Assembly: GCA_044892525.1 (NCBI GenBank)
Contig: CM097886.1
Location: 17,608,001 to 17,672,000, forward strand
Length of the DNA stretch: 64,000 bases
Direction of reading: 5' to 3'
From: Schmidtea polychroa
Taxonomy: Eukaryota
The translations under genes were made by a program, and so were the position numbers. The notes beneath the pieces were generated by a model, which had not been told where the DNA came from, ran no database searches, and worked only from the letters and a program-made list of their open reading frames with translations. The first letter of the stretch is position 1, and each line of letters opens with the position of its first letter. Shown here in pieces: positions 1 to 64,000 of this stretch.

Positions 1-1185
1 CTTTAGTTTGTAGTTCCAAACAAACTCCGCTAGATTTTTGGGGATTGATTCAACATTCAATGTAATTTAATACAGTGGGATGGTGCAGTAGGTTTATGAA
101 CAGAAGAAATTTAGTAATAAGAGAAAAAACAAAAATCGCTCAGAAACTACCAAAAGATCTCGAGCACAAAATAACAAACTTCCACCGTTTCATAATTCAG
201 CTAAGGAAAAGGCATAAATTTCCATTATCCCATATCGGAAATATGGATGAAACTCCAATGAATTTTGACATGCTTGGTAATAAAACAGTGGATTTTAAAG
301 GTGTAAGAACAGTAAACGTGAAAAGTACAGGACACGAGAAGACAATATTTACAGTGGTATTAGGGTGCATGGCAGATGGTACTAAATTGAAACCAATGGT
401 TATCTTTAAACGTAAAACAAAACCTAAAATAACTTTTCCTCCTGGTGTTTTGGTTCACTTCCACGAGAAAGGGTGGATGGACGAGAATGGTGTAAAGTTA
501 TGGATTGAAAATATTAGGAACAGACGGCCAGGTGGTATACGAAAGCAACGCAGTTTGTTGGTCTGGGATATGTTTCGGAGCCATATAACGGCTAATTCTA
601 AAACTCGTTTAGCGCGCAACAACACCGATTATCCCAGCGGTTATCCCAGGCGGTTTAACTTCTGTACTTCAGCCGCTTGACGTAAGCTTAAATAAGCCAT
701 TCAAGGATAATGCTAGAGCACAACGGAATGAGTGGATGATGAATGGTGAAAAGTCATTTACAAAAAACGGAGCTATGCGTGGTGCCTCACTTGATGTTCT
801 TTGCGAGTTTGTTATAAAAGCATGGGATAATGTTAAGGTAGAAAGTGTCATAAAATCCTTTAAAAAATGTGGAATATCTAATGCCATGGATGGTAGTGAG
901 GATGATTTATTGTATGAAAGCGAAGATGAAGCCGAAGTCGACTTGCCAGAACCAGAATGGAATCCCTACGATGATGGCATCTGTGATGAATCTCGTGATG
1001 TATTCGAAAAACTTTTCGAAACAGACGGTGATGAATTTGATGGGTTTTAGATATGCATAAAAGTAGTATAAATACAACTACCTGTACTGTAATACTTTCT
1101 TTTATATCGGTTGTATAAGACGACCCACAATTTTCAAGGGTGATTTTTTGACTTTAAGGGTCGTCTTATACGCCGAAATATACGG
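1..1185 (+). mobile_element. pogo/Tigger-like (Tc1/mariner superfamily) DNA transposon, 3' part, decayed
   Basis: DDE_1-type transposase remnant followed by the terminal sequence GGGTCGTCTTATACGCCGAAATATACGG|TA (ends 1185, TA at 1186-1187). A subterminal 14-bp inverted pair lies at 1113-1126 (GTATAAGACGACCC) and 1158-1171. Confidence 0.8.
75..1050 (+). pseudogene. pogo-family DDE transposase, frameshifted
   Basis: Motifs GWCSRF, NMDETP, WD.FRSH and, after a frameshift near 628-640 (duplicated TTATCCC), IPGGLTSVLQPLDVSLNKPFK, then KSFKKCGISNAMDGSEDD. The catalytic spacing is about DD35D. Confidence 0.85.
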
Positions 1186-1976
1186 TAATTAAATGAATTG
1201 TGAATTCCTGAATTACGCATATGCATTTCTAATTGTCCCAAACTGTAGTCGTTTTCTTTGCCCAATTTTCCGCTTACGACATTTAGTCTTTCTTTGTGGT
1301 TATTCATTCATTATTTCTGAACATTGGAAGTATCATTGCAGTAATTGAAGGTTTATTCCACTTCCCTTTAATTTGTAATTTCCAGTTCGAAATGCATAGG
1401 CATAATGGGAATCCGTGCATAATTTGATATCTTTTGTAATTTAGGTTTAGCCAACTATCATTTGTGTTCCATATTGTGATTAATTGAGTGTTGGGCTAAA
1501 TTTCAGAGTGGAGAAAACTGGAGCGAATAGAAAAGTAAACCTCGAATAATAAATAAGATAAAAATATAAAAATCTCACTAGTAAATAGAAAGGAACGATA
1601 AAAAATCAATAAGAGAATAAGATAAGGTAAAACAAACTGAATAAAACCCAATAAATCCCTTAAGATTTAGAAATAAAACGAGTTAAAACACACAACGGAT
1701 AAAATAGAAATAGAATAAGTAAAAAAGTGACAACAAATAAACGAGAAATTTAAGAAATAAATAAAAAATAAACCATTTTAAGTCTAATTAAAACAAAAAA
1801 TAATATTACAATAAAATAACAATAAGTCCGCAGAAAAATAGAAGAGAAAATAATAAAAATAAGAAAAAATAAATAAAATAATAATAAGAATAAGCCAAGC
1901 CATTAAAAAAATTTAATATACGATGATAAAAACATAAAAATAATAATAAATAGTAAAAATACAAACGAGTCGCGTC

Positions 1977-2101
1977 CTGATTGGACAGAAAATAATATAT
2001 AAAGAGCGACAAAAATCTGTAGAGTATCATTCTAACCCGAAACTCTACAGGTAAAAATTCATTTAAAATATTATCAATCATTCTAACCCGAAACTCTACA
2101 G
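1977..2101 (+). promoter_or_regulatory. LTR promoter: reverse CCAAT box, TATA box, Inr, short leader exon with splice donor and a 51-nt intron
   Basis: CTGATTGG 1977-1984, TATATAAAG 1996-2004, TCATTC 2027-2032, CAG|GTAAAA at 2050/2051, CTAAC...TACAG| ending 2101. The same layout is in the E2 LTR. Confidence 0.65.
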
Positions 2102-4406
2102 GACTTCAGGACCACTTAGCAGCTATTAGAACTCGTTTACGAAGCAATCCTACAAAACTACTTACAGCCGATAAGCCATTTTAGACTACTGGTTAAGAGC
2201 CTACGGAAAGTATCGAGAACTTAGACGACTTTATTATTCTATTCGATCCAGTTTTAAACTCAAAGGTATGCATTCGATTGATATTATGAATAGTTATTTG
2301 CTGTAAAAATGTTGAAAATAATGAAAAGCAGAATAAATTTTATTCAATAAATTTAATTTGAAATGAACAGCAGCCTTTTTCTTCATGGTACCGGCCACTG
2401 CACTATCTGGGACCTTCAAGCATGATGCGGCAGAGCGAAAATGCGTTGCGAAAGGGTTTGCGAGTATGCATTGCGACGAAGGGACGATATCAGTCGATTT
2501 TCGAAGTTGAAGAAGAATTGAGGAAATTGTCCAGTACGAAGGGACATGCATCTGAATGGCTCGGAAGACATCATGCTTGGAACCCAGCTGGTGGGGTCGC
2601 CGGGTAAATCTGATTTATTCATTTTATGTGTTTTACAAAATTTTTCCATTAATGTCGGAGTTGATTTTGGAATTGCTTGAATAGAGGAGTTGATCGTCTC
2701 CCATGACGGTGCAAGGACGGCGGCAGAAATGAGTGCCGTTCTTGGGTGGGTCATGAGAGGTGAGGAAACTCCGTGAGTCGAAGTATAGCTGAAGAGTGAA
2801 ATTTCCTTCATCGAGTGCGATCGACCACCGCTATCGTCGAAAATACACTTCTTAAAAGAGTAGTCGCGAAGATGAAATCATGAGAAACTCCAGGAGATCG
2901 TCGAATCAAAATCTTTTCACATTACATCCAGTCGCCGTTAATCGCATTGGAAAGTTAGAGTCCATGTCGTATATCCCTCGGGAAATTGGCACGAGAATAT
3001 CTGGTGATTGGGGATCTATAGCTGCGTAAAAAATCCAATGTTGTTCACAGAGAATGTCATAGAGCCCGAGATCTTCTAGAATACACATCGCCAGGACATT
3101 TACGACGAAACCCATAGTCAGTGTACTTTTGAGTTAGATTGTTGGTTATGAGGCCACTGATAAGCCTAGATTTTCTGAGAATAAAACAAACAAATCACGA
3201 GAAATTATCGGAATATTTACGATCGGCGTTAGAGAAACCGCAGTCGAATTTATCAGAAACTGTCAAACTAATTTCAGACAGATTATTATTCACCGGATTG
3301 TATGACTGAGGAAAACCTGACGAAGAGCGAGAGCGATAATCGTCTCTGCAATAGGTTTAGTGAATGCGTTGATAGAGAGATGTCTAAGAGTTGATAACGA
3401 CTAGAGTAAATCATCAGTTCTGACCCGCTAGTGAATTGTCGCGTAATGATTGGGTGGATACTTCTAACCAATCTCCCAGACAACTGAATCTTGATAATCC
3501 GTCTCATTTACACACTATCGGGAAATTCTTTCTCAGTAGACGGCAATTTATTCTAAATCTTAAATGGTTATGTGACACAATCGTGACGTAACAACGAGGG
3601 AGTTAATCGAGAAAATACTACTGTGTGCACAGGCGAAAGAAAGAGTTCACGCGCGTAAAGGCAGACACCCACTCTTAAACTACCATTCGAAGCAAACACG
3701 TCACCAAAACTGATTCACATGCTAGGGACAAATAACAACACTTTAGTATGCATTGTCATATATTGAATTATGTGCCGCCTTTAAACGAAAGACGATATTT
3801 TAATACAACCACATATTACGCAACGTCGTCATGACAACCTCACGGCGAAAATTTAAATAAAACTAAAAATCATAAGTTAAGTCAATAGGGAACCAAAGAT
3901 ATTCTGCTGTTAATTTTTTCCCTTTTTCCTATTTTATTTTATCTATTTGAACTACTTTAATATAACATAACGAGGTCTATTGAATATCGAATTTTTCTTT
4001 TATAATACTACTCGGTTTAGTTGTGTAGAACGTAGTAATGAGGAGTAAAATCGCAAACATCAGATAATGATAAGTAGAATAAAAGGGTTAGTCTTGTTAG
4101 TACTAGACTGAACAAGCATGAAAAGGGGAATAGTCAAACTCATAACACGTACCGATTGTAAAATGATGACAAATAAATTATGTCTAGAATTTTCGTTTTC
4201 TTCTCGTCAGGTGTTGATGGTTGAGGGGATGAATTTGAATGTTTAAAACTGGATGAATGTGGGTGCCGACTGATAATTTGGGCGTTTGAATCACCACTGA
4301 ATGGTTTGATTTCGAAAAAAGGGAACCTCATATGTAAAAATAGGAATAAAATCCTAGCCAATAAATTTTGTAAAATTAACAATGAAAGATTCTATAAACT
4401 CTTTAG

Positions 4407-5168
4407 ATGAATACCTCTACCAGCTCTGGAAAAAATCTTCGCCCGTGTCTCTTCTGCGCCGATAAAAACGCAGATATCGCGCAGCTCCACTTATACATCG
4501 GGGCACTGAAAAAGAGAATTGATCTCTACGAAGGCACGTGGTTCTCCCCGCCACAAATGCAAGAGGAACGCAAGAAAATTCTCCGATTAGAGCATTGCAG
4601 GGACAGCCTGCTAGAGGAAAGCCGTTGCCAGCGGCTCACTATCAAAGCACAATCGGAAGCCCTCCATAAGGTATATACGGAGGCAGAATTGGCCAAACGG
4701 GTCCGAGAATTTCCCGTCATCGAGAAGACCAATGTCTTCCCACCTCACCATCAGGCCTCCCAATCAACTTCAACAAGCTGCCAAAGGCATGGTACCTATC
4801 TGCCGCCCGTCCCGGCTCCAACCTTATCGAGTTATCAACCCTTGGTCGGTGGACCTACCGATCCCATCTTGGCTCCAATCTTGGTGGCACCAATCGGCAC
4901 CGCGAACGTGGAAAACCCTCCGTCTACTCGCAAACGGAAACGGCCAACTCGAGCCGAGAAGAATAAAAAACGCCGAGATGCGATGGCCGCACTCGAAGCG
5001 TCGCTATCGGTAGCCCAATCCACCATAAAGGAAATCTCTTCCAGCCATTCAATTCCAACGAAGGAAATTTTCCGTGTAATTCCCGCAGAGGGCATCAAAT
5101 ACGTCTCTAACCAACAATTGCCGGTCGACATCGACGAGATGCTTGCCGATGGGGAGTCCTTTGACTGA
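4407..5168 (+). CDS. LTR-encoded 253-aa protein (CxxC, coiled coil, Arg/Lys-rich motif, acidic tail), 5' LTR copy
   Basis: Intact ORF, homologous to the 250-aa E2 LTR ORF (LRPC..C.DKNA, EGTWFSP, EHCRD.L..ESR.QR..I..QSEALHKVY); preceded by TTTAG|ATG. Confidence 0.8.
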   Translation: MNTSTSSGKNLRPCLFCADKNADIAQLHLYIGALKKRIDLYEGTWFSPPQMQEERKKILRLEHCRDSLLEESRCQRLTIKAQSEALHKVYTEAELAKRVREFPVIEKTNVFPPHHQASQSTSTSCQRHGTYLPPVPAPTLSSYQPLVGGPTDPILAPILVAPIGTANVENPPSTRKRKRPTRAEKNKKRRDAMAALEASLSVAQSTIKEISSSHSIPTKEIFRVIPAEGIKYVSNQQLPVDIDEMLADGESFD

Positions 5169-5700
5169 CAGATTTCCATTGCCTTGATTCGGCAAGATTC
5201 GGAAGCGGACTTGAGTGTTTGTGAATATTGAACATTTATTTTTGTGACAGCCCCTTTTCCTTGTTATAAATGTAATTATTGTTGTGGATGTAATATAATT
5301 TTTATTGTCTCTCGGTGATTGTTTTTGGCATGCATGATATGGGATTAAAAGTGAACAATAGGACGATATCAGATATAGGTAGCACTACAGAGTCGTCCCC
5401 TTGGACCAGGGAAGGACCGAATGATGTGTAGAGGAACGGGTAAGACCTTCTACGGCGCCATGGAACCCGAACCGAGACAGGGTTAGGAGTAGTCTTAAGG
5501 CAGAGGCTCACCTGCTAACCTTTTCCGACCCGTGTGAGCAGCACCAACGTGGAACATCACCACGGGCTCATACGTGGGAATATGCATTCGATCATCTGGT
5601 GTATGTATGGGAAGTGCCTGAGCGGAACGATGACGCCTTGTATGAGTGAAGGTTGCGCGTGCATAATTTTTCTCTTCCCCACATACGCCAACATGATTTT

Positions 5701-5723
5701 TGGGGGCTCAGCCGGGATTTGAA
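5701..5723 (+). promoter_or_regulatory. Primer binding site, tRNA-Pro-like
   Basis: TGGGGGCTCAGCCGGGATTTGAA is complementary to a tRNA-Pro-type 3' end (...UUCAAAUCCCGGnnGAGCCC-CCA). It is separated from the LTR end by TGATTTT. Confidence 0.85.
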
Positions 5724-6154
5724 TATTGATTTGTTTGATTGTCTATTTTCGTGTTATGATGTGTTAGATTAACAATTTAATTAATTATGATGGAAATGGA
5801 ATCGGGGCCGAACGAATTATAGTGCAATGAAATGATACGAACTGTCTGAGTTTGAAATAGGGCAAGTGGTGAATGAAACGAACCTAAATGAGTTTGAATG
5901 AATATGATGAAGTATGATGAGAAAAGAAAACGGGAATTAGTTATTGTGGTTAATTTTAACTGGTTAAAATAAAAGGGGGGACGAAAGAAAGTAAGTGATT
6001 AAAGCGAAAAGATGAAAGGGGAATTTCAAGGATCGAATAAAATACAAAAGTTAAAACACTAACACATAAAAGTCAACGAATATTAAATACAAACATAATA
6101 ATATTATTTTTAATACCAGCAGGAACAAAATAATAACAACACATTCATTTAGAT

Positions 6155-6634
6155 ATGTCGGAAGCTAGACAACATCTACAACAGCTAAGCCGGTTCATCG
6201 AAATAGAAAATGATTCAATAAAAACATTAAAGGAAAAACTGAAACAAATAGAACTGTTAGAACAACAAAGCCACAACGCACCGCTGATATCCAAACAAAA
6301 CTTTCTAACCGACAGATTAGGATCAACAAATACCAACACTGACTTGTCTATTCATTATCAATGGCTTCAGCAACGTCTCGACGACCCCGCTCTGAACATC
6401 GAATATGTGAGGATACGCGAACAAGTCAAAACTCTGTCTCAGCGGATACGAACATCAATAGTAGAGAAAGCAGCGGCCTTGAGAACTTGTAACATTTGCA
6501 AGATGCGACCTGTCAAAACTCTGATTCTACCTTGTGGGCACCTTAGCCATTGTGACGAATGCGCCGCCAGTTTAATCCGTTGTTCTATGTGCACATGTGT
6601 AATAAAAGAGAAGCACACAATCTACTTCAGTTAG
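6155..6634 (+). CDS. Coiled-coil plus C-terminal IAP/MDM2-type RING finger protein (159 aa)
   Basis: CNIC...LILPCGH..HCDEC...LIRCSMC..VIKEKHTIYFS at the extreme C-terminus; ortholog in E2 at 60586-61071; no BIR seen. Confidence 0.85.
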   Translation: MSEARQHLQQLSRFIEIENDSIKTLKEKLKQIELLEQQSHNAPLISKQNFLTDRLGSTNTNTDLSIHYQWLQQRLDDPALNIEYVRIREQVKTLSQRIRTSIVEKAAALRTCNICKMRPVKTLILPCGHLSHCDECAASLIRCSMCTCVIKEKHTIYFS

Positions 6635-7227
6635 GTACGCGATCGTCGCTCGGTGAAGGAAATTGGATGATTGACAATTAGACTAAACATTTTGATATTT
6701 TTGTTCTGATTTAATTCGGTAATGTTTTATAATGATAGCATATATTATCTGTAATGTGGAGGAAATAACTAATAAATCCTTTTTGTGTATTCATTTCATT
6801 ATACGAAGTTATAAATTGATTTGTGTTGTTATAATTTTCACCATGAAGAAAGGGCATTTTAAAAATTTAAAATGATTATTTAAAGTGGAACTAGTCCCGT
6901 CATAGGGTTAAAGGGGGAATAAACCGAGCCACCTTCGGGAGGTACGATATTGGAAACCGTTGGGGAAGGGACAACCGATCACCCCGAGTAAGAGATGTAA
7001 GACGAGGTACCATCGCGAATATTGAAAAGTTTCTGCGGTATGGCTGATCACCATACCAATGTAGAAATGGATCAATGCGATCGTTTTGCGTTTTAAGCAA
7101 GGGGGGAAAGGGGAAACATTCCAAAGCGGTACAGATTAGGTCGACAAATAAAAGTAAAAATAGGAAGATGACAGTATAGAATAAAGACAGAAAAGGAACG
7201 GAAGCATGCAGAGTTTAGAGACATTAG

Positions 7228-7667
7228 GGCCGAGCTGTCGAAAAGTCCAGCCGGTCAGGGAAATTGAAACTGAGCTGTGAAAAGTCCAGCCAGTCGGGGA
7301 TAATAAGGCCGAGTTGTTGAATAGTCCAACCGGTCAGGAGAAGAAGATTGAGCTGTTGAATAGTGCCAGCCAGTCGTAAGATCGAGTTGTTGAATAGTCC
7401 AACCGGTCAGGAGAAGAAGATTGAGCTGTTGAATAGTGCCAGCCAGTCGTAAGATCGAGTTGTTGAATAGTCCAACCGGTCAGGAGAAGAAGATTGAGCT
7501 GTTGAATAGTGCCAGCCAGTCGTAAGATCGAGTTGTTGAATAGTCCAACCGGTCAGGAGAAGAAGATTGAGCTGTTGAATAGTGCCAGCCAGTCGTAAGA
7601 TCGAGTTGTTGAATAGTCCAACCGGTCAGGAGAGGAAGATTGAGCTGTTGAATAGTGCCAGCCAGTC
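7228..7667 (+). repeat. Tandem array (73-bp dimeric unit) of 12 bulged stem-loop subunits in the 5' leader
   Basis: GAGCTGTTGAA recurs at 7350, 7423, 7496, 7569 and 7642. Alternating subunits are GATTG-A-GCTG..CAGC-CAGTC and GATCG-A-GTTG..CAAC-CGGTC. Confidence 0.95.
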
Positions 7668-9054
7668 GTAAAGGCCTAAAGTAATAGTGAGATAGCATTT
7701 AAGCTACAATTTGATGACATCTAAATTACTAGTGAGATAGAATATTAAAGCTAGCTAGGAACGAATTGAATTTAAATATGGAAATTTGAATTTAGGGAAG
7801 ATTAAACGAGCTCGTGGAAAGTGATAATAAAACCCCGTTAGTGAGGGAGAAACGGAAAAAGGAAAATGAATCAGGAGATAATAGAAACAAAGAATAAGTA
7901 TGAATAGATGATGAACAAAAGAGGAAATAATTAATTAATTAAAAGGGATCCCAGATAAGTAGACAAAGTTCTACAGAATTTTTTTTGGTTTAAACCGGTT
8001 AAACGAATTTTGTTTTTGGTTCCAGAGTAGAACCGAGTAAAAGGAAACAGAGACGAAAGAGTAAATAAAATAGCGGAACCGCGTAAAAGGATTAAGGAAA
8101 ATATGGGGGGTAATAAGCAGTAACTGACAACGACCTATCGATATTATAAATGCTAACTATAGATAATTTATACGACTATATAGATAATTGTTACTACCCC
8201 AAATAGATAATTTAAAATCGACGAAAAATATGGGTTGATGGGTAATTACACTCCACGAAGAAGTGTATGAGGGGAAATGAAGAGAAGTATAACAGAGGCC
8301 CAAAAACGGTGTCTGTGCTTGAATATGGTAAAAAGGAATGATTGATTCGTGTAAGCAAATGCAACACGATATCATTTTTTCATTGTAGATATCCATCCAA
8401 CCAAGTCAATTCAGAACCAGCTCAAAAGGAATCTAGAGAATATACAAACAACCCAGGAAAAGCAATTCAGAACCCGCACAAAGGAAAAAACAAATCAATC
8501 CAAATACGGAGGACGACAACGACATCTTTATCTACGACGGAATTATCGAAATACTTAGCATCGACGTACTAGCAGAAGTCAATCAAGGACTCAGATATCT
8601 CCTCCGGAAATCAGCCGAGAAATTACGCAGAATATTCCTCGAAGAAAACACTATCAGAACCGAACTCGACCAATTCAGCAGCCGCTAACCGTAGAAAAAC
8701 CCACGTGGAAAGACAGAAAAGAGTAAAAAGAAAATCACGGATAAACCCAACCTTAGATCTTCAAGTAAGCCAGGAGACGTATTATTTTCAAGAGACGAAT
8801 TAGATCAACTCAAAAGAGGACGATCATTTAGGCAGCAGAGAGGAATATCACAAGGAGCAAAAAGACCCCACAAAACACCGATATACGATCAAGAAAACCC
8901 CACAGCCAGACATACGCCCAGTCGATCTAGAAGTAGAGAAAGCCTATCCGATATAACAAACAACCTAACCGGGTCAACAGAAGAATTATCCGTCTATAAT
9001 TTAGCGACATCGCTGGAAAATTTAAAAGAAACAATAGAGTTACAAGAACCAGTC

Positions 9055-12000
9055 ATGATGAATGTGGTAAAAACCGACGAGTATAAAGAAAAATTTAGAG
9101 GCGAACCGTTTAACGGGAATGCGAACAAGTTGGCAACGTTCATAACCAACTTTGAAGTCTATATCGATGTGTGTGGATGGACGTCCGAAGCAATTAGCAA
9201 ACGGATGCCGTTGTTTTTATGTGATAGCGCATTAGAAGTGTACTTAGAAGCTAAAGAAAGAAATACGAAGTTAGACAATTGGGAAAGCATCAAAACATTT
9301 TTGAGGAAAACCTTCGGAGCCAGCAAACCAATAAATCAAGCCCTAGGAGAATTAGCGAGTAGAAAACAAAGAGCAAATGAATCCATAACGTTATATGCGA
9401 GTGAATTGCGAAGATTGGCAAAGAAGGCCATGAACGGAAACTTGCCGGAGGAAAATCTAATTGGTTACTTCATAGAAGGACTGCGCCGAGAAGAGGTAAG
9501 GGCCTCGGTGGGATGTCAAATGTGTAAAACACTAGAAGAAGCCATAGATTTGGCCACAAGATGCGAACTACACCTCCCAGCACAAATGAATGTCATGCAA
9601 GAGGAGGGAAGAATCGCAACAGCAACGGTGAAAACGGAAAATGGAGATAACAACAATCATGAACCCAAGATGAATCAGTTTATACCAGGAGCACATCAAA
9701 TCTTCAAACCACCACAAGGACGATCAAACGGGAATAACAGTGAACGCAACAACTCGAACAATGGGAACAACTTTAATAATCGACGAAATATGAACGATAA
9801 CAAACAATGCCGAACATGCGGTAAACCAGGACATTGGGATAGAGATTGTTACCGAAACGCAAATTGCAATAGGTGTGGACGACGAGGACACACGGAAAAT
9901 ATATGCCAATTGAGAGGATGTTTTAACTGCGGTCAACCAGGTCATATCTCAAGAGACTGTCGAGAAAGGAGCCAACAACAACGACCACCACAGCGAAATA
10001 ATAACTATGCACCGAATCCGCAACGACAAAGTAATCCTAGTGAGGGAAAGCAAATGAATGTGATGCAAGAAATTTCACAAATGAAGCAGATGATGCAACA
10101 AATGATGAGACCGAGACAAGAGCAAGTACCACAACAAACCCAGAATATACGCATGATGAGGAGCACCGAGAATCTTAACAATTATGAAGTGCAACAACAT
10201 GCACAAGAATGGCAAAGACTACAAGCTGAAGAAGAGAGGATAAAAAGAGAGCGAATTCAGCAGCGACAAGAACAACCATTACGAATAAATATGATGAGAA
10301 TGGTAAGGGAGATAAAAGAGCAATATTGTTACAATTACGGTAAAAATCCAAGAGTTGTACCTATGAGCGAACCAGAGAAACCGAAAGAAACAATTACAGC
10401 AGCAAAAAAGGAAAATTCAACAACACCGCTAAAAGGAAATCAGAGAATTCAGAAAATATTTTGGAAAAAGATAAAAGATAAAATCGAAAGAGAAAATGAG
10501 AAAACAAAAACAGAAGCAGAAGCAGAAAATAACGAAAATGAAAAACAGATTAATCATCTAAATCATGATATGATACGAGAATTAGACTCAGAGGAGCTAA
10601 CGATACTCGAGAACAAAAAGTTAAAGAAAGTACCAAGAATGAGAAATTTACGAATTAATATGATGAGGACAACAAAGAAGGTGTTGTCAACAGATGACGA
10701 TGAGGATTATGTGAGTAGCCTTGGTGGAGAAATGTTACAGTTAAATGAAAATATCGACCAACTAAGAGAAAAGATCGGAGCAGATGAGGATGAAAGTGAA
10801 AGCGACGTGACAAGCGAAAGCGAAGACGGGAATATCGAAACGAAATTGAGAAAAGAAAGAGAAGAAGCGATAAAACAAGTAAAGGAAATACTTCCAGTGG
10901 TGGTAAGAAACCAGGAATTCATTGACATCATACCATACAGACGCTTCATACAAAAGATAATGAAACTAGAAAGAAACGAAAAAGATCTAATACCAAACGA
11001 GGAAAAAGCGATAATAAAGAAGTATATGGAAAAAATGAAACAAGCGGAGACAACACGCTATGTAATAAAAATCGGAACGAGTAAAGGACTCGAGAGAATA
11101 TGGATAAAAAATGCAGTTACAGACGATCTTTTCGATTGGATAAGAGAACATTTGGGCAGCTCGAGAAAGAAAGAATACCTGTATCAATATCAAGGAGAAC
11201 AAATCAAACCAGACATGCACCTAATAGATGCATTGATCTGGCCAGGAGAAACTCAAATATTGAAATTGCATAAAGAGAAGCAACCAGCAAATATTCACGA
11301 ATGGGCTAAAGACGCCAAGGCCGAGTATGACTTTAACATCAAGCTGAAGCTGGAACAAATAAAACAATGCACCTTGCGACGAAATCTAGATAAATTAATC
11401 AAACAAATCCAAGAACAAGTTGAAGATAACTGGGATTTGCTCATAACAAGACGAACTGCGGACATGCATGAACTAATGAGCCGACTGCGAGATACAGAAC
11501 TGCTCCGAATGAGTGATTGGAGAACCATAAATTTGATCCACAAATATGGAAGGTTGAAAGAAACGCAACCGCAGAAATTAGAAATAACCATATGGTTACC
11601 AAACGAGGAGAAACGACGAATAAAGATGAGTAATCAGAGTACGGTGGATGACTTAGTAACCAAGATAAACCAAGAGATAACGGAAAAAGTACGAAGCGAG
11701 AGTAGCGACGGGATGATAGATGATGTAGTCCTGATGTACGATAAAATAATATTTCGGGCCGAAGATGACACCTCGCTAAGCGAAATGGGAATGTGGGATA
11801 ATCATCAAATCATCAGAATATTGCCCATGGACGAATTCCGAACAAGAGATGTAACATACCAGAAAGAGATACGGGACAGGATGAAAACGCTATACCAAAA
11901 ATCAGTGGAGATAATTGAAATTCATCAACAATGGCTAAAGGAAAAAGAGCTTCAAGGGAAAATAAAGAAACTGAGTACTAGATCCTGCAGACGAACCCCG

Positions 12001-14886
12001 TGGGAAAGGATGTGGAATGCGGAAAACAAAGAATGGGAAATCAGGAAAGGGATTTTCGTAGAAACAGACATTGGTGAGGCAGAAAGTGAATCAGAGGAAG
12101 AGGAAGATGAACCTCCAAAATACGAAGAGGACGAAATAGAATCGATATCGGACGACGAAAGCGAAACGGATGTTACGTCAGAAAGTGAAACGGAAACCAG
12201 ACATATTCATGCGATGAGAAAGAAAGAACGCGAATATGCCGATATGGACAGCGAAGAAGCGATGGAAGCTCGAGAACGAGAAGAGAAGGAAAGATATAAA
12301 CAATTAGGTGATATCTTAGCAACGGGAGCAAAAAATCAAAAACGTCAAGTAATAGCATTGGCTAACATCATCCTAAAGACATCAGAGAATATCCACAATC
12401 TAAGAGAAATGGCGAAAGCGATTGAGGAATACCGACAATATAACGAATGGTACCCAGAACAGCTAGAACAAATTATTAGGAAATGGAGAAACCAAGAATG
12501 GGCACAAGATACCCAGGAAAGGTATCGCATCCGAGTCAAGTACCCCGACAAGAGCATTGAGGATATAGAAGTACATCCAACAACCAAGATCAGAGAATTG
12601 AAAAAGAAATTAGCATACGAAACTCCATTTCACCTACAACTATTCGGAAAATCGTTGGATGATAATGCAGATGTCGGAATAACACCCATGAGATTGGGGG
12701 AGATCAATGTATTGACAATGGCAGAAACATTGGGAAAACCGATTAAAAGGAAGAGCAAATCCAGTAAACCTACGAAAGGTAGCTTGAGTACACCAAGCCC
12801 TAACAAAGTGGCGAGTAAATCGAATGAAACCGAGGAAATCGAGGAAATTATATTGGAAGACAGCGATGAAGGAGCTGGAGAAAGATCACCAATTCTGGTA
12901 AGATGGCCGACAGGAGCCGAAATGTGGACAACAAGCCAACCATCAACTAGCTATCAACAACCAAATAAGCTGAACATAGAGGAAATTGTCGATAATACGA
13001 CAGAAACCGAAATTGACGAACAATTTCAACGACAAAAAGGACCAACGAAAGCAATATCCGAAGGTCAAACGGACAAAATAATAGACGAATGGAATGAGTG
13101 GTTGAGAAACAACGATAGCTCATTGCCAAGAACAGATAACGAGAGAAACCCGAATTATGAAACGACAAGAGAAGCTGGAACAATGATGGAGAAACGGGCA
13201 AAAGGAAGACCCAAGAAGCAAGGAGAAAAACCAGAATTTAAAACCAGAGAACAACTGAAACAAGAACAAGGACAAGTCAGATTAGAGAAACTGGATAAAA
13301 TAGTGTGGGATCTAAAAGAGACCCAGCCAACAATCGAAAGAGGCGAAAAATGGATACGAGAGCTAGTAAAAGATATGCTAATAATAACGAACCCACAATT
13401 GCGACGATTATGGCAACGAAAAGTAGCAAGCGTAGATGCCAGACAGTTATGGAATACAATATCCGGAATAATTCCGAAATTAATCAAAGAGAAGACAAAA
13501 ACCACTAAAACCGATTGGGAAGAGACAAGAAGAGTAATTGAACAATTAACTTTAAACGCAAACGACGACGAACATCATTTAGTAGTATTAACGTATCTAA
13601 TGTACAATTTGATGGGATTAGCAGCAAGGAAAATACCTAACAAACAATTCGCAAATCATGTAGAAATGACCGTTACAATCATTGAAAATACAATCGAACC
13701 ACATATTATCCGCGCCGGTGGGTGGAAAAGACTCATACAAGCGCCACGAAAAAACGAGCAAGAGAGATCAATGCAAATTCGGTTGAAGAAATTGCTAAAC
13801 GAGCTGGAATGGGAATTGCCATTGAAAGACCCAGCCAGCAGAAAAGCGTCGATTAATTCACTAATGATGACCATGATGATATGGATGCTCTGCACCAGTG
13901 GAGCCGCGGGATTTACCATTTACGACTGTGACAATTCGATAATAGGAGAAAGGTACTCCCTGAGAGATATAGAGGAATGTAGACAGGCATCTCCGAATAA
14001 ATTAGATATAGTAAAAAAGAAAGTCTCCTATCACGTATACCAAGAATCAGATTTCATTAGAACGCAAGCTAGAGAATGCGTAGTATCGAAGAAAGTGTTG
14101 GCATATTACTGTGGACAATACTCATATTCAACCCTCATATTACCTGGATTAGATAAAGAAATAGTACCTATACAACGGGAAGACTGTAAAGAGCTTTTTA
14201 GAACCGGAGCGATGAGAATCAGGGATGGAGTAACAATACACGGACAAAGCGGAATGATCAAGACAGAAAGTATCTATGTCGCCGGACGAGTAAAATCAAC
14301 TGATGGATCATGTAACGGAGGCACATATACGATCAGAGGGGAGGTGATATCGGGAGTAGTAGTAATTGAGTCCTACACAGTAGAATTGAAGGAATATGAA
14401 GCACAATTCGACGCAAACAACTATCAAATGAAAACCAACCCAGCATGCAGAGCTACGGAAAACGTGTGTAGAACGGGAATTTCGACTATAATATATGAAG
14501 CTAACACCCAAAAATGCCGACTCCAATTGTTAAAAAGTGCCCTATTCAATGAAGTAAAAGGAGAAATTTACGAAAACGAAGACGACGATGAAGAGAATGG
14601 AAACGTAAGGATGCGAAATGGGAAACCAGTTCCACCATCCCCCAAAGAAAAGAGACTCACAACCCAAAAAACACCAACGGCATTAATTACAGATGATCCA
14701 GATATCGGTATGAGATTCATCAGAGAAAAAGAGACTACCAAATGTGACAGCATAGTATATCGGACGAACTACGCAGGTATCTACATGTCAAGGCAAGTAA
14801 TAGACCGAGCAGTGGGAAAGGTAGCAACAGAGGACGTAAAATTGTACCTGTACGCCAATAACAAAATGGACTTTTTATTTCATTGA
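9055..14886 (+). CDS. gag: E1 polyprotein, N-terminal part: Gag capsid, 3 CCHC knuckles, Ubl domains, Bcl-2-like domain, first half of envelope glycoprotein
   Basis: Retrotransposon capsid motifs (EPFNG..., Q...ESI..Y...LRRLA); CX2CX4HX4C x3 at 9808-9960; signal-like segment then FTIYDC at 13912. Ends at an in-frame TGA (14884-14886) where E2 has Arg. Confidence 0.92.
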   Translation: MMNVVKTDEYKEKFRGEPFNGNANKLATFITNFEVYIDVCGWTSEAISKRMPLFLCDSALEVYLEAKERNTKLDNWESIKTFLRKTFGASKPINQALGELASRKQRANESITLYASELRRLAKKAMNGNLPEENLIGYFIEGLRREEVRASVGCQMCKTLEEAIDLATRCELHLPAQMNVMQEEGRIATATVKTENGDNNNHEPKMNQFIPGAHQIFKPPQGRSNGNNSERNNSNNGNNFNNRRNMNDNKQCRTCGKPGHWDRDCYRNANCNRCGRRGHTENICQLRGCFNCGQPGHISRDCRERSQQQRPPQRNNNYAPNPQRQSNPSEGKQMNVMQEISQMKQMMQQMMRPRQEQVPQQTQNIRMMRSTENLNNYEVQQHAQEWQRLQAEEERIKRERIQQRQEQPLRINMMRMVREIKEQYCYNYGKNPRVVPMSEPEKPKETITAAKKENSTTPLKGNQRIQKIFWKKIKDKIERENEKTKTEAEAENNENEKQINHLNHDMIRELDSEELTILENKKLKKVPRMRNLRINMMRTTKKVLSTDDDEDYVSSLGGEMLQLNENIDQLREKIGADEDESESDVTSESEDGNIETKLRKEREEAIKQVKEILPVVVRNQEFIDIIPYRRFIQKIMKLERNEKDLIPNEEKAIIKKYMEKMKQAETTRYVIKIGTSKGLERIWIKNAVTDDLFDWIREHLGSSRKKEYLYQYQGEQIKPDMHLIDALIWPGETQILKLHKEKQPANIHEWAKDAKAEYDFNIKLKLEQIKQCTLRRNLDKLIKQIQEQVEDNWDLLITRRTADMHELMSRLRDTELLRMSDWRTINLIHKYGRLKETQPQKLEITIWLPNEEKRRIKMSNQSTVDDLVTKINQEITEKVRSESSDGMIDDVVLMYDKIIFRAEDDTSLSEMGMWDNHQIIRILPMDEFRTRDVTYQKEIRDRMKTLYQKSVEIIEIHQQWLKEKELQGKIKKLSTRSCRRTPWERMWNAENKEWEIRKGIFVETDIGEAESESEEEEDEPPKYEEDEIESISDDESETDVTSESETETRHIHAMRKKEREYADMDSEEAMEAREREEKERYKQLGDILATGAKNQKRQVIALANIILKTSENIHNLREMAKAIEEYRQYNEWYPEQLEQIIRKWRNQEWAQDTQERYRIRVKYPDKSIEDIEVHPTTKIRELKKKLAYETPFHLQLFGKSLDDNADVGITPMRLGEINVLTMAETLGKPIKRKSKSSKPTKGSLSTPSPNKVASKSNETEEIEEIILEDSDEGAGERSPILVRWPTGAEMWTTSQPSTSYQQPNKLNIEEIVDNTTETEIDEQFQRQKGPTKAISEGQTDKIIDEWNEWLRNNDSSLPRTDNERNPNYETTREAGTMMEKRAKGRPKKQGEKPEFKTREQLKQEQGQVRLEKLDKIVWDLKETQPTIERGEKWIRELVKDMLIITNPQLRRLWQRKVASVDARQLWNTISGIIPKLIKEKTKTTKTDWEETRRVIEQLTLNANDDEHHLVVLTYLMYNLMGLAARKIPNKQFANHVEMTVTIIENTIEPHIIRAGGWKRLIQAPRKNEQERSMQIRLKKLLNELEWELPLKDPASRKASINSLMMTMMIWMLCTSGAAGFTIYDCDNSIIGERYSLRDIEECRQASPNKLDIVKKKVSYHVYQESDFIRTQARECVVSKKVLAYYCGQYSYSTLILPGLDKEIVPIQREDCKELFRTGAMRIRDGVTIHGQSGMIKTESIYVAGRVKSTDGSCNGGTYTIRGEVISGVVVIESYTVELKEYEAQFDANNYQMKTNPACRATENVCRTGISTIIYEANTQKCRLQLLKSALFNEVKGEIYENEDDDEENGNVRMRNGKPVPPSPKEKRLTTQKTPTALITDDPDIGMRFIREKETTKCDSIVYRTNYAGIYMSRQVIDRAVGKVATEDVKLYLYANNKMDFLFH

Positions 14887-17800
14887 GGACAAACGACAAT
14901 GCAAAAAGTGTATTACGATCTTATACAAAATGACTGTTCATTGAATAAAGAGATACTAAAAACAAAATTAGCCATCGCAATAACACACCCAGATAACACA
15001 ATGCCATCACTCCCGTTACCGGATGGACATTTTGGTAGAATGGTGGGAGAGGTAATGTATACATATGCATGTACCAAGACATTTGCGCGACTGCCAAGAA
15101 AGCCCACAATTCCACCAGGGAAATGTGCAAACGAATTGGAAATTAGCTACAAAGGGCGGAACAGATTCGTTCAACCCGTCACTCGAATTATGAACCCAAT
15201 TGGATTTTATCCGAACACCTTTAATTGTTCAAATGCATACGGGCCATTATATGAAAAACCCGATGGGAAATGGATAATGTTACCGGTAAAAACCGAAGTA
15301 CAAGAGCCTAAAAAGTTTGGATTAATAGAACTCGCAACAGAGCAAGATTTCAAACCAATTGATGTGTCAAAAGCAGGTATGTACTCACCAGAGGATTTAG
15401 AAACAGCACGACTAAACGTACTATTCCCAGCAAGGCGAGAATCCATTCTATCGAATATGGTTACCATAACTGGGGGAACGAATTTCCAGTCAGGCCCCAA
15501 TTACGAACTATTATTGTCACCCGATCATTTTCAACAAGCCACGTCAAACATGATGAAAGCAATGTGGGAAAGATTTCTAGTGTTCGGTCAAATGATGGCA
15601 GGAATATTGGGAATCATCTTAATTATTCAGATTGTCAGAGTGATATTGACTCAAATGTTAGCGTGTTTTGATATCTATAAGAGAGAAAAGAAAGTAAATT
15701 GGAAGTTGATAGTAGGTTTTCTACCATTTTTGGCAAAAACAATGGTGTTGCACGGTCATTCTAAAGATATACACAGAATAAAACGATTAATCAAAATACT
15801 GACAAAAATAAAAGGGACTGACGAGGAGGTCGGTAGACGATTTCGGAAAACAATGTATGATGAAGCAACGAGAGCGCAACTAAAAAAGAACAAACCAAAA
15901 TTCCTAGACAGATTTAGAAATCGATCAAACAGCAGCGATAGTGATGATGATGATAACGGGAATGACAAATACCCGTATCCAAGCAGAAACCCGAACGAAA
16001 GGCAAATAGAAACAGCACCATTTTGGGAGAAAGAAAAAACAAATACCTGGATAGCCAACGGAAGTTATATACCACCAGATATCGTTGGACAACAAACAGC
16101 TTTGACCATGACACAAAATATGTATCCACAGTTACCAAGTCAACCAGGGATGAACTATATGCCGACCCGAAGAACGAAAAGTGTAGACCAAGCTGATGAC
16201 GTCAGAACAATAGCAGTAATGAGTTCACCAGGAGGAGCAGCAGTAACAGTCATGATCCAAATCAACGGGAAAGAGACAAGCGCAATGATAGATACCGGAG
16301 CAAATGTATCAGCAATAGCAATAAACCAAATACCCAGTAAATGTTGGAAAGACATCGAACAAACAACTATCCATATCATCGCATGCAGTAAAGAAACCGT
16401 AGACGTGGTAGGAAGATGGTGGACTACGTTACGATATCAAGATAATGAAATTGAAACGTATCTAGCGGTGATACCCAAACTGAGTGAACCATGTATAATC
16501 GGAACGGATTTAATGCCGGAATTGTTCAAGGAAGTAGTAATTGATTTAACAACAATGTGTCTAAAAGACAAAATGGGTAGAATATGCAAGATGAACGCAA
16601 TAATTAGATGCCCGGAGAAAATAATTGTACCCGCAAAATCACAGATGATATGTCAAATAAAAGTGGATGCAGGAATGGAAGGGGAAGTCATTTTTGAGCC
16701 AAGCAAATCATTCGAAAAACGACGAGAATTACCATTAGCAAGAGAAATAATAACAATAAATGAAGACGGGGAAATACCAATCAACATCACAAATTTCGAG
16801 GAAGAAGATAAAATCATATATGAAAATGAAAGATTGGGTAGATTGACACCCATGATAGACATCGAATTACCAAAAATCACCAACGAAACAACGAAAGCTG
16901 ACGAATTATGGATAATTGATAGCACCTTGCTAACGGAAAAAGAAAAGGAAAGACTTCAACAATTATTGATAGAATATAAAGATATATTCGCAATTTCGGA
17001 TTTAGATTTGGGAGCATGCGATGTTACATTACACGCAATACCATTAATAGACGAAACTCCAATCGCACTACGTCCATACAAACTAGCAGAGAAGCAAAAA
17101 GAGATAGCCGAAACAGAAGTACAAAAAATGCTAGATGCACAAGTGATCGAACCAAGTTGTTCGCCATGGCAATTTCCAGTAGTCATGGTGAAGAAAAAAG
17201 ATGGTACTCAGAGATTCTGTATCGATTATCGGAAACTAAATGCAGTAACAAAAAGAGACACATACCCGTTACCAGACATCAATGAGATGTTACTTATGTT
17301 ACAGGGGGCCGCATATTTTACGTCTTTAGATCTGAAAAGCGGATATTGGCAGATCAAAGTCAAGGAGGAAGACAAAGAGAAAACAGCATTCACATTGGGC
17401 CGAGATCTATACCAATTCAGGAAAATGCCATTTGGACTGACCAATGCCCCAGCATCATTTCAGAGATGTATGAATTTCGTCACGCACGGGATCAAGCAGT
17501 GTATGGTATATATTGATGATTTATTAATATATTCAGCAACATTCGAACAACATTTGGAAGACATTAGAAACGTGTTCATCCGATTACGACAATGGAAATT
17601 GAAACTCAAACCATCAAAGTGTGATTGGGCAAAAGAGAAAGTTACGTTCTTAGGACACATAGTGTCAGCAAAAGGCAAAGAACCAGACCCAAGAAACATA
17701 GAAAAAATAAAAACATGTCCAGCACCAAAAACTGTCACCCAAGTCCAAGAATTTCTCGGATTATGCGGATATTATCGAAAATTCATCAAAAACTATGCAG

Positions 17801-20800
17801 GTATTGCGAAACCAATACAGGAATTAGTGAAAAAGGATATTTCATTTATTTGGGGTGCAGAACAACAAAAAGCATTTGAGACATTGCGAGATAAATTAAT
17901 TGAAGCCCCAATACTAGTACATCCTGATTTCAAGAAACCGTTCTTATTAGCAACAGATGCAAGTGGATATGCAGCCGGAGCAATATTAGGACAACTGGAT
18001 GAAGAAGGAAAAGAAAGAGTGATTGGATACTACAGCAGAACGTTTAAAAAGCACGAGAAAAACTATTCCGTAACCGAGAGAGAAGCGTTAGCAATTATAC
18101 AAGCGATTAAACATTTTCGATATTTGTTATGGGGACACGAAATATGTATCACAACGGATCATCAACCACTAGTATGGCTTGGTCAACACAAAGAAGCTTC
18201 AAGTAGATTGATGCGATGGGCAATGCAGTTACAAGAATATTCACCGTTCATAAAATTCAAAGCGGGAAGAGCGAATGCCAATGCGGATTGTATGTCCAGA
18301 TTTATCTTTCCAGATTTAGTAGATCACGAAATGCAACGAATATGTCTGATGGTAGCAGAAGATTTAGATTTTTGCCAATTACGGAAAGACCAACAAGAGG
18401 ATACAGAGTTGAAGCAAATCATTGAGTATGTGAAAACAGGGAAAGCAGAGGTATATGAGAAAGATCAAAAATTGAAGGAGCATATGGATAAACATCGACA
18501 TCGATATATTATCGAGAAAGACTGGTTGTTGATAATGGATGGAGAAAAAAGACTGATGTGCATTCCCGAGAATAGACGTAAAGAGCTGCTAACACAATAC
18601 CATGACGGAAGACTCGGAGTACATATGTCATCTAAAAAGACGTTGGCACGAATGAAACAAAAGTATTTTTGGCCTACATTGACCGAGGATGTAACAGAAT
18701 GGGTAAAGAACTGTATAACTTGCGCGACCAGAAAAAACACGGGAACGAAATGGAAGGCACCATTAAAGCCAATGCCAGTACCAGCGGAACCAATGACAAT
18801 GCTATCAATGGACGTAGTCGGTCCACTACCAGAATCAGATAGAGGAAATATATATATATTGGTAATCACAGATTATTTGACAAAATTCCCCGAAGCATTC
18901 GCAATGGCAGATCAGAAAGCAAGAACAATCGCGAAAATACTAGTAGAGGAGATATGCTGTCGATATGGAACACCAAAACAGATATTAACTGATCAAGGAA
19001 CAAATTTCATGAGCGAAATAATGAGCGAAGTCACCAACTACTTCAAGATCGCAAAATTAAGAACATCACCGTACCATCCACAAACAAATGGTATGACAGA
19101 AAGATTCAACGGAACCTTGATCCAGATGTTATCAAATTATGTCGATCGTCATCAACGAGACTGGGATGAATATATAAAATTATGCCTAATGGCTTACAGA
19201 ATGTCGATTCACGCGTCCACAAAGATGAGTCCGTTCAAGTTGATGTACGGCAGAGAATGCAATATGCCAATGGATTTGGAGTATCAGCCACCAATATCAC
19301 AGTATATGGAAATAGATGATTATGTAACCAAGTTCAAGGAAAGAATGCAGGAAATCTGGGAAACTGCAGGATTGAATATAAAATTTTATCAAGAAAGTTA
19401 CAAAGATCTACATGATAGAAAGAAAAACGTCAAACAGCATACGTTTCAAACAGGCGACTGGGTGATGATCGAAACACCAGAATTAATTCCAGGAACCACC
19501 AAAAAATTACAACGAAACGGTAAAGGTCCGTATGAGATTCTATTCATCGGAGAAACCAATGTGAGAGTACGATTGGTAAACAACCCCTTCACGAGGCCAA
19601 TATATGTAAATGTGGCACGATGCAAGCCAATTCCGAAAACCGCCACCAGTCAGCCAGAAGGACGAACATTAACAACAAGATCACAAACGTATAGAATAAA
19701 TATGTTACAACAGATAAACGAACCAACAGGTAACCGATTGGGGTTACAACCATCAGAAGCAGAGAAAATCATAAAGGAAGTGAAAGCTAAAATGCCCGGA
19801 TGGGCAGAAGACAGATTAGATTTTGAGATATTGGGAGGTCTGCTAACAATGATCGAAAATTATGCAAACCGAGAAAGAACACACCCATTACTCAGGGTAG
19901 TAAAAAGTCAATGGCCTATATTATTTACGATCACAGACCATTATGGAGATACACCGCTGCACAAACTTTTAAAGGTCGGGAATAATGAACAAATACTGGA
20001 AACGATCGAAGCATTTCGCGACTGTAACATTTCGACGGATCAAGAAAACAACCAAGGTTACACTCCACTAATGATAGCAGCCAATCGGGATAAAGCTAAA
20101 GATATTATCATCGCATTACTTGAAACTGGGTCAAAGATAACCACACAAGACCACAACCAGAAAAATGCACTACATCATGCAATCGAAGGGAAAAGTACGG
20201 AAGCCTTCATAATCTTAGTAGATCTATTATCATATGAGGATCATAGGGAGATAGGAAACATGTATGACGGGCTATTAACTGCAATCAAAGAGAAATTAAT
20301 AACAATTGCTGGATTACTAATTGCATGGAGGAACCCGATCAAAAACGATTATATGGTAGATATAAACGAAACATTTACCAAAGGAGAAAACACCTTGATG
20401 AGAGAAGCGATGAGAGGACATCACCTATTCGAAATTCCAAATCAACTACTACAACGTGGCATAAAGTTTTCAAATCACAAAGACGAACAACTAATCAGAA
20501 AACGAATTACCAAATTCGAAAAAGCTATATCTCAATTTACCGATAAAGTACAAGTAAAATTTTGGGAAACCGTGAGTGTATTATATATGATGGAAACTAT
20601 GAACAACATTCGAGAAAACTACCTAAGTATTATTCAAGTGCTTACGGCGGAAGAACGCATTAACAGTTCAAACAAGAAAAAGATAAAAATAAAGAAAGTA
20701 AAAACAAGAGAGTCTGAGGAACAAGTCGATCAAATAATAACCGATATAGCAACAACAAGTAAACCAAAGATAATAAACTCAGACCAGGAGATAATAATAC

Positions 20801-22929
20801 GCAAAGCCAAAGAGGTGTTCTTTGAAGAAATGCGAGATTTATCTGACGAAGCAATACTATCAAAAATAACAAAAACAGTACACACCTACGCAAGAGACCA
20901 GACCACAAATCTAGACATAGAAAAAATAAAAACATTTATACCACTAGCATTCACCTTACCAACAAAAGACTCAAGAACACCATTACAACAAGCCATTTTA
21001 GCAGCAAAAGAAAACAGAGCAATAACCATCATAAGAATCCTTAGAGACTTCGGAGAAGAATCTAATGCAAAAAATGAACAAGGAGAAACAGCAATGATGT
21101 ATGCAGCCATAACAAATATACACCCGAAAACATTACATATACTACATCGATCGGGATCAAGACTGGACGAAATATCAAACGAAGGAAATTCTACCATGGA
21201 TTGGGCAACAATACAACCAAACTTGGAAATGATTAGATTCATTTGTAAAAATGCTACAAGAACTGAGGTAGAAAATATCTGTAAAAACACGTCACAGTTC
21301 CAATGGAACACGATACGGATGAACTTAGAAGCCATGAAGTTATTGCTAACATGGAAAATACCGCAAAGCAATAAATATGCAATAAATATAAATGAGTTCT
21401 ACGAAAACGGAGAAAATGCTATGGTTAAAAATACACTAACAAAAGGAGGAACTCCGAAAATCATAATGATCGTATTGAACAGAGAAGACCTCAAATTCAC
21501 GCAAAATCTAAACGAACAAAAGCGAATCGGAAAACATCGCCGTATACAATTGAGAGAACTGGTAAAAGAATGGAATAGAAAGAGACATGTAGCAACAGGC
21601 AGAAAAGAGTTTGAATTCGAAGCAAAATTAGCAAGAAATAGAGTGCTAACGGCATACCGCAGATTGTTGAATGATATAAATGTCGAGGACGACATTTTAA
21701 ACGATAGCGGGGGAGATAAAGACGATAAAGACGACGATAATAATGAAAAAGGTCGAAACGGGAATAAAGAGAAAGAGAAATCAGAGGAGAATAATCAAGA
21801 AAATAACGACGCGAGTAGGAAAAAAGAGGAAAATAACCCGGGAAACCGAATGAAGCAAGAAGAAAAGACGAATAGTGGAAAACAGAGGGTATGTCTACTT
21901 TTTACCAACAAAGAAATGGAGACAAATATGATGATAATGATACTCGTATTAACAATGGTGGAAATGATAACAGCCCAGGGAGGAATGAGAACGATAAAAG
22001 AAGCCAAAGAAACGGAAAATAAGGATAACAAAGAGGAAGAACTAAAACAAGAAAAGAAAAAACAAGTACAAGAGCAGCAATGGGATCTAAAAGAAGAATG
22101 GGATTTAAAAGAAAGGTGTATATTAGGAAGATGTATGTCTAGAGCTTATCAGAGACTAGTGTTAAAAAATGAAGATGCAGAACCAATAACGGAAGTGGGA
22201 ATACAAGAAGCGTACCAACATCGAAACGGGAAGAAGATAACAAAAGTCAAATGGAAAGAGGTACACCTGAGTAAAGGAGGGGAAATAGTGATAACACAGC
22301 TTCAACCAAGAAAAGAGCACAAAGTGTGTATTTCAAGGCTAGGCCCAGGAGAAAATTGCCTACAATATGTAACGCAACAACAACCACCAAAGGAATATAC
22401 GGTATGTATCCTGAGAAACGGTCCAGAAAGAGAATGTCGACGATACCCTGGGAAAAGAGGGAGGAAAAGAAAAATCAATGATGAAAAAGATGAGCAAGGA
22501 AAACGCAAGAAAAACAGTGAGAAACATCAAGACAATTATGTATCCGAGGAGGAGATGGAGAAAATACAAAAAATGGCAAAGGAAGGTATGAACGAGGAAA
22601 TAGCAAGAATACGAGGAATGATGAAAGGAAATGGCAAAGACGGTAATCTAAAAAGCACAGAAGCAATATCAACAATAACGAACAAGGAGAAAGCGGAAAT
22701 TATCAGCGTAAAACAGATGATGTGGATCAGCGGCATAATAATAACAGGGGCCTTTTTAATCATAACGGGGGGGACAATAAAAATAATCAAAGATAGACGG
22801 CATCGCGGAGAACTAGAAATGGCCAGAATAAGAAATTTTCAACATCGTGTAAAACGACCAAGTAATATCAAGCAGGAACAGTGGGTGGAGGCCTGGAATG
22901 CTCAGCGCCCTCCAAGCTCACGTATATAG
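14887..22929 (+). CDS. pol: E1 polyprotein, C-terminal part (same frame after the TGA; ORF-track ATG 14899): glycoprotein C-half and TM, PR, RT, RNase H, IN, ankyrin repeats, membrane tail
   Basis: IDTGA (16288), YIDD (17509-17520), LATDAS/TEREAL/TDHQPL, HHCC zinc finger and D-D-E integrase (SMDVVG, LTDQG, TERFN), GPY, and TPLH/TPLM ankyrin repeats. Confidence 0.95.
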   Translation, partial: GQTTMQKVYYDLIQNDCSLNKEILKTKLAIAITHPDNTMPSLPLPDGHFGRMVGEVMYTYACTKTFARLPRKPTIPPGKCANELEISYKGRNRFVQPVTRIMNPIGFYPNTFNCSNAYGPLYEKPDGKWIMLPVKTEVQEPKKFGLIELATEQDFKPIDVSKAGMYSPEDLETARLNVLFPARRESILSNMVTITGGTNFQSGPNYELLLSPDHFQQATSNMMKAMWERFLVFGQMMAGILGIILIIQIVRVILTQMLACFDIYKREKKVNWKLIVGFLPFLAKTMVLHGHSKDIHRIKRLIKILTKIKGTDEEVGRRFRKTMYDEATRAQLKKNKPKFLDRFRNRSNSSDSDDDDNGNDKYPYPSRNPNERQIETAPFWEKEKTNTWIANGSYIPPDIVGQQTALTMTQNMYPQLPSQPGMNYMPTRRTKSVDQADDVRTIAVMSSPGGAAVTVMIQINGKETSAMIDTGANVSAIAINQIPSKCWKDIEQTTIHIIACSKETVDVVGRWWTTLRYQDNEIETYLAVIPKLSEPCIIGTDLMPELFKEVVIDLTTMCLKDKMGRICKMNAIIRCPEKIIVPAKSQMICQIKVDAGMEGEVIFEPSKSFEKRRELPLAREIITINEDGEIPINITNFEEEDKIIYENERLGRLTPMIDIELPKITNETTKADELWIIDSTLLTEKEKERLQQLLIEYKDIFAISDLDLGACDVTLHAIPLIDETPIALRPYKLAEKQKEIAETEVQKMLDAQVIEPSCSPWQFPVVMVKKKDGTQRFCIDYRKLNAVTKRDTYPLPDINEMLLMLQGAAYFTSLDLKSGYWQIKVKEEDKEKTAFTLGRDLYQFRKMPFGLTNAPASFQRCMNFVTHGIKQCMVYIDDLLIYSATFEQHLEDIRNVFIRLRQWKLKLKPSKCDWAKEKVTFLGHIVSAKGKEPDPRNIEKIKTCPAPKTVTQVQEFLGLCGYYRKFIKNYAGIAKPIQELVKKDISFIWGAEQQKAFETLRDKLIEAPILVHPDFKKPFLLATDASGYAAGAILGQLDEEGKERVIGYYSRTFKKHEKNYSVTEREALAIIQAIKHFRYLLWGHEICITTDHQPLVWLGQHKEASSRLMRWAMQLQEYSPFIKFKAGRANANADCMSRFIFPDLVDHEMQRICLMVAEDLDFCQLRKDQQEDTELKQIIEYVKTGKAEVYEKDQKLKEHMDKHRHRYIIEKDWLLIMDGEKRLMCIPENRRKELLTQYHDGRLGVHMSSKKTLARMKQKYFWPTLTEDVTEWVKNCITCATRKNTGTKWKAPLKPMPVPAEPMTMLSMDVVGPLPESDRGNIYILVITDYLTKFPEAFAMADQKARTIAKILVEEICCRYGTPKQILTDQGTNFMSEIMSEVTNYFKIAKLRTSPYHPQTNGMTERFNGTLIQMLSNYVDRHQRDWDEYIKLCLMAYRMSIHASTKMSPFKLMYGRECNMPMDLEYQPPISQYMEIDDYVTKFKERMQEIWETAGLNIKFYQESYKDLHDRKKNVKQHTFQTGDWVMIETPELIPGTTKKLQRNGKGPYEILFIGETNVRVRLVNNPFTRPIYVNVARCKPIPKTATSQPEGRTLTTRSQTYRINMLQQINEPTGNRLGLQPSEAEKIIKEVKAKMPGWAEDRLDFEILGGLLTMIENYANRERTHPLLRVVKSQWPILFTITDHYGDTPLHKLLKVGNNEQILETIEAFRDCNISTDQENNQGYTPLMIAANRDKAKDIIIALLETGSKITTQDHNQKNALHHAIEGKSTEAFIILVDLLSYEDHREIGNMYDGLLTAIKEKLITIAGLLIAWRNPIKNDYMVDINETFTKGENTLMREAMRGHHLFEIPNQLLQRGIKFSNHKDEQLIRKRITKFEKAISQFTDKVQVKFWETVSVLYMMETMNNIRENYLSIIQVLTAEERINSSNKKKIKIKKVKTRESEEQVDQIITDIATTSKPKIINSDQEIIIRKAKEVFFEEMRDLSDEAILSKITKTVHTYARDQTTNLDIEKIKTFIPLAFTLPTKDSRTPLQQAILAAKENRAITIIRILRDFGEESNAKNEQGETAMMYAAITNIHPKTLHILHRSGSRLDEISNEGNSTMDWATIQPNLEMIRFICKNATRTEVENICKNTSQFQWNTIRMNLEAMKLLLTWKIPQSNKYAININEFYENGENAMVKNTLTKGGTPKIIMIVLNREDLKFTQNLNEQKRIGKHRRIQLRELVKEWNRKRHVATGRKEFEFEAKLARNRVLTAYRRLLNDINVEDDILNDSGGDKDDKDDDNNEKGRNGNKEKEKSEENNQENNDASRKKEENNPGNRMKQEEKTNSGKQRVCLLFTNKEMETNMMIMILVLTMVEMITAQGGMRTIKEAKETENKDNKEEELKQEKKKQVQEQQWDLKEEWDLKERCILGRCMSRAYQRLVLKNEDAEPITEVGIQEAYQHRNGKKITKVKWKEVHLSKGGEIVITQLQPRKEHKVCISRLGPGENCLQYVTQQQPPKEYTVCILRNGPERECRRYPGKRGRKRKINDEKDEQGKRKKNSEKHQDNYVSEEEMEKIQKMAKEGMNEEIARIRGMMKGNGKDGNLKSTEAISTITNKEKAEIISVKQMMWISGIIITGAFLIITGGTIKIIKDRRHRGELEMARIRNFQHRVKRPSNIKQEQWVEAWNAQRPPSSRI

Positions 22930-23097
22930 AAAGGATTATGACTGTATATAGATTGTAAAAAGTAAGTAGGTAATATTTATTTATATAACAGTACTCGATA
23001 TTTTTATATAAGCGCGGTATCAATAGTATATAATGATGGGGATAATTAATATGAAAATAAAATTAGATAAGGATTGAAAAGTATATATAAATTAAGA

Positions 23098-23457
23098 ATG
23101 GAACGAATAGGCGAGGAAGTAAATCACAGTACGACAACCGAGGAGATGTGGAAACAACAATGTGCAATGTTAACTCAAGTGATTTCGAATTTACAGGAAC
23201 AAGGACTCGCTGTACAAAGAAGCTTAGTCGAAAGTTTAAATAAAGGCTTCAGTTATGTAAGAATAATCGAAGACCAACGAATAAAAATAGAACAAATGCA
23301 GCGAGAGATAGACCGAATATCACGATACAGCCAGGTGCAAGAAGAGGAGTTAATAAGAATCGCGGAAGAGATGGAGCGAGAGGAGATAGAAGACTGGTCA
23401 GAATGGTTAACCAGCAGGGAAGAGGGCGGACAAGAGGCCGACTCTTCCAGCCAATAA
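23098..23457 (+). CDS. Small acidic coiled-coil accessory protein (119 aa from first ATG)
   Basis: Conserved with E2 43856-44215 (WKQQCA.L.Q..SNLQEQGL, EDWSEWL); the ORF track starts at a TTG, first ATG is 23098. Confidence 0.75.
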   Translation: MERIGEEVNHSTTTEEMWKQQCAMLTQVISNLQEQGLAVQRSLVESLNKGFSYVRIIEDQRIKIEQMQREIDRISRYSQVQEEELIRIAEEMEREEIEDWSEWLTSREEGGQEADSSSQ

Positions 23458-23546
23458 ATATAACCTAAAATAGCAATGTAAATAACTGTAAATAAAAATA
23501 CGAAACTGTACCAGTAACGAATATATGTATATATATAATTATAGAA

Positions 23547-24935
23547 ATGGATAAGCGACAACGAGAAGAATTCAAAGAAATTGTTGAACAAGTCAGAAAG
23601 TCCACCACAATTCGAATACACAACCATGTAACGTGTGGAATATGCAAGAGCTTATTAAGAGAACCTCACCAAACCAGATGTGGATGCAGAATGTGCAGAG
23701 AATGTGTAGAGGAGATAATAAAGAAGGGACCACAATGGTGCCCAGTATGCAAAGAAACAATGATAACAAGTCTGGGAGATACAAACGAAGATAAAGCAGC
23801 TGTAAAAGATATGTTGAATGCAAACCTAGGATGTAAAAACACCCCATGTAATTGGCGAGGAGTGATATGGGAAGTGAGGCAACATATGGAGCAATGTGAA
23901 TATAAAATCAGTCAATGCAAACGTTGCCAAGAAGAGATTAAAGTCAATGAAGAAGCAGAACATCAAAGTCGATGCGAAGAAAGACTGGAGAAATGTGAGT
24001 ATTGCGGAGAAACCGACACCTGGAAAAAACTAATCAGTCAACATCACAACATACAAGAGGAGAAAGTGTGCGCAGAATTCAGAGGAGAATGCCCCAACAA
24101 ATGCGATAAACCCGGAGTAATAAAACTCGCTCAACATCTAAAAGAATGTGAAAGAAAAAAGATAACGTGTGTGCTAGGAAAATGGGGATGTCAGAAACAA
24201 TTACACCGAGGGGAATTACCCCAACATCTAGCAGAAAACGTATCAACACACGCGGAAATATGGTCAACGGTATTACAAGAAAACGAAAGGAAAACCGAAG
24301 ACTTAGAAAGAGAAATAGTCTCGCTAAAAGCGTTGGTAAAAGAACTATTGGAAGAAAAGGAAGCATTTGAAGAGGCAAGAACAAGTACAAAGATACAGAC
24401 AGATCTAGTAGAAACTAGCAACATTATGGTGAAAGAACTACATCAAAAAGTAAGCGAATTAAACCTCAACGAATTAATACCCACGGCTCCATACATATGG
24501 AAAATAACGGGAGTAAAAGAGAAGATGCAGAGAGCGAGAAATGGAAAGGATACAACATTACTAAGTCCAGCATTCTACTCATGGAAAAACGGGTATAAAA
24601 TGAAAATGAAAGCATACCCCAATGGGGATGGAAGTGCATACGGAACGCATTTCTCAGTATTCTTCTTGATGTGCAAAGGGCTATACGACGAGTTAATAGA
24701 ATGGCCATTCAAAGCAAAAATAGACCTCGCAATGATGAACTATCAAAGTATACATGAACAGAGTTTCCATACAGCGGGAAACCTCGTATGTTACCAAAGG
24801 CCCTTGGAAGAAGAAGGACCAGCAACTGGAGCACCGAATTTCATCCTACAGCGGAAAGTAGAAGACATGACGAGAAACGACACCATATACATAAAAATAG
24901 TGGTGAGGCGAGACGGGAAGAGTAGGACTGAGTAG
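23547..24935 (+). CDS. TRAF-like protein (RING, TRAF zinc fingers, coiled coil, MATH domain), 462 aa
   Basis: N-terminal RING CGIC...EP.QT.CGC..C..C...CPVC; repeated CxxC..H..C fingers; MATH motifs YIWKITG, SPAFYS..NGYKM, YPNGDG..GTH.S.F, EWPF. Confidence 0.92.
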   Translation: MDKRQREEFKEIVEQVRKSTTIRIHNHVTCGICKSLLREPHQTRCGCRMCRECVEEIIKKGPQWCPVCKETMITSLGDTNEDKAAVKDMLNANLGCKNTPCNWRGVIWEVRQHMEQCEYKISQCKRCQEEIKVNEEAEHQSRCEERLEKCEYCGETDTWKKLISQHHNIQEEKVCAEFRGECPNKCDKPGVIKLAQHLKECERKKITCVLGKWGCQKQLHRGELPQHLAENVSTHAEIWSTVLQENERKTEDLEREIVSLKALVKELLEEKEAFEEARTSTKIQTDLVETSNIMVKELHQKVSELNLNELIPTAPYIWKITGVKEKMQRARNGKDTTLLSPAFYSWKNGYKMKMKAYPNGDGSAYGTHFSVFFLMCKGLYDELIEWPFKAKIDLAMMNYQSIHEQSFHTAGNLVCYQRPLEEEGPATGAPNFILQRKVEDMTRNDTIYIKIVVRRDGKSRTE

Positions 24936-25152
24936 AGAGACGAATAATTTTGTATATACTAATTGTAAATATCGGCATATATACCCCGTAAAATATTATA
25001 TAGTAGTGTAGAAAATTCCCCCGAATCTAATAAAGGTAAACTTAAGCGAAAACTCCTAAACCAACTCCTATAACGAATTGTAAAAATAAATAAAAACTAA
25101 GCCAAATATAAGCGTACAACGTTGAGTTAATGATATCGTTATTTAGACAAAG

Positions 25153-26190
25153 ATGACTCCAGATCAAACGGAAGCCCCAAATAACGAAATAAACATCAGT
25201 AGAATACATAGAGAAAGATGGGCCAAAGTAATGATACAATTATCAAACCAAACACGAAATTACCTCGAAGAAGCGAGAGAATGGGAAAACCACCAATTCC
25301 AGTGGTTAGTACAGAATTTACGGGCGGAGGCCGAGGCCTGCAAAAGAGCCGCCAAATGGTCGGCATTAGAAAATACCAGGCAAGAGGCGCACGGGCACTA
25401 CCTGAAGCAGCTAGTACAGGAGTCAAGAAAAAGACTAACGGATGAGAATAAGAAGCGGGAAATAGAAAAACAAAAGGAGGAAAGAAAAACCCGCCAACTA
25501 TTAACAGAAGCCAGAAAGTGGAAAAAACAACATCGAGAAATCCAAAAAGAGATGAGAGAATTGCCGCGAAGATTGGAACACGAGAGTGATCAAGGGAAAT
25601 GGGAAGAAAACCTGGATCAGAAAGAAGAGCTAAGAAGGCTCCGGAAAGTAGCAGCTAGAAGTCAAACCTGGCAGACCAAGGCCATGGAATTTGAAAGGCA
25701 TCTGGCCATGAAACTGTCCATGAAGGAACAGGAGAATACCGCCATGGAAGAGATGATCCTGCAACAGTCAGGTAGAATCGTCGAACTCGTAAACAAGGTG
25801 GCAGATCTTGAAAGAGACAATAACGGCTATAAGGGGGCACTAGAACAAAGAAATATAGTGCTAGCCGGTAAGAACAAGAAATTGGAAAACGAGAGAAAGA
25901 TGTATGACGAAAATATCAAGAACCTCGAAAAGGAGATCAAAAAATGGGAGAACGGCGAAAAAGCGGAGGAGTTAGAAAAACAGATCGAGGTAAGGGACGA
26001 CGAAACCAGGTATCTAACATACCTGTTGGACGAGGAACTCAACGTGTCAAGAGCACTAAGAGACGAAGTTCAGGAGCTCAGAGCGCAGATTCCCCGGTAC
26101 TACATCCCATTCGATCCCATCGCAATCCAACTACAAACGTCAATAGACAGCGATGAAGGGTATGTAGGCCAGGAAGAAACCTTTGTATAA
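25153..26190 (+). CDS. Long coiled-coil accessory protein (345 aa)
   Basis: Intact and heptad-rich; ortholog at E2 41134-42189 with near-identical C-terminus (DSDEGYVGQEETFV). Confidence 0.8.
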   Translation: MTPDQTEAPNNEINISRIHRERWAKVMIQLSNQTRNYLEEAREWENHQFQWLVQNLRAEAEACKRAAKWSALENTRQEAHGHYLKQLVQESRKRLTDENKKREIEKQKEERKTRQLLTEARKWKKQHREIQKEMRELPRRLEHESDQGKWEENLDQKEELRRLRKVAARSQTWQTKAMEFERHLAMKLSMKEQENTAMEEMILQQSGRIVELVNKVADLERDNNGYKGALEQRNIVLAGKNKKLENERKMYDENIKNLEKEIKKWENGEKAEELEKQIEVRDDETRYLTYLLDEELNVSRALRDEVQELRAQIPRYYIPFDPIAIQLQTSIDSDEGYVGQEETFV

Positions 26191-26362
26191 AGATAAGGAG
26201 AAAAGATAAAAAATATAAAAAGCGGGACCTGTATCCCAACAAAAAAATTATTAGTACGATAAAAATATTTACGGGACTGTAACCCTGATTATATAAAATT
26301 ACCTATAAATGTATAAGTATAAGCCGCACTGTAGCGCACTATTAATTGTAAATATTGTAGAA

Positions 26363-27073
26363 ATGAAAATAGAAGAAATATCCACCATGACCGAGCTAGA
26401 GGAGGGAGAAATCGAAGTTGAGGAAGTGGAGAGGAAGAAAACTATCAAAGAAGAATTACAAGAAGAGAAACAAGAAAACGAAAGATTAGTAGAAAGGTGG
26501 AGAGATAATCGAAAAATGATTAAAGTATTGAAAAGAGAATACACCTTGCTAGAAGAAGTAAAGAAAGAAGTAGAGGAAGAAAATGAATGGCTTCACGAGC
26601 AAAGAAAGCGAGGGAGAAATTGGGAAAAGATCGCGGAAGAATTATGGCAGGAAAGAGCCAGTCTCAAGGCTAATGAAGTGATTGAAGATTACTGGAAAAC
26701 GGAAGCGAGGAAACGACAAGAAACTATCAGGGGTCTAGAAAACCAGCTGGGAGTAAAAGTACAGGAAAGTGCAGAAATGGAGAAATGGATCAATAAATAC
26801 CGAGAAATAGAAATAAAACGGCTGAAACAAAGTCCAAAGACGAACGACCCAGAAGAAAATGATTTCCTACAATTGGAGCTGGAACGGAACTTGGAGGAGA
26901 AAAAGAAGGAGATAAAAACCTTGAAAAGAGAGATAAAACACTTGACGGACAAGGTCCAAGAGAAAGATAGGCAGCTCGAAATGTTGCCGGAACTCCGACA
27001 TAGGGTCATTAAAGCAGAATCTAAATTAATGAGAATCCGAGAAAGAGACCCTAAAAAGAAACGACAAAATTAA
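26363..27073 (+). CDS. Coiled-coil accessory protein (236 aa from MKIEE)
   Basis: Ortholog E2 40266-40964 starts MKIEE, so 26363 is the likely start; shared ENEWLHEQRKRG.NWEKIAEELW. Confidence 0.8.
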   Translation: MKIEEISTMTELEEGEIEVEEVERKKTIKEELQEEKQENERLVERWRDNRKMIKVLKREYTLLEEVKKEVEEENEWLHEQRKRGRNWEKIAEELWQERASLKANEVIEDYWKTEARKRQETIRGLENQLGVKVQESAEMEKWINKYREIEIKRLKQSPKTNDPEENDFLQLELERNLEEKKKEIKTLKREIKHLTDKVQEKDRQLEMLPELRHRVIKAESKLMRIRERDPKKKRQN

Positions 27074-27132
27074 AACCAACAAAAAGCGATGTATATAAAT
27101 ATGTATAAAATAACTAAATGTATATCAGTATC

Positions 27133-27792
27133 ATGAGAAGCCAACCGATCATTGTAACGCTGATGATGATGATAATTCTTGATCTAACACGACGACAGCC
27201 AGTGAAACCCCAAATCGAACGGGTTCGAGACAACAGAAAACCCAATCAGAAAATCGAACCAACAACCCCATCGTGCACCTGCTCAAATGCCATAAGAACC
27301 AATCTTATCAATAACCTTCGAGCAACCCGAAACTACATCAACAACATCAGAATTATGTGTAATCACAACCCTATGTGTAAAATCATCGATAAAAGAATTC
27401 TGGACCAAATTCACCAAGTCGATCAATTAGAACAGCAAGTCCAACACCAAGAAACACAAAACCCACCCGATCAAGTAAAAAGCCCGAATGAAATAAACCA
27501 CACCTATGAACTCCTCTATGTGGTAATCGCCGAGACCACCTTAATCACAATAGTCACCCTGCTAAAAATCTATAACCTCTGCAAAGTTTGGAAGAAAAGT
27601 CACCCCGTATCAGAAAGATCATCTCGAAGGTCCCAAGAAGCTAACATGGCTGAAGTAATCCAAGAAAACCTCCGTCAACGAACCTCCATCGCAGAAACAG
27701 TCAGACCATCCGCAAGTCGCCGAATATACTACAACATCGAACCCCAACAACCAAATCTCCCATCATCAACGGCAACTGAACAACACACATAA
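27133..27792 (+). CDS. Putative type I membrane protein (signal peptide, Cys-containing ectodomain, TM, polar tail)
   Basis: Hydrophobic N-terminus, conserved C...MC..NP.CK.I, and TM LLYVVIAETTLITIVTLLKIY; ortholog E2 39569-40210. An upstream ATG at 27118 is also possible. Confidence 0.75.
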   Translation: MRSQPIIVTLMMMIILDLTRRQPVKPQIERVRDNRKPNQKIEPTTPSCTCSNAIRTNLINNLRATRNYINNIRIMCNHNPMCKIIDKRILDQIHQVDQLEQQVQHQETQNPPDQVKSPNEINHTYELLYVVIAETTLITIVTLLKIYNLCKVWKKSHPVSERSSRRSQEANMAEVIQENLRQRTSIAETVRPSASRRIYYNIEPQQPNLPSSTATEQHT

Positions 27793-28046
27793 CACTTCGA
27801 ACTGTAACTATTGACAAAATTCTTGATGTTTCATTGTTTTATGATAAAACCGGTCACCTTAAGTGACCACTGCTTGCTTATATTTGTCATTTTCTCTGTT
27901 TAATTAAAGTATTTTTTTTGTTGTTAATTTGATTTTAGGTCTGTGTGAATTTTGATGGTGAGATTAGGTGTCATACCGAAAGAAAGTATGATTTGAATGT
28001 ATTATGTGAATTGCGGGGCGCAATTTTAACGGGCCCCGGAGTGATT

Positions 28047-31000
28047 TGTTGGGCTAAATTTCAGAGTGGAGAAAACTGGAGCGAATAGAAAAGTAAACCT
28101 CGAATAATAAATAAGATAAAAATATAAAAATCTCACTAGTAAATAGAAAGGAACGATAAAAAATCAATAAGAGAATAAGATAAGGTAAAACAAACTGAAT
28201 AAAACCCAATAAATCCCTTAAGATTTAGAAATAAAACGAGTTAAAACACACAACGGATAAAATAGAAATAGAATAAGTAAAAAAGTGACAACAAATAAAC
28301 GAGAAATTTAAGAAATAAATAAAAAATAAACCATTTTAAGTCTAATTAAAACAAAAAATAATATTACAATAAAATAACAATAAGTCCGCAGAAAAATAGA
28401 AGAGAAAATAATAAAAATAAGAAAAAATAAATAAAATAATAATAAGAATAAGCCAAGCCATTAAAAAAATTTAATATACGATGATAAAAACATAAAAATA
28501 ATAATAAATAGTAAAAATACAAACGAGTCGCGTCCTGATTGGACAGAAAATAATATATAAAGAGCGACAAAAATCTGTAGAGTATCATTCTAACCCGAAA
28601 CTCTACAGGTAAAAATTCATTTAAAATATTATCAATCATTCTAACCCGAAACTCTACAGGACTTCAGGACCACTTAGCAGCTATTAGAACTCGTTTACGA
28701 AGCAATCCTACAAAACTACTTACAGCCGATAAGCCATTTTAGACTACTGGTTAAGAGCCTACGGAAAGTATCGAGAACTTAGACGACTTTATTATTCTAT
28801 TCGATCCAGTTTTAAACTCAAAGGTATGCATTCGATTGATATTATGAATAGTTATTTGCTGTAAAAATGTTGAAAATAATGAAAAGCAGAATAAATTTTA
28901 TTCAATAAATTTAATTTGAAATGAACAGCAGCCTTTTTCTTCATGGTACCGGCCACTGCACTATCTGGGACCTTCAAGCATGATGCGGCAGAGCGAAAAT
29001 GCGTTGCGAAAGGGTTTGCGAGTATGCATTGCGACGAAGGGACGATATCAGTCGATTTTCGAAGTTGAAGAAGAATTGAGGAAATTGTCCAGTACGAAGG
29101 GACATGCATCTGAATGGCTCGGAAGACATCATGCTTGGAACCCAGCTGGTGGGGTCGCCGGGTAAATCTGATTTATTCATTTTATGTGTTTTACAAAATT
29201 TTTCCATTAATGTCGGAGTTGATTTTGGAATTGCTTGAATAGAGGAGTTGATCGTCTCCCATGACGGTGCAAGGACGGCGGCAGAAATGAGTGCCGTTCT
29301 TGGGTGGGTCATGAGAGGTGAGGAAACTCCGTGAGTCGAAGTATAGCTGAAGAGTGAAATTTCCTTCATCGAGTGCGATCGACCACCGCTATCGTCGAAA
29401 ATACACTTCTTAAAAGAGTAGTCGCGAAGATGAAATCATGAGAAACTCCAGGAGATCGTCGAATCAAAATCTTTTCACATTACATCCAGTCGCCGTTAAT
29501 CGCATTGGAAAGTTAGAGTCCATGTCGTATATCCCTCGGGAAATTGGCACGAGAATATCTGGTGATTGGGGATCTATAGCTGCGTAAAAAATCCAATGTT
29601 GTTCACAGAGAATGTCATAGAGCCCGAGATCTTCTAGAATACACATCGCCAGGACATTTACGACGAAACCCATAGTCAGTGTACTTTTGAGTTAGATTGT
29701 TGGTTATGAGGCCACTGATAAGCCTAGATTTTCTGAGAATAAAACAAACAAATCACGAGAAATTATCGGAATATTTACGATCGGCGTTAGAGAAACCGCA
29801 GTCGAATTTATCAGAAACTGTCAAACTAATTTCAGACAGATTATTATTCACCGGATTGTATGACTGAGGAAAACCTGACGAAGAGCGAGAGCGATAATCG
29901 TCTCTGCAATAGGTTTAGTGAATGCGTTGATAGAGAGATGTCTAAGAGTTGATAACGACTAGAGTAAATCATCAGTTCTGACCCGCTAGTGAATTGTCGC
30001 GTAATGATTGGGTGGATACTTCTAACCAATCTCCCAGACAACTGAATCTTGATAATCCGTCTCATTTACACACTATCGGGAAATTCTTTTTCAGTAGACG
30101 GCAATTTATTCTAAATCTTAAATGGTTATGTGACACAATCGTGACGTAACAACGAGGGAGTTAATCGAGAAAATACTACTGTGTGCACAGGCGAAAGAAA
30201 GAGTTCACGCGCGTAAAGGCAGACACCCACTCTTAAACTACCATTCGAAGCAAACACGTCACCAAAACTGATTCACATGCTAGGGACAAATAACAACACT
30301 TTAGTATGCATTTTCATATATTGAATTATGTGCCGCCTTTAAACGAAAGACGATATTTTAATACAACCACATATTACGCAACGTCGTCATGACAACCTCA
30401 CGGCGAAAATTTAAATAAAACTAAAAATCATAAGTTAAGTCAATAGGGAACCAAAGATATTCTGCTGTTAATTTTTTCCCTTTTTCCTATTTTATTTTAT
30501 CTATTTGAACTACTTTAATATAACATAACGAGGTCTATTGAATATCGAATTTTTCTTTTATAATACTACTCGGTTTAGTTGTGTAGAACGTAGTAATGAG
30601 GAGTAAAATCGCAAACATCAGATAATGATAAGTAGAATAAAAGGGTTAGTCTTGTTAGTACTAGACTGAACAAGCATGAAAAGGGGAATAGTCAAACTCA
30701 TAACACGTACCGATTGTAAAATGATGACAAATAAATTATGTCTAGAATTTTCGTTTTCTTCTCGTCAGGTGTTGATGGTTGAGGGGATGAATTTGAATGT
30801 TTAAAACTGGATGAATGTGGGTGCCGACTGATAATTTGGGCGTTTGAATCACTACTGAATGGTTTGATTTCGAAAAAAGGGAACCTCATATGTAAAAATA
30901 GGAATAAAATCCTAGCCAATAAATTTTGTAAAATTAACAATGAAAGATTCTATAAACTCTTTAGATGAATACCTCTACCAGCTCTGGAAAAAATCTTCGC

Positions 31001-32251
31001 CCGTGTCTCTTCTGCGCCGATAAAAACGCAGATATCGCGCAGCTCCACTTATACATCGGGGCACTGAAAAAGAGAATTGATCTCTACGAAGGCACGTGGT
31101 TCTCCCCGCCACAAATGCAAGAGGAACGCAAGAAAATTCTCCGATTAGAGCATTGCAGGGACAGCCTGCTAGAGGAAAGCCGTTGCCAGCGGCTCACTAT
31201 CAAAGCACAATCGGAAGCCCTCCATAAGGTATATACGGAGGCAGAATTGGCCAAACGGGTCCGAGAATTTCCCGTCATCGAGAAGACCAATGTCTTCCCA
31301 CCTCACCATCAGGCCTCCCAATCAACTTCAACAAGCTGCCAAAGGCATGGTACCTATCTGCCGCCCGTCCCGGCTCCAACCTTATCGAGTTATCAACCCT
31401 TGGTCGGTGGACCTACCGATCCCATCTTGGCTCCAATCTTGGTGGCACCAATCGGCACCGCGAACGTGGAAAACCCTCCGTCTACTCGCAAACGGAAACG
31501 GCCAACTCGAGCCGAGAAGAATAAAAAACGCCGAGATGCGATGGCCGCACTCGAAGCGTCGCTATCGGTAGCCCAATCCACCATAAAGGAAATCTCTTCC
31601 AGCCATTCAATTCCAACGAAGGAAATTTTCCGTGTAATTCCCGCAGAGGGCATCAAATACGTCTCTAACCAACAATTGCCGGTCGACATCGACGAGATGC
31701 TTGCCGATGGGGAGTCCTTTGACTGACAGATTTCCATTGCCTTGATTCGGCAAGATTCGGAAGCGGACTTGAGTGTTTGTGAATATTGAACATTTATTTT
31801 TGTGACAGCCCCTTTTCCTTGTTATAAATGTAATTATTGTTGTGGATGTAATATAATTTTTATTGTCTCTCGGTGATTGTTTTTGGCATGCATGATATGG
31901 GATTAAAAGTGAACAATAGGACGATATCAGATATAGGTAGCACTACAGAGTCGTCCCCTTGGACCAGGGAAGGACCGAATGATGTGTAGAGGAACGGGTA
32001 AGACCTTCTACGGCGCCATGGAACCCGAACCGAGACAGGGTTAGGAGTAGTCTTAAGGCAGAGGCTCACCTGCTAACCTTTTCCGACCCGTGTGAGCAGC
32101 ACCAACGTGGAACATCACCACGGGCTCATACGTGGGAATATGCATTCGATCATCTGGTGTATGTATGGGAAGTGCCTGAGCGGAACGATGACGCCTTGTA
32201 TGAGTGAAGGTTGCGCGTGCATAATTTTTCTCTTCCCCACATACGCCAACA
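28047..32251 (+). repeat. E1 3' LTR (4,205 bp)
   Basis: Direct repeat of 1489-5693, followed by the TSD TGAG. Confidence 0.97.
30965..31726 (+). CDS. LTR-encoded 253-aa protein, 3' LTR copy
   Basis: Translation identical to 4407-5168. Confidence 0.8.
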   Translation: MNTSTSSGKNLRPCLFCADKNADIAQLHLYIGALKKRIDLYEGTWFSPPQMQEERKKILRLEHCRDSLLEESRCQRLTIKAQSEALHKVYTEAELAKRVREFPVIEKTNVFPPHHQASQSTSTSCQRHGTYLPPVPAPTLSSYQPLVGGPTDPILAPILVAPIGTANVENPPSTRKRKRPTRAEKNKKRRDAMAALEASLSVAQSTIKEISSSHSIPTKEIFRVIPAEGIKYVSNQQLPVDIDEMLADGESFD

Positions 32252-33979
32252 TGAGTCTGGAGCTATACTCCGTTTATCATACCTAGGGTACTGTATTCGT
32301 GTTGATTTTTAGTGTGTACGTTATATGTATTTTATGCATGAATAAAGTCGATTTAAAGAAAAATTGCTTGCTTTCGGGGCCTCACTGTGCTCCCTACAAC
32401 AAGCCCTAATATACTACCCTACTATAATAACGATAACGAGTTCTAAGAACTCCATCGCCCAGAGGTAATTCATCGACGAACCCAGTGGCCTATACCACTG
32501 AGTCGGTACGACAACCGACGGCCCCACCATTTATATATTGTAATTACTTAACTTAATTAATTTGTTTGGTTTCTTTTTCTCATTGTCCATTTCTTTTTAC
32601 ATTCGTTTCCTCTCCGAGTTCCCCTAAGTCGTCCCGTTTGTCATGACAATCTTTCACCAAGTAATTTTATTTATTTATTCATAAATTTGTTATTTAGGTT
32701 TTCTCAATAAAATTATAAACAACAATCAAGAATTAAGATTAGACACAAATACATATTGAATTATTTTAAAATTTTTAAAGATGAATAAATTTCCTTTGGT
32801 ACCTTTTGGATCCTTGTCTTGTTCATATTCATTTTTCAATTCCCGAATTTTTTATTAATCGATTTCCCGATAAACTTAACAAATAATTTCCTCTTGAGTT
32901 CCTACGATGGTTAAAAATATCCATAATCGAATTTATATTAAAGTTAAAAATTAATTTTTCTTTTAAGAATCCCCTCATATTGAGCTCAGAAAAAAAATTA
33001 CAAAAATTATTCTAATCAGCGATTTTTCCCAAAATGTTTTAAAAAAATACATTGATTTATTTATTTAATTAATTATAATTGTAATTTAATTCATTCTATA
33101 ATTTAAATCATCATCTCCATCGACCAAATCTTCGCTTCGAGCTACCTAAAATTGACCAACTTCCTAGAAATGTCCCGAATAATTTAAATTGTTTTTACAA
33201 TTTATAAATTGTTTTTACGAAATTTAAATTTTTACAAATAATTCAACAATTATTACTACAGTATTCCTGCCGACAAAATCGAACTCCTTCTGATATCCTT
33301 TCGTTTTGATGAACTTGCTGCTGATAATCTTTCTTCGCGAACGCTGATCATTCGCTCTTCTCCCTTAACTAAGGCAGTTACATATTTTCCAAATTATCAT
33401 CTACATTAAGTGTACACGGAAGAATGTACTAGTGCACAGTAAGACTTAGAGTCAATAATAATTTTGGCGTCTAGGGCTGACTGACGTTCATCAACTAGTT
33501 ATTCTAAAATCTCGTAAGCAAGGCAACCCTGGGCGGCAACAGTAGTCCAGGATATAGAAGCTTCGTCTCGACTTTGTATACAGTTGCAAATAAATATATT
33601 GGCGTCTAGGGACGACCGATATACAGCTCCTGGCTAAATGAAAATTCTGTTGCAGAAGGAAATCCACAGACACTAACACTTAAAGGACATTACTTGTCGG
33701 AAGTAAGATTGTTGACGTAAAATGTTGAACTTGCGAAATGAAATCCAGTCCTTAATAGAATCAAATACAAATTTGTGAAAGAACTTGAGGATTAAAAGCA
33801 GTCTCGGTGCGTGACCAACACTCACATTTTATAAGGCTTTGAGATACAAATATCCAAATTATGTCCAATTATATGTCGTATAAATGGCTTTAAACCTTGC
33901 AATAATTATAAATAAAAAATATGTTATTTAATTTGAAAATATACATATATTTATCTCATAACAAATGAATTTATTTAGA

Positions 33980-34411
33980 TTAATTGCAACAAATAATTTC
34001 AGAAATATCTGGCTTAATAAGTCGAATAATTTCATCGATATAATTCCAATCTTCACATGGTAAATTGTAGCTCAGGTATATTGGACATTTAAAATATTTA
34101 ACTAATTTTTTAGTAAGAACTTCGTGTATGGAAAAATCTGAATTTGAATTCAATTGACATTTCGAAGATATTAATTTATTTTCTTTTTCAAAACCCAAAC
34201 ATAATCCTTAAATTCACATATCATGACCACTAAAATTAACACAAAAACTAATACCTGCAAAATTATTTTGTTCATTTCCTATATATAAAAATATCGAACT
34301 ATTCATTATTAATCCTTTATAAATAATTTGAGTTTCATTAACGACTTTAGTTATATTAAATTCACGAAAATTTTTCAGTGGTAAAAATTCAACATCGGAT
34401 ACATTGACCAT
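33980..34411 (-). CDS. PSMG4: Host proteasome assembly chaperone 4-like gene, 2 exons (34255-34411, 33980-34206), 127 aa
   Basis: Removing a 48-nt GT-AG intron (34207-34254) joins two ORFs into one 384-nt frame. It contains SSIFLYIG..NFAGLCLGF and LTKKLVK...IYLSYNL, resembling PSMG4 SLFLWVG and LAQRLARK...VFVSYNL; the length also fits. Confidence 0.72.
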
Positions 34412-34554
34412 GCTAAAATTAAAAATAAAAAATATTTAACGAATTATTAAAACAATCAATATTTCAGATACGAAATATTTCTTATAATATTTCAGTATCG
34501 TCATAAAGTTAACATGATAAAAAAATCAATTACTAAATGGTAAATACTAGAAAT

Positions 34555-34630
34555 AGTGTGGTTTAAATAAAATAGCATGTTTTAAATAAAATAGTAAGTT
34601 TAAATAGAATAGTGTGTTTTAAATAAATTA
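34555..34630. repeat. Short degenerate tandem repeat (TTTAAATAAAATAG core, about 4 copies)
   Basis: Visible periodic repeat next to the Merlin relic. Confidence 0.45.
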
Positions 34631-34699
34631 TAAAAAAAACTAAAATAATTAAAAAACTAGAAATGGAATTAAAATAAACAAAGCAGAAAATCTTTTTCT

Positions 34700-35178
34700 T
34701 TTTTTCAATCGAATACTCCCAAATAAACTGAATAAGTAGCTCGGATTGCTATTCCTTTGTAATTCCTCGTTTTTTGATCGAAAGGTGTTACATAATTTGT
34801 ATTTCTTCAATAGCTCAACTGTATGCTTGCTATTTATCAGTAATAATTGTAGTTCCAGGGAGAACATTATTGGATATAACGGCTATCGTAATTTGAGCGT
34901 TTCTGTTTTCAACCGACCCTATAAAACAATTCATAGATCCTCGTTCAATGACGCCGAAAAACCATTGATTTTCTAATATTCGGCCTCGGTTATACTTGCG
35001 CTTAAAAAAAGAGGCTCTAATCAATTTCAACTATTTTTGAAATGTTATGTTGGTCATAGCCACCAATTCTTTGATTGTTTACTTCAACTGCGAATGCGAT
35101 TACTTCCCTTAAAAACTTACCCACATACTTACAGTTTCTCTGTTAACGCCTAAATCATATGCGATGTCATTAATCTCT
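34700..35178 (-). pseudogene. Merlin (IS1595/ISXO2-like) DDE transposase relic, interrupted by E2
   Basis: The minus strand reads IGG...IVEID*SLFFKRKYNRGR...QWFFGVIER...NVLPGTTIITDK*QAY with stops. An upstream HTH-like DLGVNRETVSMW runs up to the E2 LTR junction. Confidence 0.8.
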
Positions 35179-35712
35179 TGTTGGGGTTACACCTCGGCTG
35201 ACCGCTCTACCATATTGACGGGTCTAAGGGTTGATTGTCCATCTCGAATAAAAGGTGCCACCGATTTGTCAACCTGGAGTGAAACCCCACATAACTTTCT
35301 TCCAACATAGTGCCCGTGAATCACTTCACGTTGGTACTGCACTATGCAGGCGAGACACCAGCAAGCAGGTGAGCTTCTGCCTTAAAACTACTCCTTGCTG
35401 AGGCCTCGACTTCCCATTCACGACTGCCGATAGAAGGGCTTACGTCCATTTCCTTACACAACCACTTATCAGGATTCGCTGAACGCAAATTGGGAATTTC
35501 TCACTAGATCCTGCGGGTTCTCTACTCAACCCACTTAATTAAAGTCTAATTATTCATGAACGAAAACGTGTAAGACAACAAGATTTATTAATTTCAACGT
35601 TATGACACAAGGATTCAGCTGTACACTTTACTAATGTTTGTCGAAAGAAGAGAAAACATCATAATCAACATAGATCGGGTCCTTGTTCTTCATCCTGACC
35701 GCCACTGGGGTT

Positions 35713-36465
35713 CTATTGTTTCTCCCATTCAGCGTCGGCGAATAATTCGTCGAGGTTAAAAAACTCGGAAGCGTTCTCTTCCCACGTTACGCCAGCGGCT
35801 GATATGATTCGTGCTGAGGGTCCCGTTGTTAGGTCGATGGACACGTGAGAGTTACCACCGTTGGTTGAATCCTCTATTGATGGGATGTTTGGCTTTGTAG
35901 TGGCGCGTTCGCGCTGTCTCTTCTTGCGCTCTGCACGAGAGAGTTGTTTGCGCTTGGGTTTGCTTGAAGATGCCACTTGCAGAAGGGTGACAGGTACAGA
36001 TGGACTAGCAGTGGGGGGCTTACTGGTACCCGTGATGACAACATCTGGTCGCTTGGGGGACAATTCGTTTTCGACGCAGTCTCGGCACGGTCTCTTGAAC
36101 GGTGGAGATGGATTCGAGGAAAGGTTGTGATGAGGCGGAAAGATGTCATCGGCCTCTCGGATGGGAATCTGCACAATTTTTCGGGTTGTAACCGCCTGCA
36201 TGTAAACCTTATGCAGTGCCTCGGATTGTTCTCTGATTAGACTTCTTTGGGCACGGCTCTCAGATATTAGCGCGTCCCGGCAATGCTCGCTACGATCGAG
36301 CTTCTTTTGGATCTCCTTCATCCGAGCGGGACTAAACCATGTCCCTTCCAGCTCGTCGATTTTTCGTTTATATCGACCGATCTGGGCTTGAAGATCTTTA
36401 ATCACTGCATTTTTATCTGAGCAGGAGAAGCAGGGACGTAGAGCTGATTTGTTGTTTGATAACAT
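35713..36465 (-). CDS. LTR-encoded 250-aa protein, E2 3' LTR copy
   Basis: Homolog of the E1 LTR ORF; TTCTTTAG acceptor 10 nt before the ATG; AATAAA downstream (35584-35589). Confidence 0.8.
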   Translation of the reverse strand: MLSNNKSALRPCFSCSDKNAVIKDLQAQIGRYKRKIDELEGTWFSPARMKEIQKKLDRSEHCRDALISESRAQRSLIREQSEALHKVYMQAVTTRKIVQIPIREADDIFPPHHNLSSNPSPPFKRPCRDCVENELSPKRPDVVITGTSKPPTASPSVPVTLLQVASSSKPKRKQLSRAERKKRQRERATTKPNIPSIEDSTNGGNSHVSIDLTTGPSARIISAAGVTWEENASEFFNLDELFADAEWEKQ

Positions 36466-38870
36466 AATGGATGGCTAAAGAAGAAAACTATGGTGACTAT
36501 ATCTAAAAATTTCGGATCAGATACACGGTTTATCCGCTATTGGATACTTAGTGCTGGAAGAAAACAAGACGAGTCGACGAAACAGGATCCCTCCCTTCAC
36601 CCTTGATTACTAATATTTTACGTATCCTTTACAGAAAATTATTCCCCAACGCCCTGATTGCTTCCCTGACGAATGCAAATTATTTGTAAAAATTTTAATT
36701 TTCGTCTGTCGCGTTCGAGTTGGATTTCTATCTATCGCACATAACGGCAATTGACGGATTGGTTCATGCCGGAGTGAATAAACCTATTTCATTACAAATA
36801 CACTATACTACACTTCGTTTAAATTTCGCTGATTATTTGTTGTTATTCTAATGCAAAATAAGGTTTTTGGACCAAATGCAACTAGTAAAAACTTGCACCC
36901 TTACTTCAAGTAGCGGAATAAGTAACAACTCGTAATTTCGTATAAACTATACGTCACTATTTTATGATTACCCCTTATCCATACCATACGGTGATATCGT
37001 CGTAGAAATATAGCATCGTAAAAATATTGTAATTACATAATAATTTGTTATCGGATTTAGTTTTCTATTACGATACGTCATTTACAGGGAATATGAGAAA
37101 TTTAACTACAATATTACTAGCTATTTTATAACCCAAAAATTCCTGTAGATACTTTAGTTAATTTAAATTTGGCTCGAAGGCTACTACTATGATTTGTAAC
37201 ATCTAATTAGAATTACGATAAACCTCTACAACACTTAGGTAAAACTTCCTATGGTTTAGTTATAAAGTTTGGTTTGAATTTTCGATTATTAATTAAAATA
37301 CCCCTTCAACAATTTCGATTTTTATTTAGCATATTTAATTTAAGCAAAATTATCTTTAATGAGTGCACTTTAGAGAGTCCCTTATCTTAGTAGTCGGTTA
37401 CTGGTTATTTGGCTTATCTTTTTAGTGGTACGAATGGCCTTTATCAGTAGTGAAATTTAAGAGTCAGTCATCTGGAAGTCACATCTCATGTCAGCATTAT
37501 CTAATAGGACCACTGATTACTACTCACACACTAAGAATCCTAGAGAGGGTGACACATGGCGGCATTCCCTGCGGTGAGAGGCACTCGGAATGACTCTGCT
37601 GTTTCTCATGCATATTTCTGACCGGATGACGCTACTCATAGTTATGTTAGCAGCATGTCTGTATGTATGGGTGCCTATTCGATGGAAATTTTATCTGTAA
37701 CTATCAACCGTACTGAGCGAACTGCAAATGTTACATCGCGTGTCGATTCCCATCTGAGCTTATGATGTTGGATTTATTTACTACGACTCGTAATTTCCTC
37801 AATATTGGATGCTTTTGAACGATGGAAGATCTCTACGAACCAGCCAACTAGACTCTATGAAGCATATTTCAGTAGTGGATATTTCGACGCGACAGCATGA
37901 AAATTATTCAATGGGTATTACCAGATTTTGTTAATATATGTGATTGAATATAGTATTATTGTGGTTTTATGCTTTACTTTTCCTTTATTGTAAATTCCTC
38001 ATCATATGCTAAGATTTGGATGTCGCATCTGAAAGAGATGACCTAAATTAGATTTACTTTTTCAAAAATCTACCGAATGCAATTTCAACTTCTCGATATG
38101 TTAGAAAAACCAGCGATGGATGTTTAATGGTATTTTCCCCCACATGGTAAGTTCGGATTTATAGACAGAAGTGGCATGAATGTCTTATAAGACGACTCTG
38201 GACAATACAGAGTTAATATGAGAACTCCCTCAGTCGCTGTGAAGCACATATCCTATTTTCGAAAATTTCATAAGGTTTCCTTTCGGTCTATATTTCGGTA
38301 CTCTGACAGATTTTAAGTCCTTCAGCAATTGGACCCGTGAAGAAGCCTTCACATTTCGGCCCAATCTAGCTGCGTGATTGAAATACTCCATGTCCACCGG
38401 CTGAGCTCCCGAAGGCACCTCACACCATGACATGGAGTATCTCAACGCCACGTTTCTCGTTAATATTAGAAATCATAAAACTATCACTTCAAAATAAATA
38501 TCCATAAAAATTATGTAAGAGTTCACCTGTTACCAATAAATACTTTTAAACATTTAAATTATTTACTTTATCAAAATCGTTATTCAGGATCAAATGAAAA
38601 GAGAGTCTGTTTAAATTTAAAAGTTTAATTGCTCATTAAATATACACATTTACTATTAACTTCGAAAAACAATATCATAAATAAAAATCCCTTACTATGG
38701 AATTAGGCTGAATCGGAAAATTAACGTTAGTCGTTCCAAATTAGTCTGATGATAGTTTGTCGAATGTCGATTGCTGTGACTGAGTTCGAATTGCTGTGAA
38801 GTTTTTCGAATTAACTGTTGCTCTACTTGTATTGCTGATCCTTGAAATAAGTCTCCGTGATTGTAGATGT

Positions 38871-39002
38871 CTATGAAATGCTCGGGGTTAACAGTAAACA
38901 ACAGTAAACATTTTTCTTACCTATGAAATGCTCGGGGTTAACAGTAAATTTAATGTTTTTGGTAGTTGTATATATATCAAATTCTTATTTGTGCGGACCA
39001 AT
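38871..39002 (-). promoter_or_regulatory. E2 LTR promoter with leader exon, donor and 50-nt intron
   Basis: CTGATTGG (CCAAT at 38998-39002), TATATATA ~38969-38977, ATAG|GTAAGA at 38921/38920, acceptor TTTCATAG at 38871. Confidence 0.65.
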
Positions 39003-39568
39003 CAGAGTTGAGTACCGCTTATTTCTATTAATTTAATATAATTTTCTTGTTTTTAGGTTGTTTTTTCCTTATTTTCTTTATTTTTAATATGTTTTTCTAT
39101 TTATTTCCTTAATTTCCTTATTATTTCTTGAATTCCTCTTTATTTATTTGTCAACTTGTTCTATTTTAATCTTTTCTTAATTTTATTTTTTTTTTGTTTT
39201 AATTCTTATGTCTTACTTATTATTTTCCTTATATCTTATTCTATTTTATTTCTGATTTTATTTATTTTATTATTATTTTTCTTAATGTTCTACTTCCCTA
39301 CTTTCCTATTTTTCAACGATTAAATTTTCGACTCAGCCCAACAAATCACTCGGGGACCCATCAAAATTGCGTCCCGCAATTGCATAATTAACTTAATTCA
39401 TTCATTCAAAAAAAATATAACACGAACACGGAAAATTATACAACAATGATAAAAATTTTATTGTAAGATCAAGGTCAAAGCAAGACCAAGCAAGTATCAC
39501 TTAAGGTGATAGTTTGTACATACAATAAAAGTTTCCACATATAATAACACAAATGTTTGAATTAGAGT

Positions 39569-40210
39569 TTATGAACTGTCAACCATTGATGCTTCTGCTG
39601 GCGGCTGTTGGTTGGTTTGGGTATTGATGTTGAGATAGGTCTGACTATTAGATTTCGGCTGGATTGGTTGATTACTCGGGGTTCGAGGTCGGTTAAGATT
39701 TGTCAGGGGCACTTCTTGAGGATTTTGGTTCGAGGTTACTCTTATTGATGTCGAGACTCTACATCTATTTCGAACTTCGTAAATTTTCATGAATATTGGT
39801 AGACATAGGAGGAGGGTTTCTGCGATCACCACATATATGAGATAATGGGTGTCATTGATTTCGGGAGGTATTTTTGGCTTTTCTACCAGATTCCCAAAAT
39901 TCTCTTGTTGCATTTGTTGTTCCAACTGGTCGAATTGTTGAATTTGTTCGAGGATTTGTTTGTTTATCATTTTACAAATGGGGTTCTTTTTACACATTGT
40001 TTGGATGTTGTTGATGTGTGATCGGGTTGATTGAATGGTTTGGATGATATGGGTTTTTACGGTCATCGGGTATGTGCATTGACTGGATTCTTGTTTAGGT
40101 TCTTGATTTTGATTTCGGTAATCTCGTACGATTTTCGGTTGGGCGTCTATTTGTTTGCTCTCCATCAGAATCATCAATACCATCATTGTTATCATCATCT
40201 CGCCTCGCAT
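39569..40210 (-). CDS. Putative type I membrane protein (E2 ortholog)
   Basis: Signal-like MMITMMVLMILM and TM LIYVVIAETLLLCLPIFM. Confidence 0.75.
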   Translation of the reverse strand: MRGEMMITMMVLMILMESKQIDAQPKIVRDYRNQNQEPKQESSQCTYPMTVKTHIIQTIQSTRSHINNIQTMCKKNPICKMINKQILEQIQQFDQLEQQMQQENFGNLVEKPKIPPEINDTHYLIYVVIAETLLLCLPIFMKIYEVRNRCRVSTSIRVTSNQNPQEVPLTNLNRPRTPSNQPIQPKSNSQTYLNINTQTNQQPPAEASMVDSS

Positions 40211-40265
40211 GATACTATTATACATTCATTATGTTTATTTACAATTGGTTTTAATGACCCTTAAT

Positions 40266-40964
40266 TTAATGGTTCTGATTTGGATTATTTTCGCCGATTC
40301 TCATCAAGGTGGACTCTGCTTTAATTACCCTGTGTCTTAACTCGGGCAGCATTTCCAATTGTCGGTCTTTTTCACGGGCTTCTCTCTTTAGATGTCTAAT
40401 TTCTTTTTCCAAGCGTCTAATTTCTTCCCTTTTCTTTTCAAGGTTTCTTTTTAGCTCGATTTGTAGGAGATCTTGTTCGTTTTCTTGCAGGTAATTTTGT
40501 TGTTGATGTTTTCTTTCTATTTCTCTATATTTGCGGACCCACTTCCTCATTTCTTTACTTTCCCGTTGGTTTTCTTCTAGTTGTCGTTTTAATTTATTTA
40601 TAGCTGTTTGGCGCTCCTTCGCCTCAGTTTTCCAGTAGTCTTGGATTACCTCCTTTGCTTTGAAGCTTGCCCTCTCTTTCCATAGTTCTTCCGCTATCTT
40701 TTCCCAGTTTTTCCCTCGCTTCCTTTGTTCGTGTAGCCATTCATTTTCCTCTTCCGTTTCTCTTTTTATTTCCCCCAACGCTTCGCACTCTTTCTTTAAC
40801 ACCTTTATCATTTTCCGGTCCTCCAGGTATTTGTTTATTAATCTCCCGTTTTCGTATTTCTCTTCCCGTAACTCGGCCTTTAGCGTTTGTGTTTCTGTTG
40901 TTTCTGCCTCAATCTCTCCCTCTTCTACGTCGCTCATAATTTCTATCATTTCCTCGATTTTCAT
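40266..40964 (-). CDS. Coiled-coil accessory protein (232 aa, E2 ortholog)
   Basis: Aligns along its length with 26363-27073. Confidence 0.8.
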   Translation of the reverse strand: MKIEEMIEIMSDVEEGEIEAETTETQTLKAELREEKYENGRLINKYLEDRKMIKVLKKECEALGEIKRETEEENEWLHEQRKRGKNWEKIAEELWKERASFKAKEVIQDYWKTEAKERQTAINKLKRQLEENQRESKEMRKWVRKYREIERKHQQQNYLQENEQDLLQIELKRNLEKKREEIRRLEKEIRHLKREAREKDRQLEMLPELRHRVIKAESTLMRIGENNPNQNH

Positions 40965-41133
40965 ATCTATAATATTTACAATTAATCATGCGCTACAGTG
41001 CGACTTATACTTATACATTTATATCGTTTTTATTTACACAGGGTTACAGTCCCTCAAATACTTTTACTGTACTTTAATTTTTTTGTTTGGGATATACGTC
41101 CCGGTTTTTAGTTTTTCATCTTTTCATCCACCC

Positions 41134-42189
41134 TCATACGAAGGTTTCCTCCTGGCCTACATAACCTTCATCACTATCGACCGCGGAATGTAACTGTATC
41201 GCAATAGGGTCGTATGGTAGGTAATATTGGGGAATTTGAGCTCTCAATTCACTAACTTCGTCTCTTAGAGCTCGAGTGATATTCAATTCCTCGTCGAGCA
41301 GATAGGTGAGATACCTTGTCTCTTCATCTTTCGCCTCTATCTGTTTGTCTAGGGCTTTGATTTTCTCGTCGCCCTTCCATTTTTCAATTTCTATTTCTAA
41401 GTTTTTAATATTTTCGGTGTACATTTTCCTTTCGTTTTCTAATTTTCTGTTTTTTCCCGCTAGGACCATGTTTCTTTGTTCCAGCGATCCTTGTAATCCA
41501 TTAAGGTCTCTTTTCATCTCTTCTACCTGATTTACTAATTCCACAACCCGTCCCGCTTGTTGGGTTATTATCTCTTCCATTGCGGCATTCTCGTGCTCTC
41601 TTATGTCGCACTTTATTGCCAAATGTCGCTCAAACTCCATAGCCTTTGTTTGCCAGGTTTGGCTTCGGGCGGCGACCTTTCTCAACCTTTTCAATTCTTC
41701 CTTTATTATTAAATTCTCCTCCCATTTACCTTGTTCGCTTTCATATCCGAGTCTCATGGGCAATTCTTTCATCTCTTTTTTCATTTCTCCGTTTTGTCTT
41801 TTCCATTTTCTCGCTTCTGCCACTAAGTGCATCATTTTCCTGTCTTCTATTTGTTTTTCCGCTTCGCGCTTGGTGTTCTCATCGGTAAGTCTCTTTCTCG
41901 CTTCCTGCACTAGCTGCTTTAAGTAGTGGCTGTGTGCTTCTTGGCGGGTATTTTCTAGTGACGCCCATTTTGATGCTCTTTTGCATGCTTCTGCTTCCGC
42001 TCTTAAGTTGTGTATTAACCATTGGTATTGACTATTCTCATCTTCTCTAGTTTCTTCGATGTGATTTCGGGTGAGATTAGTTAGTTGGAACATTACTTTG
42101 TTCCATTTTTTGTTATGTTCTCGGGGAATTTGTGTCTTGTTGACATTGGTTGGGGCTATCGCAGTTTCGGTTATTTTCTCTTGTGTCAT
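41134..42189 (-). CDS. Long coiled-coil accessory protein (E2 ortholog)
   Basis: Aligns with 25153-26190 from MTQEK (42189), which follows TTTAG|AG. Confidence 0.8.
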   Translation of the reverse strand: MTQEKITETAIAPTNVNKTQIPREHNKKWNKVMFQLTNLTRNHIEETREDENSQYQWLIHNLRAEAEACKRASKWASLENTRQEAHSHYLKQLVQEARKRLTDENTKREAEKQIEDRKMMHLVAEARKWKRQNGEMKKEMKELPMRLGYESEQGKWEENLIIKEELKRLRKVAARSQTWQTKAMEFERHLAIKCDIREHENAAMEEIITQQAGRVVELVNQVEEMKRDLNGLQGSLEQRNMVLAGKNRKLENERKMYTENIKNLEIEIEKWKGDEKIKALDKQIEAKDEETRYLTYLLDEELNITRALRDEVSELRAQIPQYYLPYDPIAIQLHSAVDSDEGYVGQEETFV

Positions 42190-42381
42190 CTCTAAATCAT
42201 AGATATCGATTAATCTTTTTATTATGAAAAGGAATTTATTCATTATTTACTGTTTCTTGGGAAATTTTCGCATCATTTTTGGGTTTTCGTATTTAGGGTT
42301 TTCATACTATTATTATATAATATTTTATTGGTTATATACACCGATATATACAGATTATTATATACAACATTATTCGATTGG

Positions 42382-43770
42382 TTACTCCGTTCTACCCTTC
42401 TCCTCTTTCCTCACGGTCATCTTGATATATATGGTATCATTTCTCGCCATATCTTCTACTTTTTGTTGTGAGATGAACGTAGGTGCTCCTGTTGCTGATC
42501 CTTCTTCGTTGAGGGGCCTCTGGTAAGCTATTTGATTCCCCGTTGTTTTGAAGCTTTGCTCATATATACTTTGGTTGTTCATCAGAGTAATATCGATTTT
42601 TGCCTGGAACGGCCATTCTAATATTTCGTCGTATTCTCCTTTACATAACAGAAAGAAAATCGAAAAGTGCGTATCTAATCCGGTTCCGTCCCCGTTGGGA
42701 TATATCTTCATTTTCATTTTGTACCCATTTTTCCAAGAATGGAATGCAGGACTTGTTATTCTTGTCTCTTCTCCGGTTTTTGCTTTTCGTATTCTTTCTT
42801 TTACTCCCGTTATTTTCCATATGTAGGGTGCTGTTGGGGTTATCTCATTTAGATTTATTTCCCGTATTTTCTGATGTAGCTCCTTGGCCTGATTATTACT
42901 GATTTCTATTCGGTTTATTTGCATCTTTATGTTTGCTCGGGCTTCTTCGAACGCTTCCCTTTCTTCTAGTAGTTCTTTGACTAACACTTTCAACGATGTT
43001 ATCTCTATCTCCATTTGTTTTACTTTCTCTTCGCTTTCTCGTAACGCAGTCGACCACATTTCTGCGTGAGTTGAAGCATTTTCTACTAAATGATGTGGTA
43101 ACTCACCTCGGTGTAGTAATTTCTGACAACCCCATCTACCTAGTACGCATGTCATTCTTTTCTTTTCGCATTCTCTTAGATGCTGTGCCACCTTCATTAT
43201 TTCCCCTTGGTTACATCCGTTTGGGCATTCCCCACTGAACTCCGCACATACTCTCTCCTCTTGGACATTGTGATGTTTGAGGGTGAGATTTATCCACGTA
43301 TCTATTTCTCCACAGTGTTCACATCTTTCTAATCTCTCTTCACACTGCTTTTGATGTTCTTTTTCTTCGCTTGCTCGAATGGTTTTATGGCACCTTTCAC
43401 ACTGGCCAATTCTGTACATACATTCTCCCATATGTTGTACTACCTTCCATATTACTCCTTTCCATTCGCATGGGGCATTTTTGCATCCCAGGTTGGTGTT
43501 TAACATGTCTTTCACTGCGGCTTTATCCTCGTTAGTGTCTTCTAAACTCGATATTAGTGTCTCTTTACACACCGGGCACCTCTGTGGTCTATTCTTTATT
43601 GCTTCACTGATACATTCTTTACATGCTCTGCATCCACATTGCGTTTGGTGAGGTTCCTTTAACAACTTTTCACATATTCCGCACATAACATGTTTGTGTA
43701 TTCTGATCGTTGTAGATTTTCGGACTTGCTCGACAATCTCTCTGAACTCTTCTCTTTGTCGTTTATCCAT
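42382..43770 (-). CDS. TRAF-like protein (E2 ortholog)
   Basis: MDKRQREEF start at 43770; RING, zinc fingers and MATH domain as in E1. Confidence 0.92.
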   Translation of the reverse strand: MDKRQREEFREIVEQVRKSTTIRIHKHVMCGICEKLLKEPHQTQCGCRACKECISEAIKNRPQRCPVCKETLISSLEDTNEDKAAVKDMLNTNLGCKNAPCEWKGVIWKVVQHMGECMYRIGQCERCHKTIRASEEKEHQKQCEERLERCEHCGEIDTWINLTLKHHNVQEERVCAEFSGECPNGCNQGEIMKVAQHLRECEKKRMTCVLGRWGCQKLLHRGELPHHLVENASTHAEMWSTALRESEEKVKQMEIEITSLKVLVKELLEEREAFEEARANIKMQINRIEISNNQAKELHQKIREINLNEITPTAPYIWKITGVKERIRKAKTGEETRITSPAFHSWKNGYKMKMKIYPNGDGTGLDTHFSIFFLLCKGEYDEILEWPFQAKIDITLMNNQSIYEQSFKTTGNQIAYQRPLNEEGSATGAPTFISQQKVEDMARNDTIYIKMTVRKEEKGRTE

Positions 43771-43855
43771 TCTATAATTATATGTACAAATAGTTCTCAT
43801 CGATACAGGTTCGATATTTTATTTACAATTATTTACATTTTAAGCTAGGTTTGGT

Positions 43856-44215
43856 TTAGGGTTCGGAAGAGTCGGCTTCGTGTCCGCTCTCCTCTCTATT
43901 CATTAGCCATTCCGACCAGTCTTCTATTTCTGTCTGTTCTGCTTCCTCCCTCATTCGGTCTATTTCAATTTCCTGCCGACGGCTATATTGGGTTATCCTC
44001 TCTATCTCTCTTTGCATTTGTTCGATTTTTAACCTCTGGTCTTCAATTATCTTCAAATAACTAAATCCTCTGTTCATACTCTCGATCAGGTTTCTGTGCA
44101 TCGTCAGTCCTTGTTCTTGCAAATTGGACACTAATTGTGCTAATACGGCACATTGTTGCTTCCATAATTCTTCAGTTACTGTGTTGTGGTTCATTTCGTT
44201 ATTTCCTTGATCCAT
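43856..44215 (-). CDS. Small acidic coiled-coil accessory protein (E2 ortholog)
   Basis: Aligns with 23098-23457. Confidence 0.75.
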   Translation of the reverse strand: MDQGNNEMNHNTVTEELWKQQCAVLAQLVSNLQEQGLTMHRNLIESMNRGFSYLKIIEDQRLKIEQMQREIERITQYSRRQEIEIDRMREEAEQTEIEDWSEWLMNREESGHEADSSEP

Positions 44216-44375
44216 TCCTAATTTATATACACTTTTCAACTCTTATGTAAATTTAATTTTATTTTATGATTCCCGTTATTGTATAATATTGATACCGCGC
44301 TTATATACAGATATAGTACTGTTATATACATAAGATATACTTACTTTTTACAATTATATACAGTCATATTCCTTT

Positions 44376-45819
44376 CTATATACGTGAGTTTGGAGGGCGC
44401 TGAGCGTTCCAGGCCTCCACCCACTGTTCTTGTTTGATATCACTTGGTCGTTTCACTCGATGTTGGAAATTTCTGATTCGAGTCATCTCTAGTTCTCCGC
44501 GATGTCGTTTATCCTTAATTATTTTTATTGTTCCCCCCGTTATGATTAGGAATGCCCCTGTTATTATTATCCCACTGATCCACATCATCTGCTTCACGCT
44601 TATACTCTCTGGTTTTTCCTGGTTTGTTAATGTTGATATTGCTTCTGTACTTTTCTCGTTCCCTCTTTTGCCGTTTCCTTTCATCCTTTCCCGTATTCTT
44701 GCTATTTCCTCGTTCATACCCTCCTTTGCCATCTTTTGTATTTTTTCCATCTCTTCTTCCGAAACATAGTTGTCTTGAGCTTCCTCGCCGGTTTTCTTGT
44801 GCTTTCCTCCTTCGTCCTTTTCGTCGCGGTTTTTCCTTTTCTTTCCTCTTTTCCCCGGGTATCGTCGGCATTCTCTTTTTGATTCGTTTCTCCAGATACA
44901 AACCGTATATTCCTTCGGAGGCTGCTGCTGCGTCACATATTGATGGCATCTCTCACCCGGTCCTAATCTTGAAATACAGACTTTGTGCTCTTTTCTTGGT
45001 TGGAGCTGCGTTATTACTACTTCGCCACCTTTTCCTAGGTGTACCTCTTTTCCTTTGACGTTCGTTATTCTCTTCCCGTCTCGATTTCGGTATGCTTCTT
45101 GTATTCTTACTTCTGTTATTGGTTCTGTGGCCTCATTTATCAGTACTAGTTTCTGATACGCTCTAGACATGCATCTTCCTAGTATGCACCTTTCCTTTAA
45201 GTCCCATTCTTCCTTTAAATCCCACTGCTGCTCTTGTGCTTGCTTTTTCTTTTCTTGCTTTAGTTCATCCTCTTTGCTATCTTGATTCTCCGCTTCTTTG
45301 GTTTCTTTTATCGTCCTCGTCCCTCCAGGAGCTGTTACTAACTCTATCATGGTAAGCATAATTATCATTAATATCATATTTGTCTCTATTTCTTTGTTAG
45401 TGAAAGGTAGGCATACCCTCTGTTTTCCATTATTCGGTTTTTCCTCCTCTTTGGTCTTAGTTCCCGGGTTGTTTCCCTCTCTTTTCGTATCCGAATCCTT
45501 GTTTTCCGGTTTACCCTCCTCCGGTTCTCTTTTCTCTTTATCCTCCTTTCGGCCTTTTCCGTTATTGTCATCGTGTTTATCTCCCCCGCTGTCGTTTAAA
45601 ATGTCGTCCTCGACATTTATATCGTTCAATAATCTGCGATATGCTGTTAGCACTCTGTTTCTTGCTAATTTTGCTTCGAATTCAAACTCCTTTCTGCCCG
45701 TTGCAGCGTGTCTCTTTCTATTCCATTCTTTGACTAATTCTCTTAATTGAATGCGACGATGTTTCCCAATTCTTTGTTGCTCGTTCTGATTTTGCGTGAA
45801 TTTTAGGTCTACTATTATA
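44376..45819 (-). pseudogene. C-terminal tail of the E2 polyprotein (second membrane protein module), disconnected by a frameshift
   Basis: The translation matches the E1 polyprotein C-terminus (ending ...EAWNAQRPP.SRI); a +1 shift with a stop lies near 45811-45835. Confidence 0.85.
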
Positions 45820-48800
45820 TTAAAATATTAAAATAATTTTTGGCGTCCCCCCCTTAGTTAGGGTATTCTTTACCATCGCATTTTCTCCGTTTTCGTAGAA
45901 TTCGTTTATATTTATCGCATATTTATTATTTTGTGGTACTCTCCAGGTTAATAATAATTTCATTGCTTCTAGATTTTTCCGTACCGTATTCCATTGAAAC
46001 TGAGATGTGTTTTTGCACATATTTTCAACTTCTTCTTTTGTCGCATTTTTGCAAATAAATCTGATCATTTCTAAGTTTGGCTGTATGGTTGCCCAGTCCA
46101 AGGTGGAATTTCCTTCATTGGACCTTTCGTCTAGTTTCGATCCTGATTGATGTAGGATGTGGAGTGTTTTTGGGTGTATTTTCGTTATAGCTGCATACAT
46201 CATGGCGGTTTCACCTTGTTCATTTTTCGTGTTGGTTTCCTCGCCCATCTCCCCAAGGATTCTCACGATCGTTATTGCTCTATTTTCTTTCGCTGCTAGT
46301 ATTGCTTGTTGTAGGGGTGTTCTGGAATCCTTCGTTACCATCGTAAATGCTCGAGGCAAGAAGGTTTTGATTTTCCCGATATCTAAACCCGTGGTTTGAT
46401 CTCTTGCGTATGTATGTACAGCTTTTATTATTTTTGACAATATTATTTCGTCTGACAACTCTAGCATTTCCTCAAAGAACACTTCTTTTGCTTTGCGTAT
46501 TATTGCCTCCTGATCTATACTCATTGATTTTGTTTCGATGACGTTATTTGTGACCTTTTGGTTCGTTGTCAATTTTGGTTCCCTTGATTTCCCATACCTT
46601 ATTTTCGTTTTCTTTCCGTTTGGGTTATTGATTCGTTCCTCTGCTGTAAGTATTTGGATAATATCCAGGTAATTCTCGCGGATGTTATTCATTGTGTCCA
46701 TCATATATAACACACTTACCGTTTCCCAATATTTATTTCGTACTTGGTTAGTAAATTGGAATAGGGATTTTTCGAATGTGTCGATTCGCTTTTTTGCTAA
46801 CTGTTCGTCTTTATGATTTGTGAATTTTATCCCTCGTTCTAGTAATTGATTCGGAATTTCGAATAAATGATGTCCTTTCATAGCTTCTCTCATCAGCGTG
46901 TTCTCTCCTCTCGTGAACGCTTCGTTTACGTTGATCATATAATCGTTTTGAATTGGATTTCTCCATGTAATTAATATTCCGGTAATTGTCGTCAGTTTTT
47001 CTTTGGTCGCTGTTAATAATCCATCATACATGTTTCCGACTTCCCGATTGTCCTCATATGATAGTAGTTCCATCAATGACGTGAACGCCTCGGTACTTCT
47101 CCCTTCGATAGCATGATGTAGAGCGTTTTTCCGCTCGTGGTCTTGTGTAGTTATTTTCGATCCGGTATCGAGTAATGCGGTTATAATGTCTTTGGTTTTG
47201 CCTCTGTTTGCGGCTATCATTAATGGTGTGTAACCTTGGTTGTTTGTTTGTTCTGTTGATCGCTTGCAGTCGTGAAATGCTTCTATTGTTTCTAGTATTT
47301 GCTCGTTGTTACCTACTTTCATGAGTTTGTGTAATGGTGTGTCTCCGTAATGATCTGTTATTGTAAATAATATTGGCCATTGGCTTTTGACTACTCGCAA
47401 TAATGGGTGTGTCCTTTCTCTATTTGCATAGTTCTCGATCATCGTCAATAATCCTCCTAATATTTCGAAATCTAATCGATCTTTTGCCCATCCAGGTATT
47501 CTAATTTTTACCTCTTTTACAATCTTTTCCGCTTCTGATGGTTGGATACCTAATCGTCCAGTGATCGGTTCCGCGAGTTGTTGCATCATGTTCATTCGGT
47601 AGGTTTGCGAACGTGTGGTTAATGTACGGCCTTCTGGTTGACTAGTAGCTGTTTTTGGAATTGATTTGCATCGTGCCACGTTTACGTATATTGGTCTGGT
47701 AAAGGGGTTATTTACCAATTTCACTCTTACATTAGTTTCGCCTACGAATAAGATCTCATATGGTCCTTTTCCGTTGCGTTGTAACTTTTTTGTGGTTCCT
47801 GGAATTAATTCCGGGGTTTCTATCATTACCCAATCACCTGTTTGGAACGTATGTTGCTTCACGTTTTTCTTTCGATCGTGTAAATCTTTATAACTTTCCT
47901 GGTAGAACTTGATATTTAATCCCGCAGTTTCCCAAATTTCTTGCATTCTTTCCTTGAATTTCGTAACATAATCATCGATCTCCATATACTGCGATATCGG
48001 TGGTTGGTATTCCAGGTCCATTGGCATATTACATTCTCTTCCGTACATTAATTTGAATGGGCTCATTTTCGTTGATGCGTGAATCGACATTCTGTACGCC
48101 ATAAGACATAGGTTTATATATTCATCCCAATCTCGTTGGTGACGGTCAACGTAGTTTGATAACATTTGTATAAGTGTTCCATTAAATCTTTCCGTCATCC
48201 CATTGGTTTGAGGGTGGTATGGAGATGTTCTTAGTTTTGCTATTTTGAAGTAATTTGTTACTTCGCTCATTATCTCACTCATAAAATTAGTTCCCTGATC
48301 GGTTAAGATTTGTTTTGGTGTTCCATATCGGCAACATATCTCTTCTACCAAAATTTTTGCGATTGTTTTAGCTTTTTGGTCTGGCATCGCGAATGCTTCT
48401 GGGAATTTCGTAAGAAAGTCTGTGATCACTAGAATGTAAACGTTTCCTTTATCTGACTCTGGTAGTGGACCAACTACGTCCATGGATATCATTGTCATTG
48501 GTTCTATTGGTACTGGCATTGGTGTTAAAGGTGCTTTCCATTTCGATCCAGTATTCTTCCTGGTTGCACAAGTTAGACAATTTTTTACCCATTCAGTTAC
48601 ATCTTCAGTTAACGTAGGCCAAAAATATTTCTGTTTCATTCTTGCTAACGTCTTTTTCGATGACATATGTCCTCCCAATCTCCCGTCGTGATATTGCGTT
48701 AGTAGCTCTTTTCGTCGGTTTTCCGGTATACACATTAATCGTTTTTCCCCATCCATTATCAGCAACCAATCTTTCTCTATAACATATCGGTGTCGGTGTT

Positions 48801-51800
48801 TATCCATATGTTCTTTTAATTTTTGGTCTTTCGCATATACATCTGTCTTTCCGGTTTTTACATAATCGATAATTTGTTTTAATTCCGCGTCCTCTTGTTG
48901 GTCCTTTCGCAATTGACAGAAATCCAAATCTTCCGCTACTATTAAGCATATGCGTTGCATTTCTGAATCCACCAAATCTGGGAAAATAAATCTTGACATA
49001 CAATCGGCGTTGGCATTTGCTCTTCCCGCTTTGAATTTTATAAATGGGGAGTATTCTTGCAATTGCATGGCCCATCGCATCAGTCTACTGGACGCTTCTT
49101 TATGTTGCCCTAACCACACTAATGGTTGATGATCTGTGGTTATGCATATCTCATGTCCCCATAGTAAATATCGGAAGTGTTTGATAGCTTGTATTATAGC
49201 CAATGCTTCTCGTTCTGTTACCGAATAGTTCTTTTCGTGCTTTTTGAATGTTCGACTGTAATACCCGATTACTCTCTCTTTTCCTTCATCGTCTAATTGT
49301 CCCAGAATCGCGCCTGCCGCGTACCCGCTTGCATCCGTTGCCAATAGAAATGGCTTCTTAAAATCTGGGTGTACGAGGATAGGTGCTTCGATTAGTTTGT
49401 CTCTCAGCGTTTCAAACGCCTCTTGTTGTTCCTTCCCCCATATGAACGAAATGTCCTTCTTTACTAATTCCTGGATTGGTTTTGCAATTCCTGCATAATT
49501 TTTGATAAATTTGCGATAGTATCCGCATAATCCTAGAAATTCCTGAACTTGGGTGACAGTTTTCGGTGCTGGACATGTTTTTATTTTCTCAATGTTTCTT
49601 GGATCTGGCTCCTTTCCTTTAGCTGACACTATGTGTCCTAAAAACGTGACTTTTTCCTTTGCCCAATCGCATTTTGATGGTTTGAGTTTGAGTTTCCACT
49701 GTCTTAATCTAATAAATACGTTTCGGATATCTTCCAGATGTTGTTCAAATGTCGCTGAATAGATTAGTAAATCATCAATATATACCATACATTGTTTGAT
49801 TCCATGGGTGACAAAGTTCATACACCGTTGAAATGATGCTGGTGCGTTGGTCAGTCCAAATGGCATTTTTCTGAATTGATATAGATCTCGTCCCAACGTG
49901 AAAGCTGTTTTCTCTTTGTCCTCATCTTTGACTTTAATCTGCCAGTATCCACTTTTTAGATCTAGGGAAGTAAAATATGCTGCCCCTTGCAACATCAATA
50001 ACATCTCATTGATGTCCGGCAATGGATAGGTATCTCTCTTGGTCACTGCGTTTAACTTCCGATAATCGATACAGAATCGTTGGGTGCCATCTTTCTTTTT
50101 TACCATGACCACTGGGAATTGCCAGGGTGAGCAACTTGGTTCGATTACTTTTGCGTCTAGCATCTTTTGTACTTCTGCTTCGGCTATTTCTTTTTGCATT
50201 TCTGCTAGCTTGTATGGTCTTAATGCAATTGGAGTTTCATCTATGAGGGGTATTGCATGTAGGGTAACATCGCATGTACCCAAGTCTAAGTCTGAGATGG
50301 CGAATATATCTTTATATTCTACCAACAATCGGTGCAATTTTTTCTTTTCATCATTCGTCAACAACATACTATCTATTGTCCATAATTCATCATCTTTGAT
50401 CATCTCGTTGGTCACTTTCGGTAATTCTATGTCCATCATTGGGGTCAATCTTCCCAATTTTTCGTTCTCATAAATGATTTTGTCTTCCTCTTCGAAATTC
50501 GTGATGTTGAGCGGTATCACTCCTTCTTGGTTTATTGTGATTATTTCTCTTGCGAGTGGTAATTCTCGTCGCTTTTCGAATGACTTGCTTGGTTCAAAGA
50601 TAACTTCTCCTTCCATACCCGTATCCACTTTTATCTGACAAATCATCTGCGATTTTGCTGGTACTATTATTTTTTCTGGACATCTGATGACTGCATTCAT
50701 TTTACATATTCTACCGGTTTTGTCTTTTAAACACATGGTTGTTAAGTCAATTACGACTTCTTTTAACAATTCTGGCATCAAATCCGTTCCGATTATGCAT
50801 GGTACGCTAAGTTTTGGTATTACTGCCAAATACGTTTCAATTTCGTTGTCCTGGTATCTCAATGTAGTCCACCATCTTCCGACCACGTCCACTGTTTCTT
50901 TACTACATGCTATGATGTGAATTGTTGTTGATTCGATATCCTTCCAGTGTTTACTGGGGATTTGATTAATCGCTATCGCTGATACATTAGCTCCTGTGTC
51001 TATCATAGCATTGGTTTCTTGACCATTGATTTGGATCATGACTGTCACTGCTGGACCTCCAGGTAGACTCATTGCTGCGATTGTTCTTACGTCATCTGCT
51101 TGATCTACACTTTTGGTACGTCGTGTTGGCATATAATGCATACCGGGTTGACTCGGTAATTGCGGATACATATTTTGTGTCATGGTCAAAGCTGCTTGTG
51201 GTCCCACGATATCCGGTGGTATATAGCTTCCATTGGCGATCCAGGTGTTTGTCTTTTCCTTTTCCCAATATGGTGCCGTTTCCATTGGTTTTTCGTTTGG
51301 GTTTCTGTTTGGATAAAGACATTTATCGTTCCCGTTATCATCGTCGTCACTATCGCTGTTAGATGATTGGCTTCTAAATCGGTCCAAGAATTTTGGCTTA
51401 TTCTTTTTCAATTGTCGTCTTGTTGCTTCATCGTACATTACTTTCCGGAATCGTCTGCCTACTTCCTCGTCGGTTCCTTTAATCTTTGTTAATATTTTAA
51501 TCAATCGCTTTATCCGATGAATGTCTTTTGAGTGGCCATGTAATACCATGGTCTTAGCTAAAAATGGTAAGAAACCTACTATCATTTTCCAGTTAACTTT
51601 CTTTTCCCGCTTGTATATATCGAAACAAGCTAACATTTGTGTTAGTATTACTCTGACTATCTGAATTATGAGTATGATCCCTAATATCCCGGCCATCATT
51701 TGTCCGAAAACTAAGAATCTTCCCCACATTGCTTTCATCATGTTTGACGTAGCTTGTTGAAAATGGTCTGGCGATAATAGCAGCTCGTAATTCGGGCCTG

Positions 51801-54800
51801 ATTGATAGTTTGTGCCCCCAGTTATTGTTACCATATTAGACAAAATGGATTCTCGTCTGGCTGGAAAGAGTACGTTAAGTCGTGCTGTTTCTAGATCTTC
51901 TGGGGAATACATACCACCGTTTGACACGTCTATAGGTTTGAAATCCAGCTCTGTGGCGAGTTCTATTAATCCAAATTTCTTGGGCTCCTCGGATATGGTT
52001 TTTCCCGGTAACATCATCCATTTCCCATCGGGCCTTTCATATAAAGGTCCGTATGCATTAGAACAGTTAAAGAGATTTGGGTAGAAACCCACTGGATTCA
52101 TAATTCTAGTGACTGGTTGGACGAATCGATTTTGTCCTTTATAACGAATTTCTAATTCATTTGCACATCTCTTTTCGGGTAGTATGGATTTTTCTGGCAT
52201 TCGTGCATACGTCTTGGTACACTGGTATGTGTACATCACTTCTCCTACCATTCTACCAAAGTGTCCATCTGGTAATGGGAGTGATGGCATCGTGTTATCT
52301 GGGTGCGTTATCGCAATAGCTAGCTTTGTTTTCAATATTTCTTTATTCAATGAACAATCGTTTTGTATCAGATCGTAATATACTTTTTGCAAGGTCGTTT
52401 GTCCGCGATGAAATAGAAAATCCATTTTATTATTTGCATATAAGTACAGTTTTACGTCCTCCGTTGCTATCTTTCCCACTGCTCTATCGATTATTTGTCT
52501 CGACATATAGATACCTGCGTAATTGGTTTTATATACTATACTGTCACATTTGGTGGTTTCTTTCTCTTTGATAAATCTCATACCTAGATCTGGATCGTCT
52601 GTGATTAATGCTGTTGGTGTCTTCTGCGTTGAAAGTCTCTTTTCTCTGGGAGATGGTGGCATTGGTTTTCCATTTCGCATTCTCACTCTGTCGTTTCCAT
52701 CCTCGTCGTTCTCGTTCTCATATATTTCTCCTTTTACTTCATTGAACAAAGCACTTTTTAACAGTTGGAGTCGGCATTTTTGGGTATTAGCTTCATAGAT
52801 TATAGTTGATACTCCTGTCCTGCATACGTTTTCTGTAGCTCTACACGTTGGGTTGGTCTTCATTTGGTAATTATTTGCGTCAAATTGCGCTTCGTATTCT
52901 TTTAATTCGACCGTGTAGGACTCGATCACTACAACTCCCGATATTACCTCGCCTCGGATCGTATACGTCCCTCCGTTACATGACCCATCTGATGATTTTA
53001 CTTTTCCGGATACGTAAACACTTTCGGTTTTAATCATTCCAGTTTGTCCGTGAATTGTCACTCCGTTATGCATTTTTAGCGCTCCGGTTCTAAATAGCTC
53101 TTTACAATCCTCTCGTTGTATTGATACGATTTCCTTATCCAGACCGGGTAATATAAGAGTCGAATACGAATATTGTCCACAGTAATATGCGAGTACCTTT
53201 TTTGATACTACGCATTCCCTTGCTTGCGTTCTGATGAAATCTGATTCTTGATATACATGGTAAGTAACTTTTGTTCTCACGATGTCCAATTTGTTGGGTG
53301 AGGCTTGTCTGCATTCTTCTATGTCTCTCAATGAGTATTTATCTCTCATTATCATGTTATCACAATCGTAGATGGTGAAACCTGTTGCTCCACTTGTGCA
53401 CAACATCCATATCATCATAGTCATCATTAACGAATTTATTGATGCTTTTCTGCTTGCGGGATCTTTCATCGGTAGTTCCCATTCTAGTTCATTTAACAGT
53501 TTTTTCAATCTAACTTGCATCGACCTTTCTTGCTCATTTTTCCGTGGCGCTTGTATCAGTCTTTTCCATCCTCCTGCACGAATAATATGTGGTTCAATAG
53601 TATTCTCTATGATTGAAACGGTCATTTCCACATGATTTGCAAACTGTTTATTTGGTATTTTCCTCGCAGCTAGTCCCATCAAATTATACATCAAATACGT
53701 GATTACCACTAGGTGATGTTCGTCATCATTTGCATTTGTCGTGAGCTGTTCAATCACTCTCTTTGTTTCGTCCCAATCCGTTTTGGTGGTTTTCGTTTTC
53801 TCTTTGATTAACTTTGGGATTATCCCCGAAATGGTGTGCCATAATTGTCTAGCTTCCGTACTGGCTACTTTCCGTTGCCACAAACGTCTAAGTTGTGGGT
53901 TTGTTATTATTAACATATCTTTTAACAATTCTCGTATCCATTTTTCTCCTCTTTCGATCGTTGGTTGGGCTTCCTTTAGATCCCATACTATTTTATCCAA
54001 TTTTTCTAATCGAACTTGCCCTTGTTTTTGCTTTAATTGTTCTTTGGTTTTGAACTCAGACTTTTCTCCTTGTTTCTTGGGTCTTCCTTTTGCCCGTTTT
54101 TCCATCATCGTTCCGGCTTCTCTGGTATTTTCGTAATTCGGATTTCTTTCGTTATCCGTTCTGGGTAATGAGCTATCGTTATTTCTTAGCCACTCATTCC
54201 ATTCGTCTATTATTTTGTCGGTTTGACTTTCTGGTGTTACTTTCGTTGGTTCTCTTTGCTTCTGGAATTGTTCATCCGTTTCGGTTTCCGTAGTATTGTC
54301 GATGATTTCTTTGATGTTCAGTTTCGTTGGTTGTTGATAACTCGTTGATGGCTGGTTATTAGTCCACATTTCGGCTCCTGTCGGCCATCTCACTAATAGC
54401 GGTGATCTTTCTCCTGGTTCATCGTCACTATCTTCCAGGATTATCTCTTCAACTTCTTCAGTTTCATTAGATTTACTTGGTGCTTTGTTCGGACTTGGAG
54501 TACTCAAACTGCCTTTTGTTGGTTTAATAATTTTACTTTTCCTTTTTAACGGTTTTCCCAACGTTTCTGCCATTGTTAATACATTTGTCTCTTCCAATCT
54601 CATGGGGGTTATCCCGACGTCTGCATTATCGTCTAGTGATTTTCCGAACAGTTGCAGATGGAATGGAGTTTCATATGCTAATTTCTTTTTTAATTCTCTA
54701 ATCTTTGTTGTTGGATGCACCTCTAGTTCCTCGATGCTCTTGTCCGGATACTTGATTCGGATGTGATACCTCTCCTGAGTGTCTTGTGCCCATTCCTGAT

Positions 54801-57800
54801 TTCTCCATTTTCGAATAATTTGTTCTAGCTGTTCTGGATACCATTCATTATATTGCCGGTATTCCTCTATTGCCTTTGCCATTCCTCTCAGATTGTGGAT
54901 GTTCTCTGATGTCTTTAAGATGATGTTAGCCAACGCTACTACTTGGCGTCTTTGATTTTTCGCTCCCATTGCTAAGATATCGCCTAATTGTTTATATCTT
55001 TCTTTCTCTTCTCGTTCTCTTGCTTCCGTCGCTTCCTCGCCGTCCATATCAGCATATTCACGTTCCTTTTTCCTCATTGCATGAATATGTCTCGCTTCAT
55101 TTTCGCTTTCTGATGTGACATCCGTCTCGCCTTCGTCATCTGATGTCTGTTCCCTTGCTTCCTCTTCATATTCTGGGGGTTCCTCTTCTTCTTCCTCCGA
55201 TTCACTTTCTGTCTCACCAATGTCTGTTTCTACGAAGATTCCTTTCCGGATTTCCCATTCCTTATTTTCTGCATTCCACACTCTTTCCCATGGGGTTCGT
55301 CTGCAGGATCTGGTATTTAATTTCGTGATTTTTCCTTGTAGCTCTTTTTCTTTTAACCATTGTTGGTGGATTTCAATTATTTCTGTAGATTTTTGATATA
55401 ACGTTTTCATCCGGTCTCGTATTTCTTTTTGATAGGTTACATCTCTTGTTCGAAATTCATCCATTGGTACTATCCTGATTATCTGATGATTGTCCCACAT
55501 ACCCATTTCGCTTAGCGAGGTGTCGTCCTCCGCTCGTAATATTATCTTATCGTACATCATGACTACATCATCCACCATACCATCACTACTTTCGCTACGT
55601 ACCTTTTCCGTTATCTCTTGGTTTATTTTTGATACCAAGTCATCCACTGTACTCTGATTGCTCATTTTTATTCGTCGTTTTTCTTCGTTCGGTAACCATA
55701 TGGTTATTTCCAACCTCTGTGGCTGGGTTTCTTTTAACCTTCCATATTTGTGGATCAAATTTATGGTTCTCCAATCACTCATTCGGAGCATTTCTGTATC
55801 TCGCAACCGGCTCATTAGTTCGTACATGGCTGGGGCTCGTCTGGTGATGAGTAAATCCCAGTTGTCTTCTACTTGTTCTTGAATTTGTTTGATCAGCTTA
55901 TCCAGGTTTCGTCTCAGAGTACATTGTTTTATTTGTTCTAATTTCAATTTGATATTAAAATCATATTCTGCCTTGGCATCTTTAGCCCAGTCGTAAAGGT
56001 TGGCTGGTTGTTTTTCTTTATGCAACTTCAGTATTTGCGTTTCTCCTGGCCATATTAGTGCATCTACTAAGTGCATATCTGGTTTGATCTGTTCTCCTTG
56101 GTATTGATACAGATATTCTTTCTTTCTCGAACTTCCCAAATGTTCTCGTATCCAATCGAAAAGTTCGTCGGTGACTGTATTTTTTATCCATATTCTTTCA
56201 AGTCCTCTACTCGTTCCAATTTTTATTACATACCGCGTGGTATCGGCCTGCTTCATTTTTTCCATATAATTTTTTATAATTGATTTTTCCTCGTTTGGTA
56301 TTAAATCTTTCTCGTTTCTTTCCAATTTCATCACTTTTTGCACGAATCGCCTGAATGGTATTACGTCAATGAACTCTTGGTTCCTCACTACTACTGGGAG
56401 TATTTCCGCTACTTGTTTTATCGCTTCCTCCCTTGCTTTTCTCAACTTTATTTCGATATCTTCGTCTTCACTTTCACTGGTTATCTCGTTTCCGCTTTCT
56501 TCCTCTTTAATTTCCCCTTTTGGGGGTTCGCTTATTTCATTCGGCTGTAGTATTTCTCCACCCAAACTACTTACATAATCTTCTTCTTCGTCTGACGATG
56601 CTACATCTTTTGTCCTTTTCATCATATTGATTTGCAAGTTTCTCATCCTTGGTACTCTCTTTAGTTTCTTTCTTTCGAATATTGTTGTTTCTTCCGATTC
56701 TGATTCTTGTAGCATTTGGTGGTTTAATTGACTGGTTTGTTCCTTGCTCTTGTTATTTTCATCTTCTGTCTCGGCTTTCGCTTTATTATGTTCTTTTTCG
56801 ATTTTATCTTTTATCTTTTTCCAGAATATTTTCTGAATTCTCTGGTTTCCTTTTAAAATCGTGGTTGAATTCTCTGTTTTTATTTCCGTTGTTATTTCTT
56901 TTACCTTTTCTGGTTCAGTCATGGGTACTACCCTTGGGCTTTTCCCGTAATTGTAGCAATACTGGCTCTTCATGTCTTTTACTAACTTCATCATATTTAT
57001 TCGCAATGGTTGTTCTTGTCGTTGTTGGTTGCGTTCTTGTTTTATCCTCTCTTCCTCGGCCTGTAGCCTTTGCCATTCTTGTACATGTTGATGCACTTCA
57101 TAATTGTTGAGATTTTCGGTACTCCTCATCATACGTATATTCTGGGTTTGTTGTGGTGCTGATTCTTGTCTTGGTCTCATCATTTGTTGCATCATCTGTT
57201 TCATCTGCGAAATTTCCTGCATAACGTTCATTTGTTTTCCTTCGTTAGGGTTACTTTGTCGTTGCGGATTCGCTATATAATTATTATTTCGCTGTGGTGG
57301 TCGTTGTTGTTGGCCCCTTTCTCGGCAATCTCTGGAGATGTGACCTGGCTGACCACAGTTAAAACAGCCTCTCAATTGGCATACATTTTCGGTATGTCCA
57401 CGCCGTCCGCAACGATTACAATTTGAATTTCTATAACAATCTCTGTCCCAGTGTCCTGGTTTACCGCATGTTCGGCACTGCTTGTTATCGTTCATATTTC
57501 GCCGATTATTGAAATTGTTCTCATTATTCGGGTTGTTACGATTACCATTATTCCCGTTTGATCGTCCTTGTGGTGGTTTGAAAATTTGGTGCGCTCCTGG
57601 TATAAATTGATTCATTTTCGGTTCTTGATTGTTGTTATCTCCGTTATCCGCTTTCGCTATTGCTGTCGCTATCCTTCCCTCCTCTTGCATAATATTCATT
57701 TGAGCTGGAAGGTGGAGCTCGCATCTTGTAGCCCAATCTATGGCTTCCTCTAATGTTTTGCACATTTGACAACCTACTGAGGCTCTTACTTCTTCTCGGC

Positions 57801-58230
57801 GTAATCCCTCTATGAAATAACCGATCAGATTTTCTTCGGGTAATTTTCCATTCATTGCTTTCTTCGCTAATCTCCGCAATTCACTGGCATATAATGTTAT
57901 CGATTCGTTTGCTCTTTGCTTCCTATTTGCTAGTTCGCCCAACGCCTGGTTGATTGGCTTACTGGCTCCGAAGGTTTTCTTCAGGAATGTTTTAATATCT
58001 TCCCACTTTTCTAATTTCGTGTCTCTCTCTTTAGCTTCTAAATATACCTCTAATGCACTATCGCACAAAAACAACGGCATCCTTTTACTAATTGCTTCGG
58101 GTGTCCATCCACACACAGTGATATAAACTTCAAAATTAGTTATGAACGTTGCTAGCTTGTTTGCATTTCCGTTGAACGGTTCTCCTCTGAACTTCTCTTT
58201 ATACTCGTCGGTTTTTACGACATTCGTCAT
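45820..58230 (-). CDS. gag-pol: E2 Gag-Env-Pol-ankyrin polyprotein (4,136 aa uninterrupted)
   Basis: One ORF with capsid, 3 CCHC, Ubl, Bcl-2-like, signal/glycoprotein (FTIYDC at 53380)/TM, DTG protease, YIDD RT, RNase H, HHCC+DDE integrase and ankyrins. Confidence 0.96.
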   Translation of the reverse strand: MTNVVKTDEYKEKFRGEPFNGNANKLATFITNFEVYITVCGWTPEAISKRMPLFLCDSALEVYLEAKERDTKLEKWEDIKTFLKKTFGASKPINQALGELANRKQRANESITLYASELRRLAKKAMNGKLPEENLIGYFIEGLRREEVRASVGCQMCKTLEEAIDWATRCELHLPAQMNIMQEEGRIATAIAKADNGDNNNQEPKMNQFIPGAHQIFKPPQGRSNGNNGNRNNPNNENNFNNRRNMNDNKQCRTCGKPGHWDRDCYRNSNCNRCGRRGHTENVCQLRGCFNCGQPGHISRDCRERGQQQRPPQRNNNYIANPQRQSNPNEGKQMNVMQEISQMKQMMQQMMRPRQESAPQQTQNIRMMRSTENLNNYEVHQHVQEWQRLQAEEERIKQERNQQRQEQPLRINMMKLVKDMKSQYCYNYGKSPRVVPMTEPEKVKEITTEIKTENSTTILKGNQRIQKIFWKKIKDKIEKEHNKAKAETEDENNKSKEQTSQLNHQMLQESESEETTIFERKKLKRVPRMRNLQINMMKRTKDVASSDEEEDYVSSLGGEILQPNEISEPPKGEIKEEESGNEITSESEDEDIEIKLRKAREEAIKQVAEILPVVVRNQEFIDVIPFRRFVQKVMKLERNEKDLIPNEEKSIIKNYMEKMKQADTTRYVIKIGTSRGLERIWIKNTVTDELFDWIREHLGSSRKKEYLYQYQGEQIKPDMHLVDALIWPGETQILKLHKEKQPANLYDWAKDAKAEYDFNIKLKLEQIKQCTLRRNLDKLIKQIQEQVEDNWDLLITRRAPAMYELMSRLRDTEMLRMSDWRTINLIHKYGRLKETQPQRLEITIWLPNEEKRRIKMSNQSTVDDLVSKINQEITEKVRSESSDGMVDDVVMMYDKIILRAEDDTSLSEMGMWDNHQIIRIVPMDEFRTRDVTYQKEIRDRMKTLYQKSTEIIEIHQQWLKEKELQGKITKLNTRSCRRTPWERVWNAENKEWEIRKGIFVETDIGETESESEEEEEEPPEYEEEAREQTSDDEGETDVTSESENEARHIHAMRKKEREYADMDGEEATEAREREEKERYKQLGDILAMGAKNQRRQVVALANIILKTSENIHNLRGMAKAIEEYRQYNEWYPEQLEQIIRKWRNQEWAQDTQERYHIRIKYPDKSIEELEVHPTTKIRELKKKLAYETPFHLQLFGKSLDDNADVGITPMRLEETNVLTMAETLGKPLKRKSKIIKPTKGSLSTPSPNKAPSKSNETEEVEEIILEDSDDEPGERSPLLVRWPTGAEMWTNNQPSTSYQQPTKLNIKEIIDNTTETETDEQFQKQREPTKVTPESQTDKIIDEWNEWLRNNDSSLPRTDNERNPNYENTREAGTMMEKRAKGRPKKQGEKSEFKTKEQLKQKQGQVRLEKLDKIVWDLKEAQPTIERGEKWIRELLKDMLIITNPQLRRLWQRKVASTEARQLWHTISGIIPKLIKEKTKTTKTDWDETKRVIEQLTTNANDDEHHLVVITYLMYNLMGLAARKIPNKQFANHVEMTVSIIENTIEPHIIRAGGWKRLIQAPRKNEQERSMQVRLKKLLNELEWELPMKDPASRKASINSLMMTMMIWMLCTSGATGFTIYDCDNMIMRDKYSLRDIEECRQASPNKLDIVRTKVTYHVYQESDFIRTQARECVVSKKVLAYYCGQYSYSTLILPGLDKEIVSIQREDCKELFRTGALKMHNGVTIHGQTGMIKTESVYVSGKVKSSDGSCNGGTYTIRGEVISGVVVIESYTVELKEYEAQFDANNYQMKTNPTCRATENVCRTGVSTIIYEANTQKCRLQLLKSALFNEVKGEIYENENDEDGNDRVRMRNGKPMPPSPREKRLSTQKTPTALITDDPDLGMRFIKEKETTKCDSIVYKTNYAGIYMSRQIIDRAVGKIATEDVKLYLYANNKMDFLFHRGQTTLQKVYYDLIQNDCSLNKEILKTKLAIAITHPDNTMPSLPLPDGHFGRMVGEVMYTYQCTKTYARMPEKSILPEKRCANELEIRYKGQNRFVQPVTRIMNPVGFYPNLFNCSNAYGPLYERPDGKWMMLPGKTISEEPKKFGLIELATELDFKPIDVSNGGMYSPEDLETARLNVLFPARRESILSNMVTITGGTNYQSGPNYELLLSPDHFQQATSNMMKAMWGRFLVFGQMMAGILGIILIIQIVRVILTQMLACFDIYKREKKVNWKMIVGFLPFLAKTMVLHGHSKDIHRIKRLIKILTKIKGTDEEVGRRFRKVMYDEATRRQLKKNKPKFLDRFRSQSSNSDSDDDDNGNDKCLYPNRNPNEKPMETAPYWEKEKTNTWIANGSYIPPDIVGPQAALTMTQNMYPQLPSQPGMHYMPTRRTKSVDQADDVRTIAAMSLPGGPAVTVMIQINGQETNAMIDTGANVSAIAINQIPSKHWKDIESTTIHIIACSKETVDVVGRWWTTLRYQDNEIETYLAVIPKLSVPCIIGTDLMPELLKEVVIDLTTMCLKDKTGRICKMNAVIRCPEKIIVPAKSQMICQIKVDTGMEGEVIFEPSKSFEKRRELPLAREIITINQEGVIPLNITNFEEEDKIIYENEKLGRLTPMMDIELPKVTNEMIKDDELWTIDSMLLTNDEKKKLHRLLVEYKDIFAISDLDLGTCDVTLHAIPLIDETPIALRPYKLAEMQKEIAEAEVQKMLDAKVIEPSCSPWQFPVVMVKKKDGTQRFCIDYRKLNAVTKRDTYPLPDINEMLLMLQGAAYFTSLDLKSGYWQIKVKDEDKEKTAFTLGRDLYQFRKMPFGLTNAPASFQRCMNFVTHGIKQCMVYIDDLLIYSATFEQHLEDIRNVFIRLRQWKLKLKPSKCDWAKEKVTFLGHIVSAKGKEPDPRNIEKIKTCPAPKTVTQVQEFLGLCGYYRKFIKNYAGIAKPIQELVKKDISFIWGKEQQEAFETLRDKLIEAPILVHPDFKKPFLLATDASGYAAGAILGQLDDEGKERVIGYYSRTFKKHEKNYSVTEREALAIIQAIKHFRYLLWGHEICITTDHQPLVWLGQHKEASSRLMRWAMQLQEYSPFIKFKAGRANANADCMSRFIFPDLVDSEMQRICLIVAEDLDFCQLRKDQQEDAELKQIIDYVKTGKTDVYAKDQKLKEHMDKHRHRYVIEKDWLLIMDGEKRLMCIPENRRKELLTQYHDGRLGGHMSSKKTLARMKQKYFWPTLTEDVTEWVKNCLTCATRKNTGSKWKAPLTPMPVPIEPMTMISMDVVGPLPESDKGNVYILVITDFLTKFPEAFAMPDQKAKTIAKILVEEICCRYGTPKQILTDQGTNFMSEIMSEVTNYFKIAKLRTSPYHPQTNGMTERFNGTLIQMLSNYVDRHQRDWDEYINLCLMAYRMSIHASTKMSPFKLMYGRECNMPMDLEYQPPISQYMEIDDYVTKFKERMQEIWETAGLNIKFYQESYKDLHDRKKNVKQHTFQTGDWVMIETPELIPGTTKKLQRNGKGPYEILFVGETNVRVKLVNNPFTRPIYVNVARCKSIPKTATSQPEGRTLTTRSQTYRMNMMQQLAEPITGRLGIQPSEAEKIVKEVKIRIPGWAKDRLDFEILGGLLTMIENYANRERTHPLLRVVKSQWPILFTITDHYGDTPLHKLMKVGNNEQILETIEAFHDCKRSTEQTNNQGYTPLMIAANRGKTKDIITALLDTGSKITTQDHERKNALHHAIEGRSTEAFTSLMELLSYEDNREVGNMYDGLLTATKEKLTTITGILITWRNPIQNDYMINVNEAFTRGENTLMREAMKGHHLFEIPNQLLERGIKFTNHKDEQLAKKRIDTFEKSLFQFTNQVRNKYWETVSVLYMMDTMNNIRENYLDIIQILTAEERINNPNGKKTKIRYGKSREPKLTTNQKVTNNVIETKSMSIDQEAIIRKAKEVFFEEMLELSDEIILSKIIKAVHTYARDQTTGLDIGKIKTFLPRAFTMVTKDSRTPLQQAILAAKENRAITIVRILGEMGEETNTKNEQGETAMMYAAITKIHPKTLHILHQSGSKLDERSNEGNSTLDWATIQPNLEMIRFICKNATKEEVENMCKNTSQFQWNTVRKNLEAMKLLLTWRVPQNNKYAININEFYENGENAMVKNTLTKGGTPKIILIF

Positions 58231-59493
58231 GATTGGTGTTCTAGGTTCGTCTGTTTCTTTTAAATTGTCTAACGATGTGACTAAACTTTGGGCTGATAAT
58301 TCCTCGGTTGACGTTGCTAAACTATTAGTGATATCGGACAGACTTTCTCTACTTCGAGATCGACTAGGGGTATATCCGAGATTTTCTTGGTCAAATATGG
58401 GTACTTGATTGGTTCTTCTGGATCCTTGTGATATTCCTCTTTGATGTTTAATGGATCGTCCTCTTTTGAGTTGTTGTAATTCGTCTCCTGAAAATAATAC
58501 GTCTCCTGGCTTACTAGAAGATCTAAGATTGGGTTTATCCGTGATTCCTTTCTTACGCTTCTTGGTAATTAGCGGCTATTGAATTGGTCGCGTTCGGTTC
58601 TGATTGTGTTTCTAATCCTTGGCAGATGGCTGCTAATACTTCTTCCGTTCGGGAGTCTTCCGGTTGCTGTGTCTCTCGGTGCGGGTTCTGAATGGATTTA
58701 TCCTTGGTTGATTGTCGATTTCTTCGAATTCCTTTTGTGCAGGTTCTGGATTGTCTTGGTTGGCTGGATTGGCTTGATATCTAAAATGAAAAAATGATCT
58801 CGTGTTGCATTTGCTTACACGACTTCATCATTCTTTCTACAACGTTCAAAAACAGACACCTTTTAGGTTTCTGTTTGTGCTTCCCCTATCTTTTGTGAAA
58901 TCCTTTCTGCGGGTTATAATATCCCATCAGCCCGTATTTTCCGTCGATTTTAAATTATCTATATGGGGTAGTAACAATTATCTATAAAGTCGTAATAATT
59001 ATCTATTCGTTATCAATTATAGTAAAAATAGGTCGTTGTCGGTCTCTGCTTATTACCCCCCTTTCATTTTCCTAATCCTTTTGCGCTGTTGTCGCTATTT
59101 TACTTTTCATGTTCACTATTATTACGCTCGGTTCTACTCTGGAACCAATAAAATGCATTTTCCCGGTTTAACCAACAAAAAAAATATTCCGTAGAGTTTC
59201 TCTACTTCACTGGGATCCCTTTAATTAGTTAGTTACTTTCCTCTTTACTCATTATCATCGTTTCATCTATTCTTTATTTTCTATTATCTCTTTAATTCGT
59301 TTCCTTCTTCCCTTTCCTTTTTCATTATAATCCTATTTTCTTTTCCACGAGCTCGTTTATTTCCTCTCTAAACTCGAATTTTCAAAATTACATTCAATTT
59401 GTTCTAGCTAGCTTTAATATTCCATATCACTAGTAATTTAAATATTATCTCATTGTAGCTTAACTGCTATCTCTCGCTTTTCTAGGCCTTTAC

Positions 59494-60005
59494 GACTGGC
59501 TGGCACTATTCAACAGCTCAATCTTCTTCCTTCTGATCGGTTGGACTATTCAACAACTCAATCTTACGACTGGCTGGCACTATTCAACAGCTCAATCTTC
59601 CTCCTTCCTGATCGGTTGGACTTTTCACAACTCGACCTTACGACTGGCTGGCACTATTCAACAGCTCAATCTTCCTCCTTCCTGATCGGTTGGACTTTTC
59701 ACAACTCGACCTTACGACTGGCTGGCACTATTCAACAGCTCGATCTTCCTCCTTCCTGATCGGTTGGACTTTTCACAACTCGACCTTACGACTGGCTGGC
59801 ACTATTCAACAGCTCAATCTTCCTCCTTCCTGATCGGTTGGACTTTTCACAACTCGACCTTACGACTGGCTGGCACTATTCAACAGCTCAATCTTCCTCC
59901 TTCCTGATCGGTTGGACTTTTCACAACTCGACCTTACGACTGGCTGGCACTATTCAACAGCTCAATCTTCCTCCTTGACCGGCTGGATTATTCGACAGCT
60001 CGGCT
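59494..60005 (-). repeat. Tandem array (74-bp dimeric unit) of 14 bulged stem-loop subunits in the E2 leader
   Basis: TACGACTGG recurs every 74 bp from 59491 to 59935; homologous to the E1 array. Confidence 0.95.
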
Positions 60006-60585
60006 TTAATATTCCTCGCTCTGCATGCTTCTATTTCTCTTTTCTTCTTTTACTCTAGTTTACCATTTTCTCTATCTACTTTTAATTTGTCGACTTAATC
60101 TTTACCGCTTGGGAGTGTTTCCCCTTTCTCCCCTTGCTCAAAACGCACGACGATCGCGATGATCCATTTCTACATTTGCATGGTGATCAGTCATGTCGCA
60201 AAAACTTCTCATCATATGCGATGGTACCCCGCCCTACGCTTCTTACTTGGGTTGATCAGTTATCCCCTCCCAACGGGTTCTTGCAATAAGACGTACCGCC
60301 CGAAGGTGGCTCGGTTTGTACCCCTGCAGTCTATATTGGGACTAATTCCACGTTATTCAACCCTCTCTTCATTTGATTCCAAAAAAAAAAAGGAATAAAA
60401 CAAAATAAACACGCAAATATTCATTCGTCATGCAAATTTTATTAGTCCTAATCATCAAAACTTTTTAAAGACGAATTTATTTATCATAAACATAAAGATT
60501 GAATCATTAACAGTACGTGTTACTTCAACAATTTCATGCATTCTTGTTCAAACATCGTATACTTGCTGTTACATCGCCGGCCGTT

Positions 60586-61071
60586 TCATTCGCCATAATA
60601 GACCATATGGGTCTCTTTTATTTCATATTTGCACATCGTGCATCTTTTTAGGTCTTTTATACACTCTTCACAGTGACTGAGGTGTCCACACGGCAAGAAT
60701 AATACGCGAATAGGACGGAGTTTGCAGGCTATACAAGTTCGTAATTGGTTAACTTTTTCCTGTATTTTTTGTTCGATTGCATCTGGTATTGTATTTAGTG
60801 AGTCTTTTAGACGCTGATAATCTAGATTTAATGTTGGGTGGTTCAATCTCTCTTGATACCACTGATATACGGTTTCGGGGTCTATTTTTCCATCTGGGCG
60901 ACTTAGGCCTGTGGCTAATATCATATGATTAGGTACGACTGGTGTTTGTCCGATTGCTTGCAGTAATATCGCGTTGATTTTTTCTCTTTTATGCGTCAGT
61001 GTTGTTAGGGAGTCGTTTTCTATATCGATAAACTTGAGCAGTTGTTGCATTTGGTTCGCGAATTCTGTCAT
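60586..61071 (-). CDS. Coiled-coil plus IAP-type RING protein (161 aa, E2 ortholog)
   Basis: CIAC...LFLPCGHLSHCEEC...KRCTMC..EIKETHMVYY. Confidence 0.85.
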   Translation of the reverse strand: MTEFANQMQQLLKFIDIENDSLTTLTHKREKINAILLQAIGQTPVVPNHMILATGLSRPDGKIDPETVYQWYQERLNHPTLNLDYQRLKDSLNTIPDAIEQKIQEKVNQLRTCIACKLRPIRVLFLPCGHLSHCEECIKDLKRCTMCKYEIKETHMVYYGE

Positions 61072-61388
61072 AGCTGTTGGAAAAGTAATGTTTTAATAAT
61101 ATGTAGTAAATTAATAGTTAATTCGTTAATTGGTTTCTTTAACCATTGTTAATTATTTAATTTGACTACTTTATCTCCTTTATTTATATATATCCTTAAT
61201 TTTTCTATTATCTACATTTTGCTTTTCTCTACTTAGTTCCTAATATAATTTAATAATCAATAGTCACTTTGCATTCGTCAAGCAACGGTCGGTTGAAAAT
61301 AGAAAATCGATGTGATAAATCCCTTTAATTTTGTATGAAAATCCCGGTGAATTTCGCATTCGTTAATAGAAATTTCGATCGACTGTAG

Positions 61389-61406
61389 ATCCCGGCTGAG
61401 CCCCCA
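61389..61406 (-). promoter_or_regulatory. Primer binding site, tRNA-Pro-like
   Basis: Minus strand TGGGGGCTCAGCCGGGAT, identical to E1 and with the same TGATTTT spacer. Confidence 0.85.
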
Positions 61407-61413
61407 AAAATCA

Positions 61414-64000
61414 TGTTGGGGTTACACCTCGGCTGACCGCTCTACCATATTGACGGGTCTAAGGGTTGATTGTCCATCTCGAATAAAAGGTGCCACCGAT
61501 TTGTCAACCTGGAGTGAAACCCCACATAACTTTCTTCCAACATAGTGCCCGTGAATCACTTCACGTTGGTACTGCACTATGCAGGCGAGACACCAGCAAG
61601 CAGGTGAGCTTCTGCCTTAAAACTACTCCTTGCTGAGGCCTCGACTTCCCATTCACGACTGCCGATAGAAGGGCTTACGTCCATTTCCTTACACAACCAC
61701 TTATCAGGATTCGCTGAACGCAAATTGGGAATTTCTCACTAGATCCTGCGGGTTCTCTACTCAACCCACTTAATTAAAGTCTAATTATTCATGAACGAAA
61801 ACGTGTAAGACAACAAGATTTATTAATTTCAACGTTATGACACAAGGATTCAGCTGTACACTTTACTAATGTTTGTCGAAAGAAGAGAAAACATCATAAT
61901 CAACATAGATCGGGTCCTTGTTCTTCATCCTGACCGCCACTGGGGTTCTATTGTTTCTCCCATTCAGCGTCGGCGAATAATTCGTCGAGGTTAAAAAACT
62001 CGGAAGCGTTCTCTTCCCACGTTACGCCAGCGGCTGATATGATTCGTGCTGAGGGTCCCGTTGTTAGGTCGATGGACACGTGAGAGTTACCACCGTTGGT
62101 TGAATCCTCTATTGATGGGATGTTTGGCTTTGTAGTGGCGCGTTCGCGCTGTCTCTTCTTGCGCTCTGCACGAGAGAGTTGTTTGCGCTTGGGTTTGCTT
62201 GAAGATGCCACTTGCAGAAGGGTGACAGGTACAGATGGACTAGCAGTGGGGGGCTTACTGGTACCCGTGATGACAACATCTGGTCGCTTGGGGGACAATT
62301 CGTTTTCGACGCAGTCTCGGCACGGTCTCTTGAACGGTGGAGATGGATTCGAGGAAAGGTTGTGATGAGGCGGAAAGATGTCATCGGCCTCTCGGATGGG
62401 AATCTGCACAATTTTTCGGGTTGTAACCGCCTGCATGTAAACCTTATGCAGTGCCTCGGATTGTTCTCTGATTAGACTTCTTTGGGCACGGCTCTCAGAT
62501 ATTAGCGCGTCCCGGCAATGCTCGCTACGATCGAGCTTCTTTTGGATCTCCTTCATCCGAGCGGGACTAAACCATGTCCCTTCCAGCTCGTCGATTTTTC
62601 GTTTATATCGACCGATCTGGGCTTGAAGATCTTTAATCACTGCATTTTTATCTGAGCAGGAGAAGCAGGGACGTAGAGCTGATTTGTTGTTTGATAACAT
62701 AATGGATGGCTAAAGAAGAAAACTATGGTGACTATATCTAAAAATTTCGGATCAGATACACGGTTTATCCGCTATTGGATACTTAGTGCTGGAAGAAAAC
62801 AAGACGAGTCGACGAAACAGGATCCCTCCCTTCACCCTTGATTACTAATATTTTACGTATCCTTTACAGAAAATTATTCCCCAACGCCCTGATTGCTTCC
62901 CTGACGAATGCAAATTATTTGTAAAAATTTTAATTTTCGTCTGTCGCGTTCGAGTTGGATTTCTATCTATCGCACATAACGGCAATTGACGGATTGGTTC
63001 ATGCCGGAGTGAATAAACCTATTTCATTACAAATACACTATACTACACTTCGTTTAAATTTCGCTGATTATTTGTTGTTATTCTAATGCAAAATAAGGTT
63101 TTTGGACCAAATGCAACTAGTAAAAACTTGCACCCTTACTTCAAGTAGCGGAATAAGTAACAACTCGTAATTTCGTATAAACTATACGTCACTATTTTAT
63201 GATTACCCCTTATCCATACCATACGGTGATATCGTCGTAGAAATATAGCATCGTAAAAATATTGTAATTACATAATAATTTGTTATCGGATTTAGTTTTC
63301 TATTACGATACGTCATTTACAGGGAATATGAGAAATTTAACTACAATATTACTAGCTATTTTATAACCCAAAAATTCCTGTAGATACTTTAGTTAATTTA
63401 AATTTGGCTCGAAGGCTACTACTATGATTTGTAACATCTAATTAGAATTACGATAAACCTCTACAACACTTAGGTAAAACTTCCTATGGTTTAGTTATAA
63501 AGTTTGGTTTGAATTTTCGATTATTAATTAAAATACCCCTTCAACAATTTCGATTTTTATTTAGCATATTTAATTTAAGCAAAATTATCTTTAATGAGTG
63601 CACTTTAGAGAGTCCCTTATCTTAGTAGTCGGTTACTGGTTATTTGGCTTATCTTTTTAGTGGTACGAATGGCCTTTATCAGTAGTGAAATTTAAGAGTC
63701 AGTCATCTGGAAGTCACATCTCATGTCAGCATTATCTAATAGGACCACTGATTACTACTCACACACTAAGAATCCTAGAGAGGGTGACACATGGCGGCAT
63801 TCCCTGCGGTGAGAGGCACTCGGAATGACTCTGCTGTTTCTCATGCATATTTCTGACCGGATGACGCTACTCATAGTTATGTTAGCAGCATGTCTGTATG
63901 TATGGGTGCCTATTCGATGGAAATTTTATCTGTAACTATCAACCGTACTGAGCGAACTGCAAATGTTACATCGCGTGTCGATTCCCATCTGAGCTTATGA
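61414..64000 (-). repeat. E2 5' LTR (partial)
   Basis: Matches 35179-37765 with no difference spotted by eye. Confidence 0.95.
61948..62700 (-). CDS. LTR-encoded 250-aa protein, E2 5' LTR copy
   Basis: Translation identical to 35713-36465. Confidence 0.8.
   Translation of the reverse strand: MLSNNKSALRPCFSCSDKNAVIKDLQAQIGRYKRKIDELEGTWFSPARMKEIQKKLDRSEHCRDALISESRAQRSLIREQSEALHKVYMQAVTTRKIVQIPIREADDIFPPHHNLSSNPSPPFKRPCRDCVENELSPKRPDVVITGTSKPPTASPSVPVTLLQVASSSKPKRKQLSRAERKKRQRERATTKPNIPSIEDSTNGGNSHVSIDLTTGPSARIISAAGVTWEENASEFFNLDELFADAEWEKQ

Follow-up and report, generated by a model that had tools for sequence, protein, structure and literature searches.

Putative splice acceptors before the accessory genes of giant Burro-like Ty3/gypsy elements, and their probable use by a leader from the LTR

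The window, a 64-kb stretch of planarian DNA, holds two Burro/GYPSM1-like Ty3/gypsy elements, E1 on the forward and E2 on the reverse strand, in both of which gag, env and pol form a single reading frame. E1 (1489..32251, +) is a Burro-like giant provirus of 30,763 bp including its LTRs (1489-5693 and 28047-32251), which have TG...CA ends, a 4-bp target duplication and 3 differences between the pair. Its polyprotein (9055..22929, +) runs from Gag through a class III fusion protein (env), PR, RT, RNase H and IN to ankyrin, with the domain order PR-RT-RH-IN, and is broken in this copy by a stop at 14884-14886. E2 (35179..64000, −) has a layout like that of E1, with ~79% identity over 18.9 kb; its 3′ LTR lies at 39343-35179, its 5′ LTR extends past the window edge, and its polyprotein is disrupted close to the C-terminus (45820). 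Within the 4136-aa E2 ORF, PF24664 (a mononegavirus-like fusion protein, env) sits between gag and PR. The accessory genes of E1, all on the forward strand, are an LTR ORF (4407-5168, with a second copy beginning at 30965), a leader RING gene (6155-6634) and a 3′ cluster of a1 (23098..23457, 119 aa), a TRAF-like gene with RING and MATH (23547..24935, 462 aa), a3 (25153..26190, 345 aa), a4 (26363..27073, 236 aa counted from 26363) and a5 (27133..27792, 219 aa, with a hydrophobic N-terminus). No Pfam match above cut-off was obtained for a1, a3, a4, a5 or the LTR ORFs, and in another family, F3, no accessory ORF of at least 95 aa occurs 3′ of pol in the 3 copies examined.

The spacers of the E1 3′ cluster (+) carry recurring motifs. 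The pol-a1 spacer (22930..23097) has TGTATATA at 22943 and, at 22962, a donor-like GTAAGT seen in E1 and E2 only; a1-TRAF (23458..23546) has TGTAAATA at 23477 and 23487; TRAF-a3 (24936..25152) has TGTAHATA at 24951 and 24964; a3-a4 (26191..26362) lacks TGTAWA close to the stop in both elements; and a4-a5 (27074..27132) has TGTATATA at 27090. Across 16 spacers of 55-217 nt, a Pumilio-type TGTAHATA stands 14-23 nt past the stop in 15 (2.0 expected); its fifth base varies between A, T and C, and its position is tied to the upstream stop, not to the downstream ATG. The earlier note had pointed to TATATAAG-like spacer motifs as possible internal promoters: the motifs are present, but their promoter sense is unsupported, with TATAWA in 11 of the 16 spacers (11.0 expected), CCAAT in 2 (3.3 expected) and GTRAG in 2 (4.4 expected), a scan that leaves room for other promoter types. 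Canonical poly(A) hexamers are likewise at background (13 spacers, 12.2 expected). Reading the TGTA motif as a CFIm/poly(A) element was dropped, as the available text of PMC5068929 reports that UGUA is lacking ahead of the poly(A) signals of planarians.

All seven contexts in which the earlier note saw an AG just ahead of an accessory ATG of E1 are found where it had placed them, with 0, 2, 1, 2, 6, 2 and 4 nt between AG and ATG, and all seven E2 orthologues retain an AG at 9, 2, 2, 1, 2, 2 and 4 nt. That every accessory gene has such a site holds; the gag ATG of E2 has none. The putative acceptors of E1 (+) belong to the LTR ORF (4399..4406, AG 4405-6, with AG 30963-4 in the 3′ LTR copy), RING (6145..6152, AG 6151-2), a1 (AG 23095-6, an AAG and not a YAG, as is also the a5 acceptor of the related family F5), TRAF (AG 23543-4), a3 (AG 25145-6), a4 (AG 26359-60) and a5 (AG 27127-8). 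Those of E2 (−) comprise a1, TRAF, a3, a4 and a5 (44219-8, 43773-2, 42193-2, 40968-7 and 40216-5, in a cluster at 40210..44219), RING (AG 61075-4) and the LTR ORF (AG 62711-0, copy at 36476-5), the last two in the region 61071..62711. Five of the 14 chosen ATGs are preceded in frame by another one (at 26309 and 27118 in E1 and at 43800, 42243 and 40225 in E2), and the choice of starts in the earlier note could therefore be biased. Between E1 and E2, N-terminal extensions of a3, a4 and TRAF are present in one element only, and a distant family starts a5 at the Met equivalent to the chosen one; homology supports the choice of ATGs.

The comparison with shuffled spacers that the earlier note had proposed gives a divided answer. 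With shuffles of the 60 nt upstream of each E1 ATG as background, the bare AG is a weak signal: it lies within 10 nt of 7/7 ATGs against 3.6 expected (P = 0.0075), at a probability of ~0.3-0.7 per site. YAG is above background, within 10 nt at 6 of 7 (1.73 expected, P = 0.001), and TNYAG is seen at 5 of 7 (0.54 expected, P = 5e-5). Internal Met codons of the polyproteins, taken as a control, have a YAG within 10 nt at 92 of 331 and within 3 nt at 40 of 331. The pattern is replicated in F5 and F6, families that the earlier note had not seen, whose starts were chosen mechanically as first ATGs: AG falls within 3 nt at 9/9 (2.4 expected) and YAG at 8/9 (0.97 expected, P ~1e-7). The F5 accessory proteins are 26-33% identical to those of E1 over most alignments. 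Among 45 pooled, non-independent sites, 43 have Y at −3 and none has G there, and 39 have T at −5. Distances from acceptor to ATG range from −1 to 18, where an upstream YAG was preferred to the nearest AG at 4 sites and 16 of the LTR distances are manual assignments, and since the sites are related by descent, P-values are optimistic. Of 24 LTR clusters, taken from 30 of 727 pattern matches, 21 contributed a scored acceptor of the LTR ORF, and 2 (L140 and L148) have no AG. The shape of the 45 sites agrees with the flatworm acceptor consensus UUNYAG reported in PMC12582326, as far as its accessible text goes, and with the exon starts of host TRAF genes, read by eye. At the level of sequence, it is well supported that these AGs act as splice acceptors.

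What we regard as the best clue to the mechanism comes from an LTR gene of F5, ORF2, which lacks an ATG at its homologous start. In 7/7 lineages the frame opens AG/TG (the slash marks the putative junction), and this start aligns to Met1 of the E1/E2 protein. Conservation at the codon level begins at the AG: identity is 59-90% in the exon, with a third-position excess, versus 16-53% directly upstream, in 20 of 21 pairs. Among the 44 codons that precede the first Met, 21 show silent differences and 11 show differences that alter the residue. Only the N/TG frame is open, for 88-157 codons versus 0-45 in the frame that the ATG of a spliced leader (SL) would set. Lacking an ATG, ORF2 needs a phase-1 splice partner. 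Fusion with the upstream LTR ORF1 was considered and dropped, as no conserved phase-1 donor occurs within ORF1. Against a junction-made start, AG/TG can also be read without splicing, as an in-frame GTG codon.

The LTRs offer candidate donors. In E1, a reverse CCAAT box at 1980 and a TATA at 1996 (1980..2003, +) form a promoter, the same pair occurs in E2, L174 and L176, and RNA would start near 2025. A candidate mini-intron of 51 nt (2051..2101, +) is flanked by copies of a ~25-nt unit, the first followed by GT and the second ending in AG; E2 has a similar layout, its first donor lying 56 nt past TATA. The candidate main leader donor of E1 is AAG/GTATGC (2263..2272, +, GT 2266; 3′ LTR copy at 28824), preceded by ~242 ATG-free nt and followed by AATAAA at 66 and 80 nt. 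That of E2 is ATA/GTAAGG (38688..38698, −, GT 38695; TATA at 38976). A donor lies 78-281 nt past the TATA in 7/7 LTRs with the TATA region in view; of 11 LTR stretches examined for donors, 3 covered that region and 8 missed it, LTR length being variable. F5 has ATA/GTAAG 78-84 nt past TATA in 3/3 LTR types. The exon upstream ends in A, so cis-splicing would give A/TG; the E2-like donors end in A without need of it, and the terminal A may therefore be ancestral. In 2 of the 3 F5 LTR types a leader ATG heads a frame that stays open for 37 nt and runs into the donor, in phase 1; in F5a (3/3 stretches) the frame of the leader ATG meets a stop and does not have that phase. Leaders of E1 and L174 have no ATG, versus 3.3 and 2.3 expected, and that of L176 has some. 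Further sites of this kind exist. Long U5 regions carry several more GTRAG-like sites, 4 of 7 F5-like lineages have one ~950-1060 nt before ORF2 with an exon ending in G (giving G/TG), and the gag leader of E1 has a conserved donor-like site at 8351 and an acceptor-like AG at 8387-8 (8351..8388, +), 667 nt upstream of the gag start codon. Any pairing of a donor with an acceptor is a prediction.

At the sequence level, the elements thus have a promoter in the LTR, a donor on its 5′ side and, ahead of every accessory gene, an acceptor. The earlier note had left open cis-splicing, SL trans-splicing and internal promoters; we consider that the accessory acceptors are probably reached by cis-splicing from the LTR leader, on the grounds of the donor behind TATA in 7/7 LTRs and the need of F5 ORF2 for a phase-1 partner. 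A single promoter in the 5′ LTR would yield one long RNA, whose short leader exon (~50 nt in F5, ~185-250 nt in E1/E2-like LTRs) would end at the donor 78-281 nt past TATA, well 5′ of the primer-binding site. The leader would then be joined to one of 7 acceptors (E1/E2) or 9 (F5), a few bases from a start codon, so that every accessory gene would stand at the head of a separate mRNA; for one LTR gene of F5, the splice junction would itself create the initiating Met codon (A/TG). Unspliced RNA would serve as the genome, while spliced RNAs, having lost the primer-binding site, would not be copied, and the PUF-type site 14-23 nt past each stop may tune the spliced mRNAs. Acceptor shape and conservation, the exon boundary, donor position and phase fit can all be read in the DNA and support this scheme; what we infer is splicing itself, the pairing of donors with acceptors, the transcription start, the poly(A) sites and any PUF binding. 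Against cis-splicing, the 3′ cluster would need introns of 20-25 kb that bypass many donor-like sites.

An unlikely alternative is an operon-like cluster resolved mainly by host SL trans-splicing at the same acceptors. According to the portions available of the sources, flatworm cis and trans acceptors are alike in shape and often shared (PMC12582326), genes in Macrostomum operons lie ~100 nt apart (PMC8629364), near the 55-217 nt of the spacers here, and the mRNA of the gypsy element Cer1 is both SL1 trans-spliced and cis-spliced (PMC3315495). The reported flatworm SLs all end in ATG (PMC12582326, in part), however. Such an ATG would miss the frame of F5 ORF2 in 7/7 lineages, although the host's own SL may differ, and would fall in frame at only 7 of 24 sites, which is chance level. 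Short spacing and an acceptor are what an SL operon would show, but a cis donor is present upstream in 7/7 LTRs, the SL frame does not fit, and poly(A) hexamers in the spacers stay at background. The SL option raised in the earlier note could not yield F5 ORF2 in frame but may apply to other genes, and low-level SL use beside cis-splicing is quite possible.

We hold it slightly less probable still that each gene has its own spacer promoter, as in foamy viruses, with the AG serving as start context or as the end of a short local intron. Such promoters would account for words resembling TATAAG, seen in three spacers of E1, for the GTAAGT of the pol-a1 spacer retained in both elements, for TGTAAATA, which is similar to a forkhead site, and for the purine at −3 that AG/NN/ATG yields. 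Yet TATAWA, CCAAT and GTRAG are not enriched, whereas the LTR promoter has CCAAT and TATA; the TGTAHATA-type motif is variable and anchored to the stop; T at −5 and Y at −3 track the AG rather than the ATG; and a local promoter has no way to give F5 ORF2 an ATG.

Improbable is a donor made by the element itself, in which the LTR yields a short, capped RNA (leader, donor and a poly(A) signal 50-150 nt on) that is trans-spliced onto the acceptors like an SL. AWTAAA does occur 49-149 nt past the donor in 6 of 7 LTRs, the A/TG phase is satisfied as well as by cis-splicing and 25-kb introns are avoided, and LTRs are abundant (5536 first-look candidates). Still, a search of 1400-9200 against Rfam gave 0 matches, the hexamers may simply be the usual polyadenylation signal of the 3′ LTR and are frequent in such AT-rich sequence, and no precedent was found in the literature searched. 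Equally improbable is its fuller form, an element-encoded SL acting on a 30-kb operon-like transcript and providing even the A of a start codon, with the many genomic LTRs as SL-like donor genes and Pumilio sites clearing upstream cistrons. Chance, or a by-product of picking ATGs behind an AG, is largely refuted and very improbable: bare AG is common and 5 of the 14 ATGs are not first in frame, but the pattern recurs outside E1/E2 at mechanically picked ATGs, internal Met codons rarely show it, and the conservation boundary is sharp.

Contigs of X1, X6 and X7, whose RNA nature is a guess, and of X3 were aligned over 12260-32254, a range that leaves out the RING acceptor and the gag leader. Among the 15 of 46 joints and 24 of 811 loose ends listed, there was no GT..AG joint or loose end at the six covered acceptors. 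The depth of X6 drops past 22931 and past 28934, a weak hint of 3′ ends. As for spliced DNA copies, 2 matches were obtained for the first donor unit of E1 with a base other than G behind it, each with one changed base and spaced like the LTR pair of one element, and F5 ORF2 with non-G before TG occurs at 0 places versus 257 with G (at most 1 mismatch). If spliced RNA has lost the primer site, no spliced F5 copies should arise, and the copies present are young. No leader-fused form was found in protein databases, where a3 and ORF2 had 1 match each; that of ORF2 (P0002) looks genomic.

HIV-1, foamy viruses and the adenovirus major late unit join a leader to alternative acceptors before starts. 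The acceptors just before starts seen here, known from sequence, resemble those of complex retroviruses and of the adenovirus unit, although E1 and E2 belong to Ty3/gypsy. The foamy virus donor lies upstream of the primer-binding site, unlike that of HIV-1, and the candidate donor here is foamy-like in this respect. Within Ty3/gypsy, Drosophila errantiviruses of the springer subclade offer a precedent in that a cis-spliced subgenomic RNA completes the env start codon at the junction (bioRxiv 10.1101/2023.08.03.551782, in the part available); there one gene (env) is spliced with AU/G, while here there are 7-9 acceptors and A/TG, env remains part of the polyprotein, and the LTR itself contains one or two of the targets. 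Cer1 of C. elegans is likewise a gypsy element in a trans-splicing host; it uses host splice sites and has to bypass them for genomic RNA, but the sections available describe one spliced mRNA from within gag-pol, with and without SL1, and no accessory cistron array (PMC3315495).

Giant elements of the Burro type are already known from planarians. As described in the available text of PMC6431247, Burro/GYPSM1 elements exceed 30 kb with LTRs, have env in frame between gag and pol, and carry MATH/TRAF, ankyrin, BIR and accessory ORFs. Our placement is by layout and domains, not by identity to the Burro1-4/GYPSM1 references. E1 and E2 have TRAF and ankyrin, BIR occurs only in the related F5, which has a Burro-like 4791-aa ORF and BIR-RING gene, and E1/E2 differ in a separate 3′ TRAF gene and a shorter polyprotein, and no BIR gene was found in them. 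The Burro accounts in that text give domains only, without splice sites or a mode of accessory expression, the text available of PMC8532177, which reports a rise of Burro RNA upon piwi knockdown, does not mention splicing, and Burro accessory splicing was not found in the literature searched (these two and PMC11410931, in part; most subscription papers lay outside the search). Burro elements fill planarian genomes, carrying regulators of apoptosis and ubiquitin (TRAF, IAP, RING), and the question addressed is how genes 20-25 kb from a single promoter are translated; the outcome is a set of exact junctions open to testing. If true, a Ty3/gypsy element would have 7-9 alternative acceptors and a splice-built start codon, its donor 5′ of the primer-binding site would bar spliced RNAs from replication, and, in a host with SL trans-splicing as well, it would have converged on the gene control of complex retroviruses. 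The PUF-type motif anchored to the stops may also link the cargo to Pumilio, reported as a regulator required by planarian stem cells (PMC5855632, in part).

The window carries two giant LTR elements in opposed orientation, in a eukaryotic assembly of 781 Mb. E1, a Burro-like provirus (1489–32251, plus strand), has 4.2-kb LTRs with 3 differences between them and a 4-bp target duplication; the related E2, on the minus strand, shows ~79% identity to it across 18.9 kb. Both encode a single-frame polyprotein (Gag, a Monjiviricetes-type fusion protein, PR, RT, RNase H, integrase and ankyrin repeats), a leader RING gene, an ORF within the LTR and five post-pol genes, one of them TRAF-like, which agrees with the description of planarian Burro/GYPSM1 in the accessible portion of PMC6431247. 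On that agreement alone, the host would be a planarian. Genome-wide scoring recovered at least 92 TRAF copies that are intact or nearly so. The primer-binding site (5697–5715, plus strand) resembles one for tRNA-Pro and is the same in E1 and E2, although BLASTN does not align the LTRs of the two elements. A 73/74-nt tandem repeat in the leader (7225–7744, plus; 59479–60050, minus) is ~95% alike between the elements, with diverged flanks and a donor-like GTAAG in every unit.

An earlier note had placed an AG before each accessory ATG in both elements, and all 14 contexts were found as it gave them. Comparison with shuffles of the 60 nt upstream of each ATG bore out the enrichment in E1: YAG occurs within 10 nt at 6/7 starts (1.73 expected, P = 0.001), TNYAG at 5/7 (0.54 expected, P = 5e-5) and bare AG within 10 nt at 7/7 (3.6 expected, P = 0.0075). 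As a control, YAG lies within 10 nt of 92/331 internal Met codons. Biased choice of ATG was a serious concern, because an earlier in-frame ATG exists for 5 of the 14. The AG at the a1, TRAF, a3 and a4 genes is retained in 10/10 fetched E1-family copies, with swaps between TTTAG and TTCAG and between TGTAG and TATAG; these copies are 91–100% identical and carry little independent weight.

A MATH-domain search recovered F5, a distant family with a 4791-aa ORF and an additional BIR-RING gene. With the first ATG of each ORF taken as the start in copies L071 and L073, AG lies 0–3 nt before all eight accessory starts; in another copy, L075, the a4 ORF has an additional ATG 18 nt further upstream. 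The lone 3′ gene of L103, from a fourth family, likewise has AG 0–3 nt before its start, and the combined counts are 9/9 for AG (2.4 expected) and 8/9 for YAG (0.97 expected). This gene (7692–6265, minus strand; 475 aa) is the only post-pol gene of an env-bearing family, and its ATG follows a clear acceptor by 2 nt; a motif in its protein recalls a DEDDh exonuclease, and Pfam gave no match above cut-off. For the LTR ORF (4407–5168 in E1), a degenerate protein pattern gave 727 places, of which 30 were fetched and formed 24 clusters. The acceptor was scored in 21/24 clusters and absent from two, and in the one beyond the scored range AG stands 7 nt before an ATG. The 24 LTR clusters across 30 loci suggest frequent LTR exchange; near-identical F5 internal regions are joined to at least two LTR types with strongly diverged U5 (L072 and L076 versus L071 and L075).

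Across 45 sites, which are related by descent and for which the upstream YAG was chosen in four cases and 16 LTR distances were set by hand, position -3 is Y in 43 and G in none, and position -5 is T in 39. The distance from AG to start ranges from -1 to 18 nt, and the pattern is therefore anchored on the AG, not on a Kozak position. This shape agrees with the flatworm acceptor UUNYAG (PMC12582326, in part) and with host TRAF exon starts inspected by eye, among which are apparent AAG cases. The acceptor array is a real feature; chance as its origin is scarcely credible, and the sites are very probably functional acceptors, irrespective of the donor. The element family and the splicing of subgenomic RNAs in gypsy elements and retroviruses are already known; the literature searched describes no Ty3/gypsy array of 7–9 acceptors, partly inside the LTR, that is combined with a start codon split by splicing and with PUF-type sites anchored on stops.

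F5-like LTRs carry a homologue of the 4407 ORF (LTR ORF2) that lacks an ATG at the Met1 position and begins with TG immediately after AG in 7/7 lineages. Each of the five lineages scored has 107 nt between this AG/TG start and a conserved Glu codon. Differences fall mainly at third codon positions, already from the first codon, and identity across the AG drops from 59–90% to 16–53% in 20/21 pairs. N/TG is the sole open frame, stop-free in the best 150 of 5536 candidates; because only that frame is open and ATG is absent, the gene requires one base from upstream. A conserved phase-1 donor was sought within the upstream LTR ORF1 and none was found. ATA/GTAAG lies 78–84 nt past the TATA box in 3/3 F5 LTR types whose promoter region is seen, and in two of these a leader ATG is open into that donor, in phase 1. 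Cis-splicing from this leader donor would create A/TG, paralleling the springer-subclade env, whose splice junction completes the start codon according to the available part of bioRxiv 10.1101/2023.08.03.551782. Against this reading, unspliced RNA carries an in-frame GTG there, U5 has further donor-like sites, one of which ends in G ~1 kb upstream in 4/7 lineages, and donors of E2-like LTRs likewise end in A.

Three modes of expression had been proposed, and the one we favor as probable is a single LTR transcript, alternatively cis-spliced from the leader to each acceptor. The leader donor would sit upstream of the primer-binding site, and the leader may comprise more than one exon. E1, E2 and loci L174 and L176 share one layout: a CCAAT/TATA promoter, a donor 213–281 nt behind it and then an AT-rich tract with AWTAAA. 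ATGs ahead of that donor number 0 in E1 and L174, 1 in E2 (within a candidate mini-intron) and 3 in L176. Three LTR types of unrelated sequence (2027–2102, plus; 38945–38871, minus; L176 ~1215–1300) carry a ~25-nt unit in two copies right behind the TATA box, GT following the first copy and AG closing the second; L174 and F5 do not have it.

Host spliced-leader trans-splicing is unlikely as the main route. Reported flatworm spliced leaders end in ATG (PMC12582326, in part), and on F5 LTR ORF2 such an ATG would open a different frame, of 0–45 codons; low-level use may still happen, as in Cer1, where it is on record in the portion of PMC3315495 consulted. Internal promoters, also proposed earlier, lost ground and are improbable, as TATAWA and CCAAT are at or below shuffle level in 16 spacers of E1, E2 and F5 (L071; 55–217 nt long), where AWTAAA and GTRAG are not above expectation either. 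That an element-made leader works in trans, instead of being cis-spliced from the LTR transcript, is very improbable.

The same spacers contain TGTAHATA in 15/16 cases (2.0 expected), which fits the PUF consensus UGUANAUA (PMC5855632, in part). TGTAWA occurs within the first 45 nt in 14/16 (3.6 expected), starting 14–23 nt past the stop; it is frequently present twice, and its E1 positions span 22943–27097 (plus strand). No TGTAHATA occurs in E1 coding sequence (18,033 nt), and the stop-anchored motif does not occur in the corresponding place after the E1 LTR ORF, RING or a5. In the part of PMC5068929 available, UGUA is reportedly no mark of planarian poly(A) sites. From its sequence and placement, we infer that this Pumilio-type motif may have a regulatory role.

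The gag leader holds a conserved donor-like and acceptor-like pair 38 nt apart (8351–8388, plus; E2 ~58819–58782). Ahead of the gag ATG (8695–9054, plus; E2 58575–58231), a protein-conserved frame without ATG is open for 103–120 codons in E1, E2 and F5. Judged from these sequences, gag itself may be spliced, or initiated at a non-AUG codon. Some ~155 nt of this leader (8487–8643) are absent from 15/40 scored E1-family copies, and the ends of this gap do not match splice sites.

In L090 (2–3436), the env-side polyprotein frame continues directly into TRAF; this copy is an internal deletion derivative with the remainder of the 3′ cluster intact. Contig joints at 22952–23520 and 23788–27224, whose ends are not GT..AG, indicate relatives without a1 or with a TRAF-to-a5 deletion. 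Full-length, intron-less TRAF-like ORFs at L041–L044 and L046 (frames of 454–473 aa) are ~31% identical to the element TRAF over the aligned part, and alongside them stands a large family of host TRAFs with introns.
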